Shown here piece by piece: positions 1 to 64,000 of a stretch of DNA of 64,000 nt (position 1 is the stretch's first letter; each line of letters begins with the position of its first letter). Location of the stretch: NCBI GenBank assembly GCA_026023565.1, contig JAPETS010000007.1, forward strand, positions 310,001-374,000. The letters are read 5' to 3'. The notes beneath the pieces were generated by a model. That model did no database searches, was not told the origin of the DNA, and saw only the letters and a program-made list of their open reading frames with translations. The DNA is from Cirrosporium novae-zelandiae (Eukaryota). The position numbers and the translations under genes were made by a program.

Positions 1-1138
1 AATAATCTCCAACAGCGCACCCTGCAAGCTCAAAACCACCAACGGTGTTGACCTCAGCGAAGGATTGGCCCCATCCAAGTCCCTATCCTTATCCTTTGCC
101 CCAAGCACAAGCACACTGCGAGCTTACATGATTTTTATCGATTTCGACGATGCGTCGGCGGCTAGCGGGGGGGATACCGCCACCACCAGGGAACTATACG
201 ATTACCTCATTCCCGATGCAGCGGACTGGTACGCCAGCTCCTCATTTGGAAAGCTAACGCTTGAGGTTTCGGCTGATTTTTCCCGGGTCTATCGCATGCC
301 CCGCAGGTCGGACAGCTACAGATTTGTGCGGAGGATCAGCAGGGCTGATCATTGCAGGTATATCATGGATGCTCTGGCGGCTGTGGGAAGTAGGATTTCA
401 TTCGCGGGGACGAATGTGCTCTACATCGTGCCCACGAGGAACGCAGTTAATATTCCGTTTTCTCCGATTTATATGGATGCGGTCACGGCTGGTGATGGCA
501 CCGAGGTTGGGCACAGTGTGACGTTTGGCATGGACTTGTACGACAAGTGGGGATATAAGGTGCCCAACCACAAAACCGGGCACGCGATGGGGTTGCCTGA
601 TCTCTATTCATATTCTGGTGGTAGTATTACCCGTTGGGTTGGCGGGTATGATTTGATGGGTTTGATCAGTGGCGGCTCTCCGGACTTTCTTGCCTGGCAT
701 AAATGGAAGCTTGGGTGGTTCTCTGATGACCAGTTCGATTGTGTCGACAAGTACAGTTCCACCACCACTACCACCATCCACACGATCGCACCCGTGGAGC
801 TTGATGCTGGTATCAAGGGCATGGTTGTCAGGGTCAACGAGACTACAGCTGTTGTTGCCGAGGTCCGTTCCAAAAATGGCCTTAACCGTAATGCATTTGA
901 GACTGGTGTCCTCATATATACTCTTGATATCTCGATCGGTTCTGGCTACGGATGTATCGTTGTCCAGGGCGCCAACCCCGGCTCCGACGACGGCTGCAAC
1001 TTCGGTGAGCCCAATCATGCCCCCTTCACCCACGATGGCAATAATACCTTCACTTCTGAGGAGATGGGTGTCACCGTTACCGTCATTGGCCAGGATGGCG
1101 ACAAGCACACTATTGAGGTTGAGGTTGAGGTTGATTAG
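1..1138 (+). CDS. M6-family (immune inhibitor A-like) metallopeptidase-domain protein, 5'-partial; zinc motif altered to HKTGH
   Basis: The frame is open from base 2 (IISNSAPCKLKTTNGVDLSEG...), so the start lies upstream of the window. Motifs MIFIDFDDA, WYASSSFGKL, NHKTGHAMGLPDLY, GGYDLMG and LAWHKWKLGW match M6-domain proteins. No intron is visible in this part. Confidence 0.8.
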   Translation, partial: IISNSAPCKLKTTNGVDLSEGLAPSKSLSLSFAPSTSTLRAYMIFIDFDDASAASGGDTATTRELYDYLIPDAADWYASSSFGKLTLEVSADFSRVYRMPRRSDSYRFVRRISRADHCRYIMDALAAVGSRISFAGTNVLYIVPTRNAVNIPFSPIYMDAVTAGDGTEVGHSVTFGMDLYDKWGYKVPNHKTGHAMGLPDLYSYSGGSITRWVGGYDLMGLISGGSPDFLAWHKWKLGWFSDDQFDCVDKYSSTTTTTIHTIAPVELDAGIKGMVVRVNETTAVVAEVRSKNGLNRNAFETGVLIYTLDISIGSGYGCIVVQGANPGSDDGCNFGEPNHAPFTHDGNNTFTSEEMGVTVTVIGQDGDKHTIEVEVEVD

Positions 1139-2514
1139 CTAAATAGCATCAAAGTTGGGGGGATTAGCCTTGATTTGGTAGTGGTCTGAGGAAATTCTGG
1201 TAGGCGGAAAGAGGGGGAGAGCTGGCTGTAGATATGAAACATACAACAGGAGCGGTCGTCATACTCAACCCTAGCAATGAGAACTATTTCAAGTATATCT
1301 ACATATAAGTATGGGGCAAGGATCTAAACAAATCGAGCAAAAAAAATTTCATGTAAAACGGATGGAATAGAAAAAGTATTACAAGTATAAGAAGAGGGAA
1401 TTATCGATCGTAAATAATAGCTTTAAAATAGCTGCCCACTGGCTTGACAGAGGAACCTTTTGTTTTAGTTGAATTTTATTTAAGGTAAATACCTAGGTAG
1501 ACATTTGTAGTAGTTACAATGTACGATTGCGTAGAAGGTAGGAGGTAGGAGGAATTCTTGGTATTGTTATAATCACGTGCTGCCAAGGAAGATTAGACGC
1601 CGGTCGGGGGAACTGGGCGTGCTTGGCATCCGTTGAGAGGATTCAGACATAGTCAACAGAACAAAAGTATCTGTACATTGCAAATATACAAAATATGTAT
1701 ATAATTCTACTCCATATTCTTGGTTTGAAGAGAAAGAGAGAAAAAATATATGTAGAAACCAATAGAGGGGGAAAAAAACACCTATAGACCTCTCTTCTTC
1801 CCTCCTTAATCCTCTTAAAATAAAAAGGAGAAAAATAATTATATGAAAAAAAAAAAACTGAAGCCATTACTACTAAAATGACCCTTTCCTCACTCTCCCT
1901 CGACATCTGTGGCGCACCTTGGCCCCCCATCGCTCTCACATACTAGTACGAAGGCTTCCTTTCTGCAGAAGATGGGGATATCAAAAGAGGGGTTGTGTGT
2001 GTGCTGGAGGCTGAAACGACAAAACAACTTATAAAGGAAATGTTTAAATAGCATTGTTATCGTTCATCGTATAAGGGTCATGCGTACATGATCGTCCATG
2101 GTCAAAAGTTAAAGAGGGGAATCCAATAATTGTAAGCTAACTGATAAACTTCCCCTAGCTATTTCTTACACTTGCCGACGACAGAAACAATAATTTCATT
2201 CAAAGTTCCACCCAGAGATGATCGAGTTGTGGAGATGGAAGATAAAGCAAAATCTGAACGTGATATCGATCATTGGAGTGCAAGTGTAAATTGTTGATTT
2301 AACATTACTATCCACTCCCTTCCTCGACTCTCAACAGGGTATCCCAAAAATCGTACACCCTATTTCCGTGACCAATGAGCAAGGAGTTCCATGTGTTAAA
2401 CTTAGTTATAGTAGAAGATGTAAAAGAGAAAGTGGATGAGGAGAAAGGGCGAAGGATTGAGATGGGGAAGAAGACGTAAATTACAAGGAACATGGATATC
2501 GTACAATGTGCATG

Positions 2515-2805
2515 CTAGTCCTGCAGGACGTGCTGTTCCACATCAACCTGGTATACATCCAACATTTCGTCGATAGCATATACGTGAACCATTCCCTGAT
2601 GGCAATAAATTTCGAATTTCTCACCGTTGTCGTCACTGCCGTCTCTTTGGGTATCGGATATACCGAGTTGGTCCTGGAGATATTTCATACAGAAAGCATT
2701 GGCGTTTTCGAGGGAGCGATACACGCCGAGAATCCTGGTGGTGGAGTCGTTTTCTTGAGGAATGGTGAAGAGGTTCACGATGTAAATAAAATTTTCAGAA
2801 GGCAT
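2515..2805 (-). CDS. small acidic hypothetical protein (96 aa)
   Basis: ATG-to-TAG ORF with globular, protein-like composition (ILGVYRSLENANAFC...). No family recognised. Confidence 0.5.
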   Translation of the reverse strand: MPSENFIYIVNLFTIPQENDSTTRILGVYRSLENANAFCMKYLQDQLGISDTQRDGSDDNGEKFEIYCHQGMVHVYAIDEMLDVYQVDVEQHVLQD

Positions 2806-3479
2806 GGCTGCGGGGGAGGGGGGTTAATGAAAGAGTGACAATATTGGATAATAAGTAAATTTGTCTCGGGGCTTTTTTTCTCTTTCTCTTTTTCTCTTTT
2901 TCTCTTCTCTTCTCTTTTCTTTTTGATACGAGAAAGCGGCGGAAGCTGATAGCATAGATGGGTCTTATGTGAAGTCATGGACTCTGACAAAGGAGTTTAA
3001 ATCAGGCTCAGTCTGGTCACTTTATGAGAAAATTGGCACCAGAGTCGTGGAAAGTATTAGTTGTAAAATGGAAGAAAGGTCCATCCATGCTTGGCTGGAT
3101 TTGGATAGATGGCATGTGGGATTATGCAAGATACAGCAAATAATGGTGTAATTCATATTCCTGGATTGTACAAGTATACCTATCCGGCGCATAATTACTC
3201 GATGCATCTGAACTAGCCAATTAGCTTTCTGGTTTAATTATTCCTCCCTGCTGGCGTGGGTCATGCGTGTGCAGTTCAGGGAGATCTGTCAATGTCCTTT
3301 GCGGTATTCTGTTCCGAACCATTCTCTGCTGAATTGCTATCTGGCATTTGGTCACCTTTGGATACATTAGCCGCAAGTATGATGTCACAATCAAGGTACA
3401 AGCTTTTTTGGTCTTAGTTATGTTTAAGGGTGGGGAATATAATAATATCATTGGCTCGGTTTTGGCTTCCGCTCCGCCC

Positions 3480-3702
3480 TTGTTCTGTTCTTCTGTATTC
3501 TGTCTTCTGTCTTCTGTCTATTCTGTCACATCTGTCACCTAACGACAGACCGACTACTTCACCTTCCAAAGGGAAAATATCAGAGTTCGAATGTATCAGG
3601 AGTCCATCAAATAAGAATCGCTTCATGGCCTGATGCCAAGGTTTAGCAACTAACAGCTCTAGTCTATAGATTCAAGTAGCTCTAGTAGCTCTAGTAGCTC
3701 TA
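3480..3702. repeat. short tandem/low-complexity repeats
   Basis: Imperfect (TTCTGT)n at ~3480-3535 and (GTAGCTCTA)x3 at ~3676-3702. Confidence 0.6.
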
Positions 3703-4273
3703 AACCTTTGCGACCCTTGGAGACCCTTGTAGATGCTGTGGCGACCTTTTTTCGTCTTTGCGACTGTAGATACCGTAGATACCACACTTCAAATATCTAC
3801 CTCTCTCTCTCGGTAGTAGTAGTAGTCATTAGAACTGATCCAGTTACAACGTGTTGAAATTCTTTAGCGTTTGTTAGTAGCCTTAGCCATATTGGGACCT
3901 GACGTCCACATCACCATCTTCACGTCCTTCATACTTGACCTGGAGCTGCTGTACGATATTCATTCTTGTAAACCAACCGCGCGCTGAGTTTTCGCCCTAG
4001 GAATTTGAAGCTAGTCCCATAGCAGCATCTATCGCTGTATCTTGGAAATGACGTTCCATAGAACCCAAGAGGGTTGAAAAAAAAATCCCCCTCATGCCTT
4101 GCTGTTATCGGAGGGCTTCTCAACCCCATGTCCACCGGCTCTCTCTCCTCAATACCTGACATCGCCATCCAAGCCAATATCCATTCGTTCGTATCAACCC
4201 CGAAACAATTATTTATTCCATTTCAGTCCTTACATTCGGTCCCTTTTGGGACACTCTTCAAGTTCGCCTCATC

Positions 4274-7159
4274 ATGTCCGGACGACGCCAACGCCATGAT
4301 AACGACTCCGCTGATGCCGGAGGTCTGAGGAAACAACACTCTTCGTCTTCGTCCTCGTCCGTGCTTCTACGGCAAGAGAAGGATCTGATTGTGCCCACAT
4401 CGTCGTCGAATCCCTCCGAAGTTCGCCGCCCCTCTTTGCACGCCGCGCACTCCGTCCATGGTTTACCCACTCTACCCGGACCCTCAGGAAAATTGGCCAT
4501 CCCCCGTTTACGACGACCGGGTGAACCATCAACCGAGGGGCAGAAGGAAAAGCAACGTGTGAGCCATGCCTGTGAGCCTTGTCGCCAGAGAAAAACCAAG
4601 TGTAGTGGAGATGTTCCATCATGTAGGCATTGTCAAGAATTTAATCTTGAATGCTATTATGCTGATGGCAAACGTGATAAACAGAAGAAGTAAGTGTGTC
4701 AAGACCCTTGTATATTAATAGATTTACTGAAAGCTTTGCCAGGGAATTCGGTTCCATGGCTGATCGCCTTCATGAATACGAATCCATTCTCCAGGAACTC
4801 TGCAATCGAGTTGACGTCTCCGATCAGGTTCTTATTCGGAATGCTTTAAGCAAAGTAGGACCTCTTTAACTGGTAGTGATATATCATGCTGAACCCTGCA
4901 AGGGATCTACTAGCGAGATAACTACCCCATCGATCTATGGGACTCAGATACCTTCGAGCTCTCAAGAGTCTTTGCCCTCTGAAGGAGAAGAAAGACAGGC
5001 ACCCGCTAGGATAGGCTCCACCGGATCTCTAGATGCTATTACGGAAGACTTCAGTGCCACCGAACAGTCTCGCGCGACCGGATTTACTGGGAAACATTCG
5101 GAAAGATCATGGATGCGCAGACTGCAGGAACAAGCATCACAGGGTCAACTTGGCCCGGCAGTTGCCAGCACAGAGCCTCAACTGGTTTCTAGCACTCCCT
5201 CTCCTGCTCAGGTGCCTGCTTTTCACAGAACATCGTCGGAGGAGAGCCTGTACGCGAAAGGACCAAACTATAATACCGACGATATTGAAATCGAGATACC
5301 CGATGAAGTAGACCCTTACGATATTCCTTCCCGAGATGTTGCGGTGAATCTCTTCAGCAGTTATCTCGAGACAGTTCAAGCCACATTTCCTGTTATCGGA
5401 AAAATTGACTTCATCAGACAATTTTATCGCTTTATAGATCGACCTTCGACTGAACCTGGTACCAAATGGCTGGCAATCCTTAACCTGATATTCGCCATCG
5501 GGGCCAAATACCTTCAGGTAACGACGCAGTTGCGGGATCCAGAGGACAAACGAGGGCATCAAATATATTTCAAAAGGGCACGAATGCTTGCATTGACTGG
5601 ACATTCGTTGCTGAAACACCCCGATCTTCAGCAAATTCAGATAACAGCTTTGATGTCTTTCTATCTTCTGACCGTGAATCAAATTAATAGGTAAGAGCCT
5701 GGAAGTTAACAGCAAAAAATATATCTAAAATGATGTCAGGGCATGGCATTTCAGCGGTCTTGCTGTTCGATATGCCATAAGTTTGGGGTTGCACAAACGC
5801 AATGACAACCCTTCCATTAAGCCCCATCGGAAAGAAATTCGATATCGACTCTGGTGGTCTTTATATGCTCTGGAGCGTACGGTTAATATTATAACCGGCC
5901 GCCCCACTGCAATTATGGATTTAGACTGCGCAGTACCATTTCCGGTCCCCTTCGAGGAGGAGACCTTCTTTCCAGACGCCAAGGGCCAAATAAAGAGGGA
6001 TATCCGTAATAACATAGATCCCAAATCATCCTCCTCCTTCAATCAGTATCCCGAAGGCTTATCTACGTCCGTTAGACCAACAAGGAAGCCAGGGCCTAGC
6101 CATTCATCGAAAATCCGCTCAATATCTCCACTTAGGCTTTACGCGTGGACTGTCGAGCCTAATCCATCGCTTGCTTTTGTGTTCCAAGTTCGACTTTGTA
6201 TGATCGCACATGAGACGATGCGTGATATATATAGTGCGGACGTAATGAACCATTTCTGGAGCGATGTGCAATCTGCAATTCGCGAACTTAGTGAGAGGTT
6301 GGAAGAATGGAAGAAGGCTGTTCCACCTGCCTTGCAAATTGCGGGACCACAACATGGTGAACACAATGCTCAGATGTTCCGTCTCAAAATGGGATTAGCG
6401 CTATTCTACTACAGCATGAAGATGATCATTAATCGTCCATGTCTCTGCCAAATCTCGCCTCGCATGCCCCACGAATCGAGAAAGTCAAGGGAATTCAATT
6501 TAGCAGCGGCCGTGAATTGCGTACGAGCAGCACAAGGATTGATAGATATCTTGCCAGACGTCCCAGATGCTGCTTTGTTGTATAAGGCTTCGCCATGGTG
6601 GAACATATTGGAATATTTGGTTCAAGCAGCCACAGTGCTAATGCTGGAGTTATCTTCTGGGGCATCTCACCTGCCCAACGAGACAGACGACTTGCTAAAT
6701 ACAGCAAAAAAGGCAGTTCTCTGGCTCCATTCACTGACAAGAGAGAATCTAGCAGCTACTCGTGCATGGAAGATGTCTGCTGATATGCTTCGGTTAGTTG
6801 CACACAAGATCGGCCAGGAGATCCATAATATGCCAGAACGTCCACTATCAGATGAAGGCTTATCACAATGTGAACAAACAAATCCCACACCTGGAGTGTT
6901 TCCTGACGTTGATGCTGAGCAGCACAACCGGAATATGCCGAGTCTTAAACTAAACCCTAGTGGCGTAGAAATTCCTGAATTCATTTTTTTCGGTGGATCG
7001 CAGGGATTTGAGCCATATTCTTTTCATCATCCAATTTACACGATTTATGATAATTGGATGCCATATTCTTATTTTCCTTCTGGACAAGGTAATATTATGC
7101 ATCCGCCCCCGATCGGGATGGACATAGATGACGGCAACCTTGATGAACTAATGGACTGA
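4274..7159 (+). CDS. Zn(II)2Cys6 fungal transcription factor with fungal-specific TF middle domain; 4 exons (4274-4689, 4743-4854, 4903-5690, 5740-7159)
   Basis: ACEPCRQRKTKCSGDVPSCRHCQEFNLEC cluster; AISLGLH...RYRLWWSLYALER..GRP middle-region motif. GT..AG introns 4690-4742, 4855-4902 and 5691-5739 join the frames without stops. Confidence 0.93.
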
Positions 7160-8685
7160 AAATCGCGATATGTCGCAACAAGGCCTATTAATTCGGTATG
7201 CATGCTGGAATTTGTTTCGGAAGCCCAACTTTGATTGAAATATCAGCCAAATATTTCAAGGGTGTCATGGATCCATTGTTGAGAAAAGTGTAGTCGGCTA
7301 GGTTTCCAGGCCTTTTTCATAGCAGGGAAATATTTGAACGCGCTTAATTGATGTAAAAGGGGTCAGCGAGAACTAGATGGATGCACGGGACACGAGTACA
7401 TGACCTTGGTGATCTAGGCTTTTGATGGCTCTAGAGATTTGTGGGGCATGATTTCTGCTTTCGGGATTGATGGAAGATGATAATTTATGATTCGGATAGC
7501 CATAAATTCGATTAAATGGTCTGTGTATCCCGAGGAGAGCCGAGCAGACAAGCCGGCTTTTAGTATACAATTGTTCGACCGCTGGATCAGGCACTGCTGT
7601 ACTGCCTTGTTGTAACTTATAGGGCTCCTTATCAAGGAGCATTAGGTATCACATGTTATATGCTGACTGGCGGTCCCGTAGTGCGGTGATTGCTGTTGGC
7701 ACACAGTATTAATGTCGCTGCCATGGAAGAAATGCGGAGGGGGCGTAAGAGCAGAATAATAGAGTGAAAATGAAACAGAAGCCCTTGTGTCAATTTACCC
7801 GCCCTGAATGATCGATGGCTCTAGAGAGGTCGATGCAAATTTGGTTGTTGTTCTTGGAAAGTTGTTGTCTTGTGTCCCCTCTCCAAATCTGATCGACAAA
7901 GAACAGGACTGAAGAACATGCGTAGAGGGCATTGCAAAAGAGATGGGTGTGCATGTTCAGGTTAACAAGTCCCAAGGGATTGCTTCAGGATTGGAGGCTA
8001 ATAAGAAATCGTACCGGGTTTAGGGATGATTTGAGTGAGGATAGAAAGTTGAAGAAGAGGGGAAAGCTAGTCGGTATTGATTCCTTTAACTGAAGGCTAT
8101 TGTGTCGCAAGTGTGGGAAGAGAGAGATAGTTGAGGGCAGGCAGACTTGGGAGGGTCGGAAGCAGCCACGAAATTCCGATTGTTTATTGGTCGGGTAATT
8201 GACCCGGCCAATCAAATCGTCCCATTAGCGGTATCAAAATCATCAAAGACGTTCTAAAATATAGTAAAGTATTTGAACTTCGTGAATGAGGCTTTCATCC
8301 TCCTTTATTCACTTTTCATATGTGATAAAAAAAATAATGCTAACGGCAGAGCCTTTCTGAGATTGGTGACATGCATTTAAAAAAAGAGTCATTTGATCAT
8401 GTAGATAGATACACCATGTTTTGCTTTCTGTCTGCTTTTCATTCAGTTTCATCATATTATTACCCTTAATAGAATAGAAGCCCGTGGTCTAAATCGCCTT
8501 GATCCACTAGGTTCTGGGATTCAGTAATCATGACAATTCTCCGACTCTTCCCATTAAGGTATAAAGCGCCAGTTCCTGGAAGAGCTTATCCACCAACACG
8601 GTGCCATTCCACCGTTGCTTAGAAGCGCCATAAAAAATCACTAAATATTCCTCCCCCGCCCGAAACTAAGAAGCAAACAAATCAG

Positions 8686-9693
8686 TTACGAGAAAAAGAC
8701 GAGGCCATCGAAATCTATTGGAGCTATCCCTACGGATGGATTGTCATGAGAATTTGAAATATCCACATTATCACGTTGGATGTGTAGCCCTACCTCGTCC
8801 ACCTTCAAGTCAAAAGGTGCCGTCTCACTATCAACCATTGGTTTTACCAGACTGGGCGTTCTTGCTTGGCTCGGGCTTCTACTCAGCATACTTTCCCCTT
8901 CCGATAAAGACACAACCGAGTTGTGAGTTGTTGAGGCAGCAATGAACGCAGCCTGCGATCGAAGATAACCACTAATAGACTCACAGCCGCAATTAACATG
9001 CCTCAGGAGTTCTTCCTTCAAACCCATGACATCATGCGTAAGTTGCATCGCGTACATTGCTAGGGAATCGTGTTCCGATTTTAGCAACCGACATTTTTCC
9101 TCGAGCTGTTCCGTCCACTGCTTCTTCTTCGCCCGACATTTGCTTGCCGCTAATCTATTCTTTTCTAAAAATCTTTGTCGTTGCTCGTCTTCAATTGGGC
9201 TGTTCTGCTTTCCGGCTTCCCCCTTTGTCAATCTCGACATGCGCTGTCGCTTGCGAGGAGGTTGGGCATGGTCATATTGTTGGATATCTAATACGTCTTC
9301 CGGAGTTGGAATGTTATGTTTATCATCGAGGAGGCTGCTTTGACCATACTTTTTGATATGACCTAGCCCCAGTCCCTGATCTGCGGTGTTGTAAGCTTGT
9401 GGATTGCTTATTGTATCGTCTCCAGGGTATGTGCCTGCATAAAGGTTGCCAGGGGAATAACTTTGTGATAAATATTTTTTTGGTGACATTGGGGCATCAG
9501 ACACGGCCACAGGATTGATATGTTGCATTGAAGAATCAAAGTCAGGAGAGCTAGGTTCGTTGGAATATGCAGCCCATGAGTGCTCTGCATCCCTAGCTTC
9601 ATAATAGGCTTGCTGATCAGGTTGAAATTGGGGGCTGTCTTGTATTGGTCTTTTGCCAAGACCACTTGGTGTCTTAGGGGCCATCTGAGCCAT
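8686..9693 (-). CDS. ATF/CREB-type bZIP transcription factor (Atf21/AtfB-like)
   Basis: RQRFLEKNRLAASKCRAKKKQW basic region, then a leucine zipper ending LLRHVNCGCESISGYL. A 5' exon or UTR intron upstream is possible. Confidence 0.88.
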   Translation of the reverse strand: MAQMAPKTPSGLGKRPIQDSPQFQPDQQAYYEARDAEHSWAAYSNEPSSPDFDSSMQHINPVAVSDAPMSPKKYLSQSYSPGNLYAGTYPGDDTISNPQAYNTADQGLGLGHIKKYGQSSLLDDKHNIPTPEDVLDIQQYDHAQPPRKRQRMSRLTKGEAGKQNSPIEDEQRQRFLEKNRLAASKCRAKKKQWTEQLEEKCRLLKSEHDSLAMYAMQLTHDVMGLKEELLRHVNCGCESISGYLRSQAAFIAASTTHNSVVSLSEGESMLSRSPSQARTPSLVKPMVDSETAPFDLKVDEVGLHIQRDNVDISNSHDNPSVGIAPIDFDGLVFFS

Positions 9694-10271
9694 GAATTGA
9701 GAGAGGGGAAAATAATTTGAACGACGTTGATGTGGACAAGACAGCCTAGGTCACTTGTACCCATCAGACTGATATTCAGATAAGAACACTAAACGGCAGT
9801 AGAAAATAAATATGCTCTCGAATGGGAGGGTGGGTCTCACCTTTTTGAGTATAGCTTCCCAGTAATACTATCAAGGCTCAACCACCCCACTAAAATAATC
9901 CTTTCTGGGTCTTGCAATGAGAATATCTGCGCAGTCTCCGACCCAAGAACCCTGAAAACGGTATCATTAATCGGAAGTATATGTTCGGCCCTTGTTGGTC
10001 TGACTTGTGAAGAATGAGAGTTAAGAAGGTGTTCTCGAGCTTTCGCTGCAGCTCTTGCTTATGCTGAACAAACTATTATACTTCAACCAACACTGGAGTG
10101 CTATGAATATATGAAGAGGTCAACTGGGAGTTAGAGGAATGACAACAATGTCGAGGACTAGGCGTTTGATATACAAAAATGGTGTGGGAGCACGGCAAGG
10201 TGAATCCCATCGAAGGCAAGGGATCGCGCAGACAATTAATAATGGGATCTAGACTCGTCTCTAGTTTAGTG

Positions 10272-10279
10272 TGACGTCA
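10272..10279. promoter_or_regulatory. CRE palindrome TGACGTCA upstream of the bZIP gene
   Basis: Exact ATF/CREB consensus ~580 bp upstream of the bZIP ATG. Confidence 0.4.
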
Positions 10280-11456
10280 AAAAAATAATGGCACGGTATT
10301 GCACGGATTGTAAGCGAAGCAATTGATATTCTTAAATATTGCGGCGAGAATCATTACGCTTAATAGCTAACAGCGATATAGCCTTGCGAGCCGCGGAAGT
10401 GGAGGGAGGCAAAAAAGAGGGTCAGTGAGATCTGCTTCTTGAGTTGAAAATGTGGAGGTTTGTAAGGATTGAAGTGAAGATATCAAGAGCGAATAACAAC
10501 AGCAGTGGCTAGGCTTTGTCCGGACATATTTCAAGATGCAAGTGTTTAAAATATGGTAATGACGGAAATCGAGTCCACCCAACCAGGTAGAAGAAGAAAG
10601 ATCGAATCTTTAAATGGGAAAAGAAGTTTGGGTCGTTTGGAGGTGTTTTTATTGACCGGGGGATTGGTCAGAATCCATAGGTCCGGAATCAGGTCCCAGC
10701 CAATGAGGGCAAAGTGCTTACTGGTATGTTCGCCATCTCCTTCTCGGACGATAGGACCCCTCCATTTGCATGTGAGTTGCTCATCTACCTAGTCAACAAA
10801 TAATCATTAACACAACAATTGTAAAAAATGATCAAAGGGAATAGATTATTAACTGATAATTATATCTACCTTATATTGTCAATTTGCTCGTCCTCTTTCT
10901 TAATAATTAACTAACAGCGTCAGAAACCCTTTAATCTCCACATGGTTTTTTTTTCACATTTGTTATTCAACCTGTCATCGCTAATGTATAACATCATAAT
11001 GCTAAGGTAACTGGTTCTGCTTACCATTTGACCGGTAGCATAATTATACAGTGAGCAACTACCTTGTTTCGTCTCGCTCTCATGTTAGGTTCCTGGGGGG
11101 GGGGGGGGAACAACATAGTCCTACGGTGACCCTTGGGTGTTTGATATCCTTGACCTTGATGACAGAATAATCCCCGTGGGGAATTCATGGCGCGTTCTGC
11201 TGTCATTTTGTATTCATGTTAACCAAAGACTGTATTCTATAGCTCCCTATGCGTTCATTCATTGAACTCCCGCCACCGTATAATCTAATTCGACACCAAC
11301 ATTCGCACTTAGCAAAGCTTTGGATACCCCTCCACAACGCCATTGATTCATATTTCGAATCCAGCGATGGTCAACATGCCAACCAAGGTGTTGAATTCCA
11401 GCTCTTGAAATAAGGTCGAGGGCGTGCTCGTTTAGTTACCGGGGAAATAAATAAAA

Positions 11457-12476
11457 CTGTCTGCTTACCATCCCAATCTAACTGCTCAGCCTTTCGACGT
11501 TAAAGGGAAAGGGGCTCTGGCATAGGTCTGATGGCAACACGGGTGCTTACATTTATAGGCATAACTCCTGTTCTAGACCTTCAACATCGATTTAGCTAAA
11601 CCCAACTAATTCCATCCCTCCTTCAAAAATAGCGCAAAAGTCTACATCTGTGGTCATACCGAACGAGTTGCCGAGCTGTACAACAGAGATATCACCGGGG
11701 AAATCATCCCTCTTCGGGTTATCGTCTCAAAAAAAAGCTGAATATCATTCACCTAGCCATTGGGATACGCTCTCGTGGGAGATACCTCTGCATTCTGATC
11801 AATAATGGCGCTATAGAGCGAAAACGTAGAGGGATTTAAAAAGGATCTGTTTGACCCGGTGAATACTACCTCTGAGGGGTGGAAGAAGTCGTATAGGGTT
11901 AATGCACCACAGAGATATTTTATAATGACAGCATTCTTGCTACTATTGCAGTAGGCGACCAACCGTCAGTACGGGTATCCGGGGATAGTGATTCATACCA
12001 CGTATGTTGTGTTCCGGATGAACTTCCCCATCTTGATTTTTTTTTCCGCCTAGTAGGATGATGTTGACTATATATTATCGCGGCTTCTTCATCTCTGGTG
12101 TAACTAACCGTAGTTAGAATTTACTTTGCGTATAACGCTTCCAAAGCCCCGGCTAATCACCTCACTAAGATGCTTGCCTCTGAACTCTCTAACAAAGGTC
12201 TTAAGATCTGTATAAATGCAATTAGACCAGACATCTTTCTATCCAAAATGGCAGCAGAGGAGAGCAGAGAGGAAGGGCGATCTACCATTATAGCGGCCTG
12301 GGAACGATAGGAATATTGCCAATGCGGTACTTTTTACCGTGGCGTATCAATAATTGAATGGATAGAGTGGTAAGTCGATAGATGACGGTGGTGCCTGTGT
12401 AATTGATCTGCTGACATTGATGTAACTACTCTAGCCGCCGTTGATGGCGGGTATTTGCTGGCGATTGGGTACCTAG
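11457..12476 (+). pseudogene. decayed short-chain dehydrogenase/reductase (SDR) gene
   Basis: Hand translation across frames gives FDVKGK / GSGIGLMAT (VALVTG-type segment missing), AKVYICG..ERVAELYNRDITGEIIPL, YLCILINN, TAFLLLLQ*, YFAYNASKA (YxxxK at 12131-12145), INAIRPDIFLSKM, RPGNDRNIANAVLF...Q*LNG* and AVDGGY. Intron relics, frameshifts and stops are present, and there is no ATG. Confidence 0.88.
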
Positions 12477-15400
12477 ACCATGAACTGGATTTGTCGTAGA
12501 GTCGAAATTGAGGGTATGTTCGCTCGAATCGATAAGCCTCTCTGCCTAGATATGCAAGCTGAAATGTGGAGAAGGATAGAAAACTATTGTAGAAATATGC
12601 ACTTGAGCAAAGTCGTCATTAATAATTACCAATTTTGGCTTATCAAACTTCCCAGAGTCCATCTGGATATCGTAGTTGGTCATTCATTTCCCCCATGGGA
12701 AGCTAGTCGACACTCGAGGCAAACTCGGAGGGCCAAGACCGTCCTGAAGAAGAAAACGATCTTCAATTGCATCGTTAGTTCATGGACAAGGGATAACAGA
12801 TGCATCAACGTTGAGGATCGTCCTGGTAGAAAAAAACCACGTTTTTTGCGCAGATCGTTACTCTACCCCGGTACGCTACACTAACTAGTGAGGCCGCCTG
12901 GCTGGCACTGCTGAAAACGCATGTTTGAATTTCAACGCTATCGTTAAGATTATTAGCTATAACCTACAAGTCTTCTCTTTCCTTTTATATATATTGGAAA
13001 GGTATTGGCGTCTATAATCCCTAGGTCCAAGTATTAATATTCGTATATATTCCCGTCCCCATCGAAAATTTGATATTGATAATCATCTATGTTTACCCTC
13101 AACACCATAGGAATATCCTATGCTAGTCATCTTCGTAATCCAAGTACATCTCATAGGCCTGTTGATTTACAATTCTTGTCGTGTATAACGTTTAGACACT
13201 TGTTGTAAATTTAGGGATCGCTATTTATTACCAATCTAGATGTGAGAGGTCTGGTTAGTTGTTTTGGGAAGCTTCGAACTAGGCTTATCAACGATGGATT
13301 CATCCCCAAGATCGTGGCTTGTACTTTGAGATGAGTGCAAACTTGCCAGGATACCAGCTCGATTTCTTTATAAGTATTATTGTACGTCACTTGCTTTTTA
13401 TCTAGCCTCGGCTTATATGTCGCCTTGTTATAATTTGTTAGTTTTAGTGCTCATACTGGTCTTGAACAACCGGACAAACCTTGTGAGGAAGAACTCATTC
13501 CTGCCACTGCCAAAGGCCTTTTGGCAATACATCCTGCATTCGTGTTGACGATGAATTTCCTTTGGTAGGAACTTACCCATAGAAAATTTCGTATAGATGG
13601 AAACAACCCGTTGAGCCTGGAATGGAGAGTACTACAATCGGTAGACGATGTCCGGAGCCATTTTGTAGATTGAGAAATTCAGTATTCTGGAAAGCATAAG
13701 ACCACTAGATTTGACTACAATTATGAAGGATAATCATTCTGGCTTGATTCTGATGGTCCATCGACGCTGCCGCTAACTGAAAGTGGGTGTTTCAAGAACT
13801 TCGATATTGTCTGAGATGAATGATGAGAGAAATGCTATTATTCATCTGAGAACACTTTGGATAATAGAAAGAGAAATCAGGGAGGGCACAGTAAGGCAGA
13901 GAATTGCGAATCTGGAGAGAATAGCAGTGGGCGGATAGATGTATCATGGGGGACGGTGAAAAGGAAAGACATCCTATTTGCTTTCTTGATGTCGACACGT
14001 TTCCATCAATATAAAAGCACCGTGGCCAATATTTTTGAAACGAAGCCTAAGCTCCCATGTTGTCTGTTAGAAAGGGTTAGTGCAATAGGTCAAAGCTGAA
14101 AGTCTGTTTATTAGTAGGGCTCTTAACTTACGAACATGAGTGATCATAAAACTATATTGATATATTACTTGATTACCAAAGTCGTCGGCGTTAGCTTGCA
14201 GCAAAGATTTCTTTTAAAACGACGATAAATTTAATCCCTCTTCATCTCATTTGGCTCGAAACAATGGGATAGGTCAACCAGGTATAGAAGGGTGATAGTG
14301 AATGACTTGGCAAATATAGAATTGATTGGGGTTCTGATCAAAATATTAAAAGATTAAAAGTTCAAAAGAAAGACGGACGGGACGGTTGCAATGGCTGTTG
14401 CTGGTACCGAGGCTACGCGGCAAGGGCTTATGCGCCCTCCACATCGAGTAATGAGGTCCGTCAAGGTCTACACCACAGAAAGACGGTAATAATCGTTATC
14501 AATCATCTAAACGGGTCAAGGTATGCACTGATTCGCCTAGAGTTGATTTCTATCTTTCTACTATGTAAATAGGAGCAAAACAGAGGTCCTTAGCTGCCAT
14601 CCCACGGAGCCTACCGTATAGTGCTCAGAGCGAATTGGAGGTCAGGAAGATATCATCAGAAGGATGAAGATTAATCGCCTACGACATCGTGCCATTAATG
14701 CATAGCGGTTTGGGGGATATCTGTCATCTGAATGGTCCATGAGGGTTTCCCGATGAGTCTTGGACAAATTGAATTAAGTTCAAATTGACTTTTCTGTGGC
14801 ATGGGTTACTCCAGGTAAGGACTTATAAGTTATAAATGTTTGCCAATCAAAAGCTTCAACCTCAGACATACAAGATGGAATAAAACGTTAAGGCCAAGTT
14901 AATTGATTAAAGGGACTTCCAGAACAATTAGACCAAGACTTTTTTTTTTGTTTCTCTTAGGGAAATTAACATGAGATAGCATGACCCCTTGTCGTTTGCT
15001 TCATTGACCCTCATTTGACCCGTGCTATGGTTGCTATGCCTTATGGAAAAACGAGGGACAAATCCACTTTTATTGAGTCTGTCAGCTTTGACCCGCTGAT
15101 CCAATTGATCTGTGAGTAAATTAGTGAATTAAATAGCTTATTGAATTATCAAAGAGTCCACAGTTCGTGCGCGATTTGTCTTGCTTGTCTGTCAGACATT
15201 ACCGATAAGCATCCCTGCAGTGGAGAAATAACCGTTCGAGACACCTTGGAGGCACCACCATCTAAGCATCTAAGCCCCAACCATGGAAATAGCTCTAACT
15301 AAAATGAAGAATAAAAAAAAATCTATCGAATCCGACTCCCGCGAACCGTTTTGACGGATTCGTACATTTCTGGCCCGATAATCGTCTTTTTTTTTTTTTG

Positions 15401-15593
15401 CTGCATTTCCCCCGTGGTCCTGACATAAACCATGTCACCCCCGTGTTGCTGCCTTTGTTGACCTCGGCGCAGTCTTACTTCAATAAGCACTGTGAGATGA
15501 TGTACATTATCGAACATCGTTCCTCTCTCTGTCCAGCATGCTATACCTTTCAATGATGGATGGTTTTTTCAACTTGCTTGAACTAGATTCAAA

Positions 15594-17876
15594 ATGTCGT
15601 GGTGGACCGAAACCCGCATCGATGCAGTGCTCGATGACACCTTCATATATCAGCAGCTTCAATCACAACAGCACCTCCTAGAAACGAGTCCAGCTTTTGG
15701 CGATGGCCTCACTGACGATACCTATCTCGAGTGGATACTGAAAAGAGCACGGAAGCTCTTCCTGATCCTGGTGGACGTCGGCATTCCGGATCAGATATTT
15801 CGCATGATTGATGAATCTTATGACGATGATGACCTTCCCTTTGATAGAGATGCAATTAACCAGCTCCAATTTTCCTCTCCGCGGGACGATGGTGTGAATG
15901 ATAAATTCCATAACACGCAGTTCAATTTTCTCATTCGGGATCTTCAGAAGGGTGACCACATAGACTACGAGAACCATGAGACTATTCCAATTGATGTGGT
16001 TAAGGATCGAACTAGCATAACAACAAAAACAGCGTCGTTGGAGAAGAAGGTCTCTGAGAAAGTTGTCCTCTCCTCTGGTGCTGTATATACGAGACGTCGG
16101 GTCTCCTTTGACAAACCTCCATTGAATTTGGGACGGGAAGAGTTATTGGACGATATCGATTTCATGAAGGCGCATTCACATCGACATGCTGTATCTGTGT
16201 TTGCCTCATATACATTCGAGAATACCGGTTATGCTCTCTTTGCGCCACCTCTAGATCTGACCCTGAAAACTTTCCTAAGCGATCAACCGTCACAATTTAA
16301 ATCTCTAGAGAAGCTTGCCCGTCGTGAGGTCATCATCAACTGGCCTCATTGTCTTTCTTCTGCTATCTCATTTCTCCACGATGCAGGCCAAACACATTCA
16401 GAGATTCGACCCTCAAACATTTTTATCGACCCCTCTAATTGGTCCATAATCCTTGGTCCTTTTGGTTCATTGGAAGTTTTCCAGCTACCTAAGAAAACAG
16501 GTGATAATGAATCATATAATTACGCTCCGCCAGAGCAATGGGTCTCCTCAGCTGTTTGGCAGCAGACAGCTACTGCACACAAGGTTAATTACTCCGGTGC
16601 TCGAACAACAAGGAAGATAAATCCTGGTAGCGAGAGTTCATCGCCGAAGAGTCCAGTTTCACCCTTGAAACCTGTCCTCCAACCTACGTGGCAGAAAGCT
16701 CCGTCAACGAGTACTATCCTTTATTCCGGGGCGCGAACTCGGCATGCGAAAACTTCAAGCCGCAGGAAGTCGGATGAAACTCAAGTTATCAATGGAGTGA
16801 GAACCGATGGCAATTTGTCCTCGGCAGCTAGCGTAACATCATCAACATCCTCAGGCTCGAAATACTTCGGTTCCTCCAGAAAGAAAGACAGTTTTTTATC
16901 GACATCTAGTATGATGACGGGCACTAGTGCCATAACAGGGACATCTTCATCATCTTCCGAGGGTTGGAAAGTGGCTAACAATGCAAGGAAGAAGGATAGC
17001 ATTGTATCATCTACAGCTAGTGTAATAACTGCATCTTCCTCAAGCTCATCTGGCTCACGTTCTGGTTCCCGGCCGACTACGGCCATCTCGGTTCCAAAAG
17101 CCGCCCAGCCTTCTCCTGTTGCAATTCCCATGGATCAGGTAAAGTCTACGCTTGTCTCGGCCTTCACTGTTAACGAAGGCGCCAATCCCATGTCGATGGA
17201 CATTTTCGCTCTAGGTGCCGTTACTCTTGATATTCTAACTCACCTTATGTCTCGGAAAATCTCGTCCTTTACTCATCATCGAGCCAAGAAGAATGTTTCT
17301 GCAGGAAGAGGTGGTGCAATTGCTGATGCGAGTTTCCATGCCAATCTCGGACAAGTTTCATCGTGGATCAAACAGCTTGACAAAGAAGCCAGAAAGAAAG
17401 CCAAAGAAAAGCAAATCTATCGAGGCATCCCACCTATACTTGAGGTTGCCGAGAATATGCTATCCAAGGATCCGACTATGCGACCAGCGATCCAAGAAGT
17501 GGAAGGCTCATTTTTTGATTCAGTCACAACTTCTGGGGGCTTTTATCATTGTGGTGCCTCCCAAACAGGAATGGAACATGCTCCCTCAGGTCCGCGGTCT
17601 CCACAATCTCAGCGAACATTATCACCAAATAATCATTTTATAGGAAATTATCTCCATGACCAGACTAGTGTTAGACTTAGTCTCGACACGATTGATAGCG
17701 GCGACGACGATGAACAAGTGAGCACGGCCAGTAGTCGGTATGATGAACCAGATACGGCACAAGATCACGGACGGAGAGAAAACCCGGGATGGCCCTTACC
17801 GGCGGGACCGGACAAAACGGACGGAATTCTATACAGAATGAAGGGTGTAAATATTGGAGCCCGCGTAATAAAGTAA
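15594..17876 (+). CDS. protein-kinase-like (probable pseudokinase) protein, 760 aa, single exon
   Basis: Kinase-fold motifs HRHAVSVFASY, HCLSSAISFLH, HSEIRPSNIFID, YAPPE, MDIFALG and MLSKDPTMRP. HRD-Asp and DFG are absent, and there is a large Ser-rich insert. Confidence 0.85.
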   Translation: MSWWTETRIDAVLDDTFIYQQLQSQQHLLETSPAFGDGLTDDTYLEWILKRARKLFLILVDVGIPDQIFRMIDESYDDDDLPFDRDAINQLQFSSPRDDGVNDKFHNTQFNFLIRDLQKGDHIDYENHETIPIDVVKDRTSITTKTASLEKKVSEKVVLSSGAVYTRRRVSFDKPPLNLGREELLDDIDFMKAHSHRHAVSVFASYTFENTGYALFAPPLDLTLKTFLSDQPSQFKSLEKLARREVIINWPHCLSSAISFLHDAGQTHSEIRPSNIFIDPSNWSIILGPFGSLEVFQLPKKTGDNESYNYAPPEQWVSSAVWQQTATAHKVNYSGARTTRKINPGSESSSPKSPVSPLKPVLQPTWQKAPSTSTILYSGARTRHAKTSSRRKSDETQVINGVRTDGNLSSAASVTSSTSSGSKYFGSSRKKDSFLSTSSMMTGTSAITGTSSSSSEGWKVANNARKKDSIVSSTASVITASSSSSSGSRSGSRPTTAISVPKAAQPSPVAIPMDQVKSTLVSAFTVNEGANPMSMDIFALGAVTLDILTHLMSRKISSFTHHRAKKNVSAGRGGAIADASFHANLGQVSSWIKQLDKEARKKAKEKQIYRGIPPILEVAENMLSKDPTMRPAIQEVEGSFFDSVTTSGGFYHCGASQTGMEHAPSGPRSPQSQRTLSPNNHFIGNYLHDQTSVRLSLDTIDSGDDDEQVSTASSRYDEPDTAQDHGRRENPGWPLPAGPDKTDGILYRMKGVNIGARVIK

Positions 17877-18647
17877 CGGGAGCTGGTCTTTCAATAGAGT
17901 GAAGATTAAACTTACATTAGTGACTTGAAATTTACAAAGATGGTAGTTTCAAGTATCTTGGATTATCCACCATGTACACACAGTACGTCAGAGAGAAACA
18001 AGAGAAATGCGCGACATGCTTCCTTAGAGCCGGAACTATCATTTCTGACCTGAAATGCTCGCCTGCCCTCTTGATTGCCCGTGTGATCTTGCAGGATCCC
18101 TGCAGCAAAAACAACAGGAATTATTTTGAATGTTTTTGCTATTAAGTACAGAGGCAGAACAATGACAGCATCAACTTTTTCAAAAACAATTCTATATGGT
18201 CATCAGATATATGCTGTACACCGATGATGGTAGAGGTTGGCTTGCATTGGTGAACGCGGTGAGTCCGACGAGCCCAGAGAAACCGAGAAACCCACCAAAC
18301 TACGTCATCATGCACACATACAATTCTTGTAGACCATCTGCATTCACTTCTGTACTAAAAGTACACCGATTGCATCTAGTGCTTTCTGCCCAACAAGAAC
18401 CCTTCCCTTTTCCTTCTCTCACTTCCACCTACCTTTCTGCAATCTTTCATAAGGGACTCTTGAACCCCAACTTGTCGAAACATTAGTCTTGCTCGTTTCA
18501 AACTGCCACAAAACGGGTAGTACAAATTAAACAAGTCGTCAACTAATTTCCACCTGGGTTGCACGCCCCCCAACAGTCAACACTTTAGCCCGGTTTCATA
18601 TCTGTGCATCAAATCAGGTCTGTCCGAACCATCGTGCGATTTCAACC

Positions 18648-19930
18648 ATGGCTTCTAGCCTGGCGGCCCTTGGCCTTGAACTCGCGCCTCAAGCAATCAA
18701 CAACTATGGGCCTATCAAACGAACCATAAAGAAGAGGATCCCTATCCCGGGTACAAGACGTCGAGGCCCAGATAACCAAGAAAAACAAGACTTTGTCGAA
18801 ATTGACGAATATGAGGGGAATATAAGGGGAAGAAATCTGGATGATGAACGGGACAGACAGTTTCAACGCGGCAGCCATGAAGAGTACGACGAGAACCGAG
18901 GTTATGATCGACTACGCCGAAGCAACACAGCATATGGGGAGAGAGATCGACGAGATCTTTTGCCCCCTGATGGAGATTTATACCGCCCTCGAACCATAGA
19001 CCAGGGGGGATATTATTCTTCAAGAGGATCACGTCGAGGTAGAGGTGATCCTAAAGCAAGAGGTCATTCTTTTGGTTTAAATCCTGTTTCACTAGAATTT
19101 TGATTAACACTGTTCTAGGTGGGCGCAGACATTACGACTCTGAATCTAACTCCGACTCCGACTCCGACTCTTCATCCTCTTTTTCCCCTCCTCTGTCTCG
19201 TAACCGTCGTCGCACATCTCCTACACCCCCAGATATTGGAAAACTCAATTTTGGCACGGCAGAGGCTGCTGCCGCAGGGGTAGCGTATGCAGACCGTGAT
19301 CGTAGCCCATCACATTTCAGGAGAGGACAATCTCGTCCAGATTTCAACCATCGTGCTTCTTCCTATAGCCCACCTAGAAATCGTGGCTTCGATGGTGGGG
19401 CTATGATTAGGAATGGAAATGGGAATAATGGTCCTCCAAGAGGCAGGTCCGAAAGAGGTGGCGACGACAGTCATAGCCGATCTAGTAGCTCTTCATCTTC
19501 GGTTTCTATCTCCTCGTCAGAAGATGAACGGCGTGCACGCAAAGCCAAGTGGGCAGTCCCTCTAACTGCGGGCCTTGCTGCTGTCGCCACGGTTCATGCT
19601 GCTGCTGGCATTAGAAAGTCTATGGATGCCCATGATGAACGTCACAGGAAGCTGAGAGAGGGTAAAATCACAAGGGACGATGCGAGAAAACTTAAGCAGA
19701 AGACATATCTACAGGATGCTGCAGCCCTTGGGATTGCTGCTATGAGCGTTAAAGGAGCATATAGTGAGTGGAAAGAAATGGGAGAGCATCGGAAGAGATA
19801 TCACGAGCAAAAAGAGGCATGGAGGAAGAGACATGAAAAGCGACTGAAGAAGGAGAGGAAGCGCAGGGAACAGAGCAGAGGCCCGAGACCAGGCTATGGC
19901 CGAAGAGAGTCGAATTATTATAGCGATTGA
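18648..19930 (+). CDS. Arg/Ser-rich protein with DUF3824-family-like C-terminus; 2 exons (acceptor at 19118; donor at 19039, 19045 or 19063)
   Basis: C-terminal block LTAGLAAVATVHAA...EGKITRDDARKLKQKTYLQDAAALGIAAMSVKGAYSEWKE is typical of fungal DUF3824-containing proteins. A phase-1 intron links the two ORFs. Confidence 0.72.
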
Positions 19931-21628
19931 ATGGTGTCTCAACAGCTTTCATCGATATTCTGGCTCTCGGAGAGTTGGCATAAACTGTTAGAATGATATA
20001 CATGGGCAAAGTTATACCATGCGTGAATCAGGAAATTGCGATGGGGCATGCATGATTTGGATGGTTTTTACGACGACATGACTTGCATTTCCATTGGCTA
20101 GTGACTTCAACAGCATACACGGTTTCAGTGATTTAATGACTTTCGATTCTTTTACTACCTTTAGTGTTGAGCATGCGCGTTTATTGGTGGTTCCAGCGGT
20201 TCGGGTGAATTGGGGGTTTTATTATATTCTCTTCCAGCCTGTGCCTCTAGAGTGATAGCATGATTAGTTATGAGCATAAATGAAAGGCGGGGGCTCTATT
20301 TACTTTGGAAGTCGAACGTGAGGACAGGATATCTCTACCCTGCTCCATAAAATGGGAGCGGGGGGGAGGCAGCTTTTATACCCATTTGTTAGTAAGGAAG
20401 GTGCAGTGAACCTTTTACCCTACCTAGTAATTGGTAAGATGGTAAAACTTATCAAGTTTATTGACTCAGACGTCATAGATAGATAAACCTTTCACCTACC
20501 ATGGTTATTTCTATTTACGAATATTTACCACCTGACTGCCTTACACACCTACGCCCATATATAATAATTCTGGGACCCTAGACTTTGTCAATACAAAGAT
20601 GCCATTATATTCTTTCTTTATTCATTGTGGCGGTCTTTAATAGATCCCTTGTGTTCCCCGTCACTAGAATCCTCTCATACCGAGTTCGAGCAGGCAAACA
20701 GCTTTTTTGAAGATCAACCATTATTCCTGAGGTAATTAAAGAGGGAAAGAATATCTGGCTCAGTATTGATATTGTCCCTTCTTGTGATGATACAACTACT
20801 TTAACCGGGCTAGTGGGGTTTGAAGGTAGGATTTTAGACTTCCTCTCTCAATTGCTCATTCAATAGCGGAGTTGAACGATGGCAGGTTAAAATACCTAAC
20901 ACAAATGATGAACGATTGCCCTTTGGCTCTACATTGCAGCCCTCGCTCACTGCTGTAATTGCTGTAGGCTACTAAGGGACCTCTTTGTTTTTTTATCACC
21001 CACAGCTTCGGTGACATTGTCTCGGCTCGTGTATGCTGCTTACTGCACCCCCAACCCCGAAAAAGCATGAAGAAAGAGATGGTTTTTGGTATAAGAGAGG
21101 CAAGACTTATCTGCAAGCCCTCATGCTCGGTGCATCAGAGATCGTCAAGGACTAGTTCCGTATGTAAATCAGACGTACCTAGTTGACATCCCTTGTCTTA
21201 AGCTATCTTAAACCTATATCGTAGGCCTGCTTATTCTTTCCTATCTTGCCGACTAATCAGCCAGCACTCTAAGCAAATGAGCTATTGGGCGATGAATCAC
21301 AGTATGTCTCTCCGGTTATGAAAAAAATAAATAAAAACATAATACTAAACCGGAATCAGAACCTCGACGAACACCTTCATCGACAACTTCGGTTTGCTTC
21401 TGAATCCTCGGATACGAGTTAAAGAAAGTGTTCGTCTCATAACAAAAAAAATCAAACAAACCAACAAGGCATAAATAAATAAATAAACAAAGCCACGTCT
21501 CAAAACAAAAAAAACTCTTCAACCAGGAATAATAATAAAAAAGCACGAAACAGGAAGGCACGTAAATTTTTATGCCTAAGAAAGAATAAGGACGACGAAC
21601 CTCGAACTCGAAGAAAAAAGAAAGTCCA

Positions 21629-21652
21629 AGGAGGAGGAGGAGGAGGAGGAGG
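21629..21652. repeat. (GGA)n microsatellite
   Basis: Run of GGA triplets. Confidence 0.7.
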
Positions 21653-22322
21653 GGAAAGAATGGCTAAACAACAACCCCCCATGGATACATACATAGATCG
21701 AAAAACGTGGGGAATGGAGAGCGAACGGGAAGGAGATCGATCTTGCGCCACCCATCATCGAACTGCATCACCGAGCCCACAATGTACCAAGCCCCCTCGA
21801 AACCATACAGATGAGAATGATATGCACCTACCTACCTGTGAAAAGGAGAGACATAATTCCAAAGTGACTTTTACTGTACAGTACTGCAAAAGTACAAGGG
21901 AAAAAAAAATCAACTCCTACGACATCTCAATGTCAAAAAATCCATCTAATCCAGTCCTCTTACATCCTATATATGCTTCCGTCCGTGCCTGTATAATACA
22001 TCATTTATTAAAGTAACCTAATCCACTTAAGAAGTCCCCTTCAAAACCACGACCATGAAATCCTATATAAAACTACATATTCACAATTTCTACTCCCTCC
22101 CTCTATCTAGCTTAGTCTAAGGTTATCAATCGATCGAGGTTCAAGGTAACTAACTCAGGGCGAAGGCCGTTCGCTCGTTCACTCGTTTCCCTACCTCTTC
22201 CAGCAACAAAAGGTAGATAAAACCAAGCCCACCACCTCACATAAGAAACAAAAAAAACAGGTCTATATCATAAATCTCCAAGAAAATTTCCATCAACGGT
22301 ATCTTCATCATAGCCCTCCCCT

Positions 22323-22353
22323 CCAACCAACCAACCAATCAACCAACCAAACC
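22323..22353. repeat. (CCAA)n microsatellite
   Basis: ccaaccaaccaaccaatcaaccaaccaaacc. Confidence 0.65.
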
Positions 22354-23517
22354 ACCGTCCACCATCTACCGTCTACCGCGGATATATATTACAAACTAGC
22401 CATCTTTGTACAGTACACTAACTCTCGATCTTGATCATGATAATTTGTTATATTTACGTATGTAATGTAATCGAAGGGTTTGGTTGGGGATATGGATTCA
22501 TCATCATGTATGTATGTAACTGCGGGCGTGATTGGAAAAGGGGGGGTGACCGAAGTGTTGGTTAAGCTCCGCATTAAGAATGGGTGGGTAGTAGATGCTA
22601 CGTACGTGAGATTTAAATTCTTAATAGTGATTTGGAGCTGTGTGCCTCCGTCTGTTGGGTAGGAGGGAGTCGCTACACTGAATAGCTATGGGCAGATTTG
22701 ATACCAATGGAAATCACTCAAAGCCTTCGGGGAGAAGGGGCGATAGATGATGCTATTAAATGTACCCATATACTACTGGGAATCCATCAACACATTTCCA
22801 AAAACCACACTCACAATAACCTACATCATCACTATCATCACCCCCCAAACCTCTTCTCTCTTATCTAATAGGTGAAAAAAAGAAGCCCAATCTCCTTACA
22901 AAAATGTAGCAGACACAGATTCGTCTCGTAAGTAACAAGTCTTGGCTAGTTACGACGGGCAGGTCTGCCACCCACGCAACAAGCACGGTCGTTGTCATCC
23001 TCAATATAGAAGACTTACCAACTGTGTCTTGAGAAATGATCACTCCAGAAAAGAAGGATGAGATCCTGTGGGTCGAGTTGATATATCGCGTGGAATACAG
23101 AGCTGCAAGGATGAGACTCGCCTTGTGCTCCACCTTGCCTCGCGAATTGGAATGGGCCATGGATAAGATGAGGGGCTGGTCTTGAATTTCAAGGGGATGT
23201 GAGAAGCGAACAGAAACTTCAACATGAGTAAGGAAATGGCTTAAGAGCAGGTTGGTTTGAAGGTAGGTTGTGAATTTGGAAATATTTTTTTTAAGTTGCT
23301 ATAAAGCGGAACCAATGAAAATTGGATACGAACGGATATTTGGAAATAAAAAATGGTGCTATGTAGAAACTGTAAGCAAAGCTGAAGAAGCGCGAAGGAT
23401 ACTTTTTGGAAATCGGGGTATCTAATATACACAACCTACAACTGTGTCCAGATCCATCCACCATCGTTTGTAATATTTCCCCAATCCAATTCTCTTTTGG
23501 ATGCCGTTACTAAGATA

Positions 23518-25514
23518 TCATCGAGGCGCAAATAAAACCTTCTTCTGTGCCTTCAGGGTTCCATTCATTGTAGTGTTAGTAATGTGAGTGCTCTTTGCCA
23601 TATCATCAAGCATCCTGTCCACTCCGTCCACGTCAAGTTCACCGCGAGCAAGTAGTGACTGGTCAGCAGCTATGTTCGGGCCTGACATGATGTTGGCAGG
23701 TCGATTGAACAGGCTACTGGATTGTAATCTTGGTTGCTGCGAGCAAATTTCAGCTTGTCTTGAAACTATCATGTTAAGACGTGACTCGGTGATCACAAGG
23801 ACGTTTATGGATTGCTGAAGCGACTTTGCGGTTTTGGTTGAACTAGAAGGCGGTCTGAGAAAATCCACACCAATTTGCTTTTCTCCACGAAGATCAACAC
23901 CTTCGATTCGATAGGTATCTCGGCGGGAGGAGCTAAGGAAGGTACCACGGCCGAGCTTTGTCGAACAGTACGACAGAATGCTGGGTACACATACAATACG
24001 ACTCCCATGCATGAGCAGAATGCTTTCGTCAATGTCCGACTGTCTCGCCAAATTTGTCGTTTGCACGCAGATAGCACCGGGGACGTAAGCATCTGTTTCA
24101 ATAGCCGGACCGTTGAATAGAACTTCCTCTCTAACACGGCGAGTACCAGGTGTCATTGGCACAAAACTAGAACCGACCTTTCCAGCCGAGGAGGTCTGAT
24201 GTGAAGCAGGCAATCCTCCTATCCAGTCATTAATTGTGAAGGCTGTGATAGAACCTCCCATCAGAGCTGTATTTGTGCCTGTTCCTAGTCCGGTGCCTTC
24301 AACATCCCAGATTCCCCATTGTCCATCAGCCAGCAGGCATATAACAGCCTTTCCAGCAAGAACCCAGTCTGCGGCTAATATTCTCTTCCTCCTAGATGTC
24401 CCATCCATGCCTTGCTCAAAGCCTGGGTATAAAGTAATTGCCCACGATGGTTGTGAGGACCAAAGTTCAGAGCTTGCGCTGGAAGTGGAAGAATCCCGGA
24501 TTTGCGAGCCTCTATTAGGTCTGATGGAAATGCTTAACAAGATTTTGACTGCACCATTGGCATAGGCAACAAGTAGCTGAGATGGGGCTTGCGACCCAGG
24601 CAACATCGGTCGGAAGGTTACTGTAACGGCTGGAGAAGCAAGTCGTACTCGTTGAATAGGTACAACGTGATTGGAGACGGCTGCTAAGCCAGTTTCCGGA
24701 GATATTGGGATTCGGTAGACGAGCAGCAACCTAGAAACCTCGCCAGAATGAGATGCCAGAAGCAGATCCCATGAGGAATTTCCCACTTCGTCTTCTATTG
24801 ACTTGTGCCTGGGCTGATATTCAGCAAAGCTGATTGATACCCCATTCGCGATATCTTGATGCCCAGCGTTGTTTCCTAAGGTTACAATTCGTTCTCCGTG
24901 CGACTCACTATCTTCTGATCCGGGTATTGGAGGTATCAATGGGATAGTAATAATTCGAACTGTACAATCAGAACATGTTATAGCAGCAAGTATTTGTGTA
25001 GAAAGTATAGGGGGGAAAGATTGGGGTGATCTTCGGAATTGCTCAGGATTTAGCCTCGGAACGGCTATAGTAAGGACCTCGACCCCAAGGTGAACGTTGA
25101 TCTTGCTTATTATCGGTTCATATGACTGTGAAAGTTCTACTCGGTCTTCTTCTTCTTCCTCGAACTCAGCAGGTTCTCCTTTTCCAAGTACAGCTTCATC
25201 AGAATCAGAATCAGTGATTATCATAGCCTCATTGTTGTTCGAACCGCCATTCAAAGCTGGGCTCTTCTCTTCTGGCCTTTTCCGTTTTCGATCTCCGCAC
25301 CATATAATACCAAGACCATGTTTGTGGCCATAAAGGATAATACTCGAGCCATTAGGTGATGGTAAAGGATAGGGCTTAGACGTTTGAAGGTGTTGACCAA
25401 ATCCGTAGCTGTAGTACTGAAGTTAGTGATTAGGGCAATCAACTATGAAGCGAAATATAAAGCCTACCTTACTTGCAGGCCATCGGATCTGGTAGAAACA
25501 TTAGGCGTTGGCAT
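23518..25514 (-). CDS. NUP37: nucleoporin Nup37 (fungal type); exons 25514-25473 and 25416-23518
   Basis: The spliced N-terminus reads MPTPNVSTRSDGLQ|YYSYGFGQHLQTSKPYPLPSPNGSSIILYGHKHGLGIIW. Later motifs (LGVEVLTIAVP, KRILAADWVLAGKAVICLLADGQWGIWDVEG, FVPMTPGTRR, GELDVDGVDRML) match Pezizomycotina Nup37. GT-AG intron at 25472-25417. Confidence 0.85.
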
Positions 25515-25779
25515 GCTTGACAAGGGCTTTGGAGGGAGCTCGTTGTCGAGCTTCGTGTATAGTTCCCGAGCGTCAATGCCCTGTAGGATATGGTTTAGCA
25601 CTTGTAATTAATTATAACGACACCCTGCTCGACTCATTTTGCTTTCCTCCTGACCACTTACTTGGTGCACTTGGGGAGGTATTGGGGGATTGATTGCGTT
25701 ATTTTCGGCATCACTCGGACTTGTTGCCTCCAGATGGTTTTAGTAATAGCCAATTCATGACATACAAACTCCCGTGCGC

Positions 25780-25790
25780 ACGCGTCGCGT
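25780..25790. promoter_or_regulatory. tandem MCB-like elements (ACGCGT + TCGCGT) in the NUP37/APC1 divergent promoter
   Basis: ACGCGTCGCGT lies in the ~600-bp shared intergenic region. Confidence 0.4.
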
Positions 25791-26118
25791 GTTCGTCCGC
25801 CATTGAGTTTTTTTACCTAGGTAGCTAGGTAGCTAATTAATTAATCAGTTCGACAACAATATACTACCCTTTAGGTATGCAGTATGAGATACCTGAGCAA
25901 GAGGTTTCGCAATGATGGATACAAGTCTTGGTAAATGTTAGAAACTAGATGGGATGGATGATTTGTCTCAACTTCAGTATATTACCCACTCTCCTGATGA
26001 CAGTTCCTTTCCCACCTCTGTCGCACTTTCTTCGAGCCCTGCTCAACGTTTCTAATCCTCGCCCGAAGGTGACTCTCGCTACAGAGAGATCAACATTACA
26101 GGTGATTGAAACAATACA

Positions 26119-29100
26119 ATGGCCAATATTACATCTCTCGGGGCTCACGAGCCTTCAGCACTACCCTACCTTGTCTCTGAATCTTTACTTGCACCGGATT
26201 CGAAAGATTATGTCTGGACTGTCGACACAAGCTTTGAGGATAATGTAAAAGGCGTTGAGGATGAGCTTCTGGCGACGAAACACTGTGTAGTGTGGTCACG
26301 AGGAGGAGTTGTCCAGAGACTTTTTAGATTTGAAGACGGCGAGGATGAAATTGTGCAAGCGGTTTTGACTCGCTTTCCAATAAAAGAACCCCATCAACCA
26401 TCCCCAAGCTCTCCAAAAAGGAGACAGAAAAGACGACCCGCAAAACTAGAAAACAAGAAGGTCAGGTCTTCAAGTCCAGATAAAACCAAGGAAACTAAAA
26501 ATGAGCACTCGATTGGTGGCGGCAATAGTATCAGCTTATCAGAGAAGGCGATTGTCGTCGCACTGAAAACAGAAGCGCACATATTTCTGCTTTCCGGAAC
26601 TAGCTATGTTGTCCAACTTCCATTCGAGGTTGAATCAATACTATCTGCTCCGCGTGGAGTCATCCTGCAAAGAAAGCTTCCTGCTGATGTCGATCTCATT
26701 AGCCCATTTCTCCCTCCAGTTCCTCCCAACTCATTCGCATATCCACAGCCAAGACCCCAGTCCAAAAATACACATATGGGAAGAAAAAGTGGCTCTTCCT
26801 TTAGAAGTGAGATACCATTTGGTATCCAACCCCACTCTTTAGGAGCAGATACAAGTGCCAATCTTCCTCGGGCTTTCTCGCTCACTGATCCTTTAGCTGA
26901 GATGGGCGTTGTTGTTGCGACAAGTGATAAATCTACCTCTCGGAGTACCGATGACTCGGACGTCGTTGCCATTGAAGCGTTAGACAGTAACGAGGAGCTG
27001 CTGCACATCTCCCCTCTTAGACTGCATGTCAATGCAGAGAAGTCTTCGTGCATACTTGCTGTTTCATTCAATAGCCGGGCTGGTACTTATACGGTCTGGA
27101 GAGCCAAGTACGTTACCAAAACAGAACTTCCGTCGCAGCAAAAGAGAATCCCTAGTACGTCAAGTGTACTCTCTCGGAGACGTAGTTCACACGGATTTGG
27201 AGCTCCTTCTGGAGCAGATACACCAAATTGGTCAAGACAAAAAGGCTTTAGGGAGAGCTTTGGTGGTGCCTCTCAATATGAGCCAAGGAAGTCGATGTCA
27301 GCTTCTCAGGCAGAGAAGTATGAGACATCAGAAAAAGATACTTTCGCTGCACAACTTGACCCAGAACAGGAATTCTCCAAGTCCTCAAGAAGAGTAAGTT
27401 CCTTGCTTGCTCGGGGAGACCTATCCACAGGCCATGAATGGTCTAATTTCACAGATATCAGCGTCAACAATTCCTTCAATGGAGGCACTACAGCAACTAG
27501 TCGAGCTTCTTTTGGGGGAAAGATCCGACATAGCTTTGGATCTGCCCTTGGCTTTGGCCTGCGACATTCATTACCTGGACAGTCCCCTCGCAGCATTGGT
27601 GGAAATAGTTTCATTGATCCCGTACCTGATGACGAGCTTGATGATCTCAACCTGGAAGACAATTCAGATTCTTCGGATCTAGATCGAATGATATCTTCGG
27701 ATCGTATGACAGGCCTACACAGGGAGTTAATGTTAACCAAGGTAAAAACATTTCAGTCACAACGCCGACAAAGTTTCGTTTCTGTGGGGGATAATCATGA
27801 CAAACCAAAGGCCTTTGTTGTTGAATGTCCTGAGACAGCTGCATCCCACTCGGATGATTTTAGGACTTTCATACTTGGCATTATGGATAGTGAGAACCAT
27901 GAACTGATAGTTACAACATTGAGAGCCCATTTAGTATCTAATACACGGCCTGCACATCAAATCGCTTCTAGTAGTTCGGTTCAGATCACAACTATAGAAG
28001 CGGTTGAGATACGCAAGGGAACGAATATTCTGGATGCTTGCAGAATTAATGATGGCCAAATATCCCGCCTACTGGTCATGAGCGAAACATCTGATGGAGC
28101 AAGGGAGATATCCCTTCAAGCTCCTTGGAGTCCCCTTTTTAAGCTACAACTCCCTCTTTCTCTTTCAAGCATAAACCCTTTTGGAATTCCTATGATGAAG
28201 TCGAGGGCTTCCCAAATAAATCTTTTCCAATATGCTGACGTTTCCGAACTGGGAATGGTCTCTCTCCGCCATGCAACATCGAGAGGCCGAGTGGACTTTG
28301 TTGATCGGCAAGGAATACACCACCAGGTCCAAATAGAACTGGACGCCCGAGACCCCCAAGTCAAGAGGATGATGGATGTCTGTCGTTTCGTTTTGCCGGG
28401 TCCAGAGAACGCGGGAGAGGGACTGCTCATTGGATTGTGGAATATTCAAACCTGGTTAAAATCTCGTCAAGACATTACCTCCAACAATGAGTCAACAGCT
28501 TTTGTGATACTACTTTTTGCAATGGCTGTTAGTTTTCTCCCCTCAAAGTTTTCCGCCGTCGTCCATGCGAAGATGACAACTTCCTTACAGCCCTCGGGTT
28601 TAGGCACTGCTTTTGACCGTATGCTCCAGGAGGAACGCTCTCACGGTCTCCCGCTTCACTGGCTGAGTTCCCCTGCATGGGACTGGACCCAAGATGCCTT
28701 GGCCGAGATTACGGTATCTTCAAAGTTACCGCAAAATGTATACATACTACAGTGTGCTCTACTTGCTCAAGAATTTCTTAGGAGCCCCAAAGGACAAGAG
28801 GCAATCGGTAGAGATGGGTATCTACCCACCTCTCTTGCCCGAGCCACAGAATCGCAAAGGTCTGCTTTAGCGAAGATCCTCATCGCCTTACATTTGCTAC
28901 GAGAGGAACAAAAACTTGATATTACAGCCGGTGCCACAACTGGTCTAGGATCCTTACCCTTTGCGGCAGTTCTTTCCCAGTTAGGAACTTGGCTTGGATG
29001 GAAATCCTGGGGAAGGAAACCCAGCTCCTACTATAATCTAGAAGACGCTTCCATCGATGACTGGCTTTATGATGATTGTGTGATTGAAGGACGAATTATT

Positions 29101-31974
29101 ACTATTCCGTCAGAGCCATTCACGCCCCCTTCAATCCTTGATTTTATCGACAAATGTCTAAATAGCCAGCAATTACCTCAGTTTCCCTCACTATTAGATG
29201 TTGCCGGACGGGACAGATACCATAATGTGCAGGAGATGGCAAGGCTGACTCCAGACACCATATCAATTCTCCAGTTTCTGTCTAGAGTGCGAGGAATGAA
29301 GTTCTCTCCTACTTCCTGGACCGAAGCTATTGCCGAGTCTGGCTTGAATATATCAATGCTTGAAAAACTCCCAGAGGGTGTCAGAGCTCCATTCTTCGAG
29401 GCTATTGTGGGGTGTCAAGCTTCACCTCCAATCTCTTGGGCAGGGGATCTCCTTGAACTTGTAGGTCGTAGCGATCTACGGAAATTGCTTGAAGGTGATC
29501 AGATGCAAAATCCCCCAATGAGAACACCTGCTATTGTTACACATGAAGCCACTCGTGATTTTCATACAATCGGACATGCGGTCCTCGAACCAGATCAAAT
29601 TTCACCTTTTGACGGATCAAGCGAAGTTGACCGGCAGATAATAACAAAACTAATCTTTAATCAGGACCGGAGGTTTTTTGAGGCAGTGAAACTTCTTCAT
29701 CCTATGAAACCGGCAATAGCGCGTTGTACCCCAGAGCCTCAATGGTCAGATGTAGAATTCCTTGAAGCACAGAAGACGCTTGTGCAAATTGTTGCCTACA
29801 GAACTCTTTCAGTATCACCGGGGCGGGGAATGCTCCAGTTCAGTACCAAGAATCCATTGTTGACAGAGAAGTTGCCAATTCCTGGTTTTACACTCACCTG
29901 CATTGTGAAGCCATCCAATAATACTGTTACGGCGGAAAGGAGCATTTTCACCGAAGAGAAAGTGGGCTGGGCCTTTTTCCATGCCGGCGCTTCGACTGGC
30001 TTATCAATATCAAAAGATGCGAAAGGCATCGATACATCTTGGATCCTATTCAATAAACCCCCCGATTTGAGCAACAGGCACGCTGGCTTTCTCCTTGCTC
30101 TTGGCCTGAATGGTCATCTTAAAAATATTGCCAAGTGGGTTGCATTCAAATATCTAACCCCAAAGCATACTATGACATCTATCGGCCTCCTTCTCGGACT
30201 CTCTGCATCCTATCTGGGAACCATGGATTCACTAATTACTCGTCTCTTGTCTGTCCATGTGACTCGCATGCTCCCTCCTGGTGCAGCGGAGCTTAACCTT
30301 TCTCCTCTTACTCAAACAACTGGCATAATGGGCATAGGACTTCTCTATTGCAACTCGCAACACCGCAGGATGAGCGAGATTATGCTTTCGGAGATTGAGA
30401 ATATTGACCAGGACGATTCACCTACTCCACTGGAGATGCTCAGGGATGAGTGTTATCGGACAGCCGCGGGCTTTTCTCTCGGGTTTATAAATCTTGGCAA
30501 AGGGAACGACTTGCAAGGCCTCCAAGATATGCATTTGGTTGAACGCCTTTTAGCATTGGCGATAACAAGCAAAAATGTTAATCTAGTTCATATTCTTGAT
30601 AAGGCGACACCAGCGGCTATTATTGCCATTGCGCTTATCTTTCTAAAAACTAATAATTCGTCCGTGGCTCGTAGAGTTGATATTCCAGATACTGTTCACC
30701 AGTTCGATTATGTGCGACCAGACAACTTCCTTCTTCGGACTCTTACAAGACATCTTATCATGTGGGATGAAATAGAACCCACAGTTGAATGGTTCACCCG
30801 AAGCCTACTGCTGCCTTACCGACATAAAGCATCTCTAGAGAAAGTTTATACTCTCAACACAGAAGACTTGCCATTTTTCAATATGGTTGCAGGGCTCTGC
30901 TTCTCCATCGGTTTACGGTTTGCAGGGTCTGGTCGTAATGATGCTAGAGATTTACTAGTTCATTACCTCGACCAATTCATCCGTATTTGTAGATTGCCTG
31001 CGGTCAATTACGATTCCAAGCTCACAAGGCTAACAGTTCGAAACTGCCAGGATCTGGTCGCCCTTTCCGCAGCAACCGTAGTTGCAGGAACCGGCGACCT
31101 TCATGTTCTTAGGAGACTGCGTTCTCTGCACGGCCGGATTGATCCCGATACTCCCTACGGGAGCCATCTCGCAGCACATCTTGCAATCGGTGCCCTGTTT
31201 TTAGGTGGGGGGCAGTGCACCTTCGGGACCTCTAACCTGGCAGTCGCATCACTATTTTGCGCCTTCTACCCACTATTCCCAACCTCTGTGCTCGATAACA
31301 AAGTCCACCTTCAGGCTTTTCGCCACCTCTGGGTTTTGGCAACTGAATCGCGCTGCATTGTAATTCGAGACATCAAGACACAACGGCCTGTTTCTGTTCC
31401 TATCTCTCTCCAACTCAAGGGAGGCGATAATCCTCGGACGATCAACACGCCTTGCCTTCTACCTGAGCTTGATACTATTTCAAGTTTGAAAATCAATAGT
31501 CCTGACTATTGGGAAATTACGCTTGATTTTGTGCGCAATCCACAACATTTATTAATGTTTCGAAAGTCACAGAATGTCTATGTGCGCAGGCGTGCGGCCT
31601 ATGACAATCCCCATTCATCAATCTTTTCGCGTACTGTTCAAGCATTGAATGATGCTCAACTTTCACTTGCAGGTCCCCAAGCTCTGGAATGGGTACTTAA
31701 CTTACCAGCATTCTCATCACTGAGCCTGTTTGAAAAAGCGCTCATCTTGCCTCTTGCTCAAACTGGTATGTTGAGCGGGATCAATGGGACCGTGATTGAT
31801 GCGAGATTACTACTGGAGAGCAATGCGATTACAGCAAAGGGGAACAGGGATGCATATTTGAATATTCGCATCCTCGTCGATTGGGCTAGGAAGGTTCAAC
31901 GTGAGGGTGGGAAATTGGCCTGGATCGGTAATGAAGTTATTGAATGTATTCGGGGAGAAATGAGTAATGATTGA
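26119..31974 (+). CDS. APC1: anaphase-promoting complex subunit 1 (BimE/Cut4/Apc1), 1951 aa
   Basis: N-terminal EDELLATKHCVVWSRGG; PC-repeat region WAFFHAG...HAGFLLALGLNGHL...SIGLLLGLSASYLGTMD; YGSHLAAHLAIGALFLGGG and HLQAFRHLWVLA. Confidence 0.96.
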   Translation: MANITSLGAHEPSALPYLVSESLLAPDSKDYVWTVDTSFEDNVKGVEDELLATKHCVVWSRGGVVQRLFRFEDGEDEIVQAVLTRFPIKEPHQPSPSSPKRRQKRRPAKLENKKVRSSSPDKTKETKNEHSIGGGNSISLSEKAIVVALKTEAHIFLLSGTSYVVQLPFEVESILSAPRGVILQRKLPADVDLISPFLPPVPPNSFAYPQPRPQSKNTHMGRKSGSSFRSEIPFGIQPHSLGADTSANLPRAFSLTDPLAEMGVVVATSDKSTSRSTDDSDVVAIEALDSNEELLHISPLRLHVNAEKSSCILAVSFNSRAGTYTVWRAKYVTKTELPSQQKRIPSTSSVLSRRRSSHGFGAPSGADTPNWSRQKGFRESFGGASQYEPRKSMSASQAEKYETSEKDTFAAQLDPEQEFSKSSRRVSSLLARGDLSTGHEWSNFTDISVNNSFNGGTTATSRASFGGKIRHSFGSALGFGLRHSLPGQSPRSIGGNSFIDPVPDDELDDLNLEDNSDSSDLDRMISSDRMTGLHRELMLTKVKTFQSQRRQSFVSVGDNHDKPKAFVVECPETAASHSDDFRTFILGIMDSENHELIVTTLRAHLVSNTRPAHQIASSSSVQITTIEAVEIRKGTNILDACRINDGQISRLLVMSETSDGAREISLQAPWSPLFKLQLPLSLSSINPFGIPMMKSRASQINLFQYADVSELGMVSLRHATSRGRVDFVDRQGIHHQVQIELDARDPQVKRMMDVCRFVLPGPENAGEGLLIGLWNIQTWLKSRQDITSNNESTAFVILLFAMAVSFLPSKFSAVVHAKMTTSLQPSGLGTAFDRMLQEERSHGLPLHWLSSPAWDWTQDALAEITVSSKLPQNVYILQCALLAQEFLRSPKGQEAIGRDGYLPTSLARATESQRSALAKILIALHLLREEQKLDITAGATTGLGSLPFAAVLSQLGTWLGWKSWGRKPSSYYNLEDASIDDWLYDDCVIEGRIITIPSEPFTPPSILDFIDKCLNSQQLPQFPSLLDVAGRDRYHNVQEMARLTPDTISILQFLSRVRGMKFSPTSWTEAIAESGLNISMLEKLPEGVRAPFFEAIVGCQASPPISWAGDLLELVGRSDLRKLLEGDQMQNPPMRTPAIVTHEATRDFHTIGHAVLEPDQISPFDGSSEVDRQIITKLIFNQDRRFFEAVKLLHPMKPAIARCTPEPQWSDVEFLEAQKTLVQIVAYRTLSVSPGRGMLQFSTKNPLLTEKLPIPGFTLTCIVKPSNNTVTAERSIFTEEKVGWAFFHAGASTGLSISKDAKGIDTSWILFNKPPDLSNRHAGFLLALGLNGHLKNIAKWVAFKYLTPKHTMTSIGLLLGLSASYLGTMDSLITRLLSVHVTRMLPPGAAELNLSPLTQTTGIMGIGLLYCNSQHRRMSEIMLSEIENIDQDDSPTPLEMLRDECYRTAAGFSLGFINLGKGNDLQGLQDMHLVERLLALAITSKNVNLVHILDKATPAAIIAIALIFLKTNNSSVARRVDIPDTVHQFDYVRPDNFLLRTLTRHLIMWDEIEPTVEWFTRSLLLPYRHKASLEKVYTLNTEDLPFFNMVAGLCFSIGLRFAGSGRNDARDLLVHYLDQFIRICRLPAVNYDSKLTRLTVRNCQDLVALSAATVVAGTGDLHVLRRLRSLHGRIDPDTPYGSHLAAHLAIGALFLGGGQCTFGTSNLAVASLFCAFYPLFPTSVLDNKVHLQAFRHLWVLATESRCIVIRDIKTQRPVSVPISLQLKGGDNPRTINTPCLLPELDTISSLKINSPDYWEITLDFVRNPQHLLMFRKSQNVYVRRRAAYDNPHSSIFSRTVQALNDAQLSLAGPQALEWVLNLPAFSSLSLFEKALILPLAQTGMLSGINGTVIDARLLLESNAITAKGNRDAYLNIRILVDWARKVQREGGKLAWIGNEVIECIRGEMSND

Positions 31975-32210
31975 ATGTCTAGCGTGGCGTTTTGGAAGAT
32001 GAATCAAAGATGGAAAAAATTAAGAAGACGTTATATTATACAGATATCCAAGAAAGCGCTTCTTATGATATAGTGAACGTACGACATTAAAACATAACTT
32101 GAAAAGAAGAGAGATGACAGCCCAAAAGATAATTAATTATTTTTGTACACGTTTTGGGTAAGGATGTAGAGTTAAATGATGTAATTATGAAAAATATGCT
32201 AATTACATAT

Positions 32211-35200
32211 CGTATTATTCAAAAAACGTATTTAATTTTTAAAAAATTTTCGATTTTTTAATACGAATATTAGTTTTTTTTTTTTGATTATATTAAATTA
32301 TTAATTTTTTTATTTTTTTATTATTTTTTATAATTAGATTTTAACCGTTTTTTAATACGGGTATATTAATATTAAATAAAAAACGTTTTAATATAAAACC
32401 CCGTATTATTAATATTCTAAAATAATAATAATTTTCGTATAATATATATATTCTTTAATAACGGTATATCCCGTTTTTATTTAATAAAGCCTATTTATTA
32501 ATTTTTTAAATACGTATTTTAACACCCGATTTTTTTTATATTTCAGATATATTCGATACGATTTATCGGGCGATTTTTTTATTTTTTAATTATATGATTA
32601 ATTATATATTTTTATTATTTATTTTTTAATTATATAATTAATTATATATTTTTATTATTTATTTTTTAATTATATTATAAATTATATAAACCAATAAAAT
32701 TTATTTAATTATTTTATTATTTTTTAATATTATATTTATTTTGGCCGTTTAATTTATTATTTCGTTCTTTAATATTCTATAATATTTTAAAATTTATTTA
32801 ATAACGATTTTTATTTTTTAATTTATTAAATATTTAATATATTCGTATATTTTTTATACGATTATTTAATTTTTTTTTAATTTTTTTTTTTCGATCCGTT
32901 TAATAACCGTTTACGAATTAAATAATATTATTATTTTTTTTCCGGAGATTTTATAATTATTCGGGTACGCTTTAATTATTATTTATAAAATTATTTACGT
33001 TTTTTAAAATTTTATATTAAATATTTTTTTATTTTAATTTAAATAATATTTTTATATCGTTTATAAAATTTTTTCGATTATTTTTTAAATTATTTTCGTT
33101 TTTATTTTACGGTTTTTTAATTTAAATCCGTTCGATTAATATACGTTTTTTTAATTTTATATTAACGTTTTGTTAAAAATTTATTATTTTAAAAATATTA
33201 TTATTTTTTTTAAAAATCTATTTTTTTCGATTATTTAAATTTTTTCGATTTTAAAATTCGGATTTATTATTTTTTAAATTATTATTATAATTAAATATTA
33301 ATTTAATATATTTTTTTTAATTTTTTAAATTTATTAAAAATTTTTTAACGATTATTTTTTTAATTAAATATTTATATTTTTTATTTTAAATATTATTAAT
33401 AATATTAGATTCGTTAAATTTTTTTCGATTTTTTAAAAATATTAAAATCTATATTTTTTTTACGCGGTATTTAATATTACGTTTATAAAATATATATAAA
33501 TTTTCTATATAATTATTATTATTAAAATTATTTTATAAATTTTTATTATTAATTTTATAAATTTATTTAATAATTTTTAAAATTTTATTTAATATTCGAT
33601 CTGTTTTTTTTATTAGATCTCGCACCCGTATATATAAATTAATATTATCGTCGTTACGATTATTTAATACGTAAACCCCGTAAATAGCCTGTTTCGGTAA
33701 TATATATATTTAATTACGTTTTCCGCGCGCCTAATTTTGATTAAATACTGGGTATAATAAATTTAGAAATTAAATTTCGGATTTAATTATATATTTAATT
33801 ACCGTATATAATTTTTTTTATATTTAATCGGGTAATTATCGATCCTAATTTTCGGTTTCGTATTTATTTAAATTTAGTATTTACGTAATTTAAAAAATAT
33901 TATAATTTTAGTTTTTTAAATATCGAATTTTAATTTATTTTTTTTTTTTATTAAACCGCCGTTTTCGTTATTTATTAAATAATTTTTTAGGCTTATTTAT
34001 TATTTATATAAATAATCGAGAAATTTACGTCGTCTACGAATAATAGGATTTTAATTCTAAAAACCGTTTATTCTACGGCTGCGAATAGCCCGCTGTAATA
34101 TATTAAAAATAATATTAAAAATACGGATAATTTTTATAATATTTTTATTTCTATATTAATTCGGGATTATATTTCTTCGTCTATTATTAATTCGACGTTT
34201 CGTTGGATTATAAAATTAATTATTTATTTAATAATATTTTTATCGATTTTTAATTATTTTAAATATTATATTAATTTAAATTATAATATATAATTAAATA
34301 TTTTTTTTATATTTATAAATAAAATATAAATTATTTATTTTCGATTAAATCTTTTTTTTATTCGATATATTAAATATATAAATATATTAATTACGTTTCG
34401 ATTATATTTCGATCTAAATTAATTTTTATATAATTTATTTAGATTTTCGTATATATTTATTAACGTATTAATTACGATTTTTTCGATTATTTTATTTAAA
34501 TAATATAATAAATTTATTATTTTATAATTTTTAATTAATATTTTATCGGTTTTTCCGGGTTTAAATAATAATATTTTTTAAATATATTTTTATTACGTTA
34601 AATAATATTTTAATTAAAAATAATATCGGATTATTTTTATTATTTTATTAAAATTCTATTATTATAATATATATAACGCTCTAAATTAAATATTATTATA
34701 TTCTAAAATTTTATTCGTATTTTATACGTATAATATTTTCCGCACCGTTTTCTCGAATAATTATTAGACGAATATCTTTTTAATCGGAGGCTGAGATTCA
34801 GGGTTTTTTAGGGGTGGCGGGAACGCCTATTCCCGTATAAAAAAAATTTTATTTTTAGTTTCTACCGCTATTCTCCCGTTTTCTATACGGAACGCCGATA
34901 TCGGGTTTCGGTTTTAGAATTTGTAGTATTTTAATATTTTTTATCCTTATTAAATATTTTCGGGGTTTAAAAATTTGTTTAAATCGTTTTTTTTTATATA
35001 TATTTAAAAAAAATCTATTTATTTATTTTTTTTTTTAATTTTAATTAATTTTATAAATTTTTTAAATACCGTTTTAATTTTTCTGTAGATCCGGCGTTTT
35101 TATCTCGTTTTTTTAAACGTTATATAATATTCGTGTTTTTTAACGGTATATTCGGGGTTTTATTAAATTTTCGACCAGACGTATATTTATTTAGATTTTA

Positions 35201-37475
35201 CGTATTTATTTAAAATAGTTTTTAATTAAATAATAATTTTTTATATTTCGTTTTTTAATTACGTTTCCGTATAATCTATAATTAATATATTTTTCGTAAT
35301 TAATTAAGATTTTTATTTTTATTTTGTTTTAATTTATTATTAAAGATTTTCCAACGATTTTAAATTCTATAAATTCGGGATTAATTAGCCTATTTTTAGG
35401 CGGTAATTTTTTTATTCGAATTAAATAAAAATATAATCTGAATTAATTTTTAATTTATTATTTATATTATCGATTACCGCGTTTATTAATTATTTTTAAA
35501 ATAATTTTATTACGGAATTAATTATTATTAAATTAATTATTAAATAACGAATTAATTTTTTTTCGAATTAAATATTTTAAATAATATCGTTTTATATTAT
35601 TAAATCCTATTTTTTTATAAATATTATTAAAAACGCGTCGTTTATATAAATAATTTATTTGGATTTTTATATTAAATTATAAATATTAAAATTTTTTATT
35701 AATATTATTTTATTATTATTAAAAATAAATTTTTATTTTATATTTTATAAAATTTTTCTAAATTTTTATTATCGATTTTATTTTTAAAAATATACGTTTT
35801 TTAATTTTTAATCGTAAATATTAATTATTTTAATTAGATTTTTTATTTTTCCGTTTACGTTTATTATATTAATATCTAATATTACGAAATAAAAATAATT
35901 AATTAAATCGGTTTTTATAATTATTTTAAATATATAATTTTTTTAATTTTTATATATAATAATAATCGTTTTTATAATTTTATTTTTTATTTAGATTTTT
36001 AATTCGGATTAATAAAAATTTTATATTAAATATAATATTTTTTTTTTTAATTTTTAATTAAATTTTTATAATAATATTATATCCGTTTTAATTTATATAA
36101 TCGATTTTAAAATTATAATCGTTATATCGTATTTTTTATAATAATTATATTATAATATTTTTATTTATAATTCAGATATATCATTATTTATTTACGATAC
36201 GAATATTATTAATATTTTCGGTATTATTAATATTTCGGGTATTATTTATATTTTTTTTTTTAAAAAAATTAATATATAAAATAATTATATAACGTTTTTT
36301 TAATATTTTTTTTTTATATATTTTATTTTTATTTTTCGGGTAATTAAATATTTTCTGTCCATAATTATATAAAGATCTAAATAATTTATATATTTTAATA
36401 AAATATATATATAAACCCCCGTATACGTAAATTTATATTCTATTATCCGATATCGGTAATTTTATATTTTATATATTTCCGTATATATAATATATATCGG
36501 GGTTTTATTTTTATATTTTAAAAATAATTTATATTTTAATTAAATATATTTTAAATACGTTTTATTTTTTTTTAACGTAAATTATCGGATATATCGAAAT
36601 TTATATTTTATTAAATAATAATTTTCGATTTTTTATTTTTCGTATATTATAAACGGGAATTTTATTTTAATCGAAATAATATATTTTTCTAATATAAATC
36701 CGGTTCGTACCCGTTTTTAATAATATTTTTCCGGTATTATTTATACGATTACCGTGTTTCGGAATAATTAATAAATATTTTCTAGATCTTTTTTTATTAG
36801 ATTTAATTCATTTGGACCCCCAAATATTTTTAGGGGTATTTTTTATATTTTTATTTAATATAGGGTTTCTAATAAACGTATATTTATTATCGCGTTATTT
36901 ATTTTCGTTACGGTTGTAACGGCGTGCCAAGCATATGCGCTTCGTAGGCGCATAGGCGAGGCTTGGCGCGTGGCCAAACCTTTATATAGGAGAACGCTGC
37001 TTGATTCATCAAGGCAGCGTTCGATTTTTGTATCTATAGAAGGAGCACTTCGAAAGCTATCATCATTACTTGCGTCTTGCATGCGAATAGCACGTTATAC
37101 CTATTAGTTATATATTCTATTGCCTCACTAATCTACCACACTGCCTGTACTAAGCGCTGCCTTCACAACGGTTTTTAGAATTTTTTATTTATATTTGGGT
37201 ATTAATATGCCCGTATTACTTTTTTTATCGAGCGTGGCTCTTAGATTGTTTTCTCTATTAATATAGGTTTCCCGCACCCGTAGTTCAGGCGGTGCGCCTA
37301 AATCAGTTAATTTGGCGTTGATCGCCGTTACTACTGGTGCCGTAAAGCCCGAATATTCGGCCCCCTCTCTATTAAAAATTAGTATTTTCTGATTTTCAGT
37401 TTTTGTATCCCCGCCTGCGGAGCCAGTGCGTTTTTTCCTACGGGGTTTGATTATTTGCTATTCTCTATTAGGCCT
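32211..37475 (-). mobile_element. Tad1-like LINE copy A: lacks the first ~1 kb and last ~450 bp, interrupted by a solo LTR, fused at its 5' side to a tRNA-headed sequence
   Basis: The reverse complement aligns colinearly with copy B from ~40969 to ~46024. The RT FVDD region lies at ~34025-34100. Confidence 0.88.
36915..37167 (+). mobile_element. solo LTR (253 bp) of the gypsy element, essentially unmutated
   Basis: TG...CA ends; 5-bp TSD ACGGT at 36910-36914 and 37168-37172; matches the LTRs at 48406-48658 and 55387-55639 in opposite orientation. Confidence 0.95.
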
Positions 37476-38290
37476 AATCAACGTCTTCATTCGTCTATTC
37501 TAGGGATACACCTTAAGCTTGGTAATTACATCCAAACCGACTACCGCGTCTGTCCTCTCGAGCCAAATTACCTATATAGTCGGCTCACTCCCTAAGCCCT
37601 AGTTCTTCCTGATCCAAGCCCTAATCCTAGCCCCCTAATCCCCCCCCTAGACCTAGTCCCTAGACCCTAGTCTAACCCCTAGTATTAGCCCTAAACCCTG
37701 ATTTCCTAGCGCCTCGGGGACCTCGAGTCGACCCTCAGTAGTTCTTTGCTACGGCCCGCCAATCCAACTGATTGATTTCCCGTTGCCGCTAACCCTTTTA
37801 GGCTAGAAACCGTCGTAGTCTTGCCCTATATATATAGGACTAACCGCCTGTCGCAATTCTAGGGCTAAATCCGGGCGCAGGGATACCCGGAAAACAGCCC
37901 TTTCTAGAATTTTGATTTGACAAGGCTAGGGGTGTCCTGTCAATGTGGGATATAGGGCCTAAACCCTAATTCCTATATTGTCGGATAGTTTTTAAAGCCA
38001 TTCCCCTATTTAGAATTATTCATGAAATCCAATTTCTAGGGTTAACCCTAGGGTCTAGGCCCTAGAATCGCATTTTCGAAATTAGATTTCCCCGGAATTA
38101 ACTGACTAATTATCCGTACAATAGCCTATTTACGACTGTTATATTGTCGAGGATAAGAAATTATAAAATCGCGTGATTTTATAATTGTGAAGGTGGCGGG
38201 AATTGAACCCACGAGCACTATTATGCTAAGACAAGCCCGGAATAACGTTGCTCCCTAATAGTGCCTTATACCTCTACACCACTCACCCCC
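37476..38290 (-). mobile_element. ~815-bp tRNA-headed (SINE-like) sequence of unknown family
   Basis: GC-rich segment absent from LINE copies B and C. It begins on the minus strand with a tRNA-like head carrying Pol III A and B boxes. Confidence 0.65.
38188..38290 (-). ncRNA. tRNA-like element (pseudo-tRNA or SINE head; loosely like an intron-containing tRNA-Pro)
   Basis: A box TGGTGTAGAGG (38281-38271); B box GGTTCAATTCC (38209-38199); acceptor-like stem GGGGGTG/CACCTTC; T arm GTGGG-TTCAATT-CCCGC; 10-bp stem GGCACTATTA/TAATAGTGCT. The anticodon arm is non-canonical. Confidence 0.7.
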
Positions 38291-39601
38291 TTTATATTTT
38301 TATTTAATATAAGATTTTTAATAAATATATATTTATTATCGTATTATTTATTTTTATTACGGTTTTTAAAATTTTTTATTTATATTTAAATATTAATATA
38401 CCCGTATTAATTTTTTTATCGAATATAGTTTTTAAATTATTTTTTTTATTAATATAAATTTTCCGTACCCGTAATTTAGGCGGTACGTTTAAATCAATTA
38501 ATTTAATGTTAATCGCCGTTATTATTAATATTATAAAACCCGAATATTCGGTTTTTCTTTTATTAAAAATCAATATTTTCTGATTTTCAATTTTTGTGTC
38601 TTTATTTATTGAACTAATACGTTTTTTTTTATAGGGTTTGATTATTTACTATTTTTTATTAGGTTTATCTATTATTTTACTGATTATTTTGGTATAAATA
38701 AATCCCGTAGCCGGCGTTATTTTTGCAGAAATCTATTTTGGGGTTTTCGGTGCCAGCGGTAAAATCTTTTGTCTGGCTATTTTTGCCGTCTATTAGGGGT
38801 TTTTCTAGGTTTTTTTATCCGCCTATATTATTGTTCGCGTGCTAGATATCTGCGATCCGGCTATTATATCCGTTCGAAATATTATTAAAAAAAATATTAT
38901 TATTTTTTTTTTTATTATTTATTCAGGCCTAATTACTAGGATTATATAATCTTTATTTATAGAATTTTCCGCCCTATTATATATAATTTTTGCGGTTTTT
39001 ATTTAGATTTATAATACCTGGATTATTATTATAATTATTTTTTTAATTATTAAAAATTTTTATTTAATTATATATAATTTTTTCTAATTTTTTTTTAAAT
39101 TTTTATAATTTTATTATTTCGTTTTTTTAAAACGATTATTCAGGTTTTTAAACCGAAAAATATTTCCCGTAATTATACCGTAAAATCGTCGGTTTTTAGA
39201 ATTTAATATATTTTTTTTTTAATTACGGGAAATATACGTATTATTATATATTTAATCGTTTATTCAATTAAAATATCCCAGTTATTAATTTATTTTTTTT
39301 ATAAAATTTTTCGATAATATTTCTTTATTTAATCGTTTTTTTTTTAAAATAAAAATTATAATACCGAATCGCTAGATTTTATTATAAAATTTTGTTTTAA
39401 TTCGTTTAATTCGTTTTTTAAATATTGTCGTTTTTTCGTATCCGTTTAATTCTCGTTAACGATACGTATTTTTTTAATCCCCGATATTTTTTTTTTATTA
39501 TTAAATTTTATAGATTTTAGATAAACGTTAATTATTTCGTATAACGGTCGTCATAATAGTGAATTGATTTGGTGGCGCGGGGTCACCAAAAAGCGTTTTC
39601 T
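38291..39601 (-). mobile_element. inverted 5' segment (~1.3 kb) of the LINE, probably the inverted part of copy C
   Basis: Reverse complement of copy B ~40013-41344, including the conserved 5' block GCTTTTGGTGACCCCGCGCCACCAAATCAATTCACTATTATGACGACCG. Confidence 0.85.
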
Positions 39602-39986
39602 TAAAAAATTCTGAAAATTATAACGAAAATAAATAACGCGATAATAAATATACGTTTATTAAAAACCCTATATTAAATAAAAATATAAAAAATATTTCTA
39701 AAAATATTTAAAAATCTAAATAAATTAAATTTAATAAAAAAAAATTTAAAAAATATTTATTAATTATCCCGAAATACGGTAATCGTATAAATCATATTAG
39801 AAAAATATTATTAAAAACGGATACGAACCAGATTTATATTAGAAAAATATATTATTTTAATTAAAATAAAATTCCCGTTTATAATATACGAAAAATAAAA
39901 AATCGAAAATTATTATTTAGCGGAACGTAAATTTCGATATACCCGATAATTTATATTGAAAATAAATAAAACGTATCTAAAATATA

Positions 39987-42900
39987 ATATCTAAAAAATC
40001 GGATAAGGAAGAGAAAAAACGCTTTTGGTGACCCCGCGCCACCAAATCAATTCACTATTATGACGACCGTTATACGAAACAATTAACGTTTATTTAAAAT
40101 CTATAAAATCTAGCAGCAGTAAGGAAATATCGGGGGCTGGAAACATACGTGCCGTCAGCGAGAACCAGACGGACACGAGAGAGCGACAGCGCCTAAAAAA
40201 CGAATCGAATAAACCGGGGTAAAATTTTGTAATAAAGTCTAACGATTCGGTACTACGATCCCTATTCTAGAGGGAAAACGACCAGACGGGGAAACGTCGT
40301 CGAGGGATTTTACGAAAAAGAAAAAGCCCTAAAAGAAAATAGATTAATAACCGGGATACCCTAATCGAGCAAACGGCTAGATATACAGTGGTACGTATAT
40401 TTCCCGCAATCGGGGAAAAGGTATACCAGGTTTTAAAAACCGACGATTTTACGGCACAGTTACGGGCGATATTTTTCGGCCTGAAAGCCCAAATAATCGC
40501 CCTAAAAAAGCGAGACAATAAAACTATAAAGGCCTAAAAAAAAACCAAAAAAAATTATACGCGACTAAACAAAAATTTCTAATAGTTAGAGAAATAACTA
40601 TAATAATAATCTAAATATTATAAACCCGGATAAAAACCGCAGAAACTATATATAACGGGGCGGAAAATTCTATAAATAAGGGTTATATAATCCTGGTAAT
40701 TAGGCCCGAACAGGCAATAAAAAAAAAAAAAGTAATATCTTTTTTAATAATACCCCGAGCGGATATAATAACCGGATCGTAAATATTTAGTACGCGGACA
40801 ATAATATAAATAAATAAAAAAACCTAAAAAAACTTTTAATAAACGGCAAAAATAATTAAATAAAAAACCCTACCGCTGGTACTAAAAGCCCCGAAACAGA
40901 TTTTTGTAAAAATAACGCCGGAATCTACGGGGTTTATTTATATTAAAATAGCCAGTAGAATAATAGACAAACCTAATAAAAAATAACAAATAATTAAATC
41001 CCGTAAAAAAAAACACACTGGCTCCGCAGATAGGGATATAAAAATTAAAAATCAGAAAATATTAATTTTTAATAAAAAAAAAACTAAATATTCGGGTTCT
41101 ACGGTATTAATAATAACGGCGATCAACGCTAAATTAATTAATTTAAACGTACCACCTGAATTACGGATACGGGAAATCTATATTAATAAAAAAAACAATC
41201 TAAAAACTATATTTAATAAAAAAATTAATACGGGTATATTAATATCTAAATATAAATAAAAAATTTTAAAAATCGTAACGAAAATAAATAATATAATAAT
41301 AAATATACGTTTATTAAAAATTTTATATTAAATAAAAATATAAAGAATATTTTTAAAAATATTCGGGAATTTAAATAAATTAAATCTAATAAAAAGAAAT
41401 TTAAAAAATATTTATTAATTATCCCGAAATATAATAATCGTATAAATAACGCCGGAAAAATATCGTTAAAAACGGATACGAACCGGATTTATATTAAAAA
41501 AATATATTATTTCGATTAAAATAAAATTCCCGTTTATAATATACGAAAAATAAAAAATCGAAAATTATTATTTAACGGAACGTAAATTTCGATATACCCG
41601 ATAATTTACGTTAGAAATAAATAAAATATATCTAAAATACGTTTAATTAAAATATAAATTATTCTTAAAATATAGAAATAAAACTTTTAAATACACGATA
41701 TACGCGGAAATATATAAAACGTAAAATTACCGATATCGGATAATAAAATATAAATCCGCGTATATAAAGATTTATATATATATTTTATTAAAATATATAA
41801 ATTATTTAGACCCCTATATAATCACGGACAGAAAATATTTAATTACCCGAAAAATAAAAATAGAATATATAAAAAAAAAATACCGAAAAAATATTATATA
41901 ATCGTTTTACGTATTAATCCCTTTAAAAAAAAAAGAAATCCAAAAAACCTTAATCAGGGATTAAAAACCCCCGAATTCCAAAAAAAAACGGGGGAAAAAA
42001 CGTAAATAATACCCGAAATACCGATAATACCAAAAATATTAATAATATTCGTACCGTAAATAAATAATAATATATCCGAATTATAAATAAAAATATTATA
42101 ATATAATTATTATAAAAAATACGATATAATAATCGTAATTTTAAATTCGATTATATAAATTAGAACGGATATAATATTATTATAAAAATTTAATTAAAAA
42201 TTAAAAAAAAAAATATTATATCCGGCGTAAGATTTTTATTAATCCGAATTAAAAATTTAAACGGAATATAAAATCGTAAAAACGGTTACTATTATACATA
42301 AAAATCGAAAAAACGTCGTTTTTAAAATAATCGTAAAAACCGATTTAATTAATTATTTTTATTTCGTAACGCTGGATATTAATATAATAAACGTAAACGG
42401 AAAAATAAAAAACCCGATTAAAATAATTAATATTTATAATTAAAAATTAAAAAACGTATATTTTTAAAAATAAAACCGATAATAAAAATTTAAAAAATTT
42501 TTATAAAATATAAAATAAAAATTTATTTTTAATAATAATAAAATAATATTAATAAAAAATTTTGATATTTATAATTTAATATAAAAACCCGAATAAATTA
42601 TTTATATAAACGACGCGTTTTTAATAACGTTTATAAAAAAATAAAATTTAATAATATAAAACGATACCGTCCAAAATATTTGATTCGGAAAAAAATCGGT
42701 TCGTTATTTAATAATTAATTTAATAATAATTAATTCTACGATAAAATTATTTTAAAAATAATTAATAAACGTGGTAATCGATAATATAAATAATAAATTA
42801 AAAATTAATTTAAATTACGTTTTTATTTATTTCGAATAAAGAAATTATTATTTAAAAATAAATTAATTAATTCCGAATTTATAAAATTTAAAACCGTTAA

Positions 42901-45900
42901 AAAATCTTTAATAATAAATTAAAACGAAATAAAAATAAAAATTCTAATTAATTACGAAAAATATATTAACTATAAATTATACGGAAATATAATTAAAAAA
43001 CGAAATATAAAAAATTATTATTTAATTAAAAATTATTCTAAATAAATACGTAAAATCTAAACGAATATATATTTGATCGAAAATATAATAAAACCCCGAA
43101 TATATTATTAAAAAATATAAATATTATATAATATTTAAAAAAACGAAATAAAAATACCGAATTTATAAAAAAATTAAAATAATATTTAAAAGATTTATAA
43201 AATTAATTAAAATTAAAAAAAAAAATAAATAAATCGATTTTTTTTAAATATATATAAAAAAAAACGATTTAAATAAATTTTTAAATCCCGAAAATATTTA
43301 ACGGAAATAAAAAATATTAAAATATTATAAATTTTAAAACCGAAACCCGATATTAGCGTTCCGTATAAAAAACGGGAGAATAATAATAGAAATTAAAAAT
43401 AAAAAAATTTTTATATAAAAACGAATTTTTTTATTATTTTTAAAAAATCTTAAATTTTAATTTCCGATAAAAAAAATATTCGTTTAATAATTATCCGAAA
43501 AAATAATACGGAAAACGTTATATATATAAAATACGAATAAAATTTTAAAATATAACGGAATTTAATTTAAAACGTTCCGTATATTATAATAATAAAATTT
43601 TTATAAAATAATAGAAATAATCCGATATTATTTTTAATTAAAATATTATCCGATATAATAAAAATATATTTAAAAAATATTATTATTTAAATCCGGAAAA
43701 ACCGATAAAATATTAATTAAAAATTATAAAATAATAAATTTATTATATTATTTAAATAAAATAATCGAAAAAATTATAATTAACGCGTTAATAAATATAT
43801 ACGAAAATCTAAATAAATTATATAATAATCAATTTAGATCGAAACGTAACCGGAACGCGATCGATATATTTACGTATTTAATATACCGAATAAAAAAAAT
43901 TTAATTAAAAATAAATAAAAAAAATTTAATTAAAAATAAATAATTTATATTTTATTTATAAATATAAAAAAAATATTTAATTATATATTATAATTTAAAT
44001 TAATATAATATCTAAAATAATTAGAAATCGATAAAAATATTATTAAATAAATAATTAGTTTTATAATCCAACGAAATATCGAATTAATAATCGAAGAAGA
44101 AATATAATCCCGAATTAATATAGAAACGGAAATACCGTAAAGATTATCCGTATTTCTAATATTATTTTTAATATATTGCAGCGGGTTATTCGCAGCTATA
44201 AAATAAACGGTCCCTAAAATTAAAACTCTATTATTCGTAAACAACGTGAATTTTTCGATTATTCAAATAAATAATAAATAAACCCGGAAAATTATTTAAT
44301 AAATAATAAAAACGGCGGTCTAATAAAAAAAAAAAATAAACTAAAATTCGATATTTAAAAAATTAAAATTATAATCTATTTTAAATTACGTAAATATTAA
44401 ATTTAAATAAATATTAAACCGAAAATTAAAATCGATAATTATTTAATCGAATATAAAAAAAATTATATACGATAATTAAATATATAATTAGATCCGAAAT
44501 TTAATTTTTAGATCTATTATATTTAACGGTTAATTAAAACCCGACGTACGGAAAATATAATTAAATATATATATTACCGAAACGGGTTATTTACGGGATT
44601 TATACGTTAAATAACCGTAACGATTATAATATTAATTTATATATACGGATATAAAATTTAATAGAAAAAATAAATCGGTTATTAAATAGAATTTCAAAAA
44701 TTATTAAATAAATTTATTAAATTAATAACGGGGATCTATAAAATAATTCTAATAATAACGGTTATATAAAAAATCTATATATATCCCGTAAATATAATAT
44801 TAAATACCGTATAAAAAAAATATAAATTTCGGTATTTTTAAAAAACCGAAAAAAATTTAACGAATCTAATATTACCGATAACGTTCAGAATAAAAAATAT
44901 AAATATTTAATTAAAAAAATAATTATTAAAAAATTTTTAATAAATTTAAAAAATTAAAAAAAATATATTAAATTAATATTTAATTATAACGATAATTTAA
45001 AAAATAATAAATCCGAATTTTAAAATCGAAAAAATTTAAATAATCGAAAAAAATAAATTTTTAAAAAAAATAATAATATTTTTAAAATAATAAATTTTTA
45101 ATAAAATATTAATATAAAATTAAAAAAACGTATATTAATCGAACGGATTTAAATTAAAAAATCGTAAAATAAAAACGGAAATAATCTAAAAAATAATCGA
45201 AAAAATTTTATAAACGATATAAAAATATTATTTAAATTAAAATAAAAAAATATTCGATATAAAATTTTAAAAAATATAAATAATTTTATAAATAATAATT
45301 AAAACGTATTTAAATAATTATAAAATTTTTAAAAAAAAAATAATATTATTATTTGATTCGTAAACGACTATTAAACGGATCGAAAAAAAAAAACTAAAAA
45401 AAAATTAAACGATTATATAAAAAATATATAAATATATTAAATATTTAATCGATTAAAAAACGAAAATTATTATTAAATAAATTTTAAAATATTATAAAAT
45501 ATTAAAAAACGAAATAATAAATTAAATAATTAAAATAAACGCGGTGTTAAAAAATAATAAAATAATCGAATAAATTTCGTTAATTTATATAATCCGTAAT
45601 ATAACGGAAAAACGGATTATAAAAACGTATAATTAATTATATAATTAAAAAATAAAAAAATCGCCCGATAAATTATATCGAATATATCCGAAATATAAAA
45701 AAAATCGGGTATTAAAATACGTATTTAAAAAATTAATAAATAAATTTTATTAAATAAAAATAAGGTACGCCGTTACCGGGGAATATATATACCGTACGAA
45801 AATTATTATTATTCCGGAATATTAATAATACAGGGTCCCGTATTAAAACGTTTTTTATTTAATATTAATATATCCGCGCTAAAAAACGGCTAAAATCCGG

Positions 45901-46470
45901 TTACGAAAAATAATAGAAAAATAAAAAAACTAATAACCTAATATAACCGAAAAAAAAAAACTAGTATTCGTATTAAAAAACCGAAGATTCTTTAAAAATT
46001 AGATACGTTTTTTAAGCGATACGGAAATAAAAAAACCTTAATACTGGGCCAGACACGAAATAAAAAATCGTAAAACGTATCTGGATTAAAGATAGGTAGA
46101 ACCCGGATACGGGAAAGAAAACGACCCAGAAACAAATATTAAATAAAAACTGGGCCCGTAATAGATACGCGGGGTAAGCGTATACGTGAATAAAAACGGA
46201 AAAAATCGAAAATAAATACGAATAGGCCTATTTATAGGTTACGAACACCGAAATAGCGCTAAAAAACTATCCGGTTAAATAAATCAGGTGATTCTAGGAA
46301 ACCCAAAAAAAGGGGGGAAACTATATAGCCGAACCAGGGGGGTAACCCCCACCACCGTAGTTAAAAGTAAGCCCGAAAAGGGATACAAAAGGGCCTAAAA
46401 ACCCCCGAGTAGAGTCCGTCATAGCTTCTAAACGATATATAGACATAAAACAATGAATAATCATTATCAT
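39987..46470 (+). mobile_element. full-length (~6.5 kb) Tad1-like LINE copy B, inactivated by transitions: ORF1 zinc knuckles; ORF2 APE-RT-RNase H-Zn finger
   Basis: 15-bp TSD CGTATCTAAAATATA at 39972-39986 and 46471-46485; (CAT)n-like tail. Motifs recovered by reversing transitions: Cys/His knuckles ~41690-41850, LQHN..DVVLLQEP-like APE ~42080-42190, RT ~44000-44260, DGSK..EVFDAE-like RNase H ~45130-45270. Confidence 0.92.
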
Positions 46471-48405
46471 CGTATCTAAAATATATTTAATTAAAATATA
46501 AATTATTTTTAAAATATAAAAATAAAATTTTTAAATATATTATATACGCGGAAATATACGAAATATAAAATCATTAGTATCGGATAATAGAATATAAATC
46601 TACGTATACAGGGGTTTATATATATATTTTATTAAAATATATTAACTGTTTAGGCCCCTATATAATTACGGACAGAAAATACCCAATTACCCGAAGGGCA
46701 GGAATAGAATATATGAAAAAAAAACGCCGAAAAAACGTTATATAATCGTTTTATATATTTATCCCTCTAAAAAAAAAAATAAGCCTACAGAATCTTAATT
46801 AAAGATTAAAGGCCCCCGAACCAGAAATCTAGGAAAAAATAAGGGAAAAAACGTAAATAATATCCGAAATACCGATAATACTAAAAATACTAATAATATT
46901 TATATCGTAAATAAATAATAATATATCCGAATTATAAATAAAAATATTATAATATAATTATTATAAAAAATACGATATAACGATTATAATTTTAAAATTA
47001 ATTATATAAATTAGAGCGGATATAATATTATTATAAAAATTTAATTAAAAATTAAAAAAAAAAATATTATATTTAATATAAGATTTTTATTAGTCCGAAT
47101 TAGGGGTTTAAATAAAAAATAAAACCGTAAAAACGGTCACTATTATATATAAAAACCGAAAAAATATTATATTTAGAATAATCGTAAAAACCGATTTAAT
47201 TAATTATTTTTATTTCGTAATATTAAATATTAATAGAATAAATATAAACGGAAAAATAAAAAACCCGATTAAAATAATCAACGTTTACGACCAAAAATTG
47301 AAAAACGTATATTCCTAAAAATAAGACCGATAATAAAAATCTAGAAAAACTTTATAAAATATAAAATAAAAATCTATTTTTAATAAAAATAAAATAATAT
47401 TAATAAAAAATTTTAATATTTATAATTTAATATAAAAATCCGAATAAATTATTTATATAAATAACGCGCCCCTAATAATATTTATAAAAAAATAATATTT
47501 AATTATATAAAATAATACCGTTTAAAATATTTAATTCAAAAAAAAATTAATTTATTATTTAATAATTAATTTAATAATAATTAATTCTATTATAAAATCG
47601 TTTTAAAAATAATTAACGAACGTAATAATCGATAATATAAATAATAAATTAAAAATTAATTTAAATCACGTTTTTATTTAATTCGAATAAAAAAATTAAC
47701 GTCTAAAAATAAACCAATTAATCCCGAATTTATAGAATCTAAAATCGCTGGAAAACCCCTAATAACAAATTAAAATTAAATAAAAATAAAAATCCTGATT
47801 AATTACGAAAAATACGTTAATCGTAGATTATACGGAATCGTAATTAAAAAATAAAATATAGAGGATTATTATTTAATTAAAAATTATTTTAAATAAATAT
47901 ATAAAATTTAAACGGATATATATTTAATCGAAAATTTAATAAAACCCTAAATATATCGTTAAAAAATACAAATATTACGTAATATTTAAAAAAACGAAAT
48001 AAAAACGCCGAATCTACGGAAAAATTAAAACGGTATTTAAAAAATTTATAAAATTAATTAAAATTAAAAATAAAAAAAAATAAATCGATTTTTTTTAAAT
48101 ATATATAAAAAAAAACGATTTAAATAAATTTTTAAACCCCGAAAATATTTAACGGAAATAAAAAATATTAAAATATTATAAATCCTGAAACCGAGATCCG
48201 ATACCAGCGCTCCGTATAAAAAACGGGAAAATAACGATAGAAATTAAAAATAAAAAAACTTTTATACGGGAACGAATTTTCCTATTATTTTTAAAAAACC
48301 CCGAACCTTGGTTTCCGATAAAAAAAGTATTCGCCTAATAATTATCCGAAAAAACAATACGGAAAACGTTATACGTATAAAATATGAATAAAGCCCTAAG
48401 GTATA

Positions 48406-48658
48406 TGTGAAGGCAGCGCTTAGTACAGGCAGTGTGGTAGATTAGTGAGGCAATAGAATATATAACTAATAGGTATAACGTGTTATTCGTATACAAAACG
48501 CAAATAATAATGATAGTTTTCGAAATATTCCTTCTATAAATACAAAAATCGAACGCTATTTTAATGAATTAAACAGCGTTCTTCTATATAAAGGTTTGGC
48601 CACGCGCCAAACCTCGCCTATATATTTACGAAACGTATATATTTGGTACGCTGTTATA
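48406..48658 (-). repeat. 3' LTR of the gypsy element
   Basis: Outer ~77 bp identical to the solo LTR; inner part transition-mutated. Confidence 0.92.
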
Positions 48659-51600
48659 ATTGTTTCTTCTCCAAAAAAATTTAATTTTAAATCTTTATAT
48701 AGGATAACTATTTTTATTATCGTATATATAATAAACTATTTTTTACGATACGTATAAAAAAATCTAACTAAATTTATAATTTACTAAACAGAATCTGTAA
48801 TATATAAATCCCCGGGTATTATATTAATATATAATTACAATAATAAAATAGAAATAAAAAATAATAATAATAATAATATCAAATTATTATATTAATAAAT
48901 AATATAAATTAAATAATAATAAATATTACGAAAAACGTAAATCTCGTAATCTAATATATTATAGCACTAATATTATTATTATATATTTTATTTATATTTA
49001 AATAATAAATTTTTTTTATAATTTTTTTTTATATTTTTTTTAATTTTTTATTTTTTATTTATTTTATATTTATTTTATTTATAATTTTTAATTACGTTTT
49101 TTATTTTTTATTTTTAATTATTATTTTATTTTTTAGTATTTTATTTTATAATAATAACTCCCCGTTTTTCTATTATTCGTGAATCTATCGCAAATAAAGC
49201 GCCAGCTATTTTTTAGAAAAAAACTGGTTCTATTATTAGAAATAAGGGTGGCGATTTATTTCGCCGTTCTAACAATTTTTTTGGTTTTTTCTATTATATT
49301 ACTAAATCGAGCCGCAGGCGAATATACTGTTAATATCAGAAATATATCCGTTATATAATTCAGAATAATAAAAATAATAGGCCAAATCTAATATATATAA
49401 TCAAACCGGATTATCGGAAATATAATTATTATATAAAATTAAAATACGTTTATATTTCGGTAAATATTTTTATATTTTTCGTATATTTATTATAATAATA
49501 ACGTTTATTTAAATTTTTATTTTTTTAAAAAATACCGTTTTTAATTTTCGATTAGAATCGATTCGGTATTTAACGGATTTAATAAATAAAATTTTAGAAT
49601 TATTTATTAAATACGTTTATACGTTAGATTTTAATATATAGAACGTTTCTAAAATTGGAGCAATAATAATAAATATTCTAAAACGATCGCGCGTTTTTTT
49701 TATAATTCCTGCTAGTTCCTTTATTCCTTTTTTAGAGAATACTATTTTGGCCGAATTTATTTATACAGTCCGCGTAGGTGTCAATATATATTATATAATA
49801 ATAAATATATTTTTTTTCTATTATATTTATATTTCTAATATTTATAATATAATTTTTTTTCTTTTATTTAATTTAAATAAAATTAGACTGAGGATATTTA
49901 ATGATTTTTTATATATTTCCGCGGCGGTTTTTCTATTATTTCTATTTTTATTTCTATTTAATAAAATTTTTTTCGTAATAATAAAATTATAAAAAATATA
50001 AATAAAAAAAAAATTAGAATTTTAATATATTTTATATAAATAATAATAATAAAAATAATAAAAATAATAATCGATTTACTAAAAAATTTTTTAATAAAAA
50101 AAACGTAAAAAAAAACGATAATTATAATAAAAATAATAGATTAAATAATTTTAAATAAATAATATATTTCGGGTTTTTATATTTCTATTATATAACTGCG
50201 GTTTTTTTATAAATATTCCGTTTTTATTATATATTTTATTTTCGATAGAAATATTATTTTATTTTTTATAATTTTTTTTAAATTTGTTTTTTTTTTTTGT
50301 ATTTTTTAATATTTTTTTAGGAATATTTAAGATTTTTTTCCGATTACTAATTATTTTATTCCTCGTCCTATCCTTTCTATTTTATTAAAAATTCTCGTAT
50401 TCTTTTATAAACGCGTTCGTCTAATATATATTCTATAATATATTTTTTTTTATTTTCTATTTCTATAGGTCCCGGAAAAAATTTATTATTTTTTCGGTGA
50501 TATAATTTTAATAATAATATATAAAATATTTTATAAATACGATTATATATAAATAATAATTATAAATTATATATATTTTATTTTATAATATTAATTATTT
50601 TAAATAAATCTATAAATTTATTACTAAATTTTTTATTTAATTTACGTAAATAAAAATACTACGTCGATAATAATATTTCATTTTTAATATTATACGATTT
50701 TTATTTATATTTTCGGTCGTAATATTTTTTTGCCGTATTTTATATGCGTTTCTAGAATTTCTTATTTTTTTCGGATTATAAACGTTCCGCAAATTTTTTC
50801 GTTACTAGTATTTTTTTTTTAGAAATATCGTTCTCGATATTTATACGTAAATTTGATTTGAATTTATAATATCGATTAAATAAAATTATTTCTGTTTAAA
50901 TATTTATATTATTATTATACGTATATTATACGTTTACGAATAATTTAATCCAATTATTCTGGCTTTTATTTATATAATATTTCAGATATATTTCTAGATT
51001 TTGATTTTGTTTTTCAGTCTGTCCGTCTATTTAAAAATAAAAGATTATAGATAATCTGCGTTTCGTATATATATAATAATAGAATATTATTTATTATATA
51101 AAAATAAATAGATTTTTTTAATCCGATATAATTAATTATAATATTCTAAAATTAAATATTATATAATCGTATATAATTTTTATTAAATTAATTACACTCG
51201 TTTTTATTATATAAAAAATATATTTAAATATTTTAGAATATCAGTTTACGATAATTAATATAATATTATAGATTTTTTTTCTGCGTTTCGTAAATAATAA
51301 TTTAATAATAAAATCTATATTTATATTTTTCTATAATTTTTTCGGTTTTAGAAATAGAGTAAATAAATTATATAATTTATATTTTAAGATTTTTATATAT
51401 TAATAAATATTATATATATATATATTCGCGTATATATTTAAATAATAATAATTATTAATAATACCGTTTAATTAATTCTATTATTTTATTATATTTTAAA
51501 TAATTTTTTTATTAAAAATTATTATAATTTATTTATATAATTTTTTTTATATAGCGGGATCGTAAGAAATATACGCCGCGCCGTCGTATCGTATTAAATT

Positions 51601-54600
51601 CGTATCGTTTATATTCTATTTATTTTTTAGGATTTTTTTTTGGAATTATCTATCTAGGAACAATTCCTAGATTTTATTTCTGTATCAGGCGTCCCCGCTC
51701 TGCAAAAATATTAAATAATTAATAAACGTATCTGATATATTATTATTATAGGGTAATATTTTTCCGCGTATTTCTTATATGTGTTTACGAACGGACCACG
51801 TAATTAATTTTTCTATAAATTTTGAAATATCTATCTCTGCTTTTTTATTATATTCAAACGTATTATTTATATTATTTATAATCTCTATAATAGATCTAAA
51901 AAAATTATTATTTATATTTTTTATTTTAATATTTTAATATTTAATTTTTTAATTTTAATTTTTTTAATTTTTCGGTTTTTTATTATAATTACGATAATTG
52001 TTTTTTTTTATTAAATTATCGATATTTTTTATATATTACGTATAATTCTTTTTTTATTTCAGTTTTTATTATAAAATTAGAAATAATTATTTATTTTTTA
52101 ATTTTCTAATATTATAATCCGGTTTTCGAAATAATTTATTTATTAGATTTAATTTCTTTTATCGGAAAATAATTTCGAAATTATAAATAACGAGATTTTT
52201 AATTTAATATATTTATCGTCTATTTAATTTTTTCGTTATTATAAAATAATACAGATTATTATAATTATTTAATATTTATATTATATATAATATTTTTTTA
52301 AAATAATATTTTTATTTTTTAAAAATTTTTATAATTATTATTAATTTTATATTATAAATATTATAATTCAATTCCGCGGCAATTAATTTCCGAGATTAGA
52401 ATATAATCGGATATTATTCGCCTCGTATATTCTTTCTATATAAAATAAATAATTGAGATAAAATAATTATAATTCTAAATCCCGAAATATTTATTTTTAT
52501 TTAAATATATAATTCTGGATCAAAATATTATAATATAAAAGCCGTCGTGAAATATTTAATTAATTTCTTAAACGTATACTCTGTTTTTTTAAATTATTTA
52601 AATAATTCTATTTTTTTATTTTTTTATATTTTTTTTAGTAGCCTAGTCAGTGGTATTATTATATTAAAATATTTAAAAATAAATTTCTTATAAAAATTCG
52701 TAAATTCTAAAAAAATCTAAACGTTTCGATAATTTATTAATTTAAATTAATTCTAGATTATTTTTATTTTATTTAATTTTATCGAAATATTTTACGTTCT
52801 AATAACGAATTTTAAAAAATAAATTTTTATTTAAAAAAATTTATATTTAAATAATTTTATATATAATCTATATTTTTTTAGATATTCTAATATTTATTAT
52901 ATATAAATCGTATAATCCTCGTTTAATCTATTAAAAATTAACACGTCGTTTATATACGCGATATATATAATATTTAGTAATTTTTTTAAAACTTTATTAA
53001 TATATATTTGAAATATAATAGGGGTGTTAATTAATCCAAATAATATAATTAAATATTTAAAATATTTATAACGTATACGAAAAACAGTTTTTTATTCGTC
53101 GCCCCGTTTTATACGGATCCGATAATATATATTTTTTATATTTAATTTAATAAATATAATTATTTCTGATAATCTATCAATAATTTTTTTAATTAAAAAT
53201 AATAAATAACGATTTTTAATTATTATTTTATTAAATTTTTTATAATTAACGTATAAATATAAATTATTATTTTTTTTTTTTACGAATAAAATAAAAATTT
53301 TTTTTAATAATTTTAATTTCTGAATCCAGTTTTTTTTTAGATTATTATCGATATATTAATATAATATACGTAATTCAGTCGTTAATAATATATAAATCGA
53401 TTTATACGATATTTCTATTTTTTTCTGAATATCGATTTTATATATTGTTTTAATTTATATTAGAAAATCTTGATTAATATTTTTTATAAATACGTTTTAG
53501 AATTCTAAATATTTTAAAAAAAAAATTATATTACTTATTTCGGTCGTATATAATTTTATATTAAAATAATTATTATACGTTTCTCGTACGTATTATATAT
53601 CCGAAATAAAATATATATATACGGTATATATTAGAATTTAATATTTTAATTTTTTTTTTTTTTTTTTAATAATAATTTTTATAAAATTTGTAATCGTTAA
53701 TATAATTAATATCGATTTTAAATAATTTTTTTTTTTTCGTTTTTACCGATAAATAAATAAAATTTTTTTAAATTATAAATATTTTAAAATAATATCGTAT
53801 TCTCGAATATCAATAATTAAAAAAATTTATTAATATTTTTTATTTAAATCCTATATATTTATAATATAAATACGAATAGAATATTAATTATAAATTAGAA
53901 TAATATATTTATTCATTATATAAATTTTAATTTTTTTATTTATAATAAGAAATTCTTGTTCTATAATAAATTTTTGAAAAATAAAATTTTTTTAAATTTT
54001 AATATTAATTAATATTATTATTTTATATATTTTTTATTTAAAACGTAGAATAATAATAATAATTATTATTCGAATACGTTTAATTTTTTTAAAATTTTTA
54101 TCGAATACTACGGAAATTATTATAATATTTTTTAAAAATTTTTTAATTTTTCGATATTAATTTTTTTTTAAAAATTTTATAAAATTTAGTACGATATCCC
54201 TATTCTTAATAATTAAAATCTATTCTTTTAATTATTTTTGAATAATAAAAATAATTTATTATTTTTTTTTTTTAAATTTCGGGATCGGTTTCCGGTCGCT
54301 GCGATTATTTCTCGTATACGATATTTTTAAAATATTAATTTGGATTATAATTTTTTTTTTAATATTTTTTCGAATCGTTAAATAATTATAATAATATATT
54401 TTTTATTCGTTATTTTATAATTTTTTCGTATAATTTTATTACGTAATTTAAATTTTAATTTTATTATTAAATTAAATATTTTTTTTAAATCGTTTCCACG
54501 ATTATTTACTGGTATATTTTTCTCGATTTTTTTAAAATAATAGGCAAATTTTCTGATATTTTAATTCGGAAACTATTTCGTTTCGTTATACCTCAAAATT

Positions 54601-55372
54601 GCGTTTAGTCTGCGATTCGCAGGATCTTTGATAATATTACGAGCCTACTACAAATATTCTTCCCAAATTATATTTTTATTAGGGAAACGATACCACTCCT
54701 CGCGAGCCAATTCAGTAAGGAACGTGGCTGCGTATACCACGCGTTTCGTATTAATATTTAGGTACGGGGCCGTATTCAAATATATCTGTTAATCTAATAT
54801 ATAATTATACAGCTTTTTTTCGTTTTTACCGTTATACGTTAGCGGTGTTTTAAATCTGTACGGGTTTGGATAAGCCGTATTCTATATATTATCGGTAGAA
54901 CGGTAACGTTTATACGTATTAACGGTATTTTCGTTTTATACGTTTTAAATATCGTCGTTACGATCGATATATTATTATATCGTAAAAATTTTATTTTTAA
55001 AACGTTTTATTTTTAATATTTCGATTAATTTATTATACCGTTGTCTCAATTATTTAGGCGTTATATTTAAAATCGATAATATATTTAGTATTTCTAACGT
55101 ATTTATTTTTTCTATACGAATTTTTTACGCAATCGTTAATTCCGGCTGCGTAATTAATAATTTTTGGGATACGATCAATAATTTTATTTATTCCGGTTTA
55201 ATTATTCGGGCTAATATTTTATTTCGACGTAGAAATATCGTTTAAATCTTAATTACGATATATAATCGTAACGAAATCGATTTTATAATTTTTTTTAAAA
55301 ATAAAAAATAATTATTAATAATATTCAATTATTTTTTTATTATTTTATCGAACGATTTTCTATTAATAAAAT

Positions 55373-55384
55373 CAGCGTTCGATT
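55373..55384 (-). promoter_or_regulatory. self-priming primer-binding site (Tf1/sushi type)
   Basis: AATCGAACGCTG, 2 nt inside the 5' LTR boundary, is perfectly complementary to LTR sequence CAGCGTTCGATT located ~30 nt after the LTR TATA. Confidence 0.8.
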
Positions 55385-55386
55385 AT

Positions 55387-55639
55387 TATAAAAATAGCGT
55401 TTAATATAAATAATATAATAGATTAATAAAATAATAAAATATATAATTAATAAATATAATATATTATTTATATATAAAACGCAAATAATAATAATAATTT
55501 TCGAAATATTTTTTTTATAGATACAAAAATCGAACGCTGTTTTAATGAATCAAGCAGCGTTCTTCTATATAAAGGTTTGGCCACGCGCCAAGCCTCGCCT
55601 ATGCGCCTACGAAGCGCATATGCTTGGCACGCCGTTACA
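55387..55639 (-). repeat. 5' LTR of the gypsy element
   Basis: Outer ~75 bp identical to the solo LTR; inner half heavily mutated. Confidence 0.92.
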
Positions 55640-56065
55640 GTATAACGGAACCTAATTTGGGGCGCTCCGTATATTATAGTAGTGGGACCCCTGTAGGATA
55701 ACGGGGGTGATCCGATATTATTTCCGATTAAAATATCATCCGACGCAGTAGAAATATATCCGGGGGATATTATTATTTAAACCCGGAAAAACTAATAAAA
55801 TATTGATTAAAAATTATAGAATAATAAATTTATTATATTATTTAAATAAAATAATCGAAAAAATTATAATTAACGCGTTAACGGATATATACGAAAATCT
55901 AAATAAATTATACGAAAATTAATTTAAATCGAAATATAATCGAAACGTAATCGATATATTTACGTATTTAATATATTAAATAAAAAAAAATTTAATCAAA
56001 AATAAATAATTTATATTTTATTTATAAACGTTAAAAAAATATTTAATTATATATTACGATTTAAA

Positions 56066-57065
56066 TTAATATAACACCTGAAATAATTAAAAATCGATAA
56101 AAATATTATTAAATAAATAATTAGTTTTATAATTTAATAAAATATCGAATTAATAATCGACGAAAAAATATAATCCCGAATTAATATAAAAACGGGGGTA
56201 TTATAAAAATTATCCGTATCCTTAATATTATTCCTAATATATTGTAGCGGGCTATTCGCAGCCGTAAAACAGGCGGTTTTTAGGGTCAAAGCCTTATTAT
56301 TCGTAGACGACGTAAATTTCTCGACCACCTATATAAATAATAAATAAGCCCGGAAAACTATCTAACAAATAATAAAAACGGCGGTCCAATAAAAAAAAAT
56401 AAACTAGAATTCGACGCCTAAAAAATTGAAATTATAGTTTTTTTTAGATTACGTAAACACTAAATTTAAATAAATATTAAACCGAAAATTAGAATCGACA
56501 ATTATTTAATCGAATATAAAAAAAATTACGTACGGTAATTAAACGTATAATTAAACCCGAAATTTTGATACAACGCCTGAAGCAGCTAAAAATCGATGGG
56601 GATATTATTAGGTGGGTAGCCAGTTTTATAGCCCAACGAAGTATCGAACTGGTGATCGACGGAGAGATAAAACCCCGAATCAGTATAGAAACGGGGGTGC
56701 CGTAAGGGTCACCCGTATCCCCAATATTATTCCTAATATATTGCAGCGGGCTATTCGCAGCCGTAGAGCAGGCGGTCCTTGGGGTCAAAGCCCTATTATT
56801 CGTGGACGACGTGAGCTTCTCGACCATTTATATAAATAATAAACAAGCCCGGAAAATTATCTAATAAATAATAAAAACGGCGGTCTAATAAAAAAAAAAA
56901 AATAAACTAAAATTTAATATTTAAAAAATTAAAATTATAATTTTTTTTAAATTATATAAATATTAAATTTAAATAAATATTAAATCGAAAATTAAAATCG
57001 ATAATTATTTAATCGAATATAAAAAAAATTACGTACGATAATTAAATATATAATTAAATCCGAAA
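56066..57065 (+). repeat. ~499-bp tandem duplication of the LINE RT core in copy C
   Basis: AAATCGAT anchors at 56091 and 56590; the GSPVSP/FVDD region appears twice, whereas it is single in copies A and B. Confidence 0.88.
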
Positions 57066-59744
57066 TTTAATTTTTAAATTTATTACGTCTAGCGATTAAT
57101 TAAAATCCGACGTACGGAAAATATAATTAAATATATATATTACCGAAACGGATTATTTATAAAATTTATATATTAAATAATTATAACGATTATAATATTA
57201 ATTTATATATATAAATATAAAATTTAATAAAAAAAATAAATCGATTATTAAATAAAATTTCAAAAATTATTAAATAAATTTATTAAATTAATAACGGGAA
57301 TTTATAAAATAATTTTAATAATAACGATTATATAAAAAATTTATATATATCCCGTAAACGTAATATTAAATATCGTATAAAAAAAATATAGATTTCGGTA
57401 TTTTTAAAAAATCGAAAAAAATTTAACGAATTTAATATTATCGATAATATTTAAAATAAAAAACGTAAATATTTAATTAAAAAAATAATTATTAAAAAAT
57501 TTTTAATAAATTTAAAAAATTAAAAAAAATATATTAAATTAATATTTAATTATAACGATAATTTAAAAAATAATAAATCCGAATTTTAAAATCGAAAAAA
57601 TTTAAATAACCGAAAAAAATAATAATATTTTTAACGAAACGTTAACGTAGAATTAAAAAAATATATATTAATCGAATAGATTTAAATTAAAAAACCGTAA
57701 AATAAAAACGGGAATAATTTAAAAAATAATTAAAAAATTTTTATAAATAATATAAAAATATTATTTAAATTAAAATAAAAAAATATTCGATATAAAATTT
57801 TAAAAAATATAAACGATTTTATAAATAACGATTAAAACGTATATAAATAATTATAAAATTTTTAAAAAAAAAATAATAATATTATTTAATCCGTAAACGA
57901 TTATTAAACGGATCGAAAAAAAAAAATTAAAAAAAAATTAAATAATCGTATAAAAAATATATAAATATATTAAATATTTAATCGATTAAAAAACGAAAAT
58001 CGTTATTAAATAAATTTTAAAATATTATAAAATATTAAAAAACGAAATAATAAATTAAACGATTAAAATAAACGCGACGTTAAAAAATAATAAAACGGCC
58101 GAATAAATTTCGTTAATTTATATAATCCGTAATATAATAAAAAAACGGATTATAAAAACGTATAATTAATTATATAATTAAAAAATAAAAAAATCGTCCG
58201 ATAAATTTTATTAAATATATCCGAAATATAAAAAAAATCGGATATTAAAATATATATTTAAAAAATTAATAAATAGATTTTATTAAATAAAAACGGGGTA
58301 CGCCGTTACCGGAAAATATATATCGTATAAAAATTATTATTATCCCGGAATATTAATAATACGGGGCCCCGTATCAAAACGTTTTTTATTTAATATTAAT
58401 ATATCCGCGCTGGAGAACGGTTAAAACCCAATTACGGGAAATAATAGAAAAACGGGGGGACCAATAATTTAGTATAGCCGAAAAAGAAAAACTAATATTT
58501 GTATTAAAAAACCGAAGATTTTTTAAAAATTAGATACGTTTTTTAAATAATACGGAGATAGGGAAGCCCCAGTCCTGGGCCAGACACGAAACGGAAAATC
58601 GTGAGGCGTACCTGGATTAGGGGTGGGTAGAACCCGGACACGGGGGGGAAAACGATCTAGAGACAGGTATTGGGTAAGAGCTGGGCCCGTAGTAGAAACG
58701 TGGGGTGAGCGCATGCGTGAGCAAGGACTGAAAAAAAAAAAATCGAAAATAGGTGCGAGTGGGCCTATTTATAGGTTACGAACACCGAAATAGCGCTAAA
58801 AGACTATCCGGTTAGATAAGTTAGGTGATTCTAGGAAACCCAAAAAAAGGGGGAAGCTATATAGCCGAACTAGGGGGATAACCCCCACCACCACAGTTAA
58901 AAATAAGCCCGAAAGGGGATACAAAGGGGCCTAAAAGCCCCCGAGTAGAGTCCGTCATAGCTTCTAAGTGATATATGGACATAAAACAATGAATAATCAT
59001 CATCATTTACGGCTCGTAATTACAATCGACCATACGTACCCTATATTTAAACGTTACGATTTTATTTATTATATTTATTTATTATATTTATTTATTTGGT
59101 TACGAATAATATTTTTATCTACGATTATATATACAGTAATAATGAGGTTGAAAAAACCAACTTTAATAAATAAAGGAGGCTGTGGTTTCTGTTAAAGATC
59201 TCGGAAAATGCCGTACCAAGACTAGATAGTATAACTAGAATATTTTGGATAAATTTAATAAAGAACCATACACAAAATCACACATTAACTTAAATGACAC
59301 CTGTGTGTTGTAAAGCAATGGAGCCGTCACTTTCGAAAGTCTTTACTTTCTTAATCGCTCGTGGGCCTAGCACTTTCGTGGCTTTCTCCTCCATTTTCAT
59401 CTCCCATCACTATTCTGTAAATCACGCCTACTGAGTACATAGTCTTCATGCTCATCAAGGCCCTCGATGTTGTCAATATTACTTCCCTTCTACTTTTTGC
59501 TCGCAAGCCGAGCTTAGTCTTAGTACATATCTTCGCAATCCATCTACAGTCGACTTACATGGTCCTCTCATCCGTCTCATAGTAGCCTCCACCTATTACA
59601 ACTTACCTAAGATTAACTTTCGGACGCAAGACAGTCTCGTGGTGGAGTCTCAAGCACAGATTCTACGTTCTTCAGATCTCAACAAGTATAGACTGTGCTC
59701 AATATTTTACTTTTATTGGGTCTTTATCCGAAAAGAACTCGAAT

Positions 59745-61334
59745 ATGGATGAGAAAATGGATTGGCTACCCTCCCCATATTGGGAGTATATGAGCTACAC
59801 GCCAACTCCTGCAATTCCCTTGGCATCTAAATCAAGCTTGGAAAAAGCTCCTTTCGAGATTAAAAGTCATATCTTCAAGTATTTGATGAAAGGTGACTAT
59901 GTACGCCTTCCTTTTGATGATACCCCCAGAAAGGGCACCAACTACCGATTTCACCTCTCGATCTTACAAACAAGTCGGCGTTTATATCTTGACGCACGAT
60001 ACTTTTTGTATCAACACAATAGTTTTGCTATTGTATCTTGCGACGTTTGCCGTATTACAAACGAAGACTTAGAAACGCATGAGGTTGGGATCGTTTCCAG
60101 GAATCACGAACACGTATTGTCGTTTCAATATGCGTCTCTTCTCATGTGTATTAAATGTCGCCATTCTACATATTCCAATGACGCCATACGCAACAGTTCT
60201 TGCTTCCTAATGCTCTCGACCGACTTTGATAGCTTTTCTCGCTGTATTAAGGATATCGACTTAGTTCATCATATCACATGCCCTCGTCACCATAACCCTG
60301 CAGACAATACAAGGCCATTCCTAAGACTTGCATCCTATTTCCCCACATTCAAATTCTGCTTTCTACGTGTACTTGGCGAACCCCCGACTAAGAAGGTACA
60401 AAAATCGTTTTTGGATCCGTTTCTGCAATTCAGGGAATGTGGGCACACGATAGAAGCCAAAGGTTCACTCGACGACGAATATCAACTTGAGAATCTAGCG
60501 AGGGATGGCGAACAGGCCATGACCAGAGTTTGTTGGTTTCGTGCCATGCCGTTCGAATTATTCGATATGGTTCTGGCAATAAAAGAGAAGGCCGACGACG
60601 CGTTCTTACATGGCTCCACCCATTTGGCATTTACAAGGTATCTTAGCTGCCTCCGGTTAATAAAACGTAAACCTAAGATACCATATCACCATCAGCTATT
60701 CTTCAGCTGCCATGCAAATGCCACCTTGCCATTCTTGAAGTTATTTCTAGAAAAGGATTTTAACGTGAATCCCCATAACCAACTCTCCATGATGAGTTTC
60801 TATTTCCTGGAGCATGAATCTTATTACGACCAATACCTACATCCAGATGAAGTTACAACACTGTACATACTTTATGGGCTTGCCCATGGTGCACTGGGTA
60901 GCTTGCGAAGAGCTCAGATATTCATTACCAAGGTATGCCTGAGGGATTTAAACTGTTTCACAGTAACCTTTCTTCAAAAATTCGTAACAGATGGCAGGAG
61001 GACAAAGAACAACATGATGGGAATTTGCGAAAGTTTATTAGGTTATTACATTCCTAAATATCCATTTGCACTCGGGGTGTTGACCCCAATGGTCTGCAAA
61101 ACAATAGCTGTCGAGCGCATAATGCTTTCCCAGCTTAACTACCGAGGAGACCTGTTGGAAACAAGACTGGTGGCACCTGATAATTCAATCATCATGAGCA
61201 AGAGAGAATTGCAAATGTTTGTTGATATGTTTAAAGAGTCTTTGAAAACGCTGTATAGTGAGTTTAGGAAGCAGAACTCGGCAACGTCCATATCAAGGGT
61301 AGGATATTCTCTCTTTGTTTATGGAGAGCGTTGA
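59745..61334 (+). CDS. hypothetical protein (529 aa) with F-box-like N-terminus and a TPR-like helix
   Basis: Long intronless ORF. LEKAPFEIKSHIFKYL and LSILQTSRRLYLDARYFLYQHNSF resemble fungal F-box-like proteins; IKEKADDAFLHGSTHLAFTRYLSCL resembles a TPR. Confidence 0.7.
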   Translation: MDEKMDWLPSPYWEYMSYTPTPAIPLASKSSLEKAPFEIKSHIFKYLMKGDYVRLPFDDTPRKGTNYRFHLSILQTSRRLYLDARYFLYQHNSFAIVSCDVCRITNEDLETHEVGIVSRNHEHVLSFQYASLLMCIKCRHSTYSNDAIRNSSCFLMLSTDFDSFSRCIKDIDLVHHITCPRHHNPADNTRPFLRLASYFPTFKFCFLRVLGEPPTKKVQKSFLDPFLQFRECGHTIEAKGSLDDEYQLENLARDGEQAMTRVCWFRAMPFELFDMVLAIKEKADDAFLHGSTHLAFTRYLSCLRLIKRKPKIPYHHQLFFSCHANATLPFLKLFLEKDFNVNPHNQLSMMSFYFLEHESYYDQYLHPDEVTTLYILYGLAHGALGSLRRAQIFITKVCLRDLNCFTVTFLQKFVTDGRRTKNNMMGICESLLGYYIPKYPFALGVLTPMVCKTIAVERIMLSQLNYRGDLLETRLVAPDNSIIMSKRELQMFVDMFKESLKTLYSEFRKQNSATSISRVGYSLFVYGER

Positions 61335-62279
61335 GTTGTTGAGTGCATCTCTATACCTGGTATCAGTTCTCGGGATGAGCGTTTGCAGAATTTGGTTCAT
61401 ATTCCAACAGGGTGCCTACTACTATGTCATACAAGGGAACAAAATGCCAGTGAGACTGACCCTGTATGTGAAAAGGTTTGTTTGTTGGATATCATTGCGT
61501 GTTATTCCGTTCCGGATAATTCTCCTAGATGCCTACACTGATAATGAAAATGAGTTAATGAGTTTTCGTGCCTGGGTTGTAGTGTTCTCCTTTCGGTGAG
61601 TGGGATCATTTGTTAATTAGTAGTAGTAGTAGAAACAAAAGGTAAGATAGACATAGTGTATTTCTGAATATCTAATCCTTTTGGATTCTCAAATAAATTG
61701 CCTACAAATGAGCAGTGCTTGGGGACAACCTCAGTATATACAGGTGGAATCAATAGGTGAATGATTGACTGGCTTATTAATTAAGAATCAACAATGGCAA
61801 AAAAACTTTCGAGATTAACAATCCTCATAATAACACACACAAATCGGGTCACATCTCCGGACAACAAAAATGCTCTCACTCGTACATTCGCATTTTTTCG
61901 TCGTCCAGAAACAATCCTGATGCCTAAAATTTCGTCTTCTCCTCGCGTTTGACCGACTGCGTTCCAAAGCCGCGTCCACGAATCATATGTCATCTATAGT
62001 CAGCTCTAAGCTGCTTTGAGTAAATATCCCCCTTGAATGCCAATATTTTTTTATCTGATTCTTGAAATCCCATGTCTACATTACAAATCAAAAGCTGGCA
62101 ATGGTTATTCGTGCCAAAGTGATGCATCTTGACTATTCTGTAGAGGAGAAATATATAAGCTCGAAAACGATAACAATTTTTTTTCTATCTACAGCGTTCT
62201 CTATTCGACGCTTTTTCTGGTTTTCTGCGCATCAAAATTCTTTATACGTCTATATATTATACATCTACCATTGACTACA

Positions 62280-63745
62280 ATGGCCTCATCGGATCCTAAA
62301 TATGATATTATCGTTCTAGGTGCAACAGGCTATAGTGCAAGCCTTTGTGCAGAGCACATCACAACTCATTTCTCAACCGATCTTAAATGGGCAGTTGCAG
62401 GTAGGTCTGCGATGAAGCTCGAAGCGCTGGTAGATGAGTTGAAGCGATTGAACCCAGATCGTCGGCAACCTGGTATGTCTCAGCCTCATACACGAGGAGT
62501 GCATTATTATATTGCTTACTTCTGGAAGGAATCGAGGTCATACAGCTCACAAAAGAGGAACTGGAGGGTCTTGTGCGGAAGACTCGAGTGCTTATCAATG
62601 GAATTGGACCATACCATCTCCATTCCAGTCCTGTGGTAGAAGCTTGTGCTAACAATGGCACTCATTACCTCGATTTGTATGCATTCGATTCTGATAGCAT
62701 CCAATTTGTTCTAGTCTAAAAAACTTAGCACCACGGAAACAATGTGGGTCAGCGATATGGTTCAACGATATCACGACAAAGCGAAAGAGACCGGTGCTAT
62801 TGTAAGTGATTCGTATTCGACAATTAAGGATTAGACTAACTCCTGGTGGATTATCCCATCAATTTCACTGGCGAGCTCACCATCTGATATTCTCGCTTTT
62901 CTGGTCGCCTCCTCAATGCGAAAATCTCATCTATCTGGGACATCGGAAGCCATATGCTCAGCCGGAACGAAGTAAGTCTTCCCATTGAGAATATATACCT
63001 CTAACTCACACACCTTTGATACAGACTGCAGGGCATGAGCCGAGGCTCCTTCGAAACTGTCCTTACTGTGATGACCCATTACGGCGTGTTCTGGTTCCTC
63101 AGTGGCAACTCTTGGCGTCTCTCACCCACCCAAAGGCCCGCACATATTACCAGCACTACCTTTCTCTCCCGCCTCCTAGGCTACCGTCGTGTTCCTGAAC
63201 TAGGCATCCTTACAACATTCTTCAATGGCCTCCAAAACGAATCTGTCGTGCACCGTAGCAAAGGCCTGATGCCTGACATCTACGGCCCGCAGTTCTATTA
63301 CCACGAATATCAGCCAGTTGATAGCATGTTCGTAGCCATCGGAACAAATTTTGTCCTTAAGCTCGGCATTTTTCTCCTCATGTTTCCTCCAATCCACTGG
63401 CTCGTGAAAATCCTTTTCAGCTCTTCCCTCCACGCACCAGGGCGAGAATCGAGCCGTAAGGCCGCCGAGGAGGAACGACTCGACTACAGGACAATCGGTA
63501 CAGCATATGAAGGCAAGGGTGAAGAAGCTAGAGCGGAATTTGTTTACAATGGGTCAATGTACTATCTCAGTGGCCTGCTGGGTGCCGAGGCAGCGATGGT
63601 CCTGGTTGGGGAGGACTGTAGGGCTAAGGAGATAGGCGGAGGTGTCTTGACGCCCGCAACATTGGGGTTGCGGTTTGTGGAGCGGTTGAGAAACGCAGGA
63701 GTGGAGATTAATGTTAAAGCTGCGGGGGAGTCGTTCGTTAATTGA
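62280..63745 (+). CDS. saccharopine dehydrogenase-like oxidoreductase (SCCPDH-like), multi-exon
   Basis: YDIIVLGATGYS...WAVAGRS; after intron 62473-62528, VLINGIGPY...VVEACANNGTHYLD; C-terminal GGGVLTPATLG..FVERL. Further short introns occur to ~63025 with boundaries not fully resolved. Confidence 0.88.
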
Positions 63746-64000
63746 AAACGCGTGCAGTCATGTTCGAGCTCTTTGATGCTACATATGGAAAAGTGCTATA
63801 AGAGCTGAGGTTTCGGGGGATAGGTATGGAAGATTTTTGATACTAAGGGTGGGACTTCAAGACCGTATGTATAATCAAGTATATACCTCACCATAGCACG
63901 GGATCGACTCCAATGTAAGAAAAACTTGTTATGTTGATGATATGACAAAAAAAGGACGACCAAAAAGTAGTAATTCAAACCTAGTTCCGATAATTGGATT

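Follow-up and report, generated by a model that had tools for sequence, protein, structure and literature searches.

Copies of non-coding RNAs joined to 5'-truncated LINEs have been described both from fungi and from mammals. In Magnaporthe grisea, the parts of PMC2104539 that deal with such chimeras describe MINE, a WEIRD-MGL fusion, together with a WEIRD-MgSINE-MGL element; 31 WEIRD-MGL chimeras and one three-part chimera are explained there by the LINE reverse transcriptase having jumped between templates once or twice, their short TSDs of 10-20 bp certify them, and the acceptor RNAs were entered at their 3' ends. Double jumps are also documented, in the same parts of that source, for the mammalian chimeric retrocopies U6-L1 and B2-U6-L1. 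Fungi carry tRNA-derived SINEs as well, and those for which lengths appear in the relevant part of PMC5063351 include Mg-SINE (472 bp), mgsr1 (800 bp), Egr1 (700 bp), EGH24 (900 bp) and AfuSINE2 (140-493 bp).

The locus described here lies in a window of 64,000 nucleotides of Cirrosporium novae-zelandiae (contig JAPETS010000007.1, positions 310,001 to 374,000), in which a piece of about 813 bp sits inside a LINE. As MINE is portrayed in PMC2104539, the two have in common what looks like a copy of a non-coding RNA, complete from its 5' end and with no TSD of its own, fused in sense to a 5'-truncated LINE in a filamentous ascomycete. Unlike MINE, the 5'-most part here is the LINE itself (LINE-RNA-LINE), which gives an internal duplication of ~378 bp; the RNA has a tRNA-Pro-type head, whereas the account of WEIRD in that source places it in no known class; and flanking TSDs of 10-20 bp are not demonstrable here, the junction lacks the GCC*A/T motif and everything is RIP-dead. 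With U6-L1 and B2-U6-L1, going by the same source, it shares a small-RNA sequence of Pol III type that is 5'-complete and joined to a 5'-truncated LINE, but the host here is fungal, the captured unit extends over ~813 nt and includes a long body that is not tRNA, and the LINE belongs to the APE-RT-RNase H type. The fungal SINEs outlined in PMC5063351 resemble the piece in that a tRNA-related head, bearing A and B boxes, is joined to a body unrelated to tRNA and in a range of lengths into which the piece falls, and AfuSINE2 resembles it in low copy number; the piece differs in that it lacks a 3' tail, likeness to a LINE 3' end and a short TSD, and in that its head keeps an intron-like insert.

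Results

The LINE family

The window contains a 27-kb block of RIP-mutated transposons (32210-59007), within which a LINE of 6.46 kb is present in at least four copies, 98-99% identical in a transition-blind self-BLAST of the window. Judging from its sequence features the repeat family is a LINE, as the first-pass annotation had it, because an RVT_1 domain was found in LINE copy 4 (E 8.1e-11, 42.5 bits against a cut-off of 29.6, in one of six frames tested), the nearest proteins (2 of 226 candidates; 1273 aa) carry RVT_1, Exo_endo_phos_2 and RNase_H, the FVDD codons are intact in two of three copies, the family ends 3' in (CAT)n, no terminal repeats were found and 5'-truncated copies were present (both by the transition-blind self-BLAST of the window). 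Pfam gave no matches on LINE copy 1 or on LINE copy 2. The block is a nest of insertions and rearrangements, and holds an LTR element of 7.2 kb at 48406-55639 and a tandem duplication of 500 bp at 56066-57068.

The piece lies within one LINE copy

LINE copy 1 occupies 39602 to 32211 of the minus strand, carries the 813-bp piece inside its ORF1 region and is one full-length copy, now dead from RIP. Its heavily RIP-mutated 5' part (38291..39602, minus strand, element nt 1 to ~1333) lies directly upstream of the piece, which the first-pass annotation had missed; by transition-blind self-BLAST 38288-39602 aligns with 41347-40013 at 98% and corresponds to element nt 1-1335, and the 5' terminus is common to LINE copies 1 and 2 (at 40013 in copy 2). 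The upstream flank of copy 1 is a RIP-mutated LINE-type fragment at 39602-39986.

Downstream of the piece the LINE resumes at element nt ~956 (37168..37476, minus strand) with light RIP and a GC content of ~0.40; the self-BLAST match here was 37157-37487 to element nt 945-1275, its junctions being refined by alignment. It is then interrupted at 36915..37167 (minus strand) by a sequence of 253 bp that had also escaped the earlier reading, namely a solo LTR bounded by TG..CA and flanked by a perfect TSD of 5 bp (ACCGT). It shares its family with the LTRs of the 7.2-kb element and is a separate and independent insertion into the LINE. The rest of the copy (32211..36914, minus strand, element nt ~1260-6012) has a GC content of ~0.14, so that the ORF2 region, said in the first-pass annotation to have been kept, is indeed present, but only as a RIP-destroyed remnant. 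The match of copy 1 to the other copies ends at 32210, ~447 bp before the (CAT)n end of the family, and copy 1 has a 3' deletion.

Since the LINE continues to nt ~1333 upstream of the piece and restarts at ~956 downstream, ~378 bp (element nt ~956-1333) are present as direct copies on its two sides. The right duplicate is 38291..38667 (minus strand, GC ~0.16), and the left one is 37168..37476 completed by the first ~70 nt of 32211..36914. Only 4 of the 8 RIP changes detectable in the left duplicate are common to the right, which is mutated at 78 of the 92 other variable sites; on this pattern of changes the two segments were RIP-mutated independently, so the duplication is older than the RIP of LINE copy 1.

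A tRNA-Pro-type head with an intron-like insert

The piece (37477-38290, minus strand) consists of a head and ~711 bp of downstream non-coding sequence. The 103-nt tRNA-like head recognised in the first-pass annotation, which proved closer to a tRNA than described there, was found at 38188..38290 (minus strand), with a 7-bp acceptor stem containing two G.U pairs, a T arm, A- and B-box-like motifs and the extended arm of 10 bp; its D arm is weak, two extra nt follow the acceptor stem, and base 38290 can be assigned to the head or to the LINE. It folds at -35.1 kcal/mol (z -2.32), a value equalled by 2 of 200 shuffles, and the B-box-type motif GGTTCRANTCC has its single occurrence in the window at 38199-38209 (chance expectation 0.14; at least one match in 13 of 100 shuffles).

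Neither ARAGORN nor Rfam at gathering scores called a tRNA in the unmodified head. At the canonical intron position, which lies one base 3' of the anticodon, there are 31 nt (38222..38252, minus strand) whose deletion led ARAGORN at default stringency to call tRNA-Pro(agg); of the 365 variants in a deletion control it called 7, and in each of these the deletion started at head nt 35-40. This insert pairs with the anticodon loop, which accounts for the extended 10-bp arm. Against the tmRNA model, whose gathering score is 47, the T arm and acceptor matched the tRNA-like end with a lower score of 16.3 bits (E 3.2e-5), and a 21-nt string of T arm plus acceptor lies in tRNA-Pro genes at 34 of 60 metagenome loci. 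The head is thus like an intron-containing nuclear tRNA-Pro(AGG) gene in its ARAGORN call after removal of the 31 nt, in the pairing of intron and anticodon loop and in the T4 run 20 nt downstream, and unlike one in going uncalled when unmodified, in its weak D arm, extra nucleotides and G.U acceptor pairs and in having no 5' leader. Because the insert is kept at the canonical position, the head suggests a copy of a gene or of an unspliced precursor and not an evolved SINE head.

Body and junctions

As described earlier, the head is followed by a perfect A/T hairpin (38159..38186, minus strand) whose stem has 12 bp and whose loop has 4 nt, and the 3' arm of which holds a T4 run (38165-38168; piece nt 123) beginning 20 nt past the head, the place expected for a Pol III terminator; a second T4 run lies at piece nt 397. 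The remaining non-coding body (37477..38158, minus strand) is rich in YTAGGG, contains no ORF longer than 42 aa and has no further copy within the window by ordinary or transition-blind BLASTN. Neither an A-rich, T-rich or (CAT)n tail nor a terminator was found at the 3' end of the piece, in neither of these two BLASTN modes did the piece resemble the 3' end of the LINE, and it is not flanked by a short TSD, in keeping with the first reading; the first-pass proposal of a new SINE is therefore not supported, as two defining features are absent. The piece has a GC content of 0.456 (0.449 in the host) and is only lightly RIP-mutated, as was suspected, with TpA/ApT of 1.32 against 0.73 in host DNA and (CpA+TpG)/(ApC+GpT) of 0.75 against 1.29.

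Piece and LINE have the same orientation and are fused downstream without a tail at the palindrome ATTAGGCCTAAT, the junction given in the first-pass annotation, with LINE homology starting at 37476 (element nt ~956). Upstream, the piece starts at tRNA position +1, to within 1 nt, and LINE sequence abuts it there.

Versions of the piece in public contigs

About three sequence versions of the piece, body included, were present in contigs of a public run (X1), in a comparison that covered the piece itself. Depth was ~320-365 for the reference type and 750-1480 summed, variant contigs differed by 1-11 letters plus indels, and the contig with the exact junction had single-copy depth (328). These data suggest ~three genomic versions, lending some support to the idea of multiple copies and compatible with a source locus plus retrocopies, although the run does not fully match the window, having only 0.50 of the words sampled from it, and strain mixture could mimic paralogues.

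Discussion

The reading that fits best is that template switching by the LINE reverse transcriptase produced the structure, as the first-pass annotation had suggested among its options, on account of the shared orientation, the +1 start, the tailless fusion to a 5'-truncated LINE, the lack of a short TSD of its own and the agreement with the Magnaporthe MINE and three-part chimeras; we hold it tentatively, at somewhat short of an even chance. The insert would be a cDNA copy of an RNA, probably a transcript that was 5'-processed, unspliced and 3'-extended and whose source was either a tRNA-Pro-type locus or a low-copy SINE-like family descended from one. A start at tRNA +1 (+/- 1 nt) is what is expected from an RNA copied to its 5' end, whereas a random DNA breakpoint would fall there at roughly 3 of 813 positions. 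In one possible route, a single event with two jumps, LINE RNA would be copied from the 3' end as far as nt ~956, the enzyme would jump to the other RNA and copy it through to its 5' end, and a second jump would lead onto a LINE RNA ending near nt ~1333, copied to the LINE 5' end. Alternatively, a two-part, MINE-like chimera of RNA copy and 5'-truncated LINE may have entered a resident LINE at nt ~1333, followed by recombination between the two long direct LINE repeats.

Several observations weigh against template switching. The composite has no demonstrable TSDs of 10-20 bp, its upstream flank being a RIP-mutated LINE fragment and its 3' end lacking the family terminus. The two-jump route needs a LINE RNA with its 3' end at nt ~1333 for the second jump to land on, and no poly(A) was found at that upstream junction. 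The two T4 runs mean that an 813-nt Pol III transcript would need read-through, the piece ends 3' with neither a terminator nor a tail, and the junction lacks the GCC*A/T motif at which MGL is reported to switch, GGCC lying 1-6 nt inside the retained LINE part.

An origin at the DNA level is unlikely, yet to be taken seriously. A host tRNA-Pro gene or pseudogene with its downstream flank might have been trapped between two separate LINE copies, the upstream of which lost its 3' part by deletion, or break repair within one LINE might have produced a templated insertion with local tandem duplication. The likeness of the head to an ordinary tRNA gene with an intron, the T4 run that starts 20 nt past it, the match of piece to host GC, the uniqueness of the piece in the window and the nested state of the block (the fragment at 39602-39986, the 500-bp tandem duplication and the 3' deletion of copy 1) would all agree with this. 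Neither form, however, predicts a breakpoint within 1 nt of tRNA +1 or an orientation equal to that of the LINE; ~three versions of the whole 813 bp in run X1 are unlike single-copy host DNA, and no TSD joins the end of the piece to the DNA past the LINE 3' end. We regard as less probable still a retroposition in which a ~813-nt tRNA-Pro-headed RNA, either a low-copy SINE or a read-through pre-tRNA, entered a resident, not yet RIP-mutated LINE by target-primed reverse transcription with strand breaks ~378 bp apart, so that the duplicated LINE segment is its TSD. The arrangement is formally that of a TSD, the insert has an RNA-like 5' start, low-copy fungal SINEs of 700-900 bp are on record in the pertinent part of PMC5063351, and the ~three versions would suit it; but the TSDs given in those pages for AfuSINE2 are 4-14 bp, and those reported for MGL-made inserts in the chimera sections of PMC2104539 are 10-20 bp, not ~378 bp, and the piece has neither an A-rich or (CAT)n tail nor the LINE-3'-end likeness able to recruit a reverse transcriptase. 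Very improbable, finally, is the other option of the first-pass annotation, a mobile composite family in which a Pol III promoter of tRNA type has replaced the LINE 5' end and drives a 5'-truncated LINE. In its favour, head and body are joined in sense straight to LINE nt ~956 onward. Here it fails, since the head is directly preceded, within one and the same copy, by the first ~1333 nt of that LINE; moreover, the piece contains the two T4 runs, the A-rich LINE part of ~5 kb would stop Pol III, and the contig with the exact junction has single-copy depth in run X1.

Later, an LTR element would have entered at element nt ~1260 and collapsed to the solo LTR, and RIP would finally have wrecked the long LINE stretches while merely grazing the unique piece and its short neighbours. 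The piece-in-LINE structure has no present function, and at most Pol III might still bind or transcribe its tRNA-type head; what remains is a relic, and one of a known kind.

Arrangement of the insert within the LINE

The tRNA-headed insert (37477-38290, minus strand), which consists of a tRNA-like head of 103 nt (38188-38290) and a body, sits inside one full-length LINE copy (copy 1, minus strand, 39602 to 32211), between two direct copies of element nucleotides ~956-1333, as the 5' part of this same LINE adjoins the head upstream and the LINE resumes downstream of the insert. The first-pass annotation had placed the junction of insert and LINE at the ATTAGGCCTAAT palindrome, and that junction is real, with LINE homology starting at 37476 (element nucleotide ~956); what had escaped it is that the first ~1333 nt of the LINE lie directly upstream of the head (38291-39602), in the same orientation as the downstream part. 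The LINE part 3' of the insert is in sense orientation and is fused directly to it, without a tail between them. The duplicated LINE segment is ~378 bp long; its right copy occupies 38291-38667 and its left copy 37168-37476 plus ~70 nt beyond a solo LTR.

This solo LTR (36915-37167; 253 bp, with TG..CA ends and a perfect 5-bp duplication, ACCGT) is of the same family as a 7.2-kb LTR element that lies within LINE copy 4, and is a separate event from the insert. A reading in which 36916-38287 arrived later as a single block with a 77-bp target site duplication (TSD) was rejected: contiguous LINE sequence surrounds the solo LTR, which is flanked by a perfect 5-bp TSD of its own. The 7.2-kb LTR retrotransposon (48406-55639) interrupts copy 4 at element nucleotide ~3540; its LTRs of ~255 bp (48406-48660 and 55387-55639) have TG..CA ends, and the duplicated target is GTATA. 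A Pfam search of the interior of this element, with X-read translations of the plus strand, returned no families. Copies 1 and 2 have their 5' ends facing each other, and between these ends lies a 385-bp internal LINE fragment (39602-39986; plus orientation, element nucleotides ~1245-1629), whose start falls, in element coordinates, within ~90 nt of both the solo-LTR site and the head junction. As these three points cluster there, element nucleotides ~1245-1335 may be a hot spot for breakage or insertion.

RIP in the window and the relative age of the duplication

The window is fungal-type nuclear DNA, with gene space of normal GC content at 1-32200 and 59000-64000 and, between these arms, a 27-kb block with a GC content of 0.12-0.35. 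When G was collapsed onto A and C onto T, the long repeats of the window were 98-99% identical in self-BLAST, so that transitions account for almost all differences between the copies, as is characteristic of repeat-induced point mutation (RIP). The (CpA+TpG)/(ApC+GpT) ratio, 0.18 in 32211-36900 compared to 1.29 in host DNA, agrees with RIP. On the plus strand, 26110-31974 is one open frame of 1954 aa for a homologue of anaphase-promoting complex subunit 1 (APC1; ANAPC1 domain, E 4.6e-176), with ~240 bp between the end of this frame and the RIP-mutated block.

LINE termini, the outer ends of LTRs and short segments with unrelated sequence on either side, namely 40013-40500, 46024-46471, 55550-55750 and 36900-38290, showed much less RIP (GC 0.3-0.58) than the interiors of the long repeats (GC 0.05-0.2), and the boundaries between the two are sharp (<100 bp). 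The lower RIP in the insert, the short left duplicated segment and the solo LTR fits with their being unique or short, and other ends and junctions of elements in the window are likewise less mutated. The left duplicated segment carries 8 detectable RIP changes, half of which (4 of 8) also occur in the right segment, which is mutated at 78 of the 92 other variable sites. From these patterns of mutation, the ~378-bp duplication is older than the RIP of this LINE copy.

The LINE family

The interrupted repeat is a LINE (non-LTR retrotransposon), probably of the APE-RT-RNase H type. Self-BLAST of the window found no LTR or TIR on the LINE copies, copies 2 and 4 have 3' ends of the form ATCAT(C/T)ATCAT, and copies 1 and 2 have a common 5' terminus, at 39602 and 40013 respectively, in a head-to-head arrangement. 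Copy 2 spans 6459 bp of the plus strand (40013-46471), and copy 4 is 5'-truncated, starting at element nucleotide ~1615. Copy 4 is the least mutated copy, and in it a Pfam search matched RVT_1 at 56565-57622 in frame 1 (E 8.1e-11; 42.5 bits against a cut-off of 29.6), with neither RVT_1 nor any other family in the other 5 frames or regions of that search. Copy 4 contains a tandem duplication of ~500 bp (56066-57068) which spans the RT motifs; RIP has affected its second unit far less than the first (GC 0.31 compared to 0.25), and RVT_1 was detectable in that second unit only. With X-read translations, Pfam returned no families for copy 2 (3 frames) or for the RT region of either copy 1 or copy 2, and when the RT region of copy 2 was compared with PDB sequences by phmmer, a chance match (E 0.31) was all that appeared. 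A codon comparison showed that the FVDD codons are retained in two of three copies.

The closest relatives in the database are two proteins of 1273 aa (47% identity over 48% of a 133-aa query), which have RVT_1 (PF00078), Exo_endo_phos_2 (PF14529) and RNase_H (PF00075) domains, with PF03372 also in one of them; the endonuclease and RNase H domains were seen in these relatives alone, being undetectable in the RIP-mutated copies of the window. ORF2 had been described as retained in the interrupted copy, copy 1, but it is a non-working wreck, with no Pfam family on its RT region. Homology of copy 1 to the other copies stops ~447 bp before the 3' end of the family (window 32170-32210), and there is a possible remnant of the terminal CATCAT at about 32172-32185, beyond the loss of homology, which suggests an internal deletion in the 3' UTR rather than a true 3' truncation.

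The tRNA-type head

The insert starts at tRNA position +1, to within 1 nt (38290 or 38289), directly adjoined by LINE sequence, and this start probably corresponds to the 5' end of an RNA. The head has internal motifs that match the A- and B-box consensus sequences. ARAGORN called no tRNA genes in the whole window, nor any in the head with its intron search at default or -ps95 stringency; a tRNA-Asn(att) parse that appeared at -ps90 only was judged implausible. Rfam gave no matches in the window at gathering scores and, at E values up to 10, sub-threshold matches of the T arm and acceptor of the head to the tRNA-like end of tmRNA models, the rest being noise.

Removal of 31 nt (38222-38252) led ARAGORN to call tRNA-Pro(agg) at default stringency. 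This deletion, of head nucleotides 39-69, restores the anticodon loop TTAGGGA and removes sequence from the canonical intron site, one base 3' of the anticodon. As a control, 365 variants with deletions were examined, and ARAGORN called seven of them, all with the deletion starting at head nucleotides 35-40, and three of these seven were Pro(agg). The extended 10-bp arm reported in the first-pass annotation does exist, and by its fold it is better identified as an anticodon-intron helix. A tRNA-Ala-like head (G3.U70, a TTAGCAT loop and one of the 365 variants called as Ala(agc)) was also considered, but it requires a non-canonical deletion of 27 nt and was dropped because the canonical intron site yields Pro(agg). 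A 21-nt string from the T arm and acceptor was found in 60 metagenome loci, at which ARAGORN called tRNA-Pro (34), tRNA-Gly (15), a tRNA with a tca anticodon (4) or no overlapping gene (7). The D arm of the head is poor and two extra nucleotides follow the acceptor stem, so the head is a decayed copy or pseudogene. The 12-bp hairpin downstream of the head contains a T4 run, 20 nt from the head.

The body of the insert and its copy number

The body (711 nt, GC 0.45) has no ORF above 42 aa, its RIP indices point to light mutation and neither BLASTN nor transition-blind BLASTN found another copy of it in the window. It is rich in CTAGGG and TTAGGG; 12 of the 22 CTAGGG matches of the window are inside the insert, and the two motifs cluster on the minus strand at 37590-37700 and 38023-38090. 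Nested palindromes are also present, with 16-nt arms at 37953-37968 and 38049-38064. An origin of the YTAGGG-rich stretch from telomere repeats was considered; TTAGGG is not enriched in the window (27 matches against 41 expected), and TRF found only weak periods of 7 and 12-13 nt. A telomere-like nature of the motifs and palindromes is possible, as is their formation from YCAGGG by RIP.

The insert was present in a single public sequencing run (X1), where 0.50 of the sampled words were found, and no RNA run was listed as containing it. Window-type sequence had a depth of ~320-365 in X1, at variant sites out of 750-1040, the summed depth along the insert was 450-1480 and the variant contigs carried 1-11 letter differences and small indels; together these depths and variants suggest about three versions of the insert. 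The LINE flanks reached depths of 6,000-90,000, and two X1 contigs, with skips of 1191 and 1198, span the insertion site without the insert, which is what LINE copies free of an interruption should give. Two further public runs, X2 and X3, gave just 2 and 4 short matches of below 90% identity, all in the A/T-rich LINE flank, and a 26-mer of the body had no hits in one metagenome scan. At 38192 every covering X1 contig has A where the window has G (one contig, depth 791.5), a further C-to-T change in the 3' acceptor strand of the head, so that X1 is not identical to the source of the window and the head is drifting.

Origin of the insert

SINE-origin models require a head with a Pol III promoter and a body joined to the 3' part of a LINE, and it is from such RNA-LINE fusions that tRNA-derived SINEs are proposed to arise. 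The insert, first annotated as a candidate SINE, has the tRNA-related head and the unrelated body of one, but it ends in ...GACGTTGAT without an A-rich or simple-repeat run, shows no likeness to the LINE 3' region by BLASTN or transition-blind BLASTN, and has no short TSD (4-20 bp) around it, ~378 bp of LINE being duplicated instead. The start at tRNA +1 (±1 nt), the orientation shared with the LINE and the direct, tail-less fusion argue that the insert was copied from RNA by the LINE reverse transcriptase, through template switching, and this is a reading that we regard as plausible and adopt tentatively. As in known LINE-made chimeras, the 5' partner appears to reach the 5' end of its RNA and the 3' partner is a 5'-truncated LINE in sense. 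A double jump from LINE to RNA and back to LINE would leave the LINE-RNA-LINE order and a ~378-nt duplication; alternatively, a two-part chimera could land in a resident LINE and recombine with it, giving the same end structure. The sequence directly upstream of the head is LINE nucleotides 1-1333 and not target DNA, and inspection by eye found no single short TSD (10-20 bp) around the whole composite, a test weakened by RIP and by the missing 3' end. There is precedent for template jumping in Magnaporthe, where 31 chimeras of the non-coding RNA WEIRD and the LINE MGL, and one three-part chimera, have been explained by single and double jumps (PMC2104539).

Retroposition of the insert with a ~378-bp target duplication would also place it between direct LINE repeats, but we consider this quite improbable, as recorded TSDs are of 4-20 bp (PMC5063351; PMC2104539). 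An origin at the DNA level is rather unlikely, since it has to accommodate the coincidence of the insert start with tRNA +1. The composite element suggested in the first-pass annotation, in which a tRNA promoter had replaced the 5' end of the LINE, is contradicted by the presence of that very 5' end upstream of the head, and such a tRNA-promoted composite LINE is very improbable. It is conceivable, and we think doubtful, that template switching here caught a SINE at its birth, with an unspliced read-through tRNA-Pro(AGG) transcript being captured by a double jump (LINE-pre-tRNA-LINE) and the approximately three versions being the source gene and its first retrocopies.

Significance

The structure is real, well defined and dead from RIP, and if template switching, possible and still uncertain, is its origin, it would be a LINE-made chimeric retrocopy of a kind already known. 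Its practical importance is small because the element is dead and both the kind and the mechanism have been described. Were the template-switch reading true, the locus would add to the fungal cases, this one from outside Magnaporthe, in which a LINE reverse transcriptase has recombined RNAs. It would be unusual in two respects: the RNA taken up is a tRNA-type transcript with an intron and a long 3' extension, and the enzyme apparently went back to the LINE RNA, leaving the ~378-nt duplication. In addition, the locus shows clearly how RIP in nature has spared a unique island of ~0.8 kb and short repeat fragments within a saturated block.
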